64,000 nucleotides of DNA. It comes from Flavobacteriales bacterium. Lineage in GTDB: Bacteria; Bacteroidota; Bacteroidia; Flavobacteriales; CAJXXR01. The notes below the pieces were generated by a model, which searched no databases, was not told the origin of the DNA, and saw only the letters and a list, made by a program, of their open reading frames with translations. The position numbers were made by a program, and so were the translations under genes. Positions within the stretch are counted from its first letter, which is position 1. Each line of letters opens with the position of its first letter. Below, piece after piece: positions 1-64,000 of the stretch. The DNA lies in assembly GCA_965243605.1 (NCBI GenBank), contig CBDEVQ010000092.1, positions 48,208 through 112,207 of the forward strand, read 5' to 3'.

Positions 1-3000
1 ATTCATCTGGAGTATTTACTGTAACCTTAAATATTACTGGGGATGCCTTATGTGGAAACGTATCCGATTCTACAACTATAGTAGATTACATTGAGGTTGG
101 AGAGTTAGAACCTCTAACACCTGTGAGTTGTAATACACCTTTTACATATAACAGTTCAGCAAAAGTAAATTATCTGAAATTAGGAGGTTTAGAGCATTAT
201 CCAAATATCAATCAAGCCCTTGTGGATTATACTTGTGCGAACGATATTAGCGTTCAAGTAGGTACAAAGATTCCATTTTACTTTACAGCCAATGGTTCTA
301 TTGATAAAATGAACATTTTTATTGATTATGATAATTCTGGAAGTTTTACCGAAAATGAAGAAGTATATAACGATTACTTATCTGGGGTTTCTGCATTCGA
401 TTCTATTGTTTTATTTACCAGTCAAACGGCAATAGAATATAATACACCATTAAGAATGCGTGTTATTTTATCCGAAAATGAAACGTCTGATGGGTGTAGT
501 CAAATAGGCGTAACTGGATCTTCTATTGGTCAACAATTAGATTATAGAATTACATTATTAGAAAATGAAAACCCACCAATTGCGGACCTTAGTTTTGTTG
601 ATTTAAGTCCTAATAATGGTGCTCAATTCACAATTAACGACACCATTCAATTTTTAGATATTTCTCAAAATTTACCAGAAAACTATTATTGGGAGTTTCC
701 AGGAGGAGAACCTTTAACAAGTACGGAGGAAAATCCTAAAGTTACCTATAGTAATCCAGGGTTTTATGGCGCAAATTTAAAGGTGGATAACAGTTTTGGT
801 GTAGATTCAATTGCCAAAACTCACCTTTTCCAAGTCACTAATAACATCAATATCTGTGAAACATCCAGTTCTAATGTAACGGCCGGAACGCTTTTTGACT
901 CTGGAGGACCATTATGGAACTATGATGATAATGAAAATTGTTCTTTTTTAATAGATCCAGGGTGTGCGGAATCAATTACATTATCGTTTTCTAGTTTCCA
1001 TACCAGAAACTATTACGATTATATTCGAGTATATGATGGAGCGGATAATACAGGAATATTAATCCTTGAACATTCTGGGGCAATCCTACCAGGTGATGCG
1101 ATTGCATTAAGTGGTAAAATGTATATTGAATTTACATCTGGACCTTATTATACAAACTATAGTGGTTGGGTAGCCAATTGGTACTCTACTGTACCTAGTA
1201 CGACACCTGTAGCTGATTTTACAACCATTGATACGATCTTTCCTTTAAATTATCCAATCCATTTTTCAGAATCGGCATCATCTCATATACAACTTATGGA
1301 TTGGGATTTTGGAGATGGAACAACCTCTCAAGAATTTAATCCGACCCATCAATATACGACTCAAGGTTTAAAAGAAATTACTTTGTCTGTTTATAATTGC
1401 TTTGAGTACGATACCATTACAAAGTATATTTACATTGACGCGTCGCCACAAATTGAAATTATTCAAGATACAATACAGGTTGATATTCATTGTGCAACAG
1501 ATACAACCGTTTCGTTTGACGTTACCAATACGGATGGGGGTGACTTGTATTTTGAAGCCCATTCCAATAATTCAATAACAGATACTTTAAGTGTTTTAAT
1601 ATTGGCAAATGGTATGAACCAGAGTTGCTTAGATACAATTGCAAGTTATGTTACAGAAAATATTGAAAAATCTCAAATAGAATTTAAAGTATGTTCTACA
1701 GCTGCAGAAATAGAGCTTGGTTTAGCAGATAAAGATCTTGTGATTTTACCGCGTATTTATATTAATGGCTCAGTTAAATCGGCATTAAGTTTAGAATTAA
1801 ATGAATTTGTGAACGATGGACGTCGTGTTTTAATGCTTGGTTCAGATTGGGATGATGTTATGCACTCAACGTCTACCTATTCTTATAGTAGTAATTCAGT
1901 AATTCCAGTAGTTATTAATGAACACCCCATCATAGATTCTATTCCAATTATTGGTGGAAATGGTTATAAGTATGCTAAAAACTTTACACACCCAGATTAT
2001 TTCTCAATATTAGAACATGAAGTGGTTTGGTACGCTGGTAAAGATTTAGTTGGAATTTTACCAAAAGGAGATGGAGAGGTTTATTATTTAGGATATGAAT
2101 ATAATTGCAATTTTTTTCCGAGCGCATCAGATTATGCTAAAACTATGTTTAATTCGACTATAAATTACATTTATAGAGAAGTTGTTCCTACATGGTTAAA
2201 TGTAGATGAACCTTATCAATTATTGGGACTAAATGATACAACAACAGTCTTTTTTGATATCAATACTGCTGGAATGTACGAAGGACATCACTTCGATTCT
2301 ATACAGGTTTATTCAAACGATTCGGCAAACCCAGTTACTCAAGTATTTGTGGATGTAAATATAGAATCCGCTTATGATTTACAAACGATTGACACCTTAA
2401 ATTTGGCATCAATATATCAATTTGGGACCGTGTCGGATAGTTTCGAGATATCGAATAACGCCTGTGAAACGATTGTGTTTGACTCCATAACCTTTGATCA
2501 TACCAATGTTACTATCTCACAATCTTCAGACAGTATATTAGGCTATGAAGAACATACTTTTGTTTTAACGTATTCTAGTGATTCGAGTGAGGTCATACAT
2601 GAACATATAAAATTTTATTACGATGGACAGGTTAAAGACATTTTAATACTGGCCGAATGTATACCAGCGGCTATTTTAACGTATTCACCACCAACAATTA
2701 TAGATTCGGTACAGCAATGTAATGACTCTGTTATTACAACCTTCACTCTATACAATTTAGGAGAAAACCCTTTGTCAGGAACTCTATTAAGAGAAGATTC
2801 TTTGTCTGTTTTTGAAGGTGCTGGTCTGAAATTCTTTGAAGGTTTCGAGTCAACATATACAAACCACTGGCTTCAAACAGCACCAAATACGTTTAACACC
2901 CTATTAGATCCTTCAATTAACTCGAACGTTCTTCATGTAAATTATCCAACCAATAGTAACCAAACCTTGTATAGGCCAATTGAAGAAAATGCAATTGACT

Positions 3001-6000
3001 ATATTGCTTTTACAATGAATAGAAGCTATTCTCAAGCAACAAATGCAAAGTTGAGTATTGGGTCTGGAGGAGCAACACCTACCGCTGGAATATGTGAAAT
3101 TCAATTTAGAAATGGACAAACGCGTTTTCGTTTTGGTGGAGGTAATTATAGAAATTATTATACGAATACCTCCATTTATTACCATGTAGAATTTAAGAAT
3201 ATCAACTACGAATTAAAAACATTCGATTTATATATAAACGAAAATCTTTTAGAATCTAATGTGTCATTTTTTGATGAATCCGTAGTCAATAATCAAATTG
3301 CTTTAGAATCAGGAACCACGTTAAGTTCATCTAGACGTTTGTATATAGATGATATTAAAGTGGGGAATTTTCAGAATTCATTTTGGATGAACTCAGTAGA
3401 TACCATACAGATTAATCCTGGTGACTCACAGCAAATAGAATTAACCTTACTATCGGAAGGGTTAAATGAAGGATGGTATAATGGATATATTAGCTTTAAT
3501 ACCAATGCGATTAATTTTGACGATAGTATAAACGTTCAGTTTAAAGTTACGGGAGATCCTGTTTTAGAAATTCCGAATCTTTGGAAAAGTTTAGAAAGTG
3601 TTCAACAATACGATACAAAACGAGATAGTGTTATTGTTTATAACACCGGATGTAGTGAATTAGAAATTACATCCATCGCCAATCTACGTTCAGAATATAC
3701 CCTTAGTTATAGTTCTAATTTGGTACCACCAGATGATAGTGCTTGGGTATATATAGATTTTGCACCGCTTACGGTTGATATATTTGAAGATACCATTACA
3801 GTTTATACGAATAACAATACCAGCTATTTTTATCTGACTGGAGAAAGTGATGGACTTGCCATTTTACATTTAGATGCTTATAATACGGTATTAACGGGGA
3901 GTGAATGTGATGGAGAACAATCTATAGAACTGGACATTCATAACTTGGGAAGTATACCATTACTTACTGAAATTAATAAAATCACCCGTTTTACGGATAA
4001 TTTTGAATCCAACATAATATCTTCATTTTGGGAATATTCAGATGGTATAGAAGTAGGAGCAGGATGTGGAACCATTGCTGGTCAAAATTCACTAATATTT
4101 AATGGTGGTGGTATTCGTGTTTTAGAATCTAAAACTATTAGAATTACGGAGGAAACGGTTTTTAGCTACAAGGTAAAATCTGGTGATGAAGAATGTAATA
4201 CACCGTCTGGTTCTATGTACTTTAAATTGTATTATTCTTTAGATAATGGAGTAAACTGGATTCTTCATCAACAGTTTTACCCGTATGCATCTTCTGTTAA
4301 TCCTGTTAATATAACTGAAACGTTTAGTGATGATATGCTAAACAAACCAATCCGATTTAAATTTGAACAAGATAACCATGACGGAAATCAAACGGATATT
4401 TGGATGTTGGATGATGTTCGTATTATAGATTATTCGAGTGCGTTAGGAGATATTTCGGTTTTACCAGGAGATTCTTTAAACTTTACAACATCTGTTAATT
4501 ATTCCGATTTTAGTAATGGATTGAATATATTAAAATACAGTTTGGAGTCTAATGACCCGATTAATCCAATACAAACTTATATATGTTCGTTATATGTTAA
4601 TGCACCACCATGTGCTAACTTTACACCAGAGCTATCTACACCATGTAGCGGAACAGTTAATATGAACGCCTTTTATAGAAATCTACCAAGTACGGTAACG
4701 TGGGAGTTTGGAGATGCATCAAACTCAATTGATACTTACCCTGTTCATGAATACGAGTCGAGTGGAACGCATACCATAACCATGTATGCTTGTAATGCCA
4801 ATGGGTGTGATACCATAGTGAAATCTATACAGGTATTAGAAATTATTGGAGCACGTAGTAATGCCTGTATTCCAACCGCAACTTTAACTGCTATTGGGGA
4901 TGTTGTAGAATTTAAACTGGGTAATATTTTTAATGAAACCACTTCTAATGGATTTAACCATGAAGATTTTACATGTACCGATACCACAACATTAATACCT
5001 GGTGCAGATTATAAATTCGAAATAAAAACCGCAAAGGCTTCAAACAAACATATTGCCATTTGGTTAGACCTTAATAATGATGGAACCTTCCAAGACAGTG
5101 AGTTGTTGTATGATAAACCTCAAATTACAACCCCTTTAGTAGATTCTATTTTTATTCCTATTACGGCCGAAAGAGAAAAGCCGCTTAGGTTAAGGGTAAT
5201 GAGCGATAGAAGGAATGCTCAGGTAACACCTTGTATGGGACTAGAGGCGCAATATGAAGATTATTCCGTTTACGTTAGTAATTCCAAAATTATTCCTGAA
5301 CCAAGGTTTTCATATGTTGAAACGGATTTGTGTTTAGGTACATTTGAATTTAATAACACCTCGTATTATACTCCAGACACCTATTATTGGAATTTTGGAG
5401 ATGGAACGTATTCTAATGAAGAAAATCCAATCCATACGTTTGGAGATCGAAAGCCATATAATGTAAGTTTAACGGTTGGAAATTCTGTTGGAAACAAAAC
5501 CTTAACTCAACAAATTACACCAAATAGACCAAGTAGCCAAGTTGAGGTAATTGCTAAGGATTTGTCCGTTAATAATCCAATCGTTTTTTCTGTAGATTCT
5601 TCGGAATTCACAGATGCTATATGGGATTTTAATACAGGTAATACGTATACAGGGTTACAAGTTTCTGTTAATCTTCCAATAGCTAAAGTATACCCATATA
5701 GCATACAACTTATGCATGTTACGGGTTGTGAACAATTGTATAAAGATACGTTTGATTTAAGTGTGGTTAACGAGACGTTTTTACCCTTATACCCAAATCC
5801 AAATTCGGGAACGTTTACAGTAGAGGCACCAATCAAAGATTATTATGTTTTTGACTCGATGGGGAATGAAGTGTATAGATTTATTGGAGATACGTACATT
5901 TCCAATCAAATTGTACGCTTAAATCATTTAGCGGATGGTCAATATATCATAAAAGCAAAATTAGAGAACCAACAAACCCGAATGGCTAAAATAACCATAA

Positions 6001-6008
6001 TTAAGTAG
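1..6008 (+). CDS. Giant multidomain secreted protein, 5'-truncated by the window edge (PKD repeats, CUB-like module, two GEVED-like modules, T9SS C-terminal sorting domain)
   Basis: The frame of ORF 123..6008 stays open back to base 3 (SSGVFTVTLNITGDALCGNVSDSTTIVDYIEV, which looks like the end of a PKD module). The GTG at 123 is therefore not the true start. Four W(D/E/N)FGDG..NP.H.Y PKD signatures are present. There is a CUB-like block, TAGTLFDSGGP...YIRVYDGADNTG. Two GEVED-like ends are present (QQLDYRITL; AQYEDYSVYV). The C-terminus is LYPNPNSGTFTV...GQYIIKAKL...KITIIK. Confidence 0.9.
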   Translation, partial: SSGVFTVTLNITGDALCGNVSDSTTIVDYIEVGELEPLTPVSCNTPFTYNSSAKVNYLKLGGLEHYPNINQALVDYTCANDISVQVGTKIPFYFTANGSIDKMNIFIDYDNSGSFTENEEVYNDYLSGVSAFDSIVLFTSQTAIEYNTPLRMRVILSENETSDGCSQIGVTGSSIGQQLDYRITLLENENPPIADLSFVDLSPNNGAQFTINDTIQFLDISQNLPENYYWEFPGGEPLTSTEENPKVTYSNPGFYGANLKVDNSFGVDSIAKTHLFQVTNNINICETSSSNVTAGTLFDSGGPLWNYDDNENCSFLIDPGCAESITLSFSSFHTRNYYDYIRVYDGADNTGILILEHSGAILPGDAIALSGKMYIEFTSGPYYTNYSGWVANWYSTVPSTTPVADFTTIDTIFPLNYPIHFSESASSHIQLMDWDFGDGTTSQEFNPTHQYTTQGLKEITLSVYNCFEYDTITKYIYIDASPQIEIIQDTIQVDIHCATDTTVSFDVTNTDGGDLYFEAHSNNSITDTLSVLILANGMNQSCLDTIASYVTENIEKSQIEFKVCSTAAEIELGLADKDLVILPRIYINGSVKSALSLELNEFVNDGRRVLMLGSDWDDVMHSTSTYSYSSNSVIPVVINEHPIIDSIPIIGGNGYKYAKNFTHPDYFSILEHEVVWYAGKDLVGILPKGDGEVYYLGYEYNCNFFPSASDYAKTMFNSTINYIYREVVPTWLNVDEPYQLLGLNDTTTVFFDINTAGMYEGHHFDSIQVYSNDSANPVTQVFVDVNIESAYDLQTIDTLNLASIYQFGTVSDSFEISNNACETIVFDSITFDHTNVTISQSSDSILGYEEHTFVLTYSSDSSEVIHEHIKFYYDGQVKDILILAECIPAAILTYSPPTIIDSVQQCNDSVITTFTLYNLGENPLSGTLLREDSLSVFEGAGLKFFEGFESTYTNHWLQTAPNTFNTLLDPSINSNVLHVNYPTNSNQTLYRPIEENAIDYIAFTMNRSYSQATNAKLSIGSGGATPTAGICEIQFRNGQTRFRFGGGNYRNYYTNTSIYYHVEFKNINYELKTFDLYINENLLESNVSFFDESVVNNQIALESGTTLSSSRRLYIDDIKVGNFQNSFWMNSVDTIQINPGDSQQIELTLLSEGLNEGWYNGYISFNTNAINFDDSINVQFKVTGDPVLEIPNLWKSLESVQQYDTKRDSVIVYNTGCSELEITSIANLRSEYTLSYSSNLVPPDDSAWVYIDFAPLTVDIFEDTITVYTNNNTSYFYLTGESDGLAILHLDAYNTVLTGSECDGEQSIELDIHNLGSIPLLTEINKITRFTDNFESNIISSFWEYSDGIEVGAGCGTIAGQNSLIFNGGGIRVLESKTIRITEETVFSYKVKSGDEECNTPSGSMYFKLYYSLDNGVNWILHQQFYPYASSVNPVNITETFSDDMLNKPIRFKFEQDNHDGNQTDIWMLDDVRIIDYSSALGDISVLPGDSLNFTTSVNYSDFSNGLNILKYSLESNDPINPIQTYICSLYVNAPPCANFTPELSTPCSGTVNMNAFYRNLPSTVTWEFGDASNSIDTYPVHEYESSGTHTITMYACNANGCDTIVKSIQVLEIIGARSNACIPTATLTAIGDVVEFKLGNIFNETTSNGFNHEDFTCTDTTTLIPGADYKFEIKTAKASNKHIAIWLDLNNDGTFQDSELLYDKPQITTPLVDSIFIPITAEREKPLRLRVMSDRRNAQVTPCMGLEAQYEDYSVYVSNSKIIPEPRFSYVETDLCLGTFEFNNTSYYTPDTYYWNFGDGTYSNEENPIHTFGDRKPYNVSLTVGNSVGNKTLTQQITPNRPSSQVEVIAKDLSVNNPIVFSVDSSEFTDAIWDFNTGNTYTGLQVSVNLPIAKVYPYSIQLMHVTGCEQLYKDTFDLSVVNETFLPLYPNPNSGTFTVEAPIKDYYVFDSMGNEVYRFIGDTYISNQIVRLNHLADGQYIIKAKLENQQTRMAKITIIK

Positions 6009-6065
6009 GTTATTGCCTAAGGAATACGCTTAATAACGTTAGATATATTTCTAACAAATTAATTA

Positions 6066-6104
6066 TAGACCAGCTACCAATAGGGAGCTGGTCTATTTTG
6101 TTTT
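6066..6104 (+). terminator. Rho-independent terminator after the giant gene
   Basis: TAGACCAGCT-accaataggg-AGCTGGTCTA gives a 10-bp perfect stem, followed by TTTTGTTTT, 58 nt after the stop at 6008. Confidence 0.75.
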
Positions 6105-6407
6105 ACTTGGGTAGATGTTGCATATAATTTACGTTGTGTTTTGTATTAATTACTTAGTAGTTAAGTATGTGTGTTTATTACATCGATCTGTTTATTAAGC
6201 GTGTTAATCGAATAATAACAACCAATAGTCCAAAAATGTATAGATCATAGATGGCTAATAATATCTTTGAAACAGTGAGAATAATTAGCTAAATTATTCT
6301 TCTAAAATTTTATTAAGTAAATATTATAGCCAGAGTGCATTATTGCTTCTATGGCAGCTATTATACCTGTATTTCTATTTTAATTCAGTGCTTTAAGACG
6401 ATCTGAA

Positions 6408-6524
6408 TTAAGCGGCAATGTAAAATCCGGAGAAATAAATCTTTCAAACTTCCCAAGTGGACTGTATAGCATTCAATTTAAAGATGCCACTATGGTTAGA
6501 TCTATAAAATTTGTATTAAATTAA
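6408..6524 (+). pseudogene. Orphan 3' fragment of an array gene (last ~38 codons of the alpha-type CTD plus stop) at the left edge of the array
   Basis: It reads LSGNVKSGEINLSNFPSGLYSIQFKDATMVRSIKFVLN*. The canonical 17-nt spacer ttaacaattagagcgtt and the A1 ATG follow. No upstream coding part and no start codon are present. Confidence 0.85.
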
Positions 6525-6541
6525 TTAACAATTAGAGCGTT

Positions 6542-8461
6542 ATGAGAATACTAACCATATTAAGTTATTTATTTTATTTATGTATTAGTTTGAATGGGAA
6601 TAGCCAAACCATCACGGTTCAGAATTTAGACGATTCAGGAATAGGTTCTCTGCGTAATGCTATTTCTAATGCCAATTCAGGCGATACCATACGTTTTAAT
6701 CCCATGTTAATTGCTCAAGGGAGTGATACTTTGGTACTAGATACAGTAATAAATATTGATAAAGATTTGGTAATAAATGGACTTTATGATAGCGAGGATA
6801 CCTTGTTTTTGTCTTCTAAAACAAATAGAAGTATATTCTTTGTTGATTCTGTAGATAATATATTGCTTGATAGCCTTTGTTTGTTAGCAGATACAAGTGA
6901 TAATATTGACCCCTATATCACTTATTTTGTTTATTCAAATGTATTAGTTTCAAATTGTTTTTTTAAAGGGTACACCAAAATTATTTTACATACTTGGCAG
7001 TCAAATTTGACCATTGTTGGTTCGATGGTTTTGGGATTACATTCTCCACAATCATTTCCTAAAATAAGTTATGCAACGCAAGGTGATATTTTTAGAGAAT
7101 GTAATATAACGAATTCGGTGTTTAAGTTAGAAAATTCAAATAGCACAGGTTTCTATATAGAAACTGGAGGTAATAAGATAAATAACAACATACATATAGA
7201 AAATTCTTACTTTTCAAATTTCAAAACACTAATTTATGGTCTTAATACTGTAAATGTTGTAAAGAATACATTTAATAATTCTTTGATTAAGACAGGTGAA
7301 CCCAATAGAGGTTTTTATACCAGAAATATTGCATTAACTGTAAAAGCTTCAACCTTTACTATTACAGATAGTAACAGAGTACAAAATACAATTTTAAGCA
7401 TAGGAACGCCTTACGGACCTATTGAGCCAATTCCACTAGATACTATTAAGTTAAATTTTACAAATTGTACATTTAATGGAGGTCTTTATGAAGATACTCT
7501 TTATGGGAGCTTTACTGATAGTAATTATTTGGATTACTTCGGTCCAGACTTAGATGAGCTAAAAATAACAAGTTGTATTTTTAATGATATTAACGGATTT
7601 AACGAATTGCCTATAGACTCTTCAGGAGGATATAATCTATTTAGTTTTCCTCAAAATATTGGCTTAGATTCAACAGACCAAACCAATGTTCTGGTGTCTG
7701 ATATTAACTTGGGACCCTTACAAAACAATGGAGGGTATACACCTACACATCTACCAAACTACCAATCTTTAGCGTTTAATTCGGGTAATCCGAACGATAC
7801 AAGCTCAGCCCAAAACGGAGCCATCATACAACGCCGAGATATTGGGTCAGCAGAAATACAAGCTGTCCTAACCATAGACACAACAGAGCATTGCGGTACA
7901 TCCTATAATTGGCGAGCAGACACCCTTACCGAAACAGATATTCATTTTGATTTTGAAGAATCTACTACAGGAGGGCACGATAGTGTTTTTGCTTTAGATT
8001 TAACCTTAGATTACATGGATGCTCTAGCTATTAGCGATGGTGGAGCCTTACAAGCCAATATCACTGATGCAAGCTATCAATGGATAGATTGTTCAACCCA
8101 TTTACCATTGTTTGGCGAAACCAACCAAACCCTTACACCCAATATAGCGGGAACCTATGCCGTTGTTGTTTCCAATGGAATTTGTACCGATACTTCGGCC
8201 TGTGTATTTATCGATAATTTGAGTGTAGAAGAGCATAACCCAAACCTTCCTCTTATTAGAGTAACCAACCAAACCATATTCTTTAATCCAAGCAATTCTC
8301 TATTATCCCATTATATAATTTACAATAGTCAAGGACAATCCGTTGTAAGCGGCAACGTAAAATCTGGAGAAATAAACCTTTCAAACTTCCCAAGTGGACT
8401 GTATAGCATTCAATTTAAAGATGCCACTATGGTTAGATCTATAAAATTTGTATTAAATTAA
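6542..8461 (+). CDS. Array copy A1: T9SS-targeted right-handed beta-helix family protein (signal a, core class I, hybrid CTD)
   Basis: 639 aa. Signal peptide MRILTILSYLFYLCISLNGNSQ. N-cap TITVQNLDDSGIGSLRNAISNANSGDTIRFNP (CSLREA-like). C-cap LGPLQNNGGYTPTHL...QRRDIGSAEIQ (choice-of-anchor-Q-like). The first half of the CTD is unique (HNPNLPLIRVTNQTIFF...); the second half is alpha type. The core is unique apart from a tail shared with A6 (PLDT(I/L)KLNFTNCTFNGGLYEDTLYG). Confidence 0.9.
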   Translation: MRILTILSYLFYLCISLNGNSQTITVQNLDDSGIGSLRNAISNANSGDTIRFNPMLIAQGSDTLVLDTVINIDKDLVINGLYDSEDTLFLSSKTNRSIFFVDSVDNILLDSLCLLADTSDNIDPYITYFVYSNVLVSNCFFKGYTKIILHTWQSNLTIVGSMVLGLHSPQSFPKISYATQGDIFRECNITNSVFKLENSNSTGFYIETGGNKINNNIHIENSYFSNFKTLIYGLNTVNVVKNTFNNSLIKTGEPNRGFYTRNIALTVKASTFTITDSNRVQNTILSIGTPYGPIEPIPLDTIKLNFTNCTFNGGLYEDTLYGSFTDSNYLDYFGPDLDELKITSCIFNDINGFNELPIDSSGGYNLFSFPQNIGLDSTDQTNVLVSDINLGPLQNNGGYTPTHLPNYQSLAFNSGNPNDTSSAQNGAIIQRRDIGSAEIQAVLTIDTTEHCGTSYNWRADTLTETDIHFDFEESTTGGHDSVFALDLTLDYMDALAISDGGALQANITDASYQWIDCSTHLPLFGETNQTLTPNIAGTYAVVVSNGICTDTSACVFIDNLSVEEHNPNLPLIRVTNQTIFFNPSNSLLSHYIIYNSQGQSVVSGNVKSGEINLSNFPSGLYSIQFKDATMVRSIKFVLN

Positions 8462-8478
8462 TTAACAATTAGAGCGTT

Positions 8479-10371
8479 ATGAGAATACTAACCATATTAA
8501 GTTATTTATTTTGTTTATGTATTAGTTTGAATGGGAATAGCCAAACTATAACTGTTCAGAATTTAGACGATTCAGGGATTGGTTCTCTGCGTGATGCTAT
8601 TTCTAATGCCAATTCAGGCGATACCATACGTTTTAATCCAATGTTACTATCACAAGGGAGTGATACCTTGGTGTTAGATACAGTAATTAATATTGATAAA
8701 GATTTAGTGATAAAAGGGCTTTATGATGATGAGGATACGTTGTTTTTGTCTGTGTCAGACAATCAGTCATTCTTCCTTGTTGATACTGTTGAAAGTTTTA
8801 CGCTTGATAGTGTTGTTTTAATATCGTCAATAAATAATACTCCAAGTACATGGATTATAGTTTTTGAATCATTAATTAATATAGATAATTCTATTTTTAG
8901 AGGAGCTAAAAGTACTGTATTGATGTTATCAGAATCTCCATTTATAATACAAAATAGTTTTTTTTCTATAAACAATTTTCTAGTTTTTGGAGGAACACCC
9001 AATATTATTACTTGCGGATTTAATACAGATAAATTAAGGACAATAAGAATAGAATCTACTATATTTCAGGTTATTGGTGCTTCAAATGGACTTGATGTGA
9101 GATTTACAAGTAATCAGGATAGTAATAATGTAATAATTAGGAATTGTTATCTTAATAATTTTAGGAGTTTGTTATTTGGCCATTTTCGTGTAGAAATAAT
9201 AAATAGTACTTTTAATAACTCTCCTTTTGATATTGGTCACCCAATGATATCAGGGGGTATTCCTGAAAGAAATGCTTTTATTTTGGCTAACACTTCGACT
9301 TTTTCTTTAACTGATATTGGATATTTACAAAACCCTATCTCTTGTATAGGTTCACCAACAAACCCTTTTGATCCACCTCCTTCAGATATATTTGAATTAC
9401 AATTTAATAATTGCACTTTCAATGGAGGAACTTATGACAGCAATTCCTATGAAGATTACTTCGGTCCAGACTTAGATGAGCTAAAAATAACAAGTTGTAT
9501 TTTTAATGATATTAACGGATTTAACGAATTGCCTATAGACTCATCAGGAGGCTATAACTTATTTAGTTTTCCTCAAAGCATAGGTTTAGATTCAACAGAC
9601 CAAACCAATGTTCTGGTGTCTGATGTCAACTTAGGACCATTACAAAACAACGGAGGGTTTACACCAATACATCTACCAAACTACCAATCTTTAGCGTTTA
9701 ATTCGGGTAATCCGAACGATACAAGCTCTGCTCAAAATGGAGCCATTATACAACGCCGAGATATTGGGGCAGCAGAAATACAAGCTGTCCTAACCATAGA
9801 CACAACAGAGTATTGCGGTACATCCTATAATTGGCGAGCAGACACCCTTACTGAAACAGATATTCATTTTGATATTGAAGAGTCTACCAATGGTGGATAC
9901 GATAGTGTTTTTGCTTTAGATTTAACCTTAGATTACATGGATGCTCTAGCCATTAGCGATGGTGGAGCCTTACAAGCCAATATTTCTGATGCAACATACC
10001 AATGGATGGATTGTTCAACCCATTTACCATTGTTTGGCGAAACCAACCAAACCTTTACACCCAGTATAGCGGGAACCTATGCGGTTGTTGTTTCCAATGG
10101 AATTTGTACCGATACTTCGGCCTGTGTATTTATCGATAATTTGAGTGTAGAAGAGCAGGTGCAATCCTTTGTATTTGTAAAGAATCATGTTTTGTATTTT
10201 AACGGGTTAGAAAATGCAGAGTTTAACATCTATAATAGCCTTGGGCAGAATATTTTAAGCGGCAATGTAAAATCCGGAGAAATAGACCTTTCAAACTTCC
10301 CAAGTGGACTGTATAGCATTCAATTTAAAGATGCCACTATGGTTAGATCTATAAAATTTGTATTAAATTAA
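8479..10371 (+). CDS. Array copy A2 (signal a, core class II, CTD alpha)
   Basis: 630 aa with the same architecture. The core is homologous to B4 (both begin LSVSDNQSFFLVDTVESFTLDS). The last ~305 aa are identical to A3. Confidence 0.9.
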   Translation: MRILTILSYLFCLCISLNGNSQTITVQNLDDSGIGSLRDAISNANSGDTIRFNPMLLSQGSDTLVLDTVINIDKDLVIKGLYDDEDTLFLSVSDNQSFFLVDTVESFTLDSVVLISSINNTPSTWIIVFESLINIDNSIFRGAKSTVLMLSESPFIIQNSFFSINNFLVFGGTPNIITCGFNTDKLRTIRIESTIFQVIGASNGLDVRFTSNQDSNNVIIRNCYLNNFRSLLFGHFRVEIINSTFNNSPFDIGHPMISGGIPERNAFILANTSTFSLTDIGYLQNPISCIGSPTNPFDPPPSDIFELQFNNCTFNGGTYDSNSYEDYFGPDLDELKITSCIFNDINGFNELPIDSSGGYNLFSFPQSIGLDSTDQTNVLVSDVNLGPLQNNGGFTPIHLPNYQSLAFNSGNPNDTSSAQNGAIIQRRDIGAAEIQAVLTIDTTEYCGTSYNWRADTLTETDIHFDIEESTNGGYDSVFALDLTLDYMDALAISDGGALQANISDATYQWMDCSTHLPLFGETNQTFTPSIAGTYAVVVSNGICTDTSACVFIDNLSVEEQVQSFVFVKNHVLYFNGLENAEFNIYNSLGQNILSGNVKSGEIDLSNFPSGLYSIQFKDATMVRSIKFVLN

Positions 10372-10388
10372 TTAACAATTAGAGCGTT

Positions 10389-12269
10389 ATGAGAATACTA
10401 ACCATATTAAGTTATTTATTTTGTTTATGTATTAGTTTGAATGGGAATAGCCAAACTATAACTGTTCAGAATTTAGACGATTCTGGGGTTGGCTCTTTAC
10501 GTGATGCTATTTCTAATGCCAATTCAGGTGATACCATCCGTTTTAATCCAATGTTACTATCACAAGGGAGTGATACCTTGGTGTTAGATACAGTAATTAA
10601 TATTGATAAAGATTTAGTGATAAAAGGGCTTTATGATGATGAGGATACGTTGTTTTTGTCTTCTTTGGAGAATAGACGTTTGTTCCATTTTGATACAGTA
10701 GATTATGTACTACTTGATAGCCTGTTTTTTGTGGCAGATACAAGTAATGATGCTGATGATTATGTAATTACTTTTCTACATTCAGAGGGTTTTATTTCAA
10801 ATTCTTTTTTTAAGGGATATAATAAAAATGTTTTAGTTTCTTGGCAATCATCTTTGAATCTTTATGGGTGTTTTTTAAACAATGATATAAATACTAATGC
10901 ATCTATTGTCTTTTTGTCAAATGGAGATAATCTTTGCATTTTGAACATTACGTCTACATATATACAAAATAACGGTGTTGGATATGATTTTGATATAAGA
11001 TTAGCAGGAAATAAAAATAATAATCACATTATTATAGAAGATTCGTACTTTAAAAATTCTAAAAGTTTATATTTCGGTCATTTATTTACCGAAATAAGGC
11101 GTAGTACGTTTGAAAATTCAACAATTGATATTGGTCATGAATCTGTTATTGGTGGAACGAGCGAAAGAGACATTACATTGAATGTCATGAGCTCTACATT
11201 TTCTATTTCTGATTCTACAGATAATAAAAATAGTATATCTTGTATAGGTACACCTTATGGACCAATAGAATCTCCTCCTTTAGATTTTTTTCAGTTACAA
11301 TTTAAAAATTGCACATTTAGCGGAGGTGTATATGATAGTGCTTCATACGAAGATTATTTCGGCCCCGATTTAGATGAACTAAAAATAACAAGTTGCATAT
11401 TCAATGATATTAACGGATTTAACGAATTGCCTATAGACTCATCAGGAGGCTATAACTTATTTAGTTTTCCTCAAAGCATAGGTTTAGATTCAACAGACCA
11501 AACCAATGTTCTGGTGTCTGATGTCAACTTAGGACCATTACAAAACAACGGAGGGTTTACACCAATACATCTACCAAACTACCAATCTTTAGCGTTTAAT
11601 TCGGGTAATCCGAACGATACAAGCTCTGCTCAAAATGGAGCCATTATACAACGCCGAGATATTGGGGCAGCAGAAATACAAGCTGTCCTAACCATAGACA
11701 CAACAGAGTATTGCGGTACATCCTATAATTGGCGAGCAGACACCCTTACTGAAACAGATATTCATTTTGATATTGAAGAGTCTACCAATGGTGGATACGA
11801 TAGTGTTTTTGCTTTAGATTTAACCTTAGATTACATGGATGCTCTAGCCATTAGCGATGGTGGAGCCTTACAAGCCAATATTTCTGATGCAACATACCAA
11901 TGGATGGATTGTTCAACCCATTTACCATTGTTTGGCGAAACCAACCAAACCTTTACACCCAGTATAGCGGGAACCTATGCGGTTGTTGTTTCCAATGGAA
12001 TTTGTACCGATACTTCGGCCTGTGTATTTATCGATAATTTGAGTGTAGAAGAGCAGGTGCAATCCTTTGTATTTGTAAAGAATCATGTTTTGTATTTTAA
12101 CGGGTTAGAAAATGCAGAGTTTAACATCTATAATAGCCTTGGGCAGAATATTTTAAGCGGCAATGTAAAATCCGGAGAAATAGACCTTTCAAACTTCCCA
12201 AGTGGACTGTATAGCATTCAATTTAAAGATGCCACTATGGTTAGATCTATAAAATTTGTATTAAATTAA
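10389..12269 (+). CDS. Array copy A3 (signal a, core class III, CTD alpha)
   Basis: 626 aa. The core is homologous to B5 (SSLENR..F..DTVDY.LLDSL...IRLAGNKNNN). The C-terminal half is identical to A2. Confidence 0.9.
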   Translation: MRILTILSYLFCLCISLNGNSQTITVQNLDDSGVGSLRDAISNANSGDTIRFNPMLLSQGSDTLVLDTVINIDKDLVIKGLYDDEDTLFLSSLENRRLFHFDTVDYVLLDSLFFVADTSNDADDYVITFLHSEGFISNSFFKGYNKNVLVSWQSSLNLYGCFLNNDINTNASIVFLSNGDNLCILNITSTYIQNNGVGYDFDIRLAGNKNNNHIIIEDSYFKNSKSLYFGHLFTEIRRSTFENSTIDIGHESVIGGTSERDITLNVMSSTFSISDSTDNKNSISCIGTPYGPIESPPLDFFQLQFKNCTFSGGVYDSASYEDYFGPDLDELKITSCIFNDINGFNELPIDSSGGYNLFSFPQSIGLDSTDQTNVLVSDVNLGPLQNNGGFTPIHLPNYQSLAFNSGNPNDTSSAQNGAIIQRRDIGAAEIQAVLTIDTTEYCGTSYNWRADTLTETDIHFDIEESTNGGYDSVFALDLTLDYMDALAISDGGALQANISDATYQWMDCSTHLPLFGETNQTFTPSIAGTYAVVVSNGICTDTSACVFIDNLSVEEQVQSFVFVKNHVLYFNGLENAEFNIYNSLGQNILSGNVKSGEIDLSNFPSGLYSIQFKDATMVRSIKFVLN

Positions 12270-12286
12270 TTAACAATTAGAGCGTT

Positions 12287-14182
12287 ATGAGAATACTAAC
12301 CATATTAAGTTATTTATTTTGTTTATGTATTAGTTTGAATGGGAATAGCCAAACCATCACGGTTCAGAATTTAGACGATTCTGGGGTTGGCTCTTTACGT
12401 GATGCTATTTCTAATGCCAATTCAGGTGATACCATCCGTTTTAACCCTATGTTACTTTCACAGGGAAGTGATACTTTAGTATTAGATACAGTGATTAATA
12501 TTGATAAAGATTTAGTGATAAAAGGGCTTTATGATAGCGAGGATACCTTGTTTTTAACTACAGGAGACAATCAATCATTTTTTTATATTGATTCAGTAGA
12601 AAATCTAATTATTGATAATTTGGTATTTATATTTGATTCTATATTTTTAATTAGTAATCATGATTTTATAAATGCGCGGAATTCAAAAGTAAAATTATCA
12701 AATTCAATATTTAGAGGGAATAGAGATGAAATTTTGTCTTTTTGGCAATCTTCATTAGAAATATTGAATTGTAAATTCAATATTAAAATGACTGAACAAT
12801 ATAGTTCATTAATAGTTTATTTGACAAATGGCGAAAGTTATAGAGAATTTAAGATAATAAACTCTTTATTAAAATTAAATGGTGAAATATTAGGGAATAG
12901 TATTGATATAAGACTTAAGGGAAATAAAAATAATAATCATTTTATCATAGAAAATTCATACTTTAAAAATTCTAAAAGTTTATATTTCGGTCATTTAATA
13001 ATAAATATCAATCAATGTACATTCGAAAATTCACCTATTGATATTGGGCATGGACTTATGGGAGGTGTTACAACTGAAAGAGATATTACATTGAATGCAA
13101 TGAGTTCGACATTTTCTATTTCTGATTCGACAGATAACCAAAATAGTATCTCTTGTATAGGTACACCTTATGGACCAATAGAATCTCCTCCTTTAGATTT
13201 TTTTCAGTTACAATTTAAAAATTGCACATTTAGCGGAGGTGTATATGATAGTGCTTCATACGAAGATTATTTCGGTCCCGATTTAGATGAACTAAAAATA
13301 ACAAGTTGTATTTTTAATGATATTAATGGCTTTAATGAATTACCTATTGACTCTTCAGGTGGATATAACTTATTTAGTTTTCCTCAAAGCATAGGATTAG
13401 ATTCAACAGACCAAGCTAATGTTCTGGTGTCTGATATTAACTTGGGGCCCTTACAAAACAATGGAGGGTATACACCTACACATCTACCAAACTACCAATC
13501 TTTAGCGTTTAATTCGGGTAATCCGAACGACACAAGCTTTGCCCAAAACGGAACCATCATACAACGCCGAGATATAGGAGCTGCAGAAATACAAGCTGTC
13601 CTAACCATAGACACAACAGACTATTGCGGTACATTCTATAATTGGCGAGCAGACACCCTTACCGAAACAGATATTCATTTTGATATTGAAGAATCTACTA
13701 CAGGAGGGTACGATAGTGTTTTTGCCATAGATTTAACCTTAGATTATATTGATGCTATAGCCATAAGTGATGGAGGCGAATTAACAGCCAATAGTTCTGA
13801 TGCGACCTACCAATGGATGGATTGTTCAACCCATTTACCATTGTTTGGTGAAACTAACCAAACCCTTACACCCAGTATAGCGGGAACCTATGCGGTTGTT
13901 GTTTCCAATGGAATTTGTACCGATACTTCGGCCTGTGTATTTATCGATAATTTGAGTGTAGAAGAGCAGGTGCAATCCTTTGTATTTGTAAAGAATCATG
14001 TTTTGTATTTTAACGGGTTAGAAAATGCAGAGTTTAACATCTATAATAGCCTTGGGCAGAATATTTTAAGCGGCAATGTAAAATCCGGAGAAATAGACCT
14101 TTCAAACTTCCCAAGTGGACTGTATAGCATTCAATTTAAAAATGCCACTATGGTTAGATCTATAAAATTTGTATTAAATTAA
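12287..14182 (+). CDS. Array copy A4 (signal a, chimeric core IV/III, CTD alpha)
   Basis: 631 aa. The first part of the core resembles A5/B1 (RNSKVKLSNSIFRGNRDEILSFWQSSLEILNCKF). The second part resembles A3 (NKNNNHFIIENSYFKNSKSLYFGH...SSTFSISDSTDNQNSISCIGTPYGPIESPPLDFFQLQFKNCTFSGGVYDSASYE). Confidence 0.9.
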   Translation: MRILTILSYLFCLCISLNGNSQTITVQNLDDSGVGSLRDAISNANSGDTIRFNPMLLSQGSDTLVLDTVINIDKDLVIKGLYDSEDTLFLTTGDNQSFFYIDSVENLIIDNLVFIFDSIFLISNHDFINARNSKVKLSNSIFRGNRDEILSFWQSSLEILNCKFNIKMTEQYSSLIVYLTNGESYREFKIINSLLKLNGEILGNSIDIRLKGNKNNNHFIIENSYFKNSKSLYFGHLIININQCTFENSPIDIGHGLMGGVTTERDITLNAMSSTFSISDSTDNQNSISCIGTPYGPIESPPLDFFQLQFKNCTFSGGVYDSASYEDYFGPDLDELKITSCIFNDINGFNELPIDSSGGYNLFSFPQSIGLDSTDQANVLVSDINLGPLQNNGGYTPTHLPNYQSLAFNSGNPNDTSFAQNGTIIQRRDIGAAEIQAVLTIDTTDYCGTFYNWRADTLTETDIHFDIEESTTGGYDSVFAIDLTLDYIDAIAISDGGELTANSSDATYQWMDCSTHLPLFGETNQTLTPSIAGTYAVVVSNGICTDTSACVFIDNLSVEEQVQSFVFVKNHVLYFNGLENAEFNIYNSLGQNILSGNVKSGEIDLSNFPSGLYSIQFKNATMVRSIKFVLN

Positions 14183-14199
14183 TTAACAATTAGAGCGTT

Positions 14200-16113
14200 A
14201 TGAGAATACTAACCATAATAAGTTATTTATTTTATTTATGTATTAGTTTGAATGGGAATAGCCAAACCATCACGGTTCAGAATTTAGACGATTCTGGGGT
14301 TGGTTCTTTACGCGATGCTATTTCTAATGCCAATTCAGGCGATACCATCCGTTTTAACCCTATGTTAATTGCTCAAGGGAGTGATACTTTAGTATTAGAT
14401 ACAGTAATAAGTATTGACAAAGATTTAGTGATAAAAGGGCTTTATGATAGCGAGGATACCTTGTTTATGTCTGCATTAGATAATCAGAATTTGTTTTTCA
14501 TAGATAGTGTTGAAAGTATGGTTATGGATAGTTTAGTTTATCATATTGGCTTAATAAATACTTTTACAAGTTCCGATTTATTTCGGGTGCGTAATTCAAA
14601 CGTTCAAATATATAATTCAATATTTTTGGGGCATAGAGATGAAGTATTATCTTTTTGGCAATCGTCTTTAGAAATTTCAAATTGTAAGTTTATTAGTTTA
14701 GAGAGTTTATATTCGAGTTCTATTATTATATTTTCAACGAATGGGGATGTGCCAAGAGAGCTTAGGGTTATTAATTCTGAATTTGAATTTAATAATACTC
14801 TCACTTCTAAAGTTATTATTAGAACTGGTGGTGATAAAAGTAATAATCTTATTTATTTTAAAAACGCCTATTTTTCTAATATCAAGACTTTGATTTATGG
14901 CCACAATACTATTGATATTTCTAATTGTACTTATGAAAATGCTCATATACAAACAGGTGAACCTTCAGTTGGGTTTGCATTTATTAGAGATATTACATTA
15001 ACTGCAAAATCATCAACTTTTACTATTACTGACACTAATCAAGTCCAAAATACAATTTTATGTATAGGAACACCTTATGGACCTATTGAACCTGTTCCTT
15101 TAGATGTCCTTGAGTTAAATTTAATAAATAGTACGTTTAATGGTGGAATTTACGAAGACGTTATTTATGGAACTGGTTATGATAGTAATTATTTGGATTA
15201 CTTCGGTCCCGATTTAGATGAACTAAAAATAACAAGTTGTATTTTTAATGATATTAATGGCTTTAATGAATTACCTATTGACTCTTCAGGTGGATATAAC
15301 TTATTTAGTTTTCCTCAAAGCATAGGATTAGATTCAACAGACCAAGCTAATGTTCTGGTGTCTGATATTAACTTGGGGCCCTTACAAAACAATGGAGGGT
15401 ATACACCTACACATCTACCAAACTACCAATCTTTAGCGTTTAATTCGGGTAATCCGAACGACACAAGCTTTGCCCAAAACGGAACCATCATACAACGCCG
15501 AGATATAGGAGCTGCAGAAATACAAGCTGTCCTAACCATAGACACAACAGACTATTGCGGTACATTCTATAATTGGCGAGCAGACACCCTTACCGAAACA
15601 GATATTCATTTTGATATTGAAGAATCTACTACAGGAGGGTACGATAGTGTTTTTGCCATAGATTTAACCTTAGATTATATTGATGCTCTAGCCATAAGTG
15701 ATGGAGGCGAATTAACAGCCAATAGTTCTGATGCGACCTACCAATGGATGGATTGTTCAACCCATTTACCATTGTTTGGTGAAACTAACCAAACCCTTAC
15801 ACCCAGTATAGCGGGAACCTATGCGGTTGTTGTTTCCAATGGAATTTGTACCGATACTTCGGCCTGTGTATTTATCGATAATTTGAGTGTAGAAGAGCAG
15901 GTGCAATCCTTTGTATTTGTAAAGAATCATGTTTTGTATTTTAACGGGTTAGAAAATGCAGAGTTTAACATCTATAATAGCCTTGGGCAGAATATTTTAA
16001 GCGGCAATGTAAAATCCGGAGAAATAAACCTTTCAAACTTCCCAAATGGACTGTATAGCATTCAATTTAAAAATGCCACTATGGTTAGATCTATAAAATT
16101 TGTATTAAATTAA
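14200..16113 (+). CDS. Array copy A5 (signal a, core class IV, CTD alpha)
   Basis: 637 aa. The core is homologous to B1/B3. The C-terminal ~305 aa differ from A4 at only ~3 residues. Confidence 0.9.
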   Translation: MRILTIISYLFYLCISLNGNSQTITVQNLDDSGVGSLRDAISNANSGDTIRFNPMLIAQGSDTLVLDTVISIDKDLVIKGLYDSEDTLFMSALDNQNLFFIDSVESMVMDSLVYHIGLINTFTSSDLFRVRNSNVQIYNSIFLGHRDEVLSFWQSSLEISNCKFISLESLYSSSIIIFSTNGDVPRELRVINSEFEFNNTLTSKVIIRTGGDKSNNLIYFKNAYFSNIKTLIYGHNTIDISNCTYENAHIQTGEPSVGFAFIRDITLTAKSSTFTITDTNQVQNTILCIGTPYGPIEPVPLDVLELNLINSTFNGGIYEDVIYGTGYDSNYLDYFGPDLDELKITSCIFNDINGFNELPIDSSGGYNLFSFPQSIGLDSTDQANVLVSDINLGPLQNNGGYTPTHLPNYQSLAFNSGNPNDTSFAQNGTIIQRRDIGAAEIQAVLTIDTTDYCGTFYNWRADTLTETDIHFDIEESTTGGYDSVFAIDLTLDYIDALAISDGGELTANSSDATYQWMDCSTHLPLFGETNQTLTPSIAGTYAVVVSNGICTDTSACVFIDNLSVEEQVQSFVFVKNHVLYFNGLENAEFNIYNSLGQNILSGNVKSGEINLSNFPNGLYSIQFKNATMVRSIKFVLN

Positions 16114-16126
16114 TAATTAAAACGTT

Positions 16127-18040
16127 ATGAGAATACTAACCATATTAAGTTATTTATTTTGTTTAGGTATTAGTTTTAATGGGAATAGCCAAACCATCAC
16201 GGTTCAGAATTTAGACGATTCTGGGGTTGGCTCTTTACGTGATGCTATTTCTAATGCCAATTCAGGCGATACCATCCGTTTTAATCCCATGTTAATTGCT
16301 CAAGGGAGTGATACTTTAGTATTAGATACAGTAATAAGTATTGACAAAGATTTAGTGATAAAAGGGATTTATGATAGCGAGGATACCTTGTTTTTGACTT
16401 GTATTAATAATCAAATGTTTTTTTTAATTGAAAGTATTGAGCTTTCAATGGATAGTATGATTTTTACATCTGCGTATTATAATTATTCAAATACATATTT
16501 TCTATATTTAAGAAACTCTGAAGTAAATATTTTAAATTCAAAATTCTTAGATTTTTCAGAAACGGTTCTATCTTCAGAACAATCGAATTTAACTATTAAT
16601 AATAGTTCATTTTTTTGTGACAGCTTATATTCACATTATCCTTTGGTATACCTAACTCAAGGTGATACGTTAAGAAAACTAAAAATTATAAAGTCAAAGT
16701 TTTTAATAAAGGAAAAGAATACAGTTGGTATAGTAGTTAGAACAGCTGGAAATAAGGAGAATAATAAGGTGATTATTCAAGATTCATATTTTGAAAATTT
16801 TGAAACATTAATATATGGTCATAACACCATAGATATTCAATATTCAACATTTAATAATTCACTAATTAAAACGGGAGAGCCTTATGTGGGGTTTGCATAT
16901 ATTAGAGATATTACATTAACTGTAAAATCTTCAACCTTTGCAATTACAGATTCTAATCAAGTTCAAAATACGATTTTATGTATTGGTACACCTTATGGAC
17001 CTATTGAGCCAGTTCCTTTAGATACTCTGAAGTTAAATTTTACAAATTGTACGTTTAATGGAGGTCTTTATGAAGATACTCTTTATGGGAACTTTACTGA
17101 TAGTAATTATTTGGATTATTTCGGCCCCGATTTAGATGAACTAAAAATAACAAGTTGTATTTTCAATGATATTAACGGATTTAACGAATTGCCTATTGAC
17201 TCTTCAGGTGGATATAACTTATTTAGTTTTCCTCAAAGCATAGGATTAGATTCAACTGACCAAGCTAATGTTCTGGTGTCTGATATTAATTTGGGGCCCT
17301 TACAAAACAATGGAGGGTATACACCTACACATCTACCAAACTACCAATCTTTAGCGTTTAATTCGGGTAATCCTAACGATACCATTTCTGCTCAAAATGG
17401 AGCCATTATACAACGTAGAGATATTGGATCAGCTGAAATACAAGCTATACTTACTGTAGATACTACTGAATATTGTGGCGAATTTTATGATTGGAGAGGG
17501 CAAATGTTAACCGAATCAGCTATCTATTCAGATATAGAAGTATCTACAACAGGATTAGATAGTGTTTTTGCCATAGATTTAACCTTAGAGTATTTAGATG
17601 CCCTAGCCATAAGTGATGGAGGCGAATTAACAGCCAATAGTTCTGATGCGACATACCAATGGATGGATTGTTCAACCTATTTACCATTGTTTGGCGAAAC
17701 CAACCAAACCCTTACACCCAGTATTGCGGGAACCTATGCGGTTGTTGTTTCCAACGGAATTTGTACCGATACTTCGGCCTGTGTATTTATCGATAATTTG
17801 AGTGTAGAAGAGCAAGAAGAATATTATGTTTTTATAAAAGATAATGTACTTCATCTTAATGGGATTAGTAGTATCAAAATAGATTATATTATTTATAACA
17901 GTTTAGGACAAAAGGTACTTCACTCAAATACCTCACAAGAAAAACAAGACCTCTCTTATTTAGAGTCAGGTGTCTATTATATTAGATTAATATCTGATAA
18001 AGTGAATGATAAAAAGTATAATAAATTTATTATTAAATAA
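16127..18040 (+). CDS. Array copy A6, last gene of block A (signal a, core class V, CTD gamma)
   Basis: 637 aa. The core segment TQGDTLRKLKIIKSKFLIKEKNTVGIVVRTAGNKENNKVIIQDSYFENFETLIYGHNT is shared with B6. The CTD ...DLSYLESGVYYIRLISDKVNDKKYNKFIIK differs from alpha and resembles the CTD of the 18529..23949 gene. Confidence 0.9.
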   Translation: MRILTILSYLFCLGISFNGNSQTITVQNLDDSGVGSLRDAISNANSGDTIRFNPMLIAQGSDTLVLDTVISIDKDLVIKGIYDSEDTLFLTCINNQMFFLIESIELSMDSMIFTSAYYNYSNTYFLYLRNSEVNILNSKFLDFSETVLSSEQSNLTINNSSFFCDSLYSHYPLVYLTQGDTLRKLKIIKSKFLIKEKNTVGIVVRTAGNKENNKVIIQDSYFENFETLIYGHNTIDIQYSTFNNSLIKTGEPYVGFAYIRDITLTVKSSTFAITDSNQVQNTILCIGTPYGPIEPVPLDTLKLNFTNCTFNGGLYEDTLYGNFTDSNYLDYFGPDLDELKITSCIFNDINGFNELPIDSSGGYNLFSFPQSIGLDSTDQANVLVSDINLGPLQNNGGYTPTHLPNYQSLAFNSGNPNDTISAQNGAIIQRRDIGSAEIQAILTVDTTEYCGEFYDWRGQMLTESAIYSDIEVSTTGLDSVFAIDLTLEYLDALAISDGGELTANSSDATYQWMDCSTYLPLFGETNQTLTPSIAGTYAVVVSNGICTDTSACVFIDNLSVEEQEEYYVFIKDNVLHLNGISSIKIDYIIYNSLGQKVLHSNTSQEKQDLSYLESGVYYIRLISDKVNDKKYNKFIIK

Positions 18041-18097
18041 TATGAAATAAAAAACTATGAAATTCTTTGACACAGATAGCAATTAAAACCAACAAGA

Positions 18098-18410
18098 GTG
18101 ATTCTCGATACATTTTTATTTCTCTGTCGTTCAATAAAACCACTCGAACAGACAGATTAAAAACAATAGTCGTTAAAATCACTCTAATGTTTGAGTTATA
18201 GTAGACATTCAGCGTGATTCTCGATACATTTTTATTTCTCTGTCGTTCAATAAAACCACTCGAACAGACAGATTAAAAACAATAGTCGTTAAAATCGCTC
18301 TAATGTTTGAGTTATAGTAGACATTCAGCGTGATTCTCGATACACTTTTATTTCTTTGTGGTTCAATAAAACTACTCGAATCGACAGGTAGTTGAAAACT
18401 AGACTTAGCC
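18098..18410. repeat. 116-bp direct tandem repeat: two near-identical units, a diverged partial third unit, and a degenerate partial unit just upstream
   Basis: The unit start gtgattctcgataca recurs at 18098, 18214 and 18330, giving a 116-bp period. Units 1 and 2 differ at one base that I saw (atcActc versus atcGctc). Each unit holds the hairpin CTGTCGTTC-aataaaaccactc-GAACaGACAG. Confidence 0.9.
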
Positions 18411-18528
18411 TGATTTATCCTACGTTCCAATTATTTTTCTGCTTTAAATCTTATTTATTAAATGTATTCAGTACGTAAATGGTGTGTTGCCATTTACGAT
18501 TATTATATCAATTTAAATTAATAACAAA

Positions 18529-21500
18529 ATGAAGATCAAAAAAGAACTCATTTTAATGCTATGTTTTGTAATGGGAAGTACCCACAGTATAGCACAAACC
18601 AGTACAACCTTATCCTACAATGGTAGTGATGAAGTGATTAAAAACCCTGAGCGCGGGTTAAGTTATAAAGCAGGGTATGTCGATTTATTTGTCGATGGGT
18701 ATTCTTATGATGGAGCTGTATCCTATCAATGGACTCATGAATTTCCTAACACAGCAAATACAACTCCACCAAGTTTTATTTCACGGTTTAGGAAAGATGC
18801 AGGAAATCACATACAAGAATTGCCAATTGGGTATCAATTTAAATCTACAGCACCTGATGGATTAATTACAGTGGATTCAGATTTAGATTTACCATTACAA
18901 GGGAATGATGAGTTACAAATTAGTTTTCCAAATCCTATGAATTCGAGTTATGATAATAGTTCTGATTTAGTGATAATTCATTATACAGATAATACAGCTA
19001 ACTCTAGAACAGTAAAATATAAAGCATTTCCAAGCGGAGTAGCAGGAAACTATAATGGGGGCTATGGGGATTTTGTTGCACCAGGTAATAATACTATATT
19101 TTCTAAAATAAACATTAGGAATATATCTGGTATTGGTGGACAAATTCAATCATTTTATGTTTTTCAAAATGATAATATTGCTGGTAATGCACCAATAGAA
19201 ATAGACATGAACGAACCGGTTATTTTAGAGTTAAGGTCGGATATCGAAGCATTTACGATAAACCACATAGACCGTTCAGGTGTTTTAGAAAATCGTATAG
19301 AATGTTCATCGCCACATATTGAACAAGCTGCTGACCAATTGAACAATTTTGAGGTTCGTACAGAGTTGTCATATAACCAAATACCTTTAGATATAAGTAC
19401 AGGAAGTTTAAGTACACCGTTTGGGAATCAGATAACGTATAACAACTCTAACCACAGCTTAAATATTACCGATGCTTTTTTTGATGCCCAAACCTATCAG
19501 CAAGCCAGTAATAACAATATTGAGTTAGACCAATGTTATATAGAAGAAAATGGTATCTCTTTAGTTGAACTTGAAGAGTATATTCATTTTTCAGAAGATA
19601 ATATTACGGCATCCTCGCCTCAATACCAATTAGAAACGGCAAGTGTTAATCGTACAAACAATGCGTTTAATCAAATTAAAAATCACGGATTAAAAGCCCA
19701 TCAGGTTACCAATTCAGATTTTAAGATGACGGCAAATAATCATATCTATAATGTGCCAGACGATGAACATTTCACGTATTTACAAAACATAATGGATGAA
19801 ACCAATACTGAAATCTATTCAGGTAATAATAGTCTTATCGCATTAAATACATTGGGGTGGATAAAAGACCAAGAAGATGCTAGTTTATATCGTCTTTCTC
19901 CAACATGGTTAAAAACATCAAAAGATAAGCATTACCTACATTCTGGTCAAGATGCATATTATGGTGAGTTTTTACCCAATGAAGAAAACACTCTACGTTC
20001 TAGCCACCAAAGGTCTTTATTTAGATACTCAGCAGCTGCATCTAACCCGAACTTTACAGGAAACGGATTTAACTCTAGTGGTATTGCAGCAGATGTAAAT
20101 ATTCAGCACTATCAGGAAACAGTCATGAAAAAAGTAAAAAACTATTTTCCTAATAAAAAAATGCTAACCGATATGGTTGTGGCATGGGAACATAAGTTTA
20201 CCTATCCACAAAACGGAGGAACCTATGACGATGCTGGAGAAGATGAGTTTGATGTAAACCCAAACCTTGGATATTACGATGATATGTTTGCCACAACCTA
20301 TGAGTATTTAGGAACTATTTGTGATGAACCACAATTTCATTCAGTTTCAACAGATTTTACATCTGATGGTAAAAAAGATTTATTCGTATTAGGAAAGTAT
20401 AGCGATAATTTTTGGATGCATGCTGATATGCCTTTATACTTTGACGATGCAACTTTTGGACAATCTTTTGGGGCAATGTCTAGCAACTGGACAAATAATG
20501 GACAGTTTGATTACGAAGCTCTTAAGGGAATGCTTACAGCATCGGATGAAGAGCAAAACCCATTTTTAGCAGCAAAAAAATTATTCCGTTTTAACTATAC
20601 CTCTTTTGATGTAACGTATAACAACTCAGAAACAATAGGGAAAAATATTTTTGAATTTGTAGAGCCAAACGGAAATGGAGCGATTGATAAATGGAAAAGC
20701 ACAGCAATAACACAGGCTGATGCTGATCAATACCAATTACCATATTCAACAGGATATTTTACACATGATAATAAATCGGTGTTCGATTATATTCGTGACC
20801 ATTTGGGGTATCGTTTAGAACTGCAGAACTTAGAAACAGAAATACAAGGAAATAATCTAACCGCAAAATTCCATATTCAAAATAAAGGATTTTCAGCACC
20901 TAAAAACCCAAGACAAATTTATGCGGTGCTTTTAGATGAGCAAGGACAACAAGTGCAACAACTACCTGTGAATATAGATGCTAATGAGTGGTTATCATGG
21001 ACAACCGATGCAAATTTAGATATTAAAAAAAATGATATAAACGGAACAAATTATACCGACTATACGTTAGAGGATGATTTTGACCCTATTAATTACAATA
21101 CCCATACAGTTCAAGCGACCTTTGATATGTCAGGTTTAACAACCTATGCTACATATTCTATAGCCTTATGGATGCCAGACCCCTCGGCAGATTTAAACAC
21201 TGCATCTAACCAAGTGGATTATGCTGTTAAATTAGCTAATAGACCAATTTCTATTGGTGCTCGTGGAGAAAATATTGTAGCGAGTTTTAAACGAGGTGTA
21301 AATCAAATGAATTTACCATCTAAATATATCTCTGCAAATACCTTAATAATCAATCAAAATGCTACATGGGCGTCTTTAATAGAACATAATAGAAATATTA
21401 CTATTCCTAATGGAAGAACACTTACCATTACCGGAACCCTTAAAATGCCGCAAGGCACAAAAATTCAAGTTCTAGAGGGAGGAAAACTAATTGTAAACGG

Positions 21501-23949
21501 AGGAACCATAACAAGTAATTGTGATGCGCCTTGGCTAGGGATAGATGTATTCGGTCATGAAGAGTTAAACCAAACTGCTGCCAGCGGACAAGGTGAAGTT
21601 GTACTCAAAAACAATGCCCGAATAGAATATGCTGTAGATGGTGTTGCCTTAATTGGGCATACTCAAAATGGAGACATTGCCTGGGGAACATCAGGAGGGA
21701 TTTTGTTAGCCGAAAACACAACCTTTTATAATTGTAGACGAGGTATAGAATTTATGGCATATACCAACTATAATACAACCTATACGCAAGAGCGAAGAAA
21801 TAAAGGCGTTATAAATAATTGTACGTTTCAATTTACCGATGCGTTTAATGACCTATATGGATACAATACCTATGGAGAACATTATATACCGGTAGGAATA
21901 AGCATGTGGGAAGTAGACCGTGTATTGGTAAAAGGATGTACATTTATTAATGAAATGTCAACCTTTAACACAAGCAATTATGTCCATAATAAATACGATG
22001 GTTATGGAATTATTAGCGTAGATGCTTCTCCATTTATACAACCTGTTTATCCACCTGGACCTATGCCTGGATCTGCTACTGATTGGAATAATTTTGAAGG
22101 ATTTGATATTGGAGTATATAAAGTTAATTTAAATGGTGGTACAAGCCCGATTAAAATTAAGGATAACGATTTTAGTGAAAATCGTGCAGGAATCTATATT
22201 GAAAATAGCCCTTTTGCAACGGTGGTGTTAAACGATATTAATGTGCCAAATTTAAACTTCGGATCAACAACCGAAGAAATAAATGCTGTAGGTTTGTATT
22301 TAACAGGAGCATCTAATTTTGAAGTGGAAGACAATACCTTTATCGGAAATGGCGCTTCATCTACCCACCATGATGGGGGATTGGTTATCGAAAACAGCTA
22401 TGCAACGGGCCCTCATAACGAAACCGTTTATAACAATGCATTTGATGATTTAGGATTTGGATTTTTAGCCTACGGCGAAAATGGAGATACCTATAACGAT
22501 AATGGCGTACCAACGTCTCGTGGATTAGAAATGGGATGTAATGATTTTGGACAAAATGATAACAATTATCAAGATTGGTATATCCATAATGGAGCATCTA
22601 TAAGCCCTGTACAAGGTTCAGGAAGTACACCAACAGGAAACCGTTTTTCAGATGACCCAATCACAACAGACAACCACGGACATATTTTTATTGGTGGTAC
22701 TTTTGAAATTACCGAGTATTTCCGTTTTGATCCCTATGAACATGACCCATCTGAATCTGATAATGCAAAAGTAGCCGTTACAAATACAGGGGCTTCATAC
22801 TCAGAAAGTCAAAGCTGTTCGTCTAACTTTGCATTAAGTGAGGATATTACCGAAGGAGATTTAAATAATCATTTTTCAGATCATGAACTTTTGAAATATA
22901 AACTATTTCAATTAAAAACGAGTTATAAAAACATTTTAAATGGAGGGGTTAAACCTGAAATTATGGATGTGTTACTGGATGCAAACAAAACCTCTCAAGA
23001 AGTAAGAGATGAACTTGTTAATGGGTCTCCCTATTTGGAAGATGAGGTATTAATTGCCGCCATTAAAAGAGAAATTCCACTAACCCAATGGCACTTAACC
23101 GAAATTTTGGTTTGGAATTCTCGATTAAGCAGGGCGGTTATGAGTGCTTTATATGAAGCTCAACCATTAACGCCATATCAATATAATTTGGTTGTAAATG
23201 CAGACAATGGTTCTCAACGATTATTGCTTGAAATGGATATTCACGAAAAACAAATGGAGTTAGCAAGATTAAAATCTGACCATGTGTTAAAAGCATGGAA
23301 TAATGAGGATATTAACTTCTATGATGAAGTGATTAAAGTCTATAACAATGAAGAAACCGAATTTGCTGTAGGGCAATGTATAGAGGCTGAATTGTCAAAT
23401 AAAAACTATACAGGAGCAACATCTCGATTAAATACCTTTATGGGGTCGAATTCAAATGCAGATTTTCAAACCTTTTATGATTTCAAGATTAACTTAAAAC
23501 AAAGTGGTCGTAATTGGTTTCAATTATCTGATAATGAATTAAGAACTTTAGATGATTTACAGGCAAGTAATAATTCGTTTATTGCTCCTAAAGTAGAAAA
23601 CATTAAACGTTTTATTAGTGGAGATAATCAAACCTTTACGCCATTACCAATAGACTTAACACAGCCACAAACTAAAAAAGCCTATGTTGGTAAACCATCA
23701 GATGAATCCTTTGAGAATATCCTTGAAGTGAAATATCTAAGTGGAGAACAAGCTCTAATGTTTATTAGTACAAAGCCTGGAGCGAGATTTACTATTGTAA
23801 ATGCACTTGGTCAGGTTGTAGAAACTGGAGAAATGGCAAATGCTGTTGAATACAAAGATGTATCTTACTTACAATCTGGAGTATATCATATCCGATTAAC
23901 CTCGGATGAAGTAAATAAAACACAACACGATAAATTTGTTGTTCGATAA
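18529..23949 (+). CDS. 1806-aa secreted protein between the two array blocks: glycoside-hydrolase-like N-terminal region (DUF4874/DUF4832-like), beta-helix region, T9SS CTD
   Basis: Signal peptide MKIKKELILMLCFVMGSTHSIAQ. NPERGL near the N-terminus, and later DHLGYRLELQNLETEIQGNNLTAKFHIQNKGFSAPKNPRQIYAVLLDE, which is DUF4832-like as I recall that family. PbH1-like coils follow (TLTITGTLKMPQGTKIQVLEGGKLIVNGGTITS...). The C-terminus is FTIVNALGQVVETGE...VSYLQSGVYHIRLTSDEVNKTQHDKFVVR. Confidence 0.8.
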   Translation: MKIKKELILMLCFVMGSTHSIAQTSTTLSYNGSDEVIKNPERGLSYKAGYVDLFVDGYSYDGAVSYQWTHEFPNTANTTPPSFISRFRKDAGNHIQELPIGYQFKSTAPDGLITVDSDLDLPLQGNDELQISFPNPMNSSYDNSSDLVIIHYTDNTANSRTVKYKAFPSGVAGNYNGGYGDFVAPGNNTIFSKINIRNISGIGGQIQSFYVFQNDNIAGNAPIEIDMNEPVILELRSDIEAFTINHIDRSGVLENRIECSSPHIEQAADQLNNFEVRTELSYNQIPLDISTGSLSTPFGNQITYNNSNHSLNITDAFFDAQTYQQASNNNIELDQCYIEENGISLVELEEYIHFSEDNITASSPQYQLETASVNRTNNAFNQIKNHGLKAHQVTNSDFKMTANNHIYNVPDDEHFTYLQNIMDETNTEIYSGNNSLIALNTLGWIKDQEDASLYRLSPTWLKTSKDKHYLHSGQDAYYGEFLPNEENTLRSSHQRSLFRYSAAASNPNFTGNGFNSSGIAADVNIQHYQETVMKKVKNYFPNKKMLTDMVVAWEHKFTYPQNGGTYDDAGEDEFDVNPNLGYYDDMFATTYEYLGTICDEPQFHSVSTDFTSDGKKDLFVLGKYSDNFWMHADMPLYFDDATFGQSFGAMSSNWTNNGQFDYEALKGMLTASDEEQNPFLAAKKLFRFNYTSFDVTYNNSETIGKNIFEFVEPNGNGAIDKWKSTAITQADADQYQLPYSTGYFTHDNKSVFDYIRDHLGYRLELQNLETEIQGNNLTAKFHIQNKGFSAPKNPRQIYAVLLDEQGQQVQQLPVNIDANEWLSWTTDANLDIKKNDINGTNYTDYTLEDDFDPINYNTHTVQATFDMSGLTTYATYSIALWMPDPSADLNTASNQVDYAVKLANRPISIGARGENIVASFKRGVNQMNLPSKYISANTLIINQNATWASLIEHNRNITIPNGRTLTITGTLKMPQGTKIQVLEGGKLIVNGGTITSNCDAPWLGIDVFGHEELNQTAASGQGEVVLKNNARIEYAVDGVALIGHTQNGDIAWGTSGGILLAENTTFYNCRRGIEFMAYTNYNTTYTQERRNKGVINNCTFQFTDAFNDLYGYNTYGEHYIPVGISMWEVDRVLVKGCTFINEMSTFNTSNYVHNKYDGYGIISVDASPFIQPVYPPGPMPGSATDWNNFEGFDIGVYKVNLNGGTSPIKIKDNDFSENRAGIYIENSPFATVVLNDINVPNLNFGSTTEEINAVGLYLTGASNFEVEDNTFIGNGASSTHHDGGLVIENSYATGPHNETVYNNAFDDLGFGFLAYGENGDTYNDNGVPTSRGLEMGCNDFGQNDNNYQDWYIHNGASISPVQGSGSTPTGNRFSDDPITTDNHGHIFIGGTFEITEYFRFDPYEHDPSESDNAKVAVTNTGASYSESQSCSSNFALSEDITEGDLNNHFSDHELLKYKLFQLKTSYKNILNGGVKPEIMDVLLDANKTSQEVRDELVNGSPYLEDEVLIAAIKREIPLTQWHLTEILVWNSRLSRAVMSALYEAQPLTPYQYNLVVNADNGSQRLLLEMDIHEKQMELARLKSDHVLKAWNNEDINFYDEVIKVYNNEETEFAVGQCIEAELSNKNYTGATSRLNTFMGSNSNADFQTFYDFKINLKQSGRNWFQLSDNELRTLDDLQASNNSFIAPKVENIKRFISGDNQTFTPLPIDLTQPQTKKAYVGKPSDESFENILEVKYLSGEQALMFISTKPGARFTIVNALGQVVETGEMANAVEYKDVSYLQSGVYHIRLTSDEVNKTQHDKFVVR

Positions 23950-23963
23950 AATGTGATTAACTT

Positions 23964-24010
23964 GTAAGCCCAAGGTGTTTAAAACCTTGGGCTTACCTAT
24001 TTATTTATAA
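23964..24010 (+). terminator. Rho-independent terminator after the 1806-aa gene
   Basis: GTAAGCCCAAGGT-gtttaaa-ACCTTGGGCTTAC gives a 13-bp perfect stem, followed by ctatttatttat. Confidence 0.75.
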
Positions 24011-24034
24011 AAATTATATTAAAAAGTAAACGCT

Positions 24035-25948
24035 ATGAAATACCTTAATGTGTATAATTTTATATATTGTTTGTTTTTTACGCTCACACTAACAGGGCAA
24101 ACTATTACGGTTCAGAATTTAGATGATTCAGGAATCGGTTCTCTGCGTGATGCTATTGATATAGCAAACTCAGGCGACACTATACGTTTTAATCCAATGT
24201 TACTATCGCAAGGGAGTGATACTTTAGTTCTAGATACTGTTATTAATATTGATAAGGATTTAGTAATAAAAGGGCTTTATGATGATGAGGATACTTTGTT
24301 TTTGTCTGCTATTGATGACCAGATGATGTTTTCTATAGATAGTGTTGAAAATATAGTTATGGATAGTTTGACTTTTGATATTGGCTCAATAAATACTTTT
24401 ACCAATTACGATTTCTTTTGGGTGCGAAATTCAAATATACAAATGTATAATTCAATGTTTTTAGGGTATAGAGATGAGGTTTTAACTTTTTGGCAATCAT
24501 CTTTAGAGATATTAAATTGTAAATTTACTAGTGGAAATAGTTTATTTCCGAGTTCTGTTATTATATTTTTAACAAATGGAGATGTGTCAAGACAGTTTAG
24601 AGTTGTTAATTCTGAGTTTAGATTTAATAATCCTCTTACTTCTGCAGTTATCATTAAAACAGGTGGCAATAAAAATAATAACCATATTTATTTTGAAAAT
24701 AATTATTTCTCTAATATAGGTACTTTAGTTTATGGTCATAATATGATTGATATTTTTAATAGCACCTATGAAAATGCTCATATACAAACAGGAGAGCCTT
24801 CTGTAGGATTTGCTTACATTAGAGACATTACATTAAATATAGAATCTTCAACTTTTACAATTAATGATGTTAATCAAGTACAAAACACCATTTTATGCAT
24901 AGGAACTCCTTATGGACCTATTGAGCCTGTTCCTCTAGATGTTCTTGAGTTAAATTTCACAAATTGTACGTTTAATGGAGGGATATATGTAGATACCGTT
25001 TATAATAACTTTTATGATAGTAATTATTTGGATTATTTCGGTCCAGATTTAGATGAGTTAAAAATAACAAGTTGTATTTTTAATGATATTAACGGATTTA
25101 ATGAATTACCTATAGACACTTCAGGTGGATATAATCTATTTAGTTTCCCTCAAAATATAGGTTTAGATTCTACAGACCAAGCTGATATTTTGGTTTCAGA
25201 TATTAATTTAGGATCATTACAAAACAACGGAGGGTCTACACCTACGCATTTACCAAGTTTTCAATCTTTAGCCTTTAACTCTGGTAATCCAAACGATACA
25301 AGCTCTGCTCAAAATGGGGATATTGTTCAACGTAGAGATATAGGAGCTGCTGAAATACAAGCTGTATTAACAGTTGATACTACAGAATACTGTGGAGAAA
25401 CTTATCAATGGAGAGAAGAAATACTGACGGAATCTAATATTCATTTTGACGTGCAAGAATCAACTACAGGAGGATATGATAGTGTTTTTGTTCTGGACTT
25501 AACTTTAGATTACATTGATGCTATTGCCATTAGTGATGGAGGGGAATTAAAAGCAAATATTTCTGATGCAACGTATCAGTGGATAGACTGCTCAACCAAT
25601 CAACCTTTATTCGGAGAAACGAATCAGGTTTTAACACCAAGTACAGAGGGAATCTATGCTGTTATTGTTTCAAGTTCTATTTGTACAGACACATCAAGTT
25701 GTGTGTATATTAATAATATAGGGTTAGAAGAGCAAGAGAAACACTTTGTATTTGTAAAAGATAAAATACTCTATTTAAATAATGTTAATAGCTATACCGA
25801 ATATAGTGTTTATAATAACTTAGGGCAAATCGTGTTTAAATTCAATACAGTAAAAAAACAACAGGATATAACTCATTTAAATTCAGGTGTGTATTTTATT
25901 GAGTTTAAAGATGAGAATATTCAACCAGTGAAATTTATTTTGGATTAA
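24035..25948 (+). CDS. Array copy B1, first gene of block B (signal b, core class IV, CTD beta)
   Basis: 637 aa. The signal MKYLNVYNFIYCLFFTLTLTGQ is unique to this copy. The core is essentially identical to B3. The CTD is ...YSVYNNLGQIVFKFNTVKKQQDITHLNSGVYFIEFKDENIQPVKFILD. Confidence 0.9.
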   Translation: MKYLNVYNFIYCLFFTLTLTGQTITVQNLDDSGIGSLRDAIDIANSGDTIRFNPMLLSQGSDTLVLDTVINIDKDLVIKGLYDDEDTLFLSAIDDQMMFSIDSVENIVMDSLTFDIGSINTFTNYDFFWVRNSNIQMYNSMFLGYRDEVLTFWQSSLEILNCKFTSGNSLFPSSVIIFLTNGDVSRQFRVVNSEFRFNNPLTSAVIIKTGGNKNNNHIYFENNYFSNIGTLVYGHNMIDIFNSTYENAHIQTGEPSVGFAYIRDITLNIESSTFTINDVNQVQNTILCIGTPYGPIEPVPLDVLELNFTNCTFNGGIYVDTVYNNFYDSNYLDYFGPDLDELKITSCIFNDINGFNELPIDTSGGYNLFSFPQNIGLDSTDQADILVSDINLGSLQNNGGSTPTHLPSFQSLAFNSGNPNDTSSAQNGDIVQRRDIGAAEIQAVLTVDTTEYCGETYQWREEILTESNIHFDVQESTTGGYDSVFVLDLTLDYIDAIAISDGGELKANISDATYQWIDCSTNQPLFGETNQVLTPSTEGIYAVIVSSSICTDTSSCVYINNIGLEEQEKHFVFVKDKILYLNNVNSYTEYSVYNNLGQIVFKFNTVKKQQDITHLNSGVYFIEFKDENIQPVKFILD

Positions 25949-25988
25949 CAACAACTATTCATTTTTAAATTATATAAACCTAAACCGT

Positions 25989-27872
25989 ATGACAAGGGTT
26001 ATTAAATCTATTAGTTTTATATGTTGTTTGTTTCTTACGCTCACACTAACAGGACAAACCATAACCGTTCAGAATTTAGACGATTCAGGAATAGGTTCTC
26101 TGCGTAATGCTATTTCTAATGCCAATTCAGGCGATACCATACGTTTTAATCCCATGTTAATTGCTCAAGGGAGTGATACTTTGGTACTAGATACAGTAAT
26201 AAATATTGATAAAGATTTAGTGATTAAAGGTATTTACGATAATCAAGATACTTTATTCATGTCGATAAAGAATGACAAGCTATTATTTGCTGTAGATTCT
26301 GTAAACGAAATAGTCTTTGATAGTTTAGTATTAATTTCCGATTCTAATTCAGTAATATACCCTTGGGGAACAAGTGCAATAGCTTTGAGTTATGTTAATT
26401 GTCAAATAAATAATTCATTATTTCTTGAGTTTACAAATAATCATATTTATTCGTGGGAATCCAATTTAAAAGTTAATAATTGTAATTTTTCTCATTATCA
26501 CCCTTATTCTAGTTTAATTTTTTTTGATACCTCAGGGGACTCAATTCAGAACTTGGAATTATCGAATGTAAATGTTAAGAGTTATACTAATCTAAGTTTT
26601 GGATTTGCTATGAGAACAGAAACATCAACTCAACTAGAAAAAATTAATATATTCTTTAAAAATTCTTATTTAAAGAATACAAAATCTTATTTTAATGGAA
26701 ATATAAACATTGATATTCTCAATAGTACTTTTGAAAATTCAATAATGGAATTAGGAGCTGAATATACTTCATCAGAAGCAACAGATTCAAAAATTATAGC
26801 AGAGATACAACAATCTACATTTACGGGAGATGTTAATGGAAATACTATTTTATGTTTAGAGCCTCAAACAACAACACCTCTTTTGATTGATTTTAAATTA
26901 AGATTGAATAATTGTACATTCAATGGAGGGAGTTATGATACAGAATCTTCCATTGATTATTTTGGAGAAAGTATAGATTCATTAAGTATAACAAGTTGCA
27001 TATTTAATGATATTAACGGATTTAACGAATTACCTATAGATTCATCAGGAGGATATAATCTATTTAGCTTTCCTCAAAGTATAGGCTTAGATTCTACAGA
27101 CCAAACCAATGTTTTGGTTTCAGATATTAATTTAGAACCACTACAAAACAACGGAGGATTTACACCTACGCATGTACCAAGTTATCAATCTTTAGCTTTT
27201 AACTCCGGTAATCCAAACGATACAAGTTTTGCTCAAAATGGAGCTATTATTCAACGTAGAGATATTGGAGCTGCTGAAATACAAGCTACTCTTACCATAG
27301 ACACTGTAGAGTATTGTGGAGAAGACTACGATTGGAGAAATGAAACACTTACGGAATCTAATATACACTTTGATGTTCAGGAATCTACCACAGGAGGATA
27401 TGATAGTGTTTTTGCTTTAGATTTAACCTTAGATTACATGGATGCTCTAGCCATTAGTGATGGGGGAGCCTTACAGGCCAATATTTCTGATGCAACATAC
27501 CAATGGATGGATTGTTTAACCCATTTACCATTGTTTGGCGAAACCAACCAAACCCTTACACCCAGTATAGCGGGAACCTATGCCGTTGTTGTTTCTAACG
27601 GAATTTGTACCGATACTTCGGCCTGTGTATTTATCGATAATTTGAGTGTGGAAGAGCAGGTGCAATCATTTGTATTTGTAAAGAATAATGTTTTGTATTT
27701 TAACGGGTTAGAAAATGCAGAGTTTAACATCTATAATAGCCTTGGGCAGAATGTTTTAAGCGGCAATGTAAAATTCGGAGAAATAAACCTTTCAAACTTC
27801 CCAAATGGACTGTATAGCATTCAATTTAAAAATGCCACTATGGTTAGATCTATAAAATTTGTATTAAATTAA
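25989..27872 (+). CDS. Array copy B2 (signal c, core class VI, unique and most divergent, CTD alpha)
   Basis: 627 aa. Signal MTRVIKSISFICCLFLTLTLTGQ, shared with B5. The core has no close partner in the window. DYFGESIDSLSITSCIFNDINGF is shared only with B6. Confidence 0.9.
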   Translation: MTRVIKSISFICCLFLTLTLTGQTITVQNLDDSGIGSLRNAISNANSGDTIRFNPMLIAQGSDTLVLDTVINIDKDLVIKGIYDNQDTLFMSIKNDKLLFAVDSVNEIVFDSLVLISDSNSVIYPWGTSAIALSYVNCQINNSLFLEFTNNHIYSWESNLKVNNCNFSHYHPYSSLIFFDTSGDSIQNLELSNVNVKSYTNLSFGFAMRTETSTQLEKINIFFKNSYLKNTKSYFNGNINIDILNSTFENSIMELGAEYTSSEATDSKIIAEIQQSTFTGDVNGNTILCLEPQTTTPLLIDFKLRLNNCTFNGGSYDTESSIDYFGESIDSLSITSCIFNDINGFNELPIDSSGGYNLFSFPQSIGLDSTDQTNVLVSDINLEPLQNNGGFTPTHVPSYQSLAFNSGNPNDTSFAQNGAIIQRRDIGAAEIQATLTIDTVEYCGEDYDWRNETLTESNIHFDVQESTTGGYDSVFALDLTLDYMDALAISDGGALQANISDATYQWMDCLTHLPLFGETNQTLTPSIAGTYAVVVSNGICTDTSACVFIDNLSVEEQVQSFVFVKNNVLYFNGLENAEFNIYNSLGQNVLSGNVKFGEINLSNFPNGLYSIQFKNATMVRSIKFVLN

Positions 27873-27885
27873 TAATTAAAACGTT

Positions 27886-29799
27886 ATGAGAATACTAACC
27901 ATATTAAGTTATTTATTTTGTTTATGTATTAGTTTTAATGGGAATAGCCAAACCATCACGGTTCAGAATTTAGACGATTCTGGGGTTGGCTCTTTACGTG
28001 ATGCTATTTCTAATGCCAATTCAGGCGATACTATACGTTTTAATCCAATGTTACTATCGCAAGGGAGTGATACTTTAGTTCTAGATACTGTTATTAATAT
28101 TGATAAGGATTTAGTAATAAAAGGGCTTTATGATGATGAGGATACTTTGTTTTTGTCTGCTATTGATGACCAGATGATGTTTTCTATAGATAGTGTTGAA
28201 AATATAGTTATGGATAGTTTGACTTTTGATATTGGCTCAATAAATACTTTTACCAATTACGATTTCTTTTGGGTGCGAAATTCAAATATACAAATGTATA
28301 ATTCAATGTTTTTAGGGTATAGAGATGAGGTTTTAACTTTTTGGCAATCATCTTTAGAGATATTAAATTGTAAATTTACTAGTGGAAATAGTTTATTTCC
28401 GAGTTCTGTTATTATATTTTTAACAAATGGAGATGTGTCAAGACAGTTTAGAGTTGTTAATTCTGAGTTTAGATTTAATAATCCTCTTACTTCTGCAGTT
28501 ATCATTAAAACAGGTGGCAATAAAAATAATAACCATATTTATTTTGAAAATAATTATTTCTCTAATATAGGTACTTTAGTTTATGGTCATAATATGATTG
28601 ATATTTTTAATAGCACCTATGAAAATGCTCATATACAAACAGGAGAGCCTTCTGTAGGATTTGCTTACATTAGAGACATTACATTAAATATAGAATCTTC
28701 AACTTTTACAATTAATGATGTTAATCAAGTACAAAACACCATTTTATGCATAGGAACGCCTTATGGACCTATTGAGCCTGTTCCTCTAGATGTTCTTGAG
28801 TTAAATTTCACAAATTGTACGTTTAATGGAGGGATATATGTAGATACCGTTTATAATAACTTTTATGATAGTAATTATTTGGATTATTTCGGTCCAGATT
28901 TAGATGAGTTAAAAATAACAAGTTGTATTTTTAATGATATTAACGGATTTAATGAATTACCTATAGACACTTCAGGTGGATATAATCTATTTAGCTTTCC
29001 TCAAAGTATAGGCTTAGATTCTACAGACCTAACCAATGTTTTGGTTTCAGATATTAATTTAGAACCACTACAAAACAACGGAGGATTTACACCTACGCAT
29101 GTACCAAGTTATCAATCTTTAGCTTTTAACTCCGGTAATCCAAACGATACAAGTTTTGCTCAAAATGGAGCTATTATTCAACGTAGAGATATTGGAGCTG
29201 CTGAAATACAAGCTACTCTTACCATAGACACTGTAGAGTATTGTGGAGAAGACTACGATTGGAGAAATGAAACACTTACGGAATCTAATATACACTTTGA
29301 TGTTCAGGAATCTACCACAGGAGGATATGATAGTGTTTTTGTTCTGGATTTAACTTTAGATTACATTGATGCTATAGCCATTAGCGATGGTGGAGCCTTA
29401 CAAGCCAATATTTCTGATGCAACATACCAATGGATGGATTGTTCAACCCATTTACCATTGTTTGGCGAAACCAACCAAACCTTTACACCCAGTATAGCGG
29501 GAACCTATGCGGTTGTTGTTTCCAATGGAATTTGTACCGATACTTCGGCCTGTGTATTTATCGATAATTTGAGTGTAGAAGAGCAGGTGCAATCCTTTGT
29601 ATTTGTAAAGAATCATGTTTTGTATTTTAACGGGTTAGAAAATGCAGAGTTTAACATCTATAATAGCCTTGGGCAGAATATTTTAAGCGGCAATGTAAAA
29701 TCCGGAGAAATAGACCTTTCAAACTTCCCAAGTGGACTGTATAGCATTCAATTTAAAGATGCCACTATGGTTAGATCTATAAAATTTGTATTAAATTAA
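27886..29799 (+). CDS. Array copy B3 (signal a, core class IV identical to B1, CTD alpha); a five-piece mosaic
   Basis: 637 aa. Going 5' to 3', it matches A6, then B1, then B2, then B4, then A2/A3 (see findings). Confidence 0.9.
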   Translation: MRILTILSYLFCLCISFNGNSQTITVQNLDDSGVGSLRDAISNANSGDTIRFNPMLLSQGSDTLVLDTVINIDKDLVIKGLYDDEDTLFLSAIDDQMMFSIDSVENIVMDSLTFDIGSINTFTNYDFFWVRNSNIQMYNSMFLGYRDEVLTFWQSSLEILNCKFTSGNSLFPSSVIIFLTNGDVSRQFRVVNSEFRFNNPLTSAVIIKTGGNKNNNHIYFENNYFSNIGTLVYGHNMIDIFNSTYENAHIQTGEPSVGFAYIRDITLNIESSTFTINDVNQVQNTILCIGTPYGPIEPVPLDVLELNFTNCTFNGGIYVDTVYNNFYDSNYLDYFGPDLDELKITSCIFNDINGFNELPIDTSGGYNLFSFPQSIGLDSTDLTNVLVSDINLEPLQNNGGFTPTHVPSYQSLAFNSGNPNDTSFAQNGAIIQRRDIGAAEIQATLTIDTVEYCGEDYDWRNETLTESNIHFDVQESTTGGYDSVFVLDLTLDYIDAIAISDGGALQANISDATYQWMDCSTHLPLFGETNQTFTPSIAGTYAVVVSNGICTDTSACVFIDNLSVEEQVQSFVFVKNHVLYFNGLENAEFNIYNSLGQNILSGNVKSGEIDLSNFPSGLYSIQFKDATMVRSIKFVLN

Positions 29800-29816
29800 T
29801 TAACAATTAGAGCGTT

Positions 29817-31712
29817 ATGAGAATACTAACCATATTAAGTTATTTATTTTATTTATGTATTAGTTTGAATGGGAATAGCCAAACCATCACGGTTCAGAAT
29901 TTAGACGATTCTGGGGTTGGCTCTTTACGTGATGCTATTTCTAATGCCAATTCAGGTGATACCATCCGTTTTAATCCCATGTTAATTGCTCAAGGGAGTG
30001 ATACTTTAGTATTAGATACAGTGATTAATATTGATAAAGATTTAGTGATAAAAGGGCTTTATGATGATGAGGATACGTTGTTTTTGTCTGTGTCAGACAA
30101 TCAGTCATTCTTCCTTGTTGATACTGTTGAAAGTTTTACACTTGATAGTCTAACTTTTATTTCAGATTCAATTTTCAATGCAAATATTGATTGTTTTAAG
30201 GTATTTGAATCTGGTTTATGCATTGAGAATTCTTCTTTTTTGGGTTTTAAAAAAAATGTATTGTTACTATATCAATCATCTCTTAGGTTTATTAATTCTA
30301 AAATTTTCACATATGATTATTTATCAATGTCTGGTGGAACCCCTCAATATATTTGGTGCTATACGGATGGAAATATCTTAAGAAATTTTGAAATTGTTTC
30401 TAGCGAAATTCAGGCTGGAAATTCAAACGGTTTATATATGACTCTCGGTGGTGTTCAAGACAGTAATAGTGTATTAATTAAAGATACTTATCTTTCTAAT
30501 TTTAGGAGTTGGTTGTTTGGTCATTTTAATTTAAAAATATTAAATAGTACCTTAGAAAACTCATATATTAATATCGGTCATCCTAATATTTCTGGAGGAA
30601 GTTTAGAAAGAAATGCTTTTATTTCGGCTAATGCTTCGACTTTTTCTTTAACTGATTTTGAAGATTTACAAAACCCTATTTCTTGTATCGGTTCACCAAC
30701 AAATCCCTTTGACCCACCTCCCTTAGATGTATTTGAATTACAGTTTGATAACTGTACATTTAATGGGGCTACATATGATAGTAGTTCATATGAAGATTAT
30801 TTCGGTCCCGATTTAGATGAACTAAAAATAACAAGTTGTATTTTTAATGATATTAATGGCTTTAATGAATTACCTATAGACTCATCTGGAGGATATAATC
30901 TATTTAGTTTTCCTCAAAGTATAGGTTTAGATTCTACAGACCAAGCTGATATTTCTGTTTCAGATATTAATTTAGAACCATTACAAAACAATGGAGGGTT
31001 TACGCCTACTCATGTACCAAATTATGAATCATTAGCCTTTAACTCAGGAAATCCAAACGATACAAGCTCTGCCCAAAACGGAGCTATTATTCAACGTAGA
31101 GATATAGGAGCTGCTGAAATACAAGCCGTACTTACTGTAGATACGACTGAATATTGTGGGGAATTTTACGATTGGAGAAATGAAACACTTACGGAATCTA
31201 ATATACACTTTGATGTTCAGGAATCTACCACAGGAGGATATGATAGTGTTTTTGTTCTGGATTTAACTTTAGATTACATTGATGCTATAGCCATTAGTGA
31301 TGGAGGGGAATTAAAAGCCAATATTTCTGATGCAAGCTATCAATGGATAGATTGTTCTACTAATCAACCTTTGTTTGGAGAAACAAATCAGGTTTTAACG
31401 CCAAATACAGAAGGAACCTATGCTGTTATTGTTTCAAGTTCTATTTGTACAGATACATCAAGTTGTGTGTATATTAATAATATAGGGTTAGAAGAGCAAG
31501 AGAAACGCTTTGTATTTGTAAAAGATAAAATACTCTATTTAAATAATGTTAATAGCTATACCGAATATAGTGTTTATAATAACTTAGGGCAAATCGTGTT
31601 TAAATTCAATACAGTAAAAAAACAACAGGATATAACTCATTTAAATTCAGGTGTGTATTTTATTGAGTTTAAAGATGAGAATATTCAACCAGTGAAATTT
31701 ATTTTGGATTAA
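29817..31712 (+). CDS. Array copy B4 (signal a, core class II, CTD beta)
   Basis: 631 aa. The core is homologous to A2. The CTD and the downstream junction are the same as in B1. Confidence 0.9.
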   Translation: MRILTILSYLFYLCISLNGNSQTITVQNLDDSGVGSLRDAISNANSGDTIRFNPMLIAQGSDTLVLDTVINIDKDLVIKGLYDDEDTLFLSVSDNQSFFLVDTVESFTLDSLTFISDSIFNANIDCFKVFESGLCIENSSFLGFKKNVLLLYQSSLRFINSKIFTYDYLSMSGGTPQYIWCYTDGNILRNFEIVSSEIQAGNSNGLYMTLGGVQDSNSVLIKDTYLSNFRSWLFGHFNLKILNSTLENSYINIGHPNISGGSLERNAFISANASTFSLTDFEDLQNPISCIGSPTNPFDPPPLDVFELQFDNCTFNGATYDSSSYEDYFGPDLDELKITSCIFNDINGFNELPIDSSGGYNLFSFPQSIGLDSTDQADISVSDINLEPLQNNGGFTPTHVPNYESLAFNSGNPNDTSSAQNGAIIQRRDIGAAEIQAVLTVDTTEYCGEFYDWRNETLTESNIHFDVQESTTGGYDSVFVLDLTLDYIDAIAISDGGELKANISDASYQWIDCSTNQPLFGETNQVLTPNTEGTYAVIVSSSICTDTSSCVYINNIGLEEQEKRFVFVKDKILYLNNVNSYTEYSVYNNLGQIVFKFNTVKKQQDITHLNSGVYFIEFKDENIQPVKFILD

Positions 31713-31752
31713 CAACAACTATTCATTTTTAAATTATATAAACCTAAACCGT

Positions 31753-33657
31753 ATGACAAGGGTTATTAAATCTATTAGTTTTATATGTTGTTTGTTTCTT
31801 ACGCTCACACTAACAGGACAAACCATAACCGTTCAGAATTTAGATGATTCCGGAACTGGTTCTTTACGTAATGCTATTTCTAATGCCAATTCAGGCGATA
31901 CTATACGTTTTAATCCCATGTTAATTGCTCAAGGGAGTGATACTTTGGTACTAGATACAGTAATAAATATTGATAAAGATTTGGTAATAAAAGGACTTTA
32001 TGATGAGGAAGATACTTTGTTTTTGTCTTCTTTGGAGAATAGAAGTATGTTTTCTATTGATACTGTAGATTATATATTACTTGATAGTCTTTGTTTAGTA
32101 GCTGATACAATCAGTTATAATAATAACTATACTATTAGTTTTGTTTATTCGGATGTTGTTGTTTCAAATTCTTTTTTTAAAGGATATAAAACAACTTTAT
32201 TATATGCTTGGCAATCTTCTTTGAATATTTATGGATGTAGTTTTTATAACGATATAAACACAAATGCATCAATTGTTTTTTTATCAAATGGAGACGAACT
32301 CAGAACTTTGAGTATTATTTCTAGCTTTTTGCAAAACAATAAGACAGGATATAATTTTGATATAAGATTAGCTGGTAATAAAAATAATAATAAAATTACT
32401 TTTGAAGATTCATATTTTAAAGATTCTAAAAGTTGGTTTTTTGGTCATCTATCTACTGACATAACATACTGTACATTTGAAAACTCTCCGTTAAGTTTTG
32501 GACATGAATCATTTGGCGGAGGAACCTTGGAAAGAGATATGACATTACTATGTCTCGGTTCAACATTTTTTATTTCAAATATTGATTATAGGCAAAACTC
32601 TTTCTCTTGTATAGGTACACCAACGAGCCCTTTTGCCCCTCCTCCTTCAGATTTTTTTGAATTACAGTTTAATAATTGTACTTTTAATGGAGGGGTTTAT
32701 ATAGATACAGCTTATGGAAATAATTACGATAGTAATTATTTGGACTACTTCGGACCAGATTTAGATGAGTTAAAAATAACGAGTTGTATTTTCAATGACA
32801 TCAACGGTTTTAATGAATTACCTATAGATTCATCAGGAGGATATAATCTATTTAGTTTTCCTCAAAGTATAGGCTTAGATTCTACAGACCAAGCAAATGT
32901 ATTGGTTTCAGATATTAATTTAGGACAATTACAAAACAACGGAGGATTTACACCAACACACTTACCAGGCTACGAATCTTTAGCGTTTAATGCAGGAAAC
33001 CCTAACGATACCAGTTCGGCTCAAAATGGGGAGATTATACAACGAAGAGATATTGGATCAGCTGAAATACAAGCTATACTTACTGTAGATACTACTGAAT
33101 ATTGTGGCGAATTTTATGATTGGAGAGGGCAAATGTTAACCGAATCAGCTATCTATTCAGATATAGAAGAATCTACAACAGGATTAGATAGTGTTTTTGC
33201 CATAGATTTAACCTTAGAGTATTTAGATGCCCTAGCCATTAGCGATGGAGGCGAATTAACAGCCAATAGTTCTGATGCGACCTACCAATGGATGGATTGT
33301 TCAACCCATTTACCATTGTTTGGTGAAACTAACCAAACCCTTACACCCAGTATAGCGGGAACCTATGCGGTTGTTGTTTCCAATGGAATTTGTACCGATA
33401 CTTCGGCCTGTGTATTTATCGATAATTTGAGTGTAGAAGAGCAGGTGCAATCCTTTGTATTTGTAAAGAATCATGTTTTGTATTTTAACGGGTTAGAAAA
33501 TGCAGAGTTTAACATCTATAATAGCCTTGGGCAGAATATTTTAAGCGGCAATGTAAAATCCGGAGAAATAGACCTTTCAAACTTCCCAAGTGGACTGTAT
33601 AGCATTCAATTTAAAGATGCCACTATGGTTAGATCTATAAAATTTGTATTAAATTAA
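31753..33657 (+). CDS. Array copy B5 (signal c, core class III, CTD alpha)
   Basis: 634 aa. The core is homologous to A3. The segment AILTVDTTEYCGEFYDWRGQMLTESAIYSDIE.STTGLDSVFAIDLTLEYLDALAISDGGELTANSSDATYQW is shared with A6. Confidence 0.9.
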   Translation: MTRVIKSISFICCLFLTLTLTGQTITVQNLDDSGTGSLRNAISNANSGDTIRFNPMLIAQGSDTLVLDTVINIDKDLVIKGLYDEEDTLFLSSLENRSMFSIDTVDYILLDSLCLVADTISYNNNYTISFVYSDVVVSNSFFKGYKTTLLYAWQSSLNIYGCSFYNDINTNASIVFLSNGDELRTLSIISSFLQNNKTGYNFDIRLAGNKNNNKITFEDSYFKDSKSWFFGHLSTDITYCTFENSPLSFGHESFGGGTLERDMTLLCLGSTFFISNIDYRQNSFSCIGTPTSPFAPPPSDFFELQFNNCTFNGGVYIDTAYGNNYDSNYLDYFGPDLDELKITSCIFNDINGFNELPIDSSGGYNLFSFPQSIGLDSTDQANVLVSDINLGQLQNNGGFTPTHLPGYESLAFNAGNPNDTSSAQNGEIIQRRDIGSAEIQAILTVDTTEYCGEFYDWRGQMLTESAIYSDIEESTTGLDSVFAIDLTLEYLDALAISDGGELTANSSDATYQWMDCSTHLPLFGETNQTLTPSIAGTYAVVVSNGICTDTSACVFIDNLSVEEQVQSFVFVKNHVLYFNGLENAEFNIYNSLGQNILSGNVKSGEIDLSNFPSGLYSIQFKDATMVRSIKFVLN

Positions 33658-33674
33658 TTAACAATTAGAGCGTT

Positions 33675-35588
33675 ATGAGAATACTAACCATATTAAGTTA
33701 TTTATTTTGTTTATGTATTAGTTTGAATGGGAATAGCCAAACCATCACGGTTCAGAATTTAGACGATTCTGGGGTTGGCTCTTTACGTGATGCTATTTCT
33801 AATGCCAATTCAGGTGATACCATCCGTTTTAATCCCATGTTAATTGCTCAAGGGAGTGATACTTTAGTATTAGATACAGTGATTAATATTGATAAAGATT
33901 TAGTGATAAATGGGCTTTATGATAGCGAGGATACCTTGTTTATGTCCTCTTTAGAGAATAGAAGAATGTTCCATTTTGATACTGTGGATTATATATTACT
34001 TGATAGCCTTTGTTTGTTAGCAGATACAACGAATGGTTTTAATAATACTATAATAAGTTTTGTTTATTCAGATGTAGTTGTTTCAAATTCTTTTTTTAAA
34101 GAATATAATAAAACTGTTTTAAATTCTTGGCAATCAAATTTAAACATAATAAATAGTTTAATTTCTAGTGATACTTTATATACATTTTATCCTTTAGTTT
34201 ATTCAACTCAAGGTGATACGTTAAGAAAACTAAAAATTATAAAGTCAAAGTTTTTAATAAAGGAAAAGAATACAGTTGGTATAGTAGTTAGAACAGCTGG
34301 AAATAAGGAGAATAATAAGGTGATTATTCAAGATTCATATTTTGAAAATTTTGAAACATTAATATATGGTCATAACACCATGGAGATTCAATATTCAACA
34401 TTTAATAATTCACTAATTAAAACGGGAGAGCCTTATGTGGGGTTTGCATATATTAGAGATATTACATTAACTGTAAAATCTTCAACCTTTGCAATTACAG
34501 ATTCTAATCAAGTCCAAAATACAATTTTATGTATAGGAACACCTTATGGACCTATTGAACCGGTTCCTTTAGATGTTCTTGAGTTAAATTTAACAAATTG
34601 TACGTTTAATGGCGGGATTTACGAAGACGTTATTTATGGAACTGGTTATGATAGTAATTATTTGGATTATTTTGGAGAAAGTATAGATTCATTAAGTATA
34701 ACAAGTTGCATATTTAATGATATTAACGGATTTAATGAATTACCTATAGACTCATCGGGAGGCTATAATCTATTTAGTTTTCCTCAAAATATAGGTTTAG
34801 ATTCTACAGACCAAGCCAGTGTTTTAATCTCTGATATTAATTTGGGATTACTACAAAACAATGGAGGATTTACTCCTACCCATCTACCAAACTATCAATC
34901 ATTAGCCTTTAACTCAGGTAATCCTAACGATACAAGTTTTGCTCAAAATGGAGCTATTATTCAACGTAGAGATATTGGAGCTGCTGAAATACAAGCTACT
35001 CTTACCATAGACACTGTAGAGTATTGTGGAGAAGACTACGATTGGAGAAATGAAACACTTACGGAATCTAATATACACTTTGATGTTCAGGAATCTACCA
35101 CAGGAGGATATGATAGTGTTTTTGTTCTGGATTTAACTTTAGATTACATGGATGCTATAGCCATTAGTGATGGAGGGGAATTAAAAGCTAATATTTCTGA
35201 TGCAACATACCAATGGATGGATTGTTTAACCCATTTACCATTGTTTGGCGAAACCAACCAAACCCTTACACCCAGTATAGCGGGAACCTATGCCGTTGTT
35301 GTTTCTAACGGAATTTGTACCGATACTTCGGCCTGTGTATTTATCGATAATTTGAGTGTGGAAGAGCAGGTGCAATCATTTGTATTTGTAAAGAATAATG
35401 TTTTGTATTTTAAAGGATTTAGTGAGGGTAAAATGGATTATATGATCTTTAATAATTTAGGACAACAGATACTGTACTCAAATACTTCACAGGAAGTACA
35501 AGATCTTTCCTATTTAGAATCAGGGGTTTATTTTATTGAATTTATGAGTAAACAGAATAGAAAGCCAATACAATTTATTATCAACTAA
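33675..35588 (+). CDS. Array copy B6, last gene of block B (signal a, chimeric core III/V, alpha-to-gamma-like hybrid CTD)
   Basis: 637 aa. The core starts like B5/A3 (SSLENRRMFHFDTVDYILLDSLCLLADT...SFVYSDVVVSNSFFK), then switches to the A6 segment. The CTD begins VQSFVFVKNNVLYF as in B2, then ends ...DLSYLESGVYFIEFMSKQNRKPIQFIIN. Confidence 0.9.
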   Translation: MRILTILSYLFCLCISLNGNSQTITVQNLDDSGVGSLRDAISNANSGDTIRFNPMLIAQGSDTLVLDTVINIDKDLVINGLYDSEDTLFMSSLENRRMFHFDTVDYILLDSLCLLADTTNGFNNTIISFVYSDVVVSNSFFKEYNKTVLNSWQSNLNIINSLISSDTLYTFYPLVYSTQGDTLRKLKIIKSKFLIKEKNTVGIVVRTAGNKENNKVIIQDSYFENFETLIYGHNTMEIQYSTFNNSLIKTGEPYVGFAYIRDITLTVKSSTFAITDSNQVQNTILCIGTPYGPIEPVPLDVLELNLTNCTFNGGIYEDVIYGTGYDSNYLDYFGESIDSLSITSCIFNDINGFNELPIDSSGGYNLFSFPQNIGLDSTDQASVLISDINLGLLQNNGGFTPTHLPNYQSLAFNSGNPNDTSFAQNGAIIQRRDIGAAEIQATLTIDTVEYCGEDYDWRNETLTESNIHFDVQESTTGGYDSVFVLDLTLDYMDAIAISDGGELKANISDATYQWMDCLTHLPLFGETNQTLTPSIAGTYAVVVSNGICTDTSACVFIDNLSVEEQVQSFVFVKNNVLYFKGFSEGKMDYMIFNNLGQQILYSNTSQEVQDLSYLESGVYFIEFMSKQNRKPIQFIIN

Positions 35589-35618
35589 TCCACCCGGTAG
35601 AATATATTTAAAAAATTC

Positions 35619-35642
35619 ATAAAGGATATATTTGTCCGTTAT
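35619..35642. promoter_or_regulatory. Candidate Rrf2/NsrR operator upstream of the regulator gene
   Basis: ATAAAGGAT-atattt-GTCCGTTAT is an imperfect inverted repeat with the same left half-site and 6-nt spacing as the site at 36131. It overlaps a TATATTTG box at 35627..35634. Confidence 0.4.
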
Positions 35643-35654
35643 TAAAATTGATTA

Positions 35655-35662
35655 TATATTTG
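35655..35662 (+). promoter_or_regulatory. Candidate Bacteroidota -7 promoter box (TAnnTTTG) for the Rrf2 gene
   Basis: TATATTTG lies 18 nt upstream of the ATG at 35681. It matches the TAnnTTTG consensus known for Bacteroidota primary-sigma promoters. Confidence 0.3.
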
Positions 35663-35680
35663 TCAACAAATTTAAACACT

Positions 35681-36109
35681 ATGTTTTCTAGATCTTGTGA
35701 ATATGGCTTAAGAGCCGTAATATATATAGCCCAACAATCTAACTTAGGGAATAAGGTAAGCTTAACCAAAATTTCTGAAGAGATTGATTCGCCTCAGGCG
35801 TTTACGGCTAAAATATTACAGCAACTCACAAGAAACAAGATTGTAAAATCGATAAAAGGACCCTATGGTGGCTTTATGATAGAACCCGAAAATATGAATA
35901 CCACTAAGCTAAGCGATGTTGTAGGCGTATTAGATGGCGATAAAATATATACGGGATGTGGTTTAGGTTTAAAACAATGCGATGCCAATTCACCTTGTCC
36001 TTTACATCATAAGTTTATTGAAATAAGAGAGAAACTGCGCGAAATGCTTGAAAGTAACAGTTTAAATGATGTATTAAAAGATATCGATTTAGTTTGGCTA
36101 AAACGATAG
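35681..36109 (+). CDS. Rrf2-family transcriptional regulator, NsrR-like by context
   Basis: MFSRSCEYGLRAVIYIA... is a typical Rrf2 N-terminal wHTH. A three-Cys cluster, CGLGLKQCDANSPC, could ligate Fe-S. The ORF-track start at 35648 is a TTG 11 codons upstream; I prefer the ATG at 35681. The gene sits next to ric and norB. Confidence 0.8.
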   Translation: MFSRSCEYGLRAVIYIAQQSNLGNKVSLTKISEEIDSPQAFTAKILQQLTRNKIVKSIKGPYGGFMIEPENMNTTKLSDVVGVLDGDKIYTGCGLGLKQCDANSPCPLHHKFIEIREKLREMLESNSLNDVLKDIDLVWLKR

Positions 36110-36130
36110 CTTTTTTTTTGCCTAAATTCC

Positions 36131-36155
36131 ATAAAGGATAAAAAGATCCTTTTAT
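36131..36155. promoter_or_regulatory. Candidate Rrf2/NsrR operator upstream of ric (alternatively a weak terminator hairpin of the regulator gene)
   Basis: ATAAAGGAT-aaaaag-ATCCTTTTAT is a palindrome lying 22 nt after the regulator stop and ~100 nt before the ric ATG. Confidence 0.4.
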
Positions 36156-36256
36156 ATTGTTTGAGAGATATCAGGATTAAAAGAAAGAGAGAATAACCAA
36201 AAAAACAAAACATAGATAGGCCTTGGGCTTAAGAATAACTTTTTAAACACAGAACC

Positions 36257-36970
36257 ATGACAATAGATAAAAACACCTTAGTAAGCGAGATTGTTGCCGA
36301 TAACTACAAAGCAGCAAGTGTATTTAAAAGTCATAAAATTGATTTTTGTTGTAACGGAAACCGTCCTTTAGAAACCGTTTGTAAAGGGGACTTAACGGTC
36401 GATGTATTGATCGATGAAATTTTAGAAACTCAAGCTCAAAAAAGTGAGTTGCCTGATTATCAATCTTGGGATATCGGATTTTTATCGGATTATATTTATC
36501 ATAACCACCATACCTATGTAGAGAAGCGCATTCCAGAACTTATGCAATTCCTACATAAAATAAGCCGTGTACATGGCGAAAACCATCCTGAATTAATAGA
36601 AGTATATCGTTTATTTTCTGAAAGTGCCGACGACTTAACCTTACATATGAAAAAAGAAGAACTCATTCTCTTTCCATATTTTAAGCAATTGGCACAAGCA
36701 CAAAAGGAGGGAGGTAAAGTGTCAGCATCTCAATTTCAAACGGTTCAAAGTCCAATTTCTATGATGCACCAAGAACATGATAATGAAGGCGATCGTTTTA
36801 GAAAAATAGCTGAATTAACCAATGACTATACACCACCTGGAGATGCGTGTACAACCTATCGAGTAGCGTTTTTAATGTTACAGGAGTTTGAAGCAGATTT
36901 ACATAAACACATCCATTTAGAGAATAACATTTTATTTAAACGTGCCATTAAATTAGAGCAGAGTTTATAG
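36257..36970 (+). CDS. ric: Iron-sulfur cluster repair di-iron protein (RIC; ScdA/YtfE family)
   Basis: ScdA-type N-terminus DFCCNGNRPLETVC. Hemerythrin-like His/Glu motifs are present (HNHHTYVEKRIPEL, HMKKEELILFP, QEHDNEGD, LHKHIHLENNILF). Confidence 0.85.
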   Translation: MTIDKNTLVSEIVADNYKAASVFKSHKIDFCCNGNRPLETVCKGDLTVDVLIDEILETQAQKSELPDYQSWDIGFLSDYIYHNHHTYVEKRIPELMQFLHKISRVHGENHPELIEVYRLFSESADDLTLHMKKEELILFPYFKQLAQAQKEGGKVSASQFQTVQSPISMMHQEHDNEGDRFRKIAELTNDYTPPGDACTTYRVAFLMLQEFEADLHKHIHLENNILFKRAIKLEQSL

Positions 36971-37035
36971 GTAACACCATGGTCGTGTAAACCGTACACC
37001 ACCATCCGTATCAAAATTAAAACTAAACCTTACAC

Positions 37036-39252
37036 ATGAGAAAAGTATGGATCGGATTTATTAGTGTAGTTCTACTATCCTTTTTAGCACTAATATGGGT
37101 TGGTACAGATATATACCAAACCCAACCACCAATGCCAGAGCAAGTCGTTTTGGCTGAAACCAATACGGTAGTATATACAAAGCAAGACATACAAACTGGA
37201 CAGAACGTTTGGGAATCTGTTGGAGGAATGGAAGTGGGTTCTATTTGGGGACACGGAAGTTATGTAGCTCCAGACTGGTCTGCTGATTGGATACATAAGG
37301 AAGCCTTGTTTATGTTAGATTATTGGGCAAAACAAGATTTTAACAAATCGTTTGACCAATTAAATGTTGAGCAACAAGGGGCCTTAAAAGCCAGATTGGT
37401 TAAAGATATAAAGACCAATTCTTTTAATCCAGACACAAAAATCATAACCATTTCTAAAGTACGTTATGAAGCCATTAAAAGCAACGTAAGGCATTATTCT
37501 AGGATTTTTAAAGATGGTCATGAAAAATACGCCATTCCAGAAGGGGCTTTAACCAATTCCGAAAAATTAGCTCAGCTAAACGCTTTTTTCTTTTGGACCT
37601 CTTGGGCCGCAAGTACCAACCGTCCGAACGAAGAATATACCTACACATCAAACTGGCCACATGAGCCTTTAATAAACAATACCATAACGGTAGATTCTCA
37701 GATTTGGTCTGGGTTTTCAATCATTTTACTTCTGTTGTTTATCGGAATTTTAGCCTATTACTACATTAGAAATCACGAAAAAGGTGAATTGGTTAATAAA
37801 CCCATTAGCGATCCGTTGTTAGGGATGGTTATGACCAGATCTCAAAAGGCCATATTAAAATACTTTGTAGTCATCTCATTGTTAATCGGATTACAAATTG
37901 TTTTAGGAATTGTAACGGTACACTATACCGTAGAAGGGCAAGCCTTTTTTGGATTTAATTTAGCAAGCTTTCTTCCGTATTCAATTTCGAGAACCTGGCA
38001 TACCCAATTGGCCGTGTTTTGGATTGCAGCCACATGGTTAGCAACAGGGTTATTTTTAGCCCCAATTATTAGTGGTAAACAAATGAAATATCAAGTATTT
38101 GGTATTAACTTCTTATTTGGAGCCCTTTTAGTTATTGTTTTAGGATCTATGTTTGGAGAGTGGTTAGGTGTACATCAATTTTTAGATTTAACCACGAACT
38201 TTTTCTTCGGACACCAAGGATATGAATACATGGACTTAGGTCGATTTTGGCAAATATTCTTAGGAATTGGGTTAATATTATGGATGATTATGGTGGGTAG
38301 ACATGTCATGTTTGCCATTCGTAAAAAAGACGATTCAAAGCATTTATTAATCATTCTGTTAGTATCTGTAGTGGCCATAGGAATGTTTTTCTTTTCGGGA
38401 TTAATGTATGGTGAAAATTCAAGTCTTCCCGTAATTAATTATTGGCGTTGGTGGCTGGTACACCTTTGGGTAGAAGGATTCTTTGAGGTATTCGCTACTG
38501 TAATTATTGCCTTTATATTTTCTAAAATGAAAATTGTATCTCCAAGTACAGCCGGAAAAGTATCTATTGCATCGGCAACCATATTTTTAGCAGGAGGTAT
38601 CATAGGAACATTACACCATCTTTATTTTTCTGGAACACCAGTACAAGCCATTGCGTTAGGCGCAACATTTAGTGCATTAGAAGTGGTGCCCTTAACTTTA
38701 ATGGGATTTGAAATAAGAGAAAACTGGAATATTCTAAAAAGTAGAGAATGGATTCAGAAATACAAATGGCCCATTATGTTTTTTATCGCTGTGGCATTTT
38801 GGAATCTGATAGGAGCTGGAGTATTTGGTTTCTTAATTAATCCACCAATTGCACTGTATTATATTCAAGGTTTAAATACAACAGCAGTACATGCCCACAC
38901 CGCATTGTTTGGAGTATATGGTATGCTAGGAATGGGATTCATCTTAATATGCTTGCGTTTTTACTCAGATCGTATTTGGAAGAATGTAAAATTAAAACGT
39001 GCCTTTTGGTTTTTAAATATAGGATTAATAGCCATGGTTGTTTTAAGTCTTTTACCAATTGGTATTATTCAAGCGTATACGTCTATAACAGAAGGGTATT
39101 CGTATGCTCGTGATGCCGAACTGCTTTACTCTCCAACCGTTCAGACCCTAAAATGGTTAAGAATGATAGGAGATATTATTTTCTCGGTAGGAATATTCTA
39201 TTTCATATGGTTTACAATTTCTGAAACCATGTATTGCATTAAGAAAAAATAA
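37036..39252 (+). CDS. norB: Nitric-oxide reductase large subunit, single-chain quinol-type (qNor-like, 738 aa)
   Basis: An N-terminal TM helix plus a periplasmic extension is followed by a 12-TM heme-copper-oxidase-like core containing WWLVHLWVEGFFEVF and later conserved His residues (GTLHHLYFSG, TAVHAHTALFGVYG). Confidence 0.85.
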   Translation: MRKVWIGFISVVLLSFLALIWVGTDIYQTQPPMPEQVVLAETNTVVYTKQDIQTGQNVWESVGGMEVGSIWGHGSYVAPDWSADWIHKEALFMLDYWAKQDFNKSFDQLNVEQQGALKARLVKDIKTNSFNPDTKIITISKVRYEAIKSNVRHYSRIFKDGHEKYAIPEGALTNSEKLAQLNAFFFWTSWAASTNRPNEEYTYTSNWPHEPLINNTITVDSQIWSGFSIILLLLFIGILAYYYIRNHEKGELVNKPISDPLLGMVMTRSQKAILKYFVVISLLIGLQIVLGIVTVHYTVEGQAFFGFNLASFLPYSISRTWHTQLAVFWIAATWLATGLFLAPIISGKQMKYQVFGINFLFGALLVIVLGSMFGEWLGVHQFLDLTTNFFFGHQGYEYMDLGRFWQIFLGIGLILWMIMVGRHVMFAIRKKDDSKHLLIILLVSVVAIGMFFFSGLMYGENSSLPVINYWRWWLVHLWVEGFFEVFATVIIAFIFSKMKIVSPSTAGKVSIASATIFLAGGIIGTLHHLYFSGTPVQAIALGATFSALEVVPLTLMGFEIRENWNILKSREWIQKYKWPIMFFIAVAFWNLIGAGVFGFLINPPIALYYIQGLNTTAVHAHTALFGVYGMLGMGFILICLRFYSDRIWKNVKLKRAFWFLNIGLIAMVVLSLLPIGIIQAYTSITEGYSYARDAELLYSPTVQTLKWLRMIGDIIFSVGIFYFIWFTISETMYCIKKK

Positions 39253-39274
39253 ACGGGATAAGTTGTTTTTTTTG

Positions 39275-39312
39275 AGCGTTATTAAAACCAAGGTTTTAAT
39301 AACGCTTTTTTT
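39275..39312 (+). terminator. Rho-independent terminator after norB
   Basis: AGCGTTATTAAAACC-aa-GGTTTTAATAACGCT gives a 15-bp perfect stem, followed by TTTTTT. Confidence 0.85.
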
Positions 39313-39423
39313 ATGGTTAAAAGTTTCTATAAGAAAGGCATAAACCTAAGATAAATGCTATCTTTAAAGAAGCACAAATTGTATATCGTGTATTTTAAAT
39401 AGAGGCTTAAATATTAAATAAGA

Positions 39424-41412
39424 ATGCATAAAGAAAATACAGAACATAACCATTCCTGTAATCATCAACATGGTCATGGTATTTTTGGTAAAAATACCGA
39501 ATTATACTATGCTGGATTGTCCGGACTATTTTTAATAATTGGATTTGTATTGGTACAATTTAACGTGGTGAGTTATACCATAGGTATAGCCTTTTATGTG
39601 GTGTCCTATTATTTTGGAGGGTATTTTGCTTTGTTAGAAGCCAAAGAGAAGATTCTTAAAGGTGAATTTGAAATTGACTTCTTAATGATAATAGCAGCGG
39701 TTGGAGCGGCTTATATAGGGAGTTGGGAAGAAGGAGCCTTACTCTTGTTTTTGTTTAGTATTGGTCATGCTTTAGAGCATTATGCCATGAACAAAGCTCA
39801 AAGAACCATAGAATCTTTAGGCGATTTAACGCCAAAAACAGCCATATTAAAACAGAATGGAGATCTTAAAGAGGTTCATGTTAGTGCCTTAAAAATAAAT
39901 GATATTATTATTGTTCGTCCAAACACAAAGGTTGCTGCCGATGGGGTTGTAATCGCAGGAGCATCCTCTGTAAATGAGTCGTCTATTACAGGAGAAAGTA
40001 TGCCTGTAGAAAAAATTACGGTACACGATGAATCTGAAATATACAGAGAATTTGAACATATAGACCGAGAACATGTTGTGTTTACAGGTTCTATTAATGG
40101 CGATCATACACTTGAAGTACAAGTTTTAAGATTAAGTGAAGATTCAACCATTGCCCGTTTGGTGAAAATGGTAAGTGAAGTCGAAACCAAGAAATCACCA
40201 ACACAACGGTTAACTAAAAAATTTGAGAAATGGTTTGTCCCTTTCGTTATCGTATTGGTTTTTCTTTTGTGTTTTGCCTACCTCATTGTAAATGAGTCTT
40301 TTAATGAAAGTTTATATAGAGCCATTTGTGTATTAGTCGCTTCAAGTCCTTGTGCATTAGCTATTTCTACACCGAGTGCCGTATTAAGTGCCGTTGCTCG
40401 TGCGGCAAAAGGTGGTGTATTGATAAAAGGGGGTAAAGCCCTTGAAGAGTTAGGTCATGTTAAAGCGATTGCCTTTGATAAAACCGGAACGTTAACAGAA
40501 GGAAAACCTAAAGTTACAGATGTTGTTATTGTAGAGGGAACAGAACCTCAATCCTTTTACCATATGGTTTATGCCGTTGAGCGTTTGAGTAATCACCCAT
40601 TAGCAAAATCTATAGCGAAATATTGTAAACCCGAATTAAAAGCGGAAAGTCTTAGAGAGGCCGAAAACATTACCGTTATTCAAGGAATGGGTATACAAGC
40701 AGAATACAACAACCATAAGTTGTATATCGGAAATGTAAAACTAATGGACAAGTATAATATAGAGGTTGTTAATGAAATAAAGGACAGAATAGATGCGTTT
40801 TTAGAAGAAGGGAAAACCTTAGTAATTGTTGCCTATAATGCGGCCATTACTGGTGTAATTTGTATTATGGATACGCCTAGAGTCAACGCGTCATCAACTC
40901 TAAAACAATTAAAAAATATTGGAATAAATCAAATGATTATGCTAACCGGAGATCATCAAAATGTTGGTGAGTCTATTGCGCATTCTATTGGATTAACAGC
41001 GGTTAAAGGTGGCTTGTTACCAGAAGATAAAGTAACGGCCATTAAGGCTTTGCAAAATGAATTTGGTAAAATAGCCATGGTTGGCGATGGAGTAAATGAT
41101 GCACCGGCCTTAGCCTCAAGTAATGTAGGTATAGCCATGGGAGCAGCAGGAAGCGAAGTGGCGTTAGAAGCTGCAGATGTTGCCTTGATGTCAGATAAAA
41201 TAGAAACGTTACCTTTTGTTATAGGATTAAGTAGAGCGTCTAAACGAATAATTAAACAAAATTTGTGGATTAGCTTAAGCGTTGTGGCTATTCTTATTCC
41301 CATCACCATATTAGGGTTAACCAACATAGGTTGGGCTGTTCTATTTCATGAAGGGTCTACACTGATTGTAGTTCTTAATGCTTTAAGGTTGTTGGGGTAT
41401 TCTTCGAAATAA
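39424..41412 (+). CDS. Heavy-metal translocating P1B-type ATPase with P1B-4-like signatures (probable Co/Zn-type exporter)
   Basis: TGES, DKTGTLT, MLTGDH and GDGVNDAPAL motifs are present. The transmembrane SPC motif (ASSPCALAISTP) and HEGSTLIVVLNA match the P1B-4 pattern as I recall it. The N-terminus is His-rich (HKENTEHNHSCNHQHGHG), and no ferredoxin-fold CxxC metal-binding domain is present. Confidence 0.85.
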   Translation: MHKENTEHNHSCNHQHGHGIFGKNTELYYAGLSGLFLIIGFVLVQFNVVSYTIGIAFYVVSYYFGGYFALLEAKEKILKGEFEIDFLMIIAAVGAAYIGSWEEGALLLFLFSIGHALEHYAMNKAQRTIESLGDLTPKTAILKQNGDLKEVHVSALKINDIIIVRPNTKVAADGVVIAGASSVNESSITGESMPVEKITVHDESEIYREFEHIDREHVVFTGSINGDHTLEVQVLRLSEDSTIARLVKMVSEVETKKSPTQRLTKKFEKWFVPFVIVLVFLLCFAYLIVNESFNESLYRAICVLVASSPCALAISTPSAVLSAVARAAKGGVLIKGGKALEELGHVKAIAFDKTGTLTEGKPKVTDVVIVEGTEPQSFYHMVYAVERLSNHPLAKSIAKYCKPELKAESLREAENITVIQGMGIQAEYNNHKLYIGNVKLMDKYNIEVVNEIKDRIDAFLEEGKTLVIVAYNAAITGVICIMDTPRVNASSTLKQLKNIGINQMIMLTGDHQNVGESIAHSIGLTAVKGGLLPEDKVTAIKALQNEFGKIAMVGDGVNDAPALASSNVGIAMGAAGSEVALEAADVALMSDKIETLPFVIGLSRASKRIIKQNLWISLSVVAILIPITILGLTNIGWAVLFHEGSTLIVVLNALRLLGYSSK

Positions 41413-41460
41413 ATACAACATTAAGAAGGAATAGAATAGGTTAACACAAAGGTTATTAGA

Positions 41461-42006
41461 ATGGAGATTATTAAAATGAAACTTTTACAACTCAATAAAG
41501 AAGAGTTATTCAAATTTAAGCCAGAGAAAACATCTAAAATATATTTTTATCATGGTAAATTTTATACAAAGAATCCTATAAATAAATTTAAGCGTAAATC
41601 TAAAAAAGAAACCAAAGAAGTATATCAAGAGTTATGGTTTCATTGGGAATTAAAAAGAGGAACAAAGGTAACTCGTGAGGAATATCTTGGTGAAGCAAGT
41701 TATACGCCATTAGGATATTGTCGTCAGATTAATGCATTTGTGACCAATGAAAATGTCGTTGAAATGTTAAACTCTAAAGTAGAAATAGATTTTGACTATA
41801 GACCTCAAGAACATGATATGCTTGTTATTAATCCAGTCTATAAAAACCAGAATGCATTACCAGCTAATAGTCCATTTCCTATATATAGGGGAATTGGAAT
41901 TGCTTTTATTTATCAAGTAGATCAGTGGGTGGTTAATAAAGGTTTTGATCAATTAGATTACGATTATGAATTTTTTAGTTGTGGAGTTGCTGAAATTGAA
42001 TTTTGA
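41461..42006 (+). CDS. Hypothetical protein (181 aa, no recognisable motif)
   Basis: Clean ORF in an otherwise coding-dense region. No signal peptide or TM segment is evident. Confidence 0.55.
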   Translation: MEIIKMKLLQLNKEELFKFKPEKTSKIYFYHGKFYTKNPINKFKRKSKKETKEVYQELWFHWELKRGTKVTREEYLGEASYTPLGYCRQINAFVTNENVVEMLNSKVEIDFDYRPQEHDMLVINPVYKNQNALPANSPFPIYRGIGIAFIYQVDQWVVNKGFDQLDYDYEFFSCGVAEIEF

Positions 42007-42165
42007 AACGTTGTGTCTTCCATTAGGTTTAAGGATACAAAGTGTATTTTGACACCAAAAGTAAAAATAGGATAGCTTATTTATTTTGTCGTTTATCCAT
42101 ATGTTCTCAGAATTTATTATGTAAATTAGAATACCATTCAAATATAACTTTTAATTTATTTAATA

Positions 42166-43659
42166 ATGAAAATTGGAAAACATGAAATTTCTATTTTAGA
42201 TCTATCGATTGCCTTTGTATTATTAATCTTAACGGCTGTTTTTGTCTTTGGTTTTTTTACTTTACTAACCGATGCCATTCGGTATGTCACCTTAGATCCT
42301 TATGATAAGGAATTAATATTTTCAGGAGAATATAGATTGTATTTTAATCTGTTTTACGCTGGTTTAGGGCTCTTAATTGGTCAATCGTTTGCATTATACT
42401 ATTTACTTCCCAGGCTACCCTTACCGTCTTATTTTAAGACCCAAATACTAAATGATAATCAATGGGTCATATGGTCGGTTTTGCTGTTAGTGATAAAGGG
42501 TATAGCCATATTGGTAAGCTATAGAATGATTTTTATGAGCGATTCATTAACGGCAATGGTACCCCTGATAGTTTGTATCATGTTAACCATATTAGGTGTT
42601 ATGTTTATTTATTCTTGGAATGGAATAAGACGGTATATATTAGGTACACGCATAATGGTATTAATGGTTGGTTTTCTTTTCTATTCGTCCTTGTCTTTTT
42701 TAATTGCACATATTTCTTTTATAGATCGCCAAACTATAGATGAAATGGCATTGAACAATAATGTGGTACATACACATGATATTCAATATCCAGAAGCAGA
42801 ATGGGGAAGGAAGATTAAACGAAAATCCTTGGTTATTGATCTTGTGATTGGGAAGAATCCTAAAACTCAAGAAGTAGAGGTGTTTTATGAGAATAATTTA
42901 GTGCCTTTAAATAGTTTGGATTCTGTGTTGTTTAGCGTTAGGAATTCTTTTAGAATGGAAGAATTAAAATTTACAACAATAGGTTTACGGGCAGATAAAC
43001 ATTTAAAAGTAAAAGATATATTACCTATTCTTGAACGGTTATACATTAGTGGACAAAAACGCATTTTATTTTATGTAAATATATTCGATGAGCCTTTTAT
43101 GGCTGATCCAGTATTTTCATTTAAACTATCAGAAGCAATATTTTATGATTATTTGAATGGGAAATTAGATAGCTTAGATGTAAAAAAGACAAAATACTCA
43201 TTATCTACTCCTCCTTTACATACAATTATTTCAAATTATTATATTCCAAATAATGGTGTTGATGTATACGTATCTCAAGAAAAATCTTATATAAATCAGC
43301 ATGAGAAATTTTCAGTTCTTTCCATGACCAATAAATTAAGTGAAGCATTTAAGCAAGATGAGGCGAGTACTATTACATTTTATTTTGTAGATGAGAATAT
43401 AACACTTGGTGAATATATAAATACGAAAAGTCAAATATATAAGGCATACCATGAATTGAGGAATGAGTATGCTATGCAACATTTTAGCAAATTCTATGAA
43501 GATCTAAATTCCAATAACCGTAGAAGCATCAGAAAACAATATCCAATCAATATTATGGAGTTTGGGTTAAAGAGTATAAACAAAGAAAGAATGGACGCTT
43601 TTTTTATAGAACAAAAGGAACTTTACCATAAAAGATGGATGTGGATTTGTTTGCCATAG
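42166..43659 (+). CDS. Multi-pass membrane protein of unknown function with a ~300-aa soluble C-terminal region
   Basis: About 6 hydrophobic helices in the first ~190 aa. The C-terminal part has segments loosely reminiscent of ExbD/TolR-type folds (TTIGLRADKHLKVKDILPILERLYISGQKRILFYV), but this is not securely assignable. Confidence 0.6.
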   Translation: MKIGKHEISILDLSIAFVLLILTAVFVFGFFTLLTDAIRYVTLDPYDKELIFSGEYRLYFNLFYAGLGLLIGQSFALYYLLPRLPLPSYFKTQILNDNQWVIWSVLLLVIKGIAILVSYRMIFMSDSLTAMVPLIVCIMLTILGVMFIYSWNGIRRYILGTRIMVLMVGFLFYSSLSFLIAHISFIDRQTIDEMALNNNVVHTHDIQYPEAEWGRKIKRKSLVIDLVIGKNPKTQEVEVFYENNLVPLNSLDSVLFSVRNSFRMEELKFTTIGLRADKHLKVKDILPILERLYISGQKRILFYVNIFDEPFMADPVFSFKLSEAIFYDYLNGKLDSLDVKKTKYSLSTPPLHTIISNYYIPNNGVDVYVSQEKSYINQHEKFSVLSMTNKLSEAFKQDEASTITFYFVDENITLGEYINTKSQIYKAYHELRNEYAMQHFSKFYEDLNSNNRRSIRKQYPINIMEFGLKSINKERMDAFFIEQKELYHKRWMWICLP

Positions 43660-43808
43660 TATTTAAATAAAGTTTGGCTAAGCTTATGTTAATTTAATAA
43701 TATATAATTCATAAAAGGATAAAATATATTGCTTTGTATATTCTCTCGAATAAAAGGCTTTTATCCCTATTTTAATTTTAAATTGCAAGACTTTAAATAA
43801 TTTATATA

Positions 43809-45146
43809 ATGATAATATTTTATTGCATTTTGTCGCTACTAATCTCTTGGATTTGGATTGACTATTTTAGATTAATAGATGTTTTTGAAAAAGAGAATAT
43901 AAAAAAAATTATACCCGCTTTCTTAATAGGAGCAGTCTCTATTTCTATTGTATATGGTATTGATGAATACATTTTGGTGTATTCTACTTTAGACTATAAC
44001 GGGACGTTTTTTAATGATTTAATATACAGTATACTCCATGTAGGCCTAGTGGTAGAGGTTGTTAAAATTATTCCATTTTATATTGTTTATAAGCTGTTTA
44101 AAAAAGAATTTAATGAACCCGTAGATTATTTAGTTTACATATGTACCACGGCATTAGGGTTCGCTGCTATTGAAAATGTCTTCCATTTTATGAGTGGAAA
44201 TCTTTATATAATTAATGAACAAGCTATATTATCTACAATTAGTCATTTATTTAATGCCTCATTAGTGGCTTATGGAATTATACAATTTAAATTTTCACCT
44301 TCTAAAGTATCAAATTCAGTACTTGTAAAGTATATATTATTTGCCATTCTATCCCATGGAGTATTTGATTTTATTAAGTTCTATTTTACATCGTTTGAAT
44401 CCTATATCATAATTGTTTCCTATTTTTTATTCACCATATCGTTTTTTGCATCCATTTTGAATAATGCGCTGAATAATTCATCTTATTTTTCGTATAAACA
44501 TGTTATTAATTCAGATCTTGTTGCTAAACGACTATTGTTGTATTATGGTATTTTATTTGGTTTAGAAGTAGTGGCCGTCTCTATTATTAAAGGTAGCGTT
44601 TTGGCAGGTGGAATAATGATACCTTTCATGATTTTTAAATCTGGAATTATTTTAGGAATTACAATTTTAAGACTAAGCCGATTTAAACTTATAAAAGATC
44701 GATGGAATCCATTGGTATTTGAGTTGCCTTTTTCGATAGAAGCATCAGAAGATGAATTAGGATATACAAGATATAGCATCGATGTAAAAGGGAATTCTTA
44801 CAATGAAATGTATATAAATGCATATTATCAAACCGATTGTTTACTTAAGTTTATTGGGAAACGTAAGAATTTGGTTTTATCCGCTTATGTGAAAGATAAG
44901 TACTTTACGGTGAATGATAAACCTTTTTATGAAATTGAAAGAAACGACTCCGAAAACAAAGATCAAACGCTTGTTTTATTTCCAAAAGAATCTGGAGAAA
45001 AATTTATTTCCGGTAAATCAGATAAATATCCCATTGCTGGATTAATGACTCTTCAAAATGGTAAAGCAATCGGAGATGATTTAACGATTAAAGACTTTAA
45101 ATTTAATGCTTGGGTTGTAATGAAACCAGTAAAGAAAACATCTTAA
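43809..45146 (+). CDS. PrsW-family-like intramembrane protease homologue with an extra C-terminal soluble domain
   Basis: Polytopic N-terminal ~290 aa containing GFAAIENVFH and HGVFDF (HxxxD), which resemble PrsW motifs. The first EExxK motif is degenerate (VVEVVK). Confidence 0.5.
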   Translation: MIIFYCILSLLISWIWIDYFRLIDVFEKENIKKIIPAFLIGAVSISIVYGIDEYILVYSTLDYNGTFFNDLIYSILHVGLVVEVVKIIPFYIVYKLFKKEFNEPVDYLVYICTTALGFAAIENVFHFMSGNLYIINEQAILSTISHLFNASLVAYGIIQFKFSPSKVSNSVLVKYILFAILSHGVFDFIKFYFTSFESYIIIVSYFLFTISFFASILNNALNNSSYFSYKHVINSDLVAKRLLLYYGILFGLEVVAVSIIKGSVLAGGIMIPFMIFKSGIILGITILRLSRFKLIKDRWNPLVFELPFSIEASEDELGYTRYSIDVKGNSYNEMYINAYYQTDCLLKFIGKRKNLVLSAYVKDKYFTVNDKPFYEIERNDSENKDQTLVLFPKESGEKFISGKSDKYPIAGLMTLQNGKAIGDDLTIKDFKFNAWVVMKPVKKTS

Positions 45147-45826
45147 TCCATTAATTTATAACCAACACCTCTGGCATTTACAATTTTAATGGTCGGGTCT
45201 TTAGATAGCTTTTTTCTTAATTTAGTAATAAAAACATCCATACTTCTTGCCGAAAAGAAATCATCATTATCCCAAAGTTTTTTAAGAATGACAGAACGAT
45301 CCAAGACTTGGTTTTTGTTTTTTATGAGATGAAATAAAAGTTGAGATTCTCGATGAGTTAGTAAAACGGGTTCTTCATTTTCATAATGAAGAGATTGTTT
45401 AGGGAAATTAAATGTAAATAACCCTAAGGTAAGAACATCCTGGTCTTTTTTGGTTTTAATACGGTTTAGTAAATTGTTTATTCTAACAATTAATTCCTCC
45501 ATACTAAAAGGCTTTTTAAGGTAATCGTTACCACCAATTGTAAAGCCTTCTACCACGTCTTTAGCTTGAGATTTAGAGGTTAAGAAAATAATAGGAATGT
45601 CGTCATTTTCTTGACGTATTTCTTTGGCCAAGGTAAACCCATCTTTCTTTGGCATCATAATATCTAAAACCAACAATTCAATATCTTCAGATTTATATAC
45701 CTCATATGCTTCTTCTCCATTTTTAACTAAATGAACAATAAAATCTCTCGTTTCAAGACTCTCTTTAATAATCTGTCCGAGTGAAGGTTCATCTTCAGCC
45801 AGTAATATGGTTATAGGTTTACGCAT
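45143..45826 (-). CDS. OmpR/PhoB-family response regulator
   Basis: REC domain (ILLAEDE, LLVLDIMMPKKDG, KKPF) plus a winged-helix output domain (DVFITKLRKKL...ARGVGYKL). Confidence 0.9.
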   Translation of the reverse strand: MRKPITILLAEDEPSLGQIIKESLETRDFIVHLVKNGEEAYEVYKSEDIELLVLDIMMPKKDGFTLAKEIRQENDDIPIIFLTSKSQAKDVVEGFTIGGNDYLKKPFSMEELIVRINNLLNRIKTKKDQDVLTLGLFTFNFPKQSLHYENEEPVLLTHRESQLLFHLIKNKNQVLDRSVILKKLWDNDDFFSARSMDVFITKLRKKLSKDPTIKIVNARGVGYKLMD

Positions 45827-47369
45827 AAGGCATCGTAATTTTAAAAATTGTATACTTAGACTTGAAGCTTAAAGTCAATTGTCCATGATGTTTATCTATT
45901 ATTTTTTTAGAATAATATAAACCTATTCCAAATCCTTTTATATTGTGTGTATTTCCTGAAGGTTGCCTGTAAAATTTTTCGAATAAATATTGGGTATCCG
46001 TTTTCGATAAAGATTGTCCAGAATCTTTAATCGAAATCTCTAAAAGTCCACCAAGTCTACGAACATCAATATTGATATCATCTCCACCGTATTTTAAAGC
46101 ATTATCGATAAGGTTGTTAATGACATTTTCAAAATGAAATACATCGACCTTTGAGATAAGATTTTCACAGTTGCTACTAAACGTAATGTTTTTATTTGGG
46201 TGTTGAATTTTAAATTTAGCCTGTACGGTTTCAACCAACTCAATAATATTGACTTCTTCCTTAAATAATTCAATATTGTTAGAATCTAAAGTTGCTGTCT
46301 CCAATAGTTTTTCTACCATGGTGTTCAGTTTGTCTAATTGCTCTTTAGACATATCTAAATAGGTTTCGGAACGTTCTGGGTGTTTAGATGCATTAAAATT
46401 TCTAATGCTTTCTAAGGCTACAGAAATAGTGGCAATAGGTGTTTTAAATTCATGTGTAATATTGCTAATGAAATCATTTTTTATTTCACCAATTTGCTTT
46501 TGTTTCTGTATAACCTTTAATAAATAAAACAAACAAGAAATAATGGCTAAAATTAGAATGGCAGATATTAATAGACCAACATAAATTCGTTTTAGTATAG
46601 GAAGTTTAATATCCGAAAATGAAAGTTTAATTTGGGCATCTTGAGGTAAATACACCGACTCGGAATTCACATGTAATGGGAAATGGTTAGAATTGGGATT
46701 GTTTTTTAATAGAATCTCATCGATAGAATTTTTATAATTCAATTCAAAATCGAACGCCATGTCGTTCTTTTGCAATTTATCTAATAATATTTCATTTATC
46801 TTAACAACATCCAATGTATCACTGGTTAATGAAATTACAATTTGTGATGTTAATTGCTGAAAACTTTCTTCAATAGCAATATCAATATACCCATGCTCTC
46901 CTGTTAAATTCTTAAAATAGTGCTCCAAAGAATCGGGTAGTGTGTCATTTGAAAACTCTTCTTTAATAACCATAATTCGTTGAGAATCTTTTGGTAAAGT
47001 AATATCGGGTAGTTTTAGTTTACGCTTTAAACTATCTATAGTACTATGAAGAAGTTGTTGAGGTAATGTTTGGTTAGAGGCATTGGGTTTAAAAATATGC
47101 ACGGCCATACTGTCTAGGGTGTTATTAATAAACCCCAAGGAATTCACAGCACTAGTATCGTTATACGTCGCTTTAAATGTCGATTTTTCCTTAGCAATAT
47201 TCGCATAATATTCTTCTATAGATTCATCAAGTACATGTTGAATATCTTGAATATACTCCTGTTTATTAGAGACATAATTTTTATAGTTCCAATACACCTG
47301 TATACCTACAGTTGCAATAACAACTAAGGTAATACTATATAAGATCCATTTATAATTTTCTTGTTTCAT
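45819..47369 (-). CDS. Sensor histidine kinase
   Basis: Two TM segments flank a ~240-aa extracytoplasmic region. H-box ITHEFKTPIATI, N-box LIDNALKYG, G-box GFGIGLYYSKKII. It overlaps the regulator gene by 8 nt. Confidence 0.9.
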   Translation of the reverse strand: MKQENYKWILYSITLVVIATVGIQVYWNYKNYVSNKQEYIQDIQHVLDESIEEYYANIAKEKSTFKATYNDTSAVNSLGFINNTLDSMAVHIFKPNASNQTLPQQLLHSTIDSLKRKLKLPDITLPKDSQRIMVIKEEFSNDTLPDSLEHYFKNLTGEHGYIDIAIEESFQQLTSQIVISLTSDTLDVVKINEILLDKLQKNDMAFDFELNYKNSIDEILLKNNPNSNHFPLHVNSESVYLPQDAQIKLSFSDIKLPILKRIYVGLLISAILILAIISCLFYLLKVIQKQKQIGEIKNDFISNITHEFKTPIATISVALESIRNFNASKHPERSETYLDMSKEQLDKLNTMVEKLLETATLDSNNIELFKEEVNIIELVETVQAKFKIQHPNKNITFSSNCENLISKVDVFHFENVINNLIDNALKYGGDDINIDVRRLGGLLEISIKDSGQSLSKTDTQYLFEKFYRQPSGNTHNIKGFGIGLYYSKKIIDKHHGQLTLSFKSKYTIFKITMPYA

Positions 47370-47491
47370 TACTCAAAAATAAAACTTAAGAAACCAATAA
47401 ACAAGCGGATAACACTCGTTAACACTGGATAACTATATTATGAAGGCCAAATCTCAACCTTTGTAATGTAGAATTATAAAAGAACGTTAAG

Positions 47492-48331
47492 ATGACACAT
47501 TTAAAGAAAACATGGGTATGTATTTGTATTGGAATTTCAACCTTAAGCGTTGCACAAGATTTTAATGGAATAGCCACCTATAAGTCTAAGCAGAATTTTG
47601 AAATGGAAATTGATACTGCACAGATGCAAGGTATGGGGAGTCAAATCATGGATATGTTGAGAAAGCAATTTGAAAAAGAGTTTGTTTTAAAATTTAACCA
47701 ATATGAGTCTCTATATACGGAAGATAAAGAACTGGAAGCTCCTCAACCCGAAGGTTTGGTTCTAACGATAGAAGAAACAGGTGGTGCAGATCATATATAC
47801 AAAAATACCAAAGAAAAGCGATATGTTAATCAGAGTGAGAATTTTGGTAAGATGTTTCTTATAAAAGATAAGCTTGAAGATTTAGATTGGAAGTTGTTGA
47901 ACGAAACAAAAACGATTGGAGAATACACGTGTTATAAAGCTGTTTTAAAACGTGAGGTAATGGTTATGGAAGATCAATTACTGGTAAATCCATCAGAAGA
48001 TGAAAACAACGAACCTAAAACAGAGCTTAAGAAAATGGAGATTGTTGCCTGGTATACACCTCAAATACCTGTGAACACAGGTCCAGATTTATTCTATGGT
48101 TTACCTGGTCTTATCTTACAGGTGACCAGCGATGATAAAACGATGATATGTAGTAAGCTGGTTTTAAATCCAAAATCGAAAGTTGAAATAAAAGAACCTG
48201 TTAAAGGAAAGGTTATAACTCAAGAAAAATATAGAGTAGTTATGGAGAAAAAATTGAAACAAATTCAAGAAAATAGACCTGAGTTTGGTGATGGAGACGG
48301 AGAGTCTATAGAAATTAGAATAGGTCAGTAA
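47492..48331 (+). CDS. GLPGLI-family protein
   Basis: Signal peptide plus the eponymous motif YGLPGLILQV. The family is restricted to Bacteroidota. Confidence 0.85.
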   Translation: MTHLKKTWVCICIGISTLSVAQDFNGIATYKSKQNFEMEIDTAQMQGMGSQIMDMLRKQFEKEFVLKFNQYESLYTEDKELEAPQPEGLVLTIEETGGADHIYKNTKEKRYVNQSENFGKMFLIKDKLEDLDWKLLNETKTIGEYTCYKAVLKREVMVMEDQLLVNPSEDENNEPKTELKKMEIVAWYTPQIPVNTGPDLFYGLPGLILQVTSDDKTMICSKLVLNPKSKVEIKEPVKGKVITQEKYRVVMEKKLKQIQENRPEFGDGDGESIEIRIGQ

Positions 48332-48363
48332 TATCCATTAATAACACGATTAATATTATCTAT

Positions 48364-51046
48364 ATGAAAGCCTTACTTCTTTTTTTTATACTACCATTAC
48401 AGTTGTTTGCACAAGTTCGGTTATCCGGACTTGTGACAGATAGCTTGAACAATCCTTTGGAATTAGCCAATATTATGGCCATAAATGAAGATACCGATGA
48501 AATTGATGCATTTGGGGTATCTAATTCGGAAGGGAAGTTTATTTTAGAACTCCACACCAATGCCAATTACATGCTTAAAATAAGCTATGTAGGTATGAAA
48601 GAACTACAAGAGCCAATTAAAACAAATACAGAATCCATAGAGCATACCGTTGTTTTAAAAGAGGACTCTAGACTAAAAGAGCTTGAACTTGTTTATGAAA
48701 TGCCAATTACCATCAATGGAGATACATTAACCTATAAAACGGATGCGTTTACAAATGGTACCGAAAAAAAATTAGAGGAAGTATTGGATAAGTTACCAGG
48801 GGTTGAGGTTACCGAAGACGGTGAGATTAAAGTTGAAGGAAAAACCGTTAACAAAATAATGGTTGAAGGAAAAACCTTTTTTGATGGAGATACTAAACTG
48901 GCAACAAAAAACATTCCTGCAGACGCTTTAGAAAAGGTTGAGGTGTTAAAGAATTTTACTGAGGTGGGTATGATGAAAAACCTTGGGGGAAATGAAGATA
49001 ATGTAGCTATTAATGTAAAGTTAAAAGAGGGTAAAAAGAATTTTGGTTTGGTGAAATTACAGCAGGGGTAGGACCGGATAATAGACATTTAATACACCCA
49101 AATTGTTTTACTATAGCCCAAAATACAGTGTGAATCTTATTACGGATATTAATAATATTGGAGAAATTCCATTTACGATAAACGATTATTTTAAATTTTC
49201 GGGCGGATTTAGTGCCTTAAATTCTGGAACGTCATTAAATTTTAACGATCCGGCCTTGCAGTTTTTAATGGCGCAGAATAACCGAGCTAAGTCCGTAGAT
49301 ACAAAATTTGGCGCGCTTAACTTAAATTATACACTACGTAAAGATCTAGATTTAAATGGGTTTTTAATTTTATCTGACTCTAAAACAACCTTAAAGGAAG
49401 AGAGTCAGAGAACATATTTTTCGTCATCATTGCCAGATGAAACAACCAATAGTGATGTCTTGCAAAATAACACATTGGGCCTTTTAAAACTATCGTTAAA
49501 ATACGAGCCCAATTCAAGTTTATATATGACATACGAAGCCTTTGGAAAACATTCTGAGCAAAAACAGGACAATCTATTTGTATCTTCGGTATACAACCGA
49601 ATAGAAGAAACGCAACGCTTAAATCCGAAAAGCCTTAAACAAAACATCGGGTTATATAAATCCTTTTCGACCAAAGATATTTTGTCCTTTGAATTACAAC
49701 ATACCTATAAAGACGAAGATCCATTTTACAATGCCATACAACAACAATCAGGTCTTTCTCAATTTGTAAATGTATTACCTATAGATACTAATCAGAATGC
49801 CTATAGATTAAATCAGGATAAATTTGTGAAAACCAATAAAATAGATGTTAAATCAAAATATTGGTACATATTAAACAAAAAAAGTAATATTAGTACAAAT
49901 GCAGGATTCTCAAGAAGTACTCAGAATTTTAATACCCGCCTATACCAAACCTTAGATGATTTAAGCGTAAAACCCTTAGGCTCAGAAGGTGTTAAGAGTG
50001 TAAACGCGGTAGAGTATACGATTAACGATGTGTATTTTGGGGCGCAATACCGTTTAAAAGCTGGAATATTCACCTTACATCCTGGTGTTAATGTACATCA
50101 CTATCAAGTTGAAAACAACCAAAATAACATTGAAACGGCTCAAACATTTAATCGTATCCTTCCAAGCATGAACCTTAGATTGCAGTTTAAAAAATCTGAA
50201 CATATGACATTAAGGTATTCTGCACAAAATCAATTTACAGATATAAATACCCTTGCCGAAGGTATAATCTTAAACAGATACAATAGTTTATACCAAGGGA
50301 ATAAATTATTAGAAAGTTCATTAAATCATGTTTATTCAATTGGGTACTTTAATTTTAATCAATTTAGTTTCACCAATATATTTGCCAACGTAAATTATAC
50401 CAAAACCGAAGATCCAATTTCTATTAATACAATGTTTTTAGGGAATGCAGAGCAGGCAGGGCTAGATCAGATAGGAGGTCCGCTAAATTCTAATTTTGCA
50501 AACGAAAGTTTAAATGCAGATATCAATATAGAAAAAACAATACGTAAAATTAAAGGTCGTTTAGAAGGTCGATTTTCTTATTCTAAATTCAATCAATTCT
50601 TAAACGATGAACGAGAAGTGAATGAATCCTTAAATCAGAATTATACAATAAGTCTGAAAACAAATTTTAGAAAACGACCAAATTTGGAAATTGGGTATCA
50701 AGTGAATATAGATCACTATCATCAAGTTGGTAGAGTATCTAAGTTTTATAATCACCAACCCTATGTAAAGCTAAAAGCCAAATTCTTAAAATCGTTTCTA
50801 TTACATATAGATTATACCCATTATACGTATACGGATGAACATACCGTTTTGAATCGATATGGTTTTTTAAATGCAAATTTAAGTTATCAGAAAAAAGATG
50901 CTAAACTAGAATATAAATTTCAGGTTTCTAATATCTTAAACAATACATCCATTAATTCTAATAACTCTAATGCTTGGAACACGTCTACCACTTGGTTTTA
51001 TGTGCAACCTCGATACATGGTATTAAGTGCAACGTATCATCTATAA
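48364..51046 (+). pseudogene. Outer-membrane beta-barrel / TonB-dependent-receptor-like gene (CarboxypepD_reg N-domain) broken by two 1-nt frameshifts
   Basis: ORFs 48364..49071 and 49103..51046 are the two ends of one gene. The 20-codon bridge FWFGEITAGVGPDNRHLIHPN is open only in the third frame (49041..49103). The frame changes sit at the T-run 49041..49044 and at 49103/49104. Confidence 0.8.
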
Positions 51047-51229
51047 AGAATAGCAGGAATACAAATTCCTGTTATTTATATCTAATTGCTTATTGTATTA
51101 ATAGGTTGTGGTATATGCGAATATTAATGGGATATAAGAATCTGAATGCGTTAGTGTTATTTTTATCTTAAATTGCAGATCAATCATTACAATCATTATA
51201 TATTTGTGCCATTAATAGGATTCTTTATT

Positions 51230-54200
51230 ATGAAAAAATCAATATTTATCTTTTTTATAATCTTTTGTGTTTTTCAGAAATACGAAAGTTATGGACAGGC
51301 ATTAAATGGAATATATACCATAGGAGGAACTACTCCGGATTATACCACGATTAATGATGCTGTTGAAAGTGTGGAAACGAATGGAATAGATGGCAATGTG
51401 ATCTTTAATATTCGATCTGGAGTTTATAATGAGCAAATACGGATTAATACATATAGTGGAAGTCCCCAATTTAATGTTGTTTTTCAATCTGAATCAGGAA
51501 ATTATTCGGATGTTATTGTAAAACATACCCATACTTCGGCATTAGAAGATGAAAACTATACCTTATTTATTGATGGAGCTGACCATTTAACGTTTAATGG
51601 AATCACCTTTCAAGCCACACCGTCCACAACGAATAATACGCAGTTATTTAGTAGAGTTTTATTTATTAATCAAAACTCTGATCACTTAACTTTTCTGGGA
51701 AATCACTTTAAATCATGGTATAGCATTTCGTTATCATCTCTTTTTGGACTTAACGATTGTATTTATATTTCTGATGAAGATAATGATAGTCTTCATTTTG
51801 AAGCAAATCTTGTTGAAGGAGGGTATGTTGGACTTCATCAAGAGGGAGGGAATAGTCAGGCTATTTTTAATCAAGATATTCAAGTAAACGATAATCAATT
51901 CATTAGTCAAAAAATGAAGGGATTAGAGATTGATCGTACTGAACATGTATTTATTTCGGGTAATATATTTAATTCAGTTAGATCTATTGGAATTCAAGTT
52001 GGTAATTGTGAAAAAGGTTTAGTTGTTAAGAATAATAAAATTGTTTTAGGATCTGGAGAGAAAGGAATTTCAATATTTGGTATTCCATCTGATCCCAATT
52101 ACTTTCAAGGTGTAGTAAATAATATGATTTACGATACTGAGAATCCAAATAATCCAGATGTTAAAGGAATCATCAGTTTACAAAATGATGCTTTACTTTT
52201 TGCATATAATTCTATCCAGGTTTCATCAAATTATTTGGGATCAGCTTGTTTATCAATTGTTGGTGGAGATTCAATCGTATTATACAATAATATATTATCC
52301 AATCTTGGAGGTGGAGTTTGTGTACGTAGTGTAAATACCAATGGAACTTTAATTTCGAATAACAATAATTATCATTATACAGGTTATGTACTCGCTAATT
52401 TAGATGGATCTAATTATTTTTCGGTTGATGACTTAATGGACATTGGAATTGATTCTTTATCATATAATGTAGATCCATTATTTTTATCTGATTCCATTTT
52501 AATTCCATTAAATAATCAATTATATGATTCTGGTAGACCAATTATTGACGTTCTAGATGATTATTTTGAAAATATTAGACCTGTTGATTCAACGAATATT
52601 GGAATTTACGAAGGTGATTTTCCACATGTAGATGTCGGTATTGAATCATCTACCTTAAACACAAATAATGGATGTGCAAACGATTCTGTACCTATATATG
52701 TATCTATTAAAAATTATGGAGATTCAGTATTAACATCAACTCAAATTATTTTAGACGCAACGGATACCGTAGTTTGGAGTGGTAGTTTAGCTCAATTTGA
52801 AATTGCTGATAGTATATTCTGTGGCTTTTTTGTTTATGAGGAAAGTTTAGATAGCTCATTTTTTATTAGGGTAGCAAACCCAAATGGTCAATCAGATATT
52901 CTTTCGTTTAATAACGTCTTACAGATTAATACTCAGTCAGCCATGTCTGGTCAATATACGATTGGAGATTCGTTAAAAGATTTTAGTTCGTTTACAGAAG
53001 CCATAGAACGTTTAATAGATAGAGGAGTATGTGGACCAACCATTTTTAATATAGATTCTGGAATTTATAATGAACAATTGATTATTCCAGAAATCATAGG
53101 CGCATCTATAAATAATACAATCACTTTTCAGTCTGCTGGTTTAGATAGTACATTAGTAGAATTAAATTATGCACATCTTAATAGTTGGACCAATTATGTT
53201 GTTTTATTAGATGGAACGAATTACATACACTTTAAGCATTTAACAATTAAATCTACAACCTCTCAAGGTAAAGTAGTAATTGCTAAAGGTTTTGCTGGTA
53301 ACAATGTGTTTGAACAAAACATAATTTCTGGTAATTCTGGAAATTTAATGGAATTTATTGCCAATAATCAAAACAAAATTAACAACAATCGAATTGCTAA
53401 TAATAGATTTATCGAAGGTGGTGTACAAATTTGGTTTAAAGGACCACAGCAATTCAATACCACTACCAATTCTGAGAATAATGAAATCTATGGGAATATA
53501 TTTGTTGGACCTTGTAATAAAAGTATAGATTTAACAGGACAAATAAATCCCACAATAATAAACAATGTATTTGAAGGCATTCGCTTAGGAGATAATATTA
53601 ACCTAAGCTACTGTTCAGGTATAATACATATAGATCGTAATGAATCATTTTCTAAAAGTTATGGGAACCATGCATTTTTAGCAATTAACCATGTACAAGG
53701 AACATCTATAAACCCGATCTTAATTAGAAATAATTTTATAATGCGTACTAATGGAGGGTATGATTCTGGAATCAGTTTGGCATCATCCTCGCATATAAGG
53801 ATTCTACACAATAATTTTAATATACTAGAAGGTGTCGATGATAGAGTTATCTTCTTTGGGAGTAGCTTATCTAACATAAGTATATTAAACAATGTTATGA
53901 AAGTTGCTGGTGGACATCATTTCTACTATTTTAGTCAGTTTGCCAATCCAAATGCAATTGTGTCAGATTATAATGTGTTTTACACCGATGAAAACCAATC
54001 TTTTAATTGGGAAGGAACAGGAGATTATACGCTAAATGGGTGGCAAAGTACATATCTACAAGACAGTAATAGTCTGTTTGCTACCATTATCTATGAGAGC
54101 GATACGAATTTGCACATTTCAAATTCCATAGCGTTTTATGGCAATGGTATACCATTGGATGATGTTCTTATAGATATAGATTTAGAGCCTAGAGATACGG

Positions 54201-54775
54201 CATTACCTTGTAGAGGAGCCGATGAGTTTGTTATTGATAATGCCACTTATGTAGATTTAGAATTAATTGATATTCTATATCCAGATGTAAATGCATGCTT
54301 ATCTACAGATTCGTTAAAAATTAGAATTCACAATAAATCCTTTATTCCAGTTAACACCTTCAATGTACGTTGGGTATTATTTGATCATACGACGGATACG
54401 GTAGAATTTACTCAAACTATTTTACCAGGAGACACTGCAGATTTTAATCTTGGAGCTTATAATTTTGTGGAAAATACGTTCTATAATTTCAATTTTGATG
54501 TCTTTAATATCAATGGAGAATCTGACGATTACTATAATGATAACTTTAAAGAAATAGAGTATTATTATCTTAATCAAATAAAGATTTATTCAGATGTGGA
54601 TGAGGAATGTAATACAGATACTGAATTATTTGTGAAGCGCATTCCAGGAGGACAAATTTTATGGTCTACTGGGGAAACTGACAATAGAATATATGTGACT
54701 TCTCCTGGAGTTTACAGCGTAACTGTAACACATGAGAATGGATGTATTGTAACCGATAGCATAACTATTTATTAA
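51230..54775 (+). CDS. Large secreted right-handed beta-helix repeat protein with two internally duplicated modules and no T9SS CTD
   Basis: I prefer the ATG at 51230 (MKKSIFIFFIIFCVFQKYESYGQ signal) to the TTG at 51173. The module openers LNGIYTIGGTTPDYTTINDAVE...IFNIRSGVYNEQI (51302) and MSGQYTIGDSLKDFSSFTEAIE...IFNIDSGIYNEQL (52943) are paralogous. Many PbH1-like coils are present. The protein ends in a small Cys module, WSTGETDNRIYVTSPGVYSVTVTHENGCIVTDSITIY. Confidence 0.85.
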   Translation: MKKSIFIFFIIFCVFQKYESYGQALNGIYTIGGTTPDYTTINDAVESVETNGIDGNVIFNIRSGVYNEQIRINTYSGSPQFNVVFQSESGNYSDVIVKHTHTSALEDENYTLFIDGADHLTFNGITFQATPSTTNNTQLFSRVLFINQNSDHLTFLGNHFKSWYSISLSSLFGLNDCIYISDEDNDSLHFEANLVEGGYVGLHQEGGNSQAIFNQDIQVNDNQFISQKMKGLEIDRTEHVFISGNIFNSVRSIGIQVGNCEKGLVVKNNKIVLGSGEKGISIFGIPSDPNYFQGVVNNMIYDTENPNNPDVKGIISLQNDALLFAYNSIQVSSNYLGSACLSIVGGDSIVLYNNILSNLGGGVCVRSVNTNGTLISNNNNYHYTGYVLANLDGSNYFSVDDLMDIGIDSLSYNVDPLFLSDSILIPLNNQLYDSGRPIIDVLDDYFENIRPVDSTNIGIYEGDFPHVDVGIESSTLNTNNGCANDSVPIYVSIKNYGDSVLTSTQIILDATDTVVWSGSLAQFEIADSIFCGFFVYEESLDSSFFIRVANPNGQSDILSFNNVLQINTQSAMSGQYTIGDSLKDFSSFTEAIERLIDRGVCGPTIFNIDSGIYNEQLIIPEIIGASINNTITFQSAGLDSTLVELNYAHLNSWTNYVVLLDGTNYIHFKHLTIKSTTSQGKVVIAKGFAGNNVFEQNIISGNSGNLMEFIANNQNKINNNRIANNRFIEGGVQIWFKGPQQFNTTTNSENNEIYGNIFVGPCNKSIDLTGQINPTIINNVFEGIRLGDNINLSYCSGIIHIDRNESFSKSYGNHAFLAINHVQGTSINPILIRNNFIMRTNGGYDSGISLASSSHIRILHNNFNILEGVDDRVIFFGSSLSNISILNNVMKVAGGHHFYYFSQFANPNAIVSDYNVFYTDENQSFNWEGTGDYTLNGWQSTYLQDSNSLFATIIYESDTNLHISNSIAFYGNGIPLDDVLIDIDLEPRDTALPCRGADEFVIDNATYVDLELIDILYPDVNACLSTDSLKIRIHNKSFIPVNTFNVRWVLFDHTTDTVEFTQTILPGDTADFNLGAYNFVENTFYNFNFDVFNINGESDDYYNDNFKEIEYYYLNQIKIYSDVDEECNTDTELFVKRIPGGQILWSTGETDNRIYVTSPGVYSVTVTHENGCIVTDSITIY

Positions 54776-54781
54776 AACAAA

Positions 54782-57451
54782 ATGAAACTAAACCAATTTT
54801 TAACCCTTAGATTATTCATGTTTTGTTTTATGTTGATATCAACAGGAATAGCACAACAGATTAAAGATAAAACCTATTATTTTGATCAAGCTCATGAATT
54901 TTTAAATTATATAGACGATTATAAGGAGCTTCCGGATGGAATTTTAATTGCTGGAAGAATCGGAACGTATTATAATTCAAATTCTGTAATTCTAAAAATT
55001 AATTTTAATGGTCAATTAATTTGGTCTACTAAAGATACAGCTCCTTTAGAATATAACATGAATGGTAAAATTGAATTTGAGGCCTTTGAAAGTCATCATG
55101 TTTATGGTATTTCCATAAGAGGGGATCAAAATTCAGATTACCATGCTGATGTGTGGAAACTTAATATGGATAATGGACGTTTTGAATGGTCGAATACATA
55201 TACAAATATTATCAATTGGGGATATGAAGTTTTAGATTATGATTCCAATTATTTGATTTGTGCTTTTCAAAATTCGGATGGGCATAAGTTAAGAGTACTC
55301 GATAAAGTGGATGGACACCTTGAAGATAGTACATCATTTGATGCGATTTATTTAACTTTAGATATAGAGAAAGATATAAATGGAAATGTCTACTTTTTAA
55401 CGGATAATGAATTAACCAAATTTTCTGGAAGACAATGGGATCAAGAGATTTGGAATCGATCTTATTCTCATTTAGATGTAGAATTAGGAAAATTACATGA
55501 ATTGTATATTGATAAATATGATGAGGTATATTTGTTTGGTGAAAGCGATTTTTCATCCAGTTATAGATCAGTAATAATAAAAGTGAATACCCATACAGGG
55601 TTCAGCCTTTGGGCAAAAAGGTTATATGGTATTCATAATAATTGGTTAAAAAGCTTTATTGATGACGCTGACAAATTATACACCACCTATCAAAATGAAA
55701 TTAATGGAAATGGATCGTTCAATTTAAAAGTTCTTGACAAACAAACGGGGCAAATAGAACAGGATACAATTTACTCTATTGAGGTCTTGGGAGATCCAAA
55801 TGGTCTATCTAATGGGGCTTCTGCATTCTCACTAGATAAAGATTGTAATGGAGATATTTATTTTACAGGCTATTATGGCGGTGGTAATAATGGACCTGGA
55901 GCATGGGGGATACTTAAAGTAGATGGGAATAGTTACAATAAATTATACGATTTAACCATAACTAAAGACTCTTTAAATGTTGATGGATCAAGTATAGGTC
56001 TAGGATGTCTTATTGTTGATGATGTTCCTATTTTCTTAGGTCATCAAGATAGTTCTCAGTCAGAAACACCAGAGGCACATATGGTTTCAATTGACCCTAC
56101 AGATGGACAAATTGAAATGAAAATTCATATTAGTGGAGAAAATTTAGAAAAATCTTTAGTTAAGGAATTAATACGAGACGAACATAATACATACACCTTT
56201 ATTCAAGAAGGTGCGTTTTTAACTATAGAGAAGTATAATAAATTTGAAAATATAATATGGGAGAATACCGTTTCTAATTCCTATTTTAATGCGGGACAAA
56301 TGGAAACAGACATCGATTATATGTTTGCAACGATGTATAACTTAAATAGAGATTCTATTGCTGTAAATAATAACAATGAGAGTTTAAATTGGATGCTCAT
56401 AAAGCAAATCGATCTTTTTTCTGGAGATGTAGAGTTTACAGATAGTATTCCTTTTAATGGGCAGAAAGGGTTTTCTTATGAAATAGAGGTTGACCAAGAT
56501 GAAGCCTATATCTTTTTCACAAGAAACGATTCAAATTATTGTGCTCGATGGAAAGAGGATACGATTGATTCTATTGTATTTTTAGAGTTATCTAGTGATC
56601 AGTTACTATACCAAGGACGTAAAGACCTTGTTTTAGAAAAAGATGCAAATACATATTTAACCTTAGGATCACAAAATGTGTATTCTTTAAATAAGGCAGA
56701 TATGACACTTACCAACACTTGGAATTACCCGACTGATAGAACTTATTATTATGGGAAAATACAAGGCGATTCATTATTTATGGTTGGTCATGATGTTAAT
56801 AATATGTCAATTGTAACGTGTTTAAACATAAATGGAATGACAGTTTTATGGGAAGAAATGTATGAGCAAAACGAGTCTTTATATAATCTGCAAATAGATA
56901 CGACCAATCATATATTTGTTACGGGGTTACAAAACAACGCATTAGTGATTAGAGAGATCGTTCCTCAAAATGGATCTTCTGTATGGGAATATGTTTCAAA
57001 TCCAATACTCGGATCAAAGTCCATTCCACATGATTTTATTTATAATAAGCATCAAAATAAACTCGTTGTTACAGGAACGAAGGACTATTTAAATGGGTAT
57101 TCTAATCTATTTATTTCTACCGTAAGTATTCAAGGCGATTTATTGTTTGATTATGAAGAAAATAATGGGTTGGAAGGTAGGAATTACGGGAATGCAATTG
57201 CCGTAGTAAATGATTCTATTACCTGGGTTGGAGGACAAATTCACACGATTTCTAAGCCAAAAAGTGGTGTTATTTATTCCATAGTAGATACATTGATAGA
57301 AGATAATACGTCTAACATTTCTCAAGTGGAATACGGAAGTAATAAGCATAATGTTTTTGTTTATCCGAACCCAACTTCTAAAGTATTACATATAGATGGA
57401 GTTGAACGTTTTGATTATATAATCCATGATAATATTGGGCGATTAATAGTA
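54782..57451 (+). pseudogene. Secreted beta-propeller-like repeat protein (BamB/PQQ-like W-containing repeats), 5' part; its T9SS CTD is interrupted by an IS element
   Basis: Signal peptide MKLNQFLTLRLFMFCFMLISTGIAQQ. The CTD begins VFVYPNPTSKVLHIDGVERFDYIIHDNIGRLIV, then reads into the IS end (WYFYLCW*, annotated ORF end 57475). Confidence 0.85.
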
Positions 57452-57507
57452 TGGTATTTCTACCTTTGTTGGTAGAGTAAGTTAAGACAAAACTTATTTT
57501 AGCAGTT

Positions 57508-57813
57508 ATGAAGAGAAGTACTTACGAAGAATCCTTTAAGTTAATGATAATGGATTTATACAAAGGCGGACAATCGATGTCTAGCTTATCGTCTGAATAT
57601 TCAATAAATTTGAATATGTTATATCGTTGGCGTCGAGAATATTTAAACCCAAAGCGTCCCAGTTTTACGGGCAGAGGCAATGCAGCTTTGACTGATGAAC
57701 AAAAAGAACTAAAGCATTTAAAAGAAAAATTAAAAGATGTAACCATGGAACGTGACATCTTAAAAAAGGCAGTAAGCATTTTCTCCAAGAAAGACAGAAC
57801 AGGTACGCTATAA
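57508..57813 (+). CDS. IS3-family transposase OrfA (HTH / leucine-zipper part)
   Basis: 101 aa with YRWRREY and a heptad Leu stretch. The slippery heptamer A AAA AAG lies at 57762..57768, in the zero frame of orfA. Confidence 0.9.
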   Translation: MKRSTYEESFKLMIMDLYKGGQSMSSLSSEYSINLNMLYRWRREYLNPKRPSFTGRGNAALTDEQKELKHLKEKLKDVTMERDILKKAVSIFSKKDRTGTL

Positions 57814-57815
57814 TT

Positions 57816-58682
57816 TTGGAATATTCAGCAACCTATTGTGTCGAGAAGATGTGTAAGTCTTTAAATATAAGTTCTAATGCGTATTATTCATGGAAACGTA
57901 GGCTAGATATAGAACGTTCTAGCATCACAATAGAATTAAAAGAGTCTATTCAAGCGGTTTATGCAGAAAATAGAGGATTGTACGGAGCTCCTAAACTCCA
58001 AAAAGCTCTAGAGAGAAAAGGTGTTTTTTACTCGAGGTCTTATATTTCTAGATTGATGAAAGAAATGGGGCTATATTCTAAGACACGTAGGAAATTTACT
58101 AATACAACGGACTCAAATCATAGTCATAGAGTAGAAGAAAATCATTTAGATCGGAATTTTGAGGTATTAGAACTTGGGAAAGTATGGGTATCGGATATTA
58201 CTTATATCAAAGTTAATCAGACCTGGCAATATTTAACTACAATGATTGATTTAGCAGACCGTAAGGTTGTAGGGTGGTCTGTAAGTTCTAATCTAACAGC
58301 TACAGATACTGTTATTACAGCTTGGAAACATGCGCGATTAAATCGAAATATAGAAGATGACTTTATATTACACTCGGATCGTGGAGTACAATATACATGT
58401 GATGATTTTAAACAGATTATTAACTTAAATACAAAAGCGAAACAATCTATGAGTAGAAAAGGAAATTGCTGGGATAATGCCGTTGCCGAGTCTTTTTTTA
58501 AAACAATTAAAACTGAACTATGCTACCTCATTACATTTGAATCTAAGAAACATTTGGAGACCGAAATCTTTAAATATATGAACTGGTATAATAACTCTAG
58601 ATTACACTCTACTCTAGACTACAAAACACCTACCGAAAAAGAACAAGAATTAAGATACAAACAAATTAAACGAGTGGCTTAA
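57816..58682 (+). CDS. IS3-family transposase OrfB (DDE/rve catalytic part), probably expressed as an OrfAB fusion by -1 frameshifting
   Basis: The orfB frame is open from 57756, which covers the A6G site. DDE residues lie in the contexts WVSDITYI, HSDRGVQYT and NAVAESFFKTIKTE. Confidence 0.9.
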   Translation: MEYSATYCVEKMCKSLNISSNAYYSWKRRLDIERSSITIELKESIQAVYAENRGLYGAPKLQKALERKGVFYSRSYISRLMKEMGLYSKTRRKFTNTTDSNHSHRVEENHLDRNFEVLELGKVWVSDITYIKVNQTWQYLTTMIDLADRKVVGWSVSSNLTATDTVITAWKHARLNRNIEDDFILHSDRGVQYTCDDFKQIINLNTKAKQSMSRKGNCWDNAVAESFFKTIKTELCYLITFESKKHLETEIFKYMNWYNNSRLHSTLDYKTPTEKEQELRYKQIKRVA

Positions 58683-58715
58683 CTTTTTCTACCAAATTTT
58701 GTAGGAATATCAGTA

Positions 58716-58832
58716 TCTGAATCGAATAAAAAAGAAAATATCATTAATGTTGAAAACCTATTAAATGGTACTTATATAATTGAAATTAGACATCAGAATT
58801 GGACTGAAGTATTTAAGTTTGTTAAGTTTTAA
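58716..58832 (+). pseudogene. Displaced 3' end (last 38 codons of the T9SS CTD) of the IS-interrupted gene 54782..
   Basis: It reads SESNKKENIINVENLLNGTYIIEIRHQNWTEVFKFVKF*, in frame with ...GRLIV once the IS and one copy of GTA are removed. Confidence 0.85.
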
Positions 58833-58890
58833 AGATTAGAGAATCAATATTAAACAATGGGTATAGACCTTAAATCTGTATAAATAATCG

Positions 58891-59592
58891 ATGCTTATGA
58901 AATATATTATTAGCCTATTACTTTTTATTCCATTGGTGTTACATGCGGAATATAATAGTGTTCAAATTGCATTTGATATCGAATTAAAGGATGGAAGTCT
59001 GATACATGGGTATAAAGAAATGAGAAATCACGATTTTAAGGTCTCTCATAAAAAATACCTTAAAAATGACCTCCAATTATTTCTTAAGAATGAATCTGTT
59101 AAGGAACCAGGAGAATATGGATACTATTCAGAAAGGATACGATATAAATATCAATCAAGTTATGTATATCAATTATTGGATCCAAAAGAAATAATTATAA
59201 GTGATATTGATACGCTTATTATAACTGAATTGATTAATGATTCTTTCATTATTAATTTAACAGGGACGTATACAATAGAAGATACCATTTGGATGAATAC
59301 CAGTTCTATAGTACATTATACGTACAATGAATTTATGTGTTCTAACGATGTTTTTATACATTCGGCAAAAGGAATTCCAATTCTAATTCAACAAGAATTG
59401 GCGTTAATCGTTGATAGGTATAAGGATAAGATTGAATTAATGTATAAAAAAATAGAGGATCAAATTGATTCTGATGAAGATTATGAACGATTGATGAAAG
59501 ACCTTTATCACGATAGAGAAAAAGCCTTGGAACCTTATTTTAGAACTTATAAAAGTTTAAAAAAAGCAACCGTAGTCATGTGTACGTGTTAA
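58891..59592 (+). CDS. Hypothetical secreted protein (233 aa)
   Basis: N-terminal signal-like segment MLMKYIISLLLFIPLVLHA. No recognisable domain. Confidence 0.6.
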   Translation: MLMKYIISLLLFIPLVLHAEYNSVQIAFDIELKDGSLIHGYKEMRNHDFKVSHKKYLKNDLQLFLKNESVKEPGEYGYYSERIRYKYQSSYVYQLLDPKEIIISDIDTLIITELINDSFIINLTGTYTIEDTIWMNTSSIVHYTYNEFMCSNDVFIHSAKGIPILIQQELALIVDRYKDKIELMYKKIEDQIDSDEDYERLMKDLYHDREKALEPYFRTYKSLKKATVVMCTC

Positions 59593-59760
59593 TAAACAAA
59601 AAAAGTAATATTAGAACAAAGTAGGATGCTTAAGAAGTAGGCAGGGTTTTAATACTAGATCTTAAATAGCACATTAATTAACTCTATTAATTCTAATGTC
59701 TGGAATACTTCTACCACTTGGTTTTATATATAACCTGGGTACACGGCCTAACATTTTTAA
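59590..59760 (+). pseudogene. Decayed relic of a second outer-membrane barrel gene (paralogue of 48364..51046) with a large internal deletion
   Basis: 59590..59656 aligns with 49870..49935 (taaacaaaaaaagtaatattag.acaaa...aagaagta..cag..ttttaatac). 59675..59760 aligns with the 3' end at 50950..51046 (aattctaatg.ctggaa.ac.tctaccacttggttttat...). No intact frame remains. Confidence 0.65.
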
Positions 59761-59801
59761 ATTCATGACAGTGAGTTGTTAATCCAAAATATTAACGATA
59801 T

Positions 59802-59845
59802 AAAACGACAATAGATCATATTTGAATATGATCTATTGTCGTTTT
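59802..59845. terminator. Perfect 20-bp-stem hairpin between convergent genes (bidirectional terminator candidate)
   Basis: AAAACGACAATAGATCATAT-ttga-ATATGATCTATTGTCGTTTT has an A-run on one side and a T-run on the other. Confidence 0.8.
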
Positions 59846-59886
59846 ATTCTAAGAAAACTAAAAAGTCGAATAAAATCGATTAATAA

Positions 59887-60288
59887 TTATCGTTTATAAG
59901 TAGGTTCAATAATACTTGTACCTTCAAATATTTTTAGTGTTAAAGTGGTATTCGTTAATTCTTTAATCGTAATGACTTGAGAATCGTCTGAAGTATAGTG
60001 AATCGTTAACGATTCACCATTTAATGAATATGTAGAAGATAATATATCGTCTATATCTTCACAGTTTGGTCCTGAATAGTGTGTTGCTATGAAATTGGTA
60101 GTTGTAAATTCAATCGTTTGTTGATCCTCACAATCTGTTAATGGTTCTAGAATATTATTTCTTTTTACCTCGTGTATTTTCCATTTACCTTCAATACTTG
60201 CTTCCGAAGAATCATCATCTTTATTGTCGCAAGAAAATAGGGTGAAAGAAGCCAAAGCTATGGCTGAAATTAATTTTAATTTTTTCAT
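59887..60288 (-). CDS. Lipocalin-like-domain lipoprotein (paralogue 1)
   Basis: 133 aa. Lipobox TLFSC, then DNKDDDSSEASIEGKWKIHEV. About 55-60% identical by eye to the downstream paralogue. Confidence 0.8.
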   Translation of the reverse strand: MKKLKLISAIALASFTLFSCDNKDDDSSEASIEGKWKIHEVKRNNILEPLTDCEDQQTIEFTTTNFIATHYSGPNCEDIDDILSSTYSLNGESLTIHYTSDDSQVITIKELTNTTLTLKIFEGTSIIEPTYKR

Positions 60289-60370
60289 GATAAGGTATAA
60301 TTAAGGCAGTAGTATAACGTTTTAAAAAGGGTTAATGTGCCTATAATAATTATTTTAATTTTTGATTTTT

Positions 60371-60408
60371 GTATAAAAATAAAGCAGACGTATGAAGCAT
60401 ACATCTGC
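60371..60408 (-). terminator. Terminator of the upstream lipoprotein paralogue
   Basis: On the minus strand, GCAGATGTATG-ctt-CATACGTCTGC (one mismatch) is followed by TTTATTTTTAT. Confidence 0.6.
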
Positions 60409-60457
60409 CTAAGTATCTGAGATAAACAAAACTCAATTGATCTATCTTTTAATATAC

Positions 60458-60859
60458 TTAACGTTTAAACGTTGTTTCTATCGGGAATACACTTTCACTC
60501 ACTGTAAACGTTAACGTACTACTTGTTAATTCCTTAATGATTGCTTGAAATACCTCTCCATCTGTTGTTGATACCAATAGTATTTCCCCATCTAAAGAAT
60601 AAGAAGATGTTTCAATGTCGTCTACTTCGTCACAATTCGCTCCATAATAACTAGTCGCTATGGTTTGGGTAGATGTAAATTCAACTGTTTGGTGATCTTC
60701 ACAATCTGTTAATGGTTGAATAACATTGTTTATTTTTCTTTCATGCATAGTCCATAAACCCTCAATGCTTGCATCCGAAGAATCATCGTCTTTGTTGTCG
60801 CAAGAAAATAAGGTTAAAGAAGCTAAAGCAATGGCTGAAATAAATTTAAATTTTCGCAT
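60458..60859 (-). CDS. Lipocalin-like-domain lipoprotein (paralogue 2)
   Basis: 133 aa. Lipobox TLFSC, DNKDDDSSDASIEGLWTMHE. Same length and same Cys positions as paralogue 1. Confidence 0.8.
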   Translation of the reverse strand: MRKFKFISAIALASLTLFSCDNKDDDSSDASIEGLWTMHERKINNVIQPLTDCEDHQTVEFTSTQTIATSYYGANCDEVDDIETSSYSLDGEILLVSTTDGEVFQAIIKELTSSTLTFTVSESVFPIETTFKR

Positions 60860-60947
60860 AATATTGTTTAATTAATGACTGCAAATATAAGTATATATTA
60901 AAAGAATTGTTAATATTCAATGTCGAAATTCTACTTCTTGTATTATT

Positions 60948-61730
60948 CTATTTTGTCATTTTTAATCCGAAATAAGTAAATAATATACCACCCAAAAATA
61001 GAATCCAGTATACCATATTGAATTTCAGCTCGAATAAGTAGGTGTAGAAATTGTTTCCCGTAATAAAATCAATGGCCCAAAGACTATTACAAATAAAATG
61101 AAGGAGGATAGAATACCCAATTTTATTGGTTTTAATAAATATATACCCACTCATTAAGCCAAAAATAAATGCAGGAATAAGCGTATTCGGTGTTTCTAAG
61201 TGAATTAATGAAAAGCAAATACTAGATACTAGAATGGTTATATTTTGATTATTTGTTTGGAGTAAACGAGAAATTAGATATTTTCTAAAAAACAATTCTT
61301 CAAATATAGGTGCTATCACTAAAGTAGCCATGAGTTTATAAACGGTTGTTATACGAGAATTATCATAGATAGAACTGTGTTTAATGATGTCCTGTTGGTT
61401 AAAATGATTTAATAAATTATCAACATCTGAAAATGGCGATTTTATCAACTCATACCCAATCCCAATACAAAAAATGGAACTTAATATTTTAAGATTTCGA
61501 ATGTCTAAGTCTTCTTTATTAATCCAATTTTGATAGGGCTTCCAGAAGAAATAAAAAAATATTAGGAACCCACAGATTGGAGCAAAGGTTCTAAAGAGTC
61601 CTAACCCATGATTATAATAATCAATATTGGTTTCATCGATTTGTTTGAAAATAAAAATGATACTCATTCCTATTAAACTCTGAATAGCAACTAAAAGAAT
61701 AGTATGTAATAAGGCATGTTGTATTTTCAA
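60948..61730 (-). CDS. CPBP-family intramembrane glutamic endopeptidase (CAAX protease / Abi family)
   Basis: Polytopic. Motifs PIFEELFFRKYL (EExxxR), FSLIHL (FxxxH) and LHFICNS (HxxxN). Confidence 0.85.
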   Translation of the reverse strand: MKIQHALLHTILLVAIQSLIGMSIIFIFKQIDETNIDYYNHGLGLFRTFAPICGFLIFFYFFWKPYQNWINKEDLDIRNLKILSSIFCIGIGYELIKSPFSDVDNLLNHFNQQDIIKHSSIYDNSRITTVYKLMATLVIAPIFEELFFRKYLISRLLQTNNQNITILVSSICFSLIHLETPNTLIPAFIFGLMSGYIFIKTNKIGYSILLHFICNSLWAIDFITGNNFYTYLFELKFNMVYWILFLGGILFTYFGLKMTK

Positions 61731-62013
61731 TGTTGTATTAATTTTTAATGAGTGTTCTATTTAATATTAATTCTTTAAAATGATGATTAGGTGTGTGAAT
61801 TAAATACCCTTCCTGCTTTAGGACGCTAATTACTTTGCTTAAATTATAACTCTTCTCATTTAATTTTTTAAGAATAGGTTGAAGTGATTTTGTTGTTTCA
61901 ATAAATTTGTAAAGAAAATACGGATCTATTACACCAAATTCAAGACCATATTATGGCAATAGAATCTTTCATTCAGTTCATTTGAATTTTAATATGCGAA
62001 TAAATCAATCGGT

Positions 62014-63270
62014 TTACCAAATTTTATCCAATGTCAATTTATTGGTTTTAAATTGCTGAATTTCACTCCAGTTTTCGTCATTATCATAAACGTCTTCATT
62101 AATAATAGCATCAATAGTCCTGCTTACAATAAGCTGATTTAATGCCTTGTCAAATATAAATTCAATTCGTCTAAATTGCGTTCCGTCTTCCGAATCGTTT
62201 TTGATGATGTTAAGAGCGATACCTGAATTATACTTTTGTATGTTAGCAGATTTTATCTGATTATTAAGTGCTTTATTTTGAGCATTAATACTTAAGGTAT
62301 TAGAAGAATCTGCAAGAGCGAAATAGACTCCTTTATGGATGAATAATACATCTAATCGCCCATCGTTATTAACATCAACCTTTAAATAATATTTAGGGAG
62401 TGTATGCTCATTAAACTCTTTTTGCATTAATGATTTTAATGGAGAATCTGGAATCGGTAATTGTGGGTAGTCATTAACTGGTTTAACGGAATGACCATTG
62501 TATAATGTAACATTTGTAGAGGAATGTGTGAGGAAGTCAATGGAATTTGAAATATCTATAATTCCAGAAATATCGATACCTTCAAACGCAAAAGAATATT
62601 TATAAATATATATATAATCACTAACCGGGTCTATATATATTTCACTGGAGTAATCTTCACTATACATTCCATCTCCACTAAATCCAGTACTTCCACATGA
62701 AAATATATTTATACCATCCCAACATAATGATTCTGTACCGTTATATCCTCCACAATATTCACCTACAAAGGTAAGAATGATGGTTTCTAGTCCAGATTGA
62801 CTATCATAAGAACTAGAGATTTCATAAGGATTATCTGTTTTACTTTCATGAACATAAATAATAGAGTCCATCTTCTTAATTAATATTTTATTTTCAGATT
62901 GAAGAAAGTAAACTGTAGAATCTCTAGAACTTTGTACCATATGTTTAGGAAACATGGTTAACGAAGAATGTATATAGCCAGAATCAAGCGGAGTTGCCAC
63001 ATGAATCCAATAATGATTATTTAACCCATTTTGCTTTATAGAATGTTTACGTCCTAAATATTGTAATGGTGAATCTATAGATAAGTTCGCCATAACGAGA
63101 CTATCCATATCGGGTCCATTTCTTAAATTAACAAGATCTGCTATAAGAATTATAGAATCCTGTTGGTTTATAGATTGTGGAATTTTGGAATAGGTTGGTA
63201 TATAAGTTTGAGATTGTCCGAATGTAATGGATTGAAAAGAGATAAATATTAGAATGGCAATATATTTCAT
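62014..63270 (-). CDS. Hypothetical secreted protein (418 aa)
   Basis: Signal peptide MKYIAILIFISFQSITFGQ. An SH3b-like stretch (LVNLRNGPDMDS...) and one FG-GAP/VCBS-like Ca-binding-looking loop (VDVNNDGRLDVLFI) are seen, neither securely. Confidence 0.6.
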   Translation of the reverse strand: MKYIAILIFISFQSITFGQSQTYIPTYSKIPQSINQQDSIILIADLVNLRNGPDMDSLVMANLSIDSPLQYLGRKHSIKQNGLNNHYWIHVATPLDSGYIHSSLTMFPKHMVQSSRDSTVYFLQSENKILIKKMDSIIYVHESKTDNPYEISSSYDSQSGLETIILTFVGEYCGGYNGTESLCWDGINIFSCGSTGFSGDGMYSEDYSSEIYIDPVSDYIYIYKYSFAFEGIDISGIIDISNSIDFLTHSSTNVTLYNGHSVKPVNDYPQLPIPDSPLKSLMQKEFNEHTLPKYYLKVDVNNDGRLDVLFIHKGVYFALADSSNTLSINAQNKALNNQIKSANIQKYNSGIALNIIKNDSEDGTQFRRIEFIFDKALNQLIVSRTIDAIINEDVYDNDENWSEIQQFKTNKLTLDKIW

Positions 63271-63273
63271 ATG

Positions 63274-63870
63274 TTATTCTATTAAAATATTATAATCGGT
63301 TAATAAACCATGAATTTCATCTTTGGAAAATTTACAGCCATCAACTTTGTTTTCCTTAAGAATAATAGAGTAATTATAGGCCTCTCTAAAATCAGCCTTT
63401 ATTAAGTTTGTAAATTGAAATTGGGCAAGATTTAAATTAGATTTCGAAAATTGACTTTGTTCCAAATTGGCCTCAATAAAATCAGCTTCCGTTAAATCGC
63501 AGTCAATAAATGCAGTCTTTTTTAACTTGAGTTTATAAAAAGAAGAATACATTAAATTACAAGCGTTAAATGAAAAGCTTAATAAAAAGGGTTTACAATC
63601 TTTAAAATTAACGCCCATAATCTTACAAGATTTAAAATCAACATTTTGAAAACTTGTATGATCCACTTTAGCCATACTAAAATCACAAAGTTCAAAGGTA
63701 CAATCTATAAAATTGGATTTAGATAGGTTGGTGTTTGTGAAATTACATCCTATAAACGAACAATCCTCGAAGTCTGTTGGTGAGAAATCTGTAATAGAGA
63801 AATCTTTATTCTTAAATGTTTCGTCTTCAAATGTTTTTATTTTCATAAATATATTCTTTTGCATTTTCAT
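63274..63870 (-). CDS. Pentapeptide-repeat protein
   Basis: Continuous A(D/N)LxX-type pentapeptides (CSFIGCNFTNTNLSKSNFIDCTFELCDFSMAKVDHTSFQNVDFKSCKIMGVNF...). The start is ambiguous among ATGs at 63870, 63864 and 63846. Confidence 0.85.
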   Translation of the reverse strand: MKMQKNIFMKIKTFEDETFKNKDFSITDFSPTDFEDCSFIGCNFTNTNLSKSNFIDCTFELCDFSMAKVDHTSFQNVDFKSCKIMGVNFKDCKPFLLSFSFNACNLMYSSFYKLKLKKTAFIDCDLTEADFIEANLEQSQFSKSNLNLAQFQFTNLIKADFREAYNYSIILKENKVDGCKFSKDEIHGLLTDYNILIE

Positions 63871-64000
63871 AATACCATTTTTATGAAAACATCTATTTTG
63901 TACTTAGTATTTATATCATGCAAATGTAATCAAATTCTAAATCAATATTATTATAACATTATTTAACATATTGGTGTTTTTTGAGTGTTAAAATTTAAGT

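Follow-up and report, generated by a model that had tools for sequence, protein, structure and literature searches.

A window of 64,000 nucleotides from a marine Flavobacteriaceae genome carries a complete IS3-family insertion sequence (IS) in the 3' end of the gene that encodes a T9SS cargo protein of 928 aa; this gene has very probably been knocked out by the insertion. The anatomy of the element, its family, its boundaries and the exact restoration of the interrupted reading frame are all evident. The IS would have transposed into the 3' end of the target gene, duplicating GTA in the process, and would thereby have cut the type A sorting domain of the cargo protein after about 31 of its approximately 69 residues, the last 38 being exchanged for seven IS-encoded residues and a stop codon in the left inverted repeat. 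Biologically this is routine, the ordinary case of a gene disabled by a mobile element. It provides a clean natural case of a cargo protein separated from its sorting domain's C-terminal half, and it raises no new question.

Boundaries of the element

57452..58712, + strand: complete IS3-family insertion sequence, 1261 bp, TG...CA ends, in the same orientation as the target gene
57452..57486, + strand: left terminal inverted repeat (IRL), 26/35 positions pairing with IRR
58678..58712, - strand: right terminal inverted repeat (IRR), ending ...GGAATATCA, from the inverted-repeat comparison
57449..57451, no strand: left GTA of the 3-bp target-site duplication, from the window sequence
58713..58715, no strand: right GTA of the 3-bp target-site duplication, from the window sequence

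The IS, of which the window contains a single copy, opens with TGGTATTT and closes with GGAATATCA. The first-pass annotation had described a 1261-bp element with TG...CA ends at these coordinates, and every one of these figures was recovered on rechecking. The imperfect inverted repeats of about 30 bp that it reported correspond to matches at 26 of the first 35 positions of IRL and IRR, a pair that was also returned by an independent repeat search, and the GTA direct repeat that it named is present as a perfect duplication on both flanks. IRL contains a small internal palindrome (CTACC-TTTGTT-GGTAG) and supplies the TAG (57473-57475) at which the truncated target ORF stops prematurely.

The target gene and its sorting domain

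54782..57451, + strand: codons 1-890 of the target gene (5' part), predicted secreted protein, from the ORF listing
58716..58832, + strand: orphaned 3' remnant, last 38 codons (SESNKKEN...KFVKF) plus TAA, C-terminal half of the sorting domain

Deletion of the IS together with one GTA yields a single open frame of 928 aa that reads ...HDNIGRLIV|SESNKKENIINVENLLNGTYIIEIRHQNWTEVFKFVKF*, as the first-pass annotation had proposed; it named failure of the flanks to rejoin as one outcome that would count against its reading. The predicted empty-site junction joins ...TTAATAGTA directly to TCTGAATCG and is 1264 bp shorter than the present arrangement. When deletions extending 0-7 nt beyond the IS were tried, the frame was kept only at 0, 3 and 6 nt. 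The current product has 897 aa, made up of 890 native residues followed by WYFYLCW from IRL, and the lost tail is exactly 38 residues long; both lengths agree with those given earlier.

The target protein begins with a hydrophobic, signal-peptide-like N-terminus (MKLNQFLTLRLFMFCFMLISTGIA|QQ, that is, ...STGIA|QQ, as read from the sequence), and its 5' part keeps the first half of a T9SS C-terminal sorting domain (CTD), residues 860-890. The reconstructed C-terminus matches positions 1-72 of the 75 positions of Por_Secre_tail (PF18962; E 4e-9, 37 bits, cut-off 27 bits) and also TIGR04183 (44.5 bits, E 1e-11, cut-off 23 bits), in keeping with the canonical CTD (YPNP...GTYIIEI...KFVKF) that had been recognised by eye; the sorting-domain match stops four residues short of the C-terminus. 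The 890 native residues alone reach only positions 1-34 of 75 in PF18962, with a score of 13.8 bits that is below the cut-off, and a search of NCBIfam with the truncated tail gave no hit. With the 38-codon remnant added, the PF18962 score climbs from 13.8 bits to 37. The 5' part also aligns over 98% of its length to the only distant homologue, a 953-aa protein that carries PQQ_2 and Por_Secre_tail (P0132), and the alignment of the reconstructed protein continues across the junction.

Set beside known type A sorting domains (TIGR04183/PF18962), such as those of RgpB, HBP35 and flavobacterial cargo proteins, the reconstructed tail fits from end to end, sharing YPNP at its start, NGTYIIEI as the G-x-Y motif and a basic/hydrophobic last strand, KFVKF. 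Unlike those domains, the one in the present gene is split, with 34 of the 75 model positions still attached.

Consequences for secretion and annotation

The truncated protein should still reach the periplasm, since its putative N-terminal signal peptide is retained, but outer-membrane crossing and anchoring should fail because the last beta-strands, which hold the T9SS export signal, are missing. Porphyromonas cargo that is deprived of its final few CTD residues remains in the periplasm, and the export signal lies within the last 22 residues (PMC4804311); the CTD's C-terminus is likewise required for secretion (PMC11285876). By analogy with Porphyromonas, the organism in which this requirement was established rather than the present one, the 897-aa product is predicted not to be exported. 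The disrupted allele could offer a natural way to probe what the CTD requires in organisms other than Porphyromonas. The finding is chiefly of use for annotation: the ORF of 897 aa is best flagged as a pseudogene, the gene of a 928-aa T9SS cargo protein disrupted by the IS, and it would be wrong to call the 38-codon remnant as a gene of its own.

Transposase genes and frameshifting

57508..57813, + strand: orfA, 101 aa, predicted helix-turn-helix transposase regulatory/DNA-binding protein (PF01527 HTH_Tnp_1, E 1e-9)
57816..58682, + strand: orfB, -1 frame, DDE catalytic domain (rve, rve_2, rve_3 and HTH_21 Pfam matches)
57762..57768, + strand: slippery heptamer A_AAA_AAG, candidate programmed -1 frameshift site, from frame arithmetic and the fused translation
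57776..57852, + strand: extended hairpin 7 nt past the heptamer, putative frameshift stimulator, MFE -24.2 kcal/mol

OrfA covers positions 2-90 of the NCBIfam model NF033516 (transpos_IS3), and OrfB alone scores 290 bits against the same model, for which the cut-off is 160 bits. OrfB matches rve (PF00665) with E 8.5e-18 and has the catalytic residues D127, D188 and E225, followed at +7 by K232 (numbering of the 288-aa ORF), in agreement with the DD(35)E spacing, and the K/R seven residues past the glutamate, that mark IS3-family transposases. The reading frame of orfB is -1 relative to orfA and open from 57759.

Within the overlap, AAAAAAG at 57762-57768 parses as A_AAA_AAG in the orfA frame, and its offset is exactly the same in 26 of the 28 relatives compared (40-56% identity); the intact transposase frames and the heptamer, both listed by the first-pass annotation, are accordingly present as described. 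The hairpin downstream gives z = -2.58 against shuffled sequences, with only one of 200 shuffles folding as well. The element is expected to make OrfA, with its HTH, and, by -1 ribosomal frameshifting at the heptamer, a 391-aa OrfAB DDE transposase, and relatives of 387 aa align over 97-99% of this predicted fusion. The fused 391-aa product is already in the protein database (P0127). The database entry reads KKAGKHF where the predicted fusion reads KKGSKHF, and the possibility that it represents a natural orfA-orfB fusion mutant was rejected because KKAGKHF is what the same DNA gives when the G after GCA is re-read, which fits an annotated -1 slippage join. Judging from characterised members of the IS3 family, movement would proceed by a copy-out-paste-in route via a circular intermediate.

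A candidate transposase promoter

57461..57468, + strand: TACCTTTG, fits the Bacteroidetes -7 consensus TAnnTTTG, candidate transposase promoter element inside IRL

The TAnnTTTG -7 consensus is that of promoter studies in Bacteroides and Flavobacterium. The box in IRL precedes the orfA ATG by 47 nt. Of 35 relatives, 19 have a TAnnTTTG sequence no more than 80 nt upstream of orfA, compared with approximately 5% expected, and its positions cluster at 44-52 nt. A scan for sigma-70 promoters found fewer matches than in shuffled sequence; the sigma-70 model does not describe Bacteroidetes promoters.

Family placement and nearest relatives

Placement in the IS3 family, already made in the first-pass annotation, is borne out by the NF033516 score, the rve, HTH_21 and HTH_Tnp_1 matches, the 0/-1 arrangement of the frames, the TG...CA ends and the 3-bp duplication, a length that is typical of this family. 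Among three E. coli references, from the IS3, IS150 and IS2 subgroups, OrfB scores highest against InsF of IS3 (150 bits, 31.5% identity), followed by InsK of IS150 (124 bits, 30.6% identity) and InsD of IS2 (43.5 bits). The likeness to IS3 (E. coli, InsE/InsF; IS3 group) extends to overall length (1261 bp versus 1255 bp annotated for IS3A), OrfA length (101 versus 99 aa), orfA and orfB in frames 0 and -1, and a DDE transposase. The differences are that amino-acid identity is only about 31%, that the terminal repeats are unrelated in sequence, that the host here belongs to the Bacteroidota and that IRL of the window element bears the Bacteroidetes-type TAnnTTTG box. IS150 (E. coli, InsJ/InsK) shares the TG...CA ends and has, as here, an A_AAA_AAG-type heptamer followed by a stem-loop, and its target duplications are 3-4 bp long; it is, however, longer (1443 bp), and its OrfA has 173 aa.

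Much closer are proteins annotated by PGAP as "IS3 family transposase" in the marine Flavobacteriia Maribacter sp. BPC-D8, Polaribacter sp. Q13, Formosa sp. PL04, Cellulophaga algicola and Tenacibaculum maritimum, with 50-56% amino-acid identity, 387 aa versus the fused 391 aa, the same Pfam domains, 97-99% query coverage and the same heptamer offset. A protein-based scan of GTDB representative genomes returned only relatives of at most 55-56% identity, and the only closer sequences, an ENA contig with 86% identity and the element's own cluster, all lack an IS name. Assignment to an existing element in ISfinder requires a much higher identity than 50-56%. As the closest named relative has at most 56% amino-acid identity, the element is probably an IS3-family member without an existing name; it would then be a new ISfinder entry. 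In this lineage it also marks recent change of the genome.

Other copies and the age of the insertion

Three diverged copies were found elsewhere, with 93-95% DNA identity where measured, and all of them end at exactly the same bases as the window element, so that the support from other copies on which its ends had been made to depend is available. One (L001) lies on a contig that terminates at ...TATCA, the IRR end. In another (L002), called as fragments of 126 and 95 aa, homology to the IS stops after ...TATCA and unrelated DNA follows. The third (L003) has both ends, opens on the left with TGGTATTTCTAC, the same as IRL of the window copy, and is flanked on each side by a 4-bp ATAA, which may be compared with the duplications of IS150. 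It is inserted in intergenic DNA and is degraded by stop codons and frameshifts, being called as fragments of 144 and 77 aa.

Exactly identical OrfA is encoded on 22 database contigs and identical OrfB (in its 277-aa version) on 20, numbers that count contigs by protein identity and not copies per genome. Judged from these identical proteins, the element exists in multiple copies and seems to have spread recently. A search of GTDB representative genomes with an exact 33-mer of the IS gave no hits, which places the source genome outside that set, and the right end of the IS had none in a scan of JGI metagenomes. The perfect duplication, the intact frames and DDE residues and the identical proteins encoded on those contigs lend indirect support to a recent insertion of an element that may still be active.

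The degraded copies L002 and L003, which belong to the same IS in another assembly, would suit the opposite reading, namely that the IS is a fixed relic that no longer moves and that the insertion is old. This appears unlikely, as the window copy keeps the heptamer, the inverted repeats at its two ends, its frames and its DDE residues intact, the duplication of 3 bp has no mismatch, half of a CTD is still recognised by score in the 38-codon remnant, and the identical proteins on so many contigs fit recent spread. That the junction is an assembly artefact, produced by a mis-join at a repeat, or else a minority allele, is exceedingly improbable. Multicopy ISs such as this one are classic sites of assembly error, and in a Logan assembly a related copy had been collapsed to a separate contig of 1264 bp, but a mis-join would not be expected to create both a perfect 3-bp repeat and an in-frame, full-length sorting domain.

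The wording of the first-pass annotation, "precisely within" a T9SS sorting domain, holds for the location inside the domain but not for any special precision or targeting. It is very unlikely that the IS prefers CTD-coding DNA or that loss of the cargo protein was selected as adaptive, even though the window is rich in CTD-bearing genes and the target sits in an 8.6-kb accessory block specific to the strain, in which losing a gene could be tolerated or even favoured. A single insertion gives no statistical support for a preference, and the idea of targeting was rejected because the two other copies with readable flanks, intergenic in L003 and bordered by unrelated DNA in L002, are both outside CTD-coding sequence. 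More speculative, and rather doubtful as a whole, is a joint reading in which an undescribed IS3 member, adapted to Bacteroidota transcription, recently multiplied (approximately 20 identical copies) in a marine Flavobacteriaceae lineage in a burst that is actively pruning the T9SS secretome of the strain. Within that joint reading, the TTTG of IRR would fall 23 nt upstream of the TAnnTTTG box of IRL once the ends of the circle abut, giving a Bacteroidetes-style version of the IS911/IS2 junction promoter.

Genomic context of the target gene

A check for an empty site in relatives had been suggested at the outset; none was found in the protein database, in JGI metagenomes or in the nearest relative, a point against the preferred reading of an insertion into an intact cargo gene. 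The protein database holds no intact orthologue of the target, only the disrupted protein and one homologue with 25% identity, and the empty-site peptide DNIGRLIVSESNKKE had no hits in the JGI metagenome scan. The closest relative (approximately 93% DNA identity), whose contig was located via NorB and then via the Rce1-like neighbour, gives no empty site because the whole 8.6-kb block that carries the target gene is absent from it. Within the 64,000-nt window there are no T9SS machinery genes. That the host has a T9SS is suggested indirectly by NorB, from which the organism is placed in Flavobacteriaceae, and by further CTD-bearing ORFs nearby. At least three other ORFs of the window match Por_Secre_tail.

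Anatomy of the Insertion

The element, an insertion sequence (IS) of 1261 bp at 57452-58712, begins with TGGTATTTCTACC and ends with GGAATATCA; its left and right terminal inverted repeats (IRL and IRR) are imperfect, with 26 of the first 35 positions identical and TG...CA at the tips, and were also found as repeat pair I1. It occurs once in the window and is directly flanked by GTA on both sides (57449-57451 and 58713-58715). Removal of the IS and one GTA joins the 897-aa ORF at 54782..57475 to a short open frame at 58716..58832, giving a 928-aa ORF in which ...HDNIGRLIV is followed by SESNKKENIINVENLLNGTYIIEIRHQNWTEVFKFVKF and a stop codon. Eight deletion sizes were compared; the frame survives only in those divisible by three, and the 3-nt deletion among them is the one expected on biological grounds. 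The current product comprises 890 native residues followed by WYFYLCW, seven residues from IRL, within which the TAG stop also lies. It follows from the IS ends, the GTA repeats, the in-frame reconstruction and the composition of the product that the first-pass annotation, which had described a TG...CA element of this extent with imperfect inverted repeats and a GTA direct repeat whose flanks join into one open frame, was correct in all its coordinates and numbers. The uninterrupted target site, CGATTAATAGTATCTGAATCG (57440-57451 plus 58713-58724), is weakly palindromic (CGATT...AATCG), and because of this the inverted-repeat match runs 12 nt past the IS ends (7/12 positions), an extension that is probably due to chance.

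Three further, diverged copies were reached via the 90%-identity protein cluster of the transposase OrfB:

L001: 1264-bp Logan contig, SRR31443513; 95% identical
L002: GCA_022076565.1, contig JAKLPE010000567, positions 1-1092; 93.6% identical
L003: GCA_022076565.1, contig 1520, positions 2377-3636; decayed copy with both ends kept

L001, which starts with a sequencing adapter and is missing 19 nt at the left tip of the IS, stops exactly at ...GGAATATCA; the similarity between L002 and the window breaks directly after the same sequence; and L003 runs from TGGTATTTCTAC... to ...GGAATATCA with ATAA on either side. These boundaries bear out the proposed ends as the real ends of the IS, and the duplications made by this family are 3-4 bp.

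Transposase Genes, Predicted Frameshift and Candidate Promoter

The following features lie within the element:

57461-57468: TACCTTTG, within IRL, 47 nt upstream of the orfA ATG
57508-57813: orfA, 101 aa, HTH_Tnp_1 match
57762-57768: slippery heptamer AAAAAAG, read A_AAA_AAG in the orfA frame, with orfB in the -1 frame
57816-58682: orfB, open from 57759, with rve, rve_2, rve_3 and HTH_21 matches

OrfB scores 290 bits on the NCBIfam IS3-family transposase model (cut-off 160) and has the catalytic residues D127, D188 and E225, with K at +7. A -1 slip at the heptamer would yield a predicted 391-aa OrfAB, which aligns over 97-99% of its length, at 50-53% identity, with 387-aa "IS3 family transposase" proteins from Maribacter, Polaribacter, Formosa, Cellulophaga and Tenacibaculum. 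The frames fit the -1 site that had been proposed here, and AAAAAAG recurs at the identical distance, 87 nt before the start of the conserved orfB match, in 26 of 28 relatives (40-56% identity, from GTDB representative genomes), which is strong comparative support for a frameshift site. An extended hairpin predicted in the RNA just 3' of the heptamer (57776-57852) exceeds shuffled controls in stability (z = -2.58) and fits the role of a candidate frameshift stimulator.

TAnnTTTG is the Bacteroidetes -7 promoter consensus, known from promoter work in Bacteroides and Flavobacterium, and TACCTTTG fits it as a candidate -7 box. Of 35 relatives, 19 have a match to this consensus in the 80 nt preceding orfA, compared with about 5% expected from background frequency, and the matches cluster at 44-52 nt. 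If the IS circularized with 3 nt between its ends, a TTTG in IRR (58698-58701) would stand 23 nt upstream of the IRL box, which suggests the hypothesis that the abutted ends of an IS circle may form a junction promoter similar in type to those of IS911 and IS2; the 23-nt spacing exceeds the optimum of roughly 19 nt.

Placement, Copy Number and Mobility

All defining features of the IS3 family that can be tested from sequence are present. In a subgroup comparison that took in the E. coli references IS3, IS150 and IS2, leaving out IS51 and IS407, OrfB is closest to IS3 InsF (31.5%, 150 bits), followed by IS150 InsK (30.6%, 124 bits), with IS2 InsD distant (43.5 bits). The length is likewise IS3-like (1261 bp versus 1255 bp), as is the short OrfA (101 aa versus 99 aa in IS3). 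The nearest named relative reaches about 56% amino-acid identity at most, and the element, judged without an ISfinder comparison, is very probably an unnamed family member.

Counting identical copies had been proposed as a check: database records place exact OrfA on 22 contigs and the 277-aa OrfB, also exact, on 20 (NCBI and ENA; contigs, not assemblies), and the fused 391-aa version is likewise recorded. Because identical proteins occur at about twenty places, because the duplication is perfect and the frames and inverted repeats are intact, and because the 38-codon remnant continues to score as one half of a sorting domain, the IS has probably expanded recently and is probably still mobile. 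The second assembly, GCA_022076565.1, holds decayed copies (L002, L003) with broken reading frames, and the family is therefore older than this burst and present in more than one genome.

The Disrupted T9SS Cargo Gene

The reconstructed C-terminus matches positions 1-72 of 75 of Por_Secre_tail (PF18962; E 4e-9, 37 bits, cut-off 27) and TIGR04183, the T9SS type A sorting domain (44.5 bits, cut-off 23), in agreement with the claim that excision restores a C-terminal sorting domain (CTD). The loss of the last 38 residues was likewise seen: the 890 native residues match Por_Secre_tail at positions 1-34 only (13.8 bits), and an NCBIfam profile search found no match in the tail of the 897-aa product. 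The N-terminus reads as signal-peptide-like, ending ...GIA before QQ. Apart from the disrupted protein itself, the only homologue among 5.8 billion proteins is P0132 (953 aa; PQQ_2 and Por_Secre_tail; 25% identity), whose alignment crosses the insertion junction and continues into the restored tail.

In Porphyromonas, the export signal of cargo is located within the last 22 residues, which comprise the last two beta-strands, and cargo from which even just the last few CTD residues are removed stays periplasmic (PMC4804311; see also PMC11285876). By analogy, the loss of 38 residues should abolish T9SS export and surface attachment, and the truncated product would be stranded in the periplasm. 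The observation in the first-pass annotation is thus confirmed as a whole and its interpretation supported. This is a textbook, unsurprising IS3-family insertion into a gene, here in the region coding for a sorting domain, and there is no sign that this domain is targeted; its value lies in annotation and in cataloguing a probably new IS.

Genomic Context

NorB from the window shares 84% identity with Cellulophaga proteins and 83% with Aquimarina, which marks the organism as a marine member of the Flavobacteriaceae. Several ORFs near the target gene also match Por_Secre_tail. The closest relative found, ENA metagenome contig ERZ928181 k127_114509 (257 kb, ~93% DNA identity), keeps the same gene order to the left and right of one block that it lacks:

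51047-59658: 8.6-kb block with a beta-helix ORF of 1200 aa, the cargo gene broken by the IS, and a 233-aa ORF (58891-59592)

This makes the target an accessory gene specific to the strain. Within the window, this block sits between 88-bp direct repeats of 80% identity (50933-51020 and 59659-59746) that originate from the 3' end of the gene for the upstream outer-membrane protein, an arrangement that points to gain or loss through recombination at this repeat. With the whole block missing from the closest relative, no related empty site was found in reachable data, and scans of JGI metagenomes gave no matches to the empty-site junction peptide or to the IS end.

A 497-aa ORF (42166-43659), between a 181-aa ORF and a PrsW-protease gene, had no match in a Pfam search; ~1.5 kb holding it (42025-43513) is absent from all three related contigs. 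The adjoining ORFs 48364-49071 (235 aa, CarboxypepD_reg) and 49103-51046 (647 aa, OMP_b-brl_3) correspond to one gene (894 aa) of the relative; the window's equivalent appears to be split by a stop or frameshift, which may reflect a pseudogene or an error in the sequence. The gene for an 1806-aa DUF4832 protein lies between two tandem arrays (6542-18040 and 24035-35588), each made up of six paralogous ORFs of ~630 aa; a scan of a single paralogue, 6542-8461, picked up Por_Secre_tail weakly and below threshold. In the relative, the DUF4832 gene is followed by just a single such paralogue, and the arrays therefore represent a tandem amplification, specific to this lineage, of a gene for a putative T9SS cargo protein.
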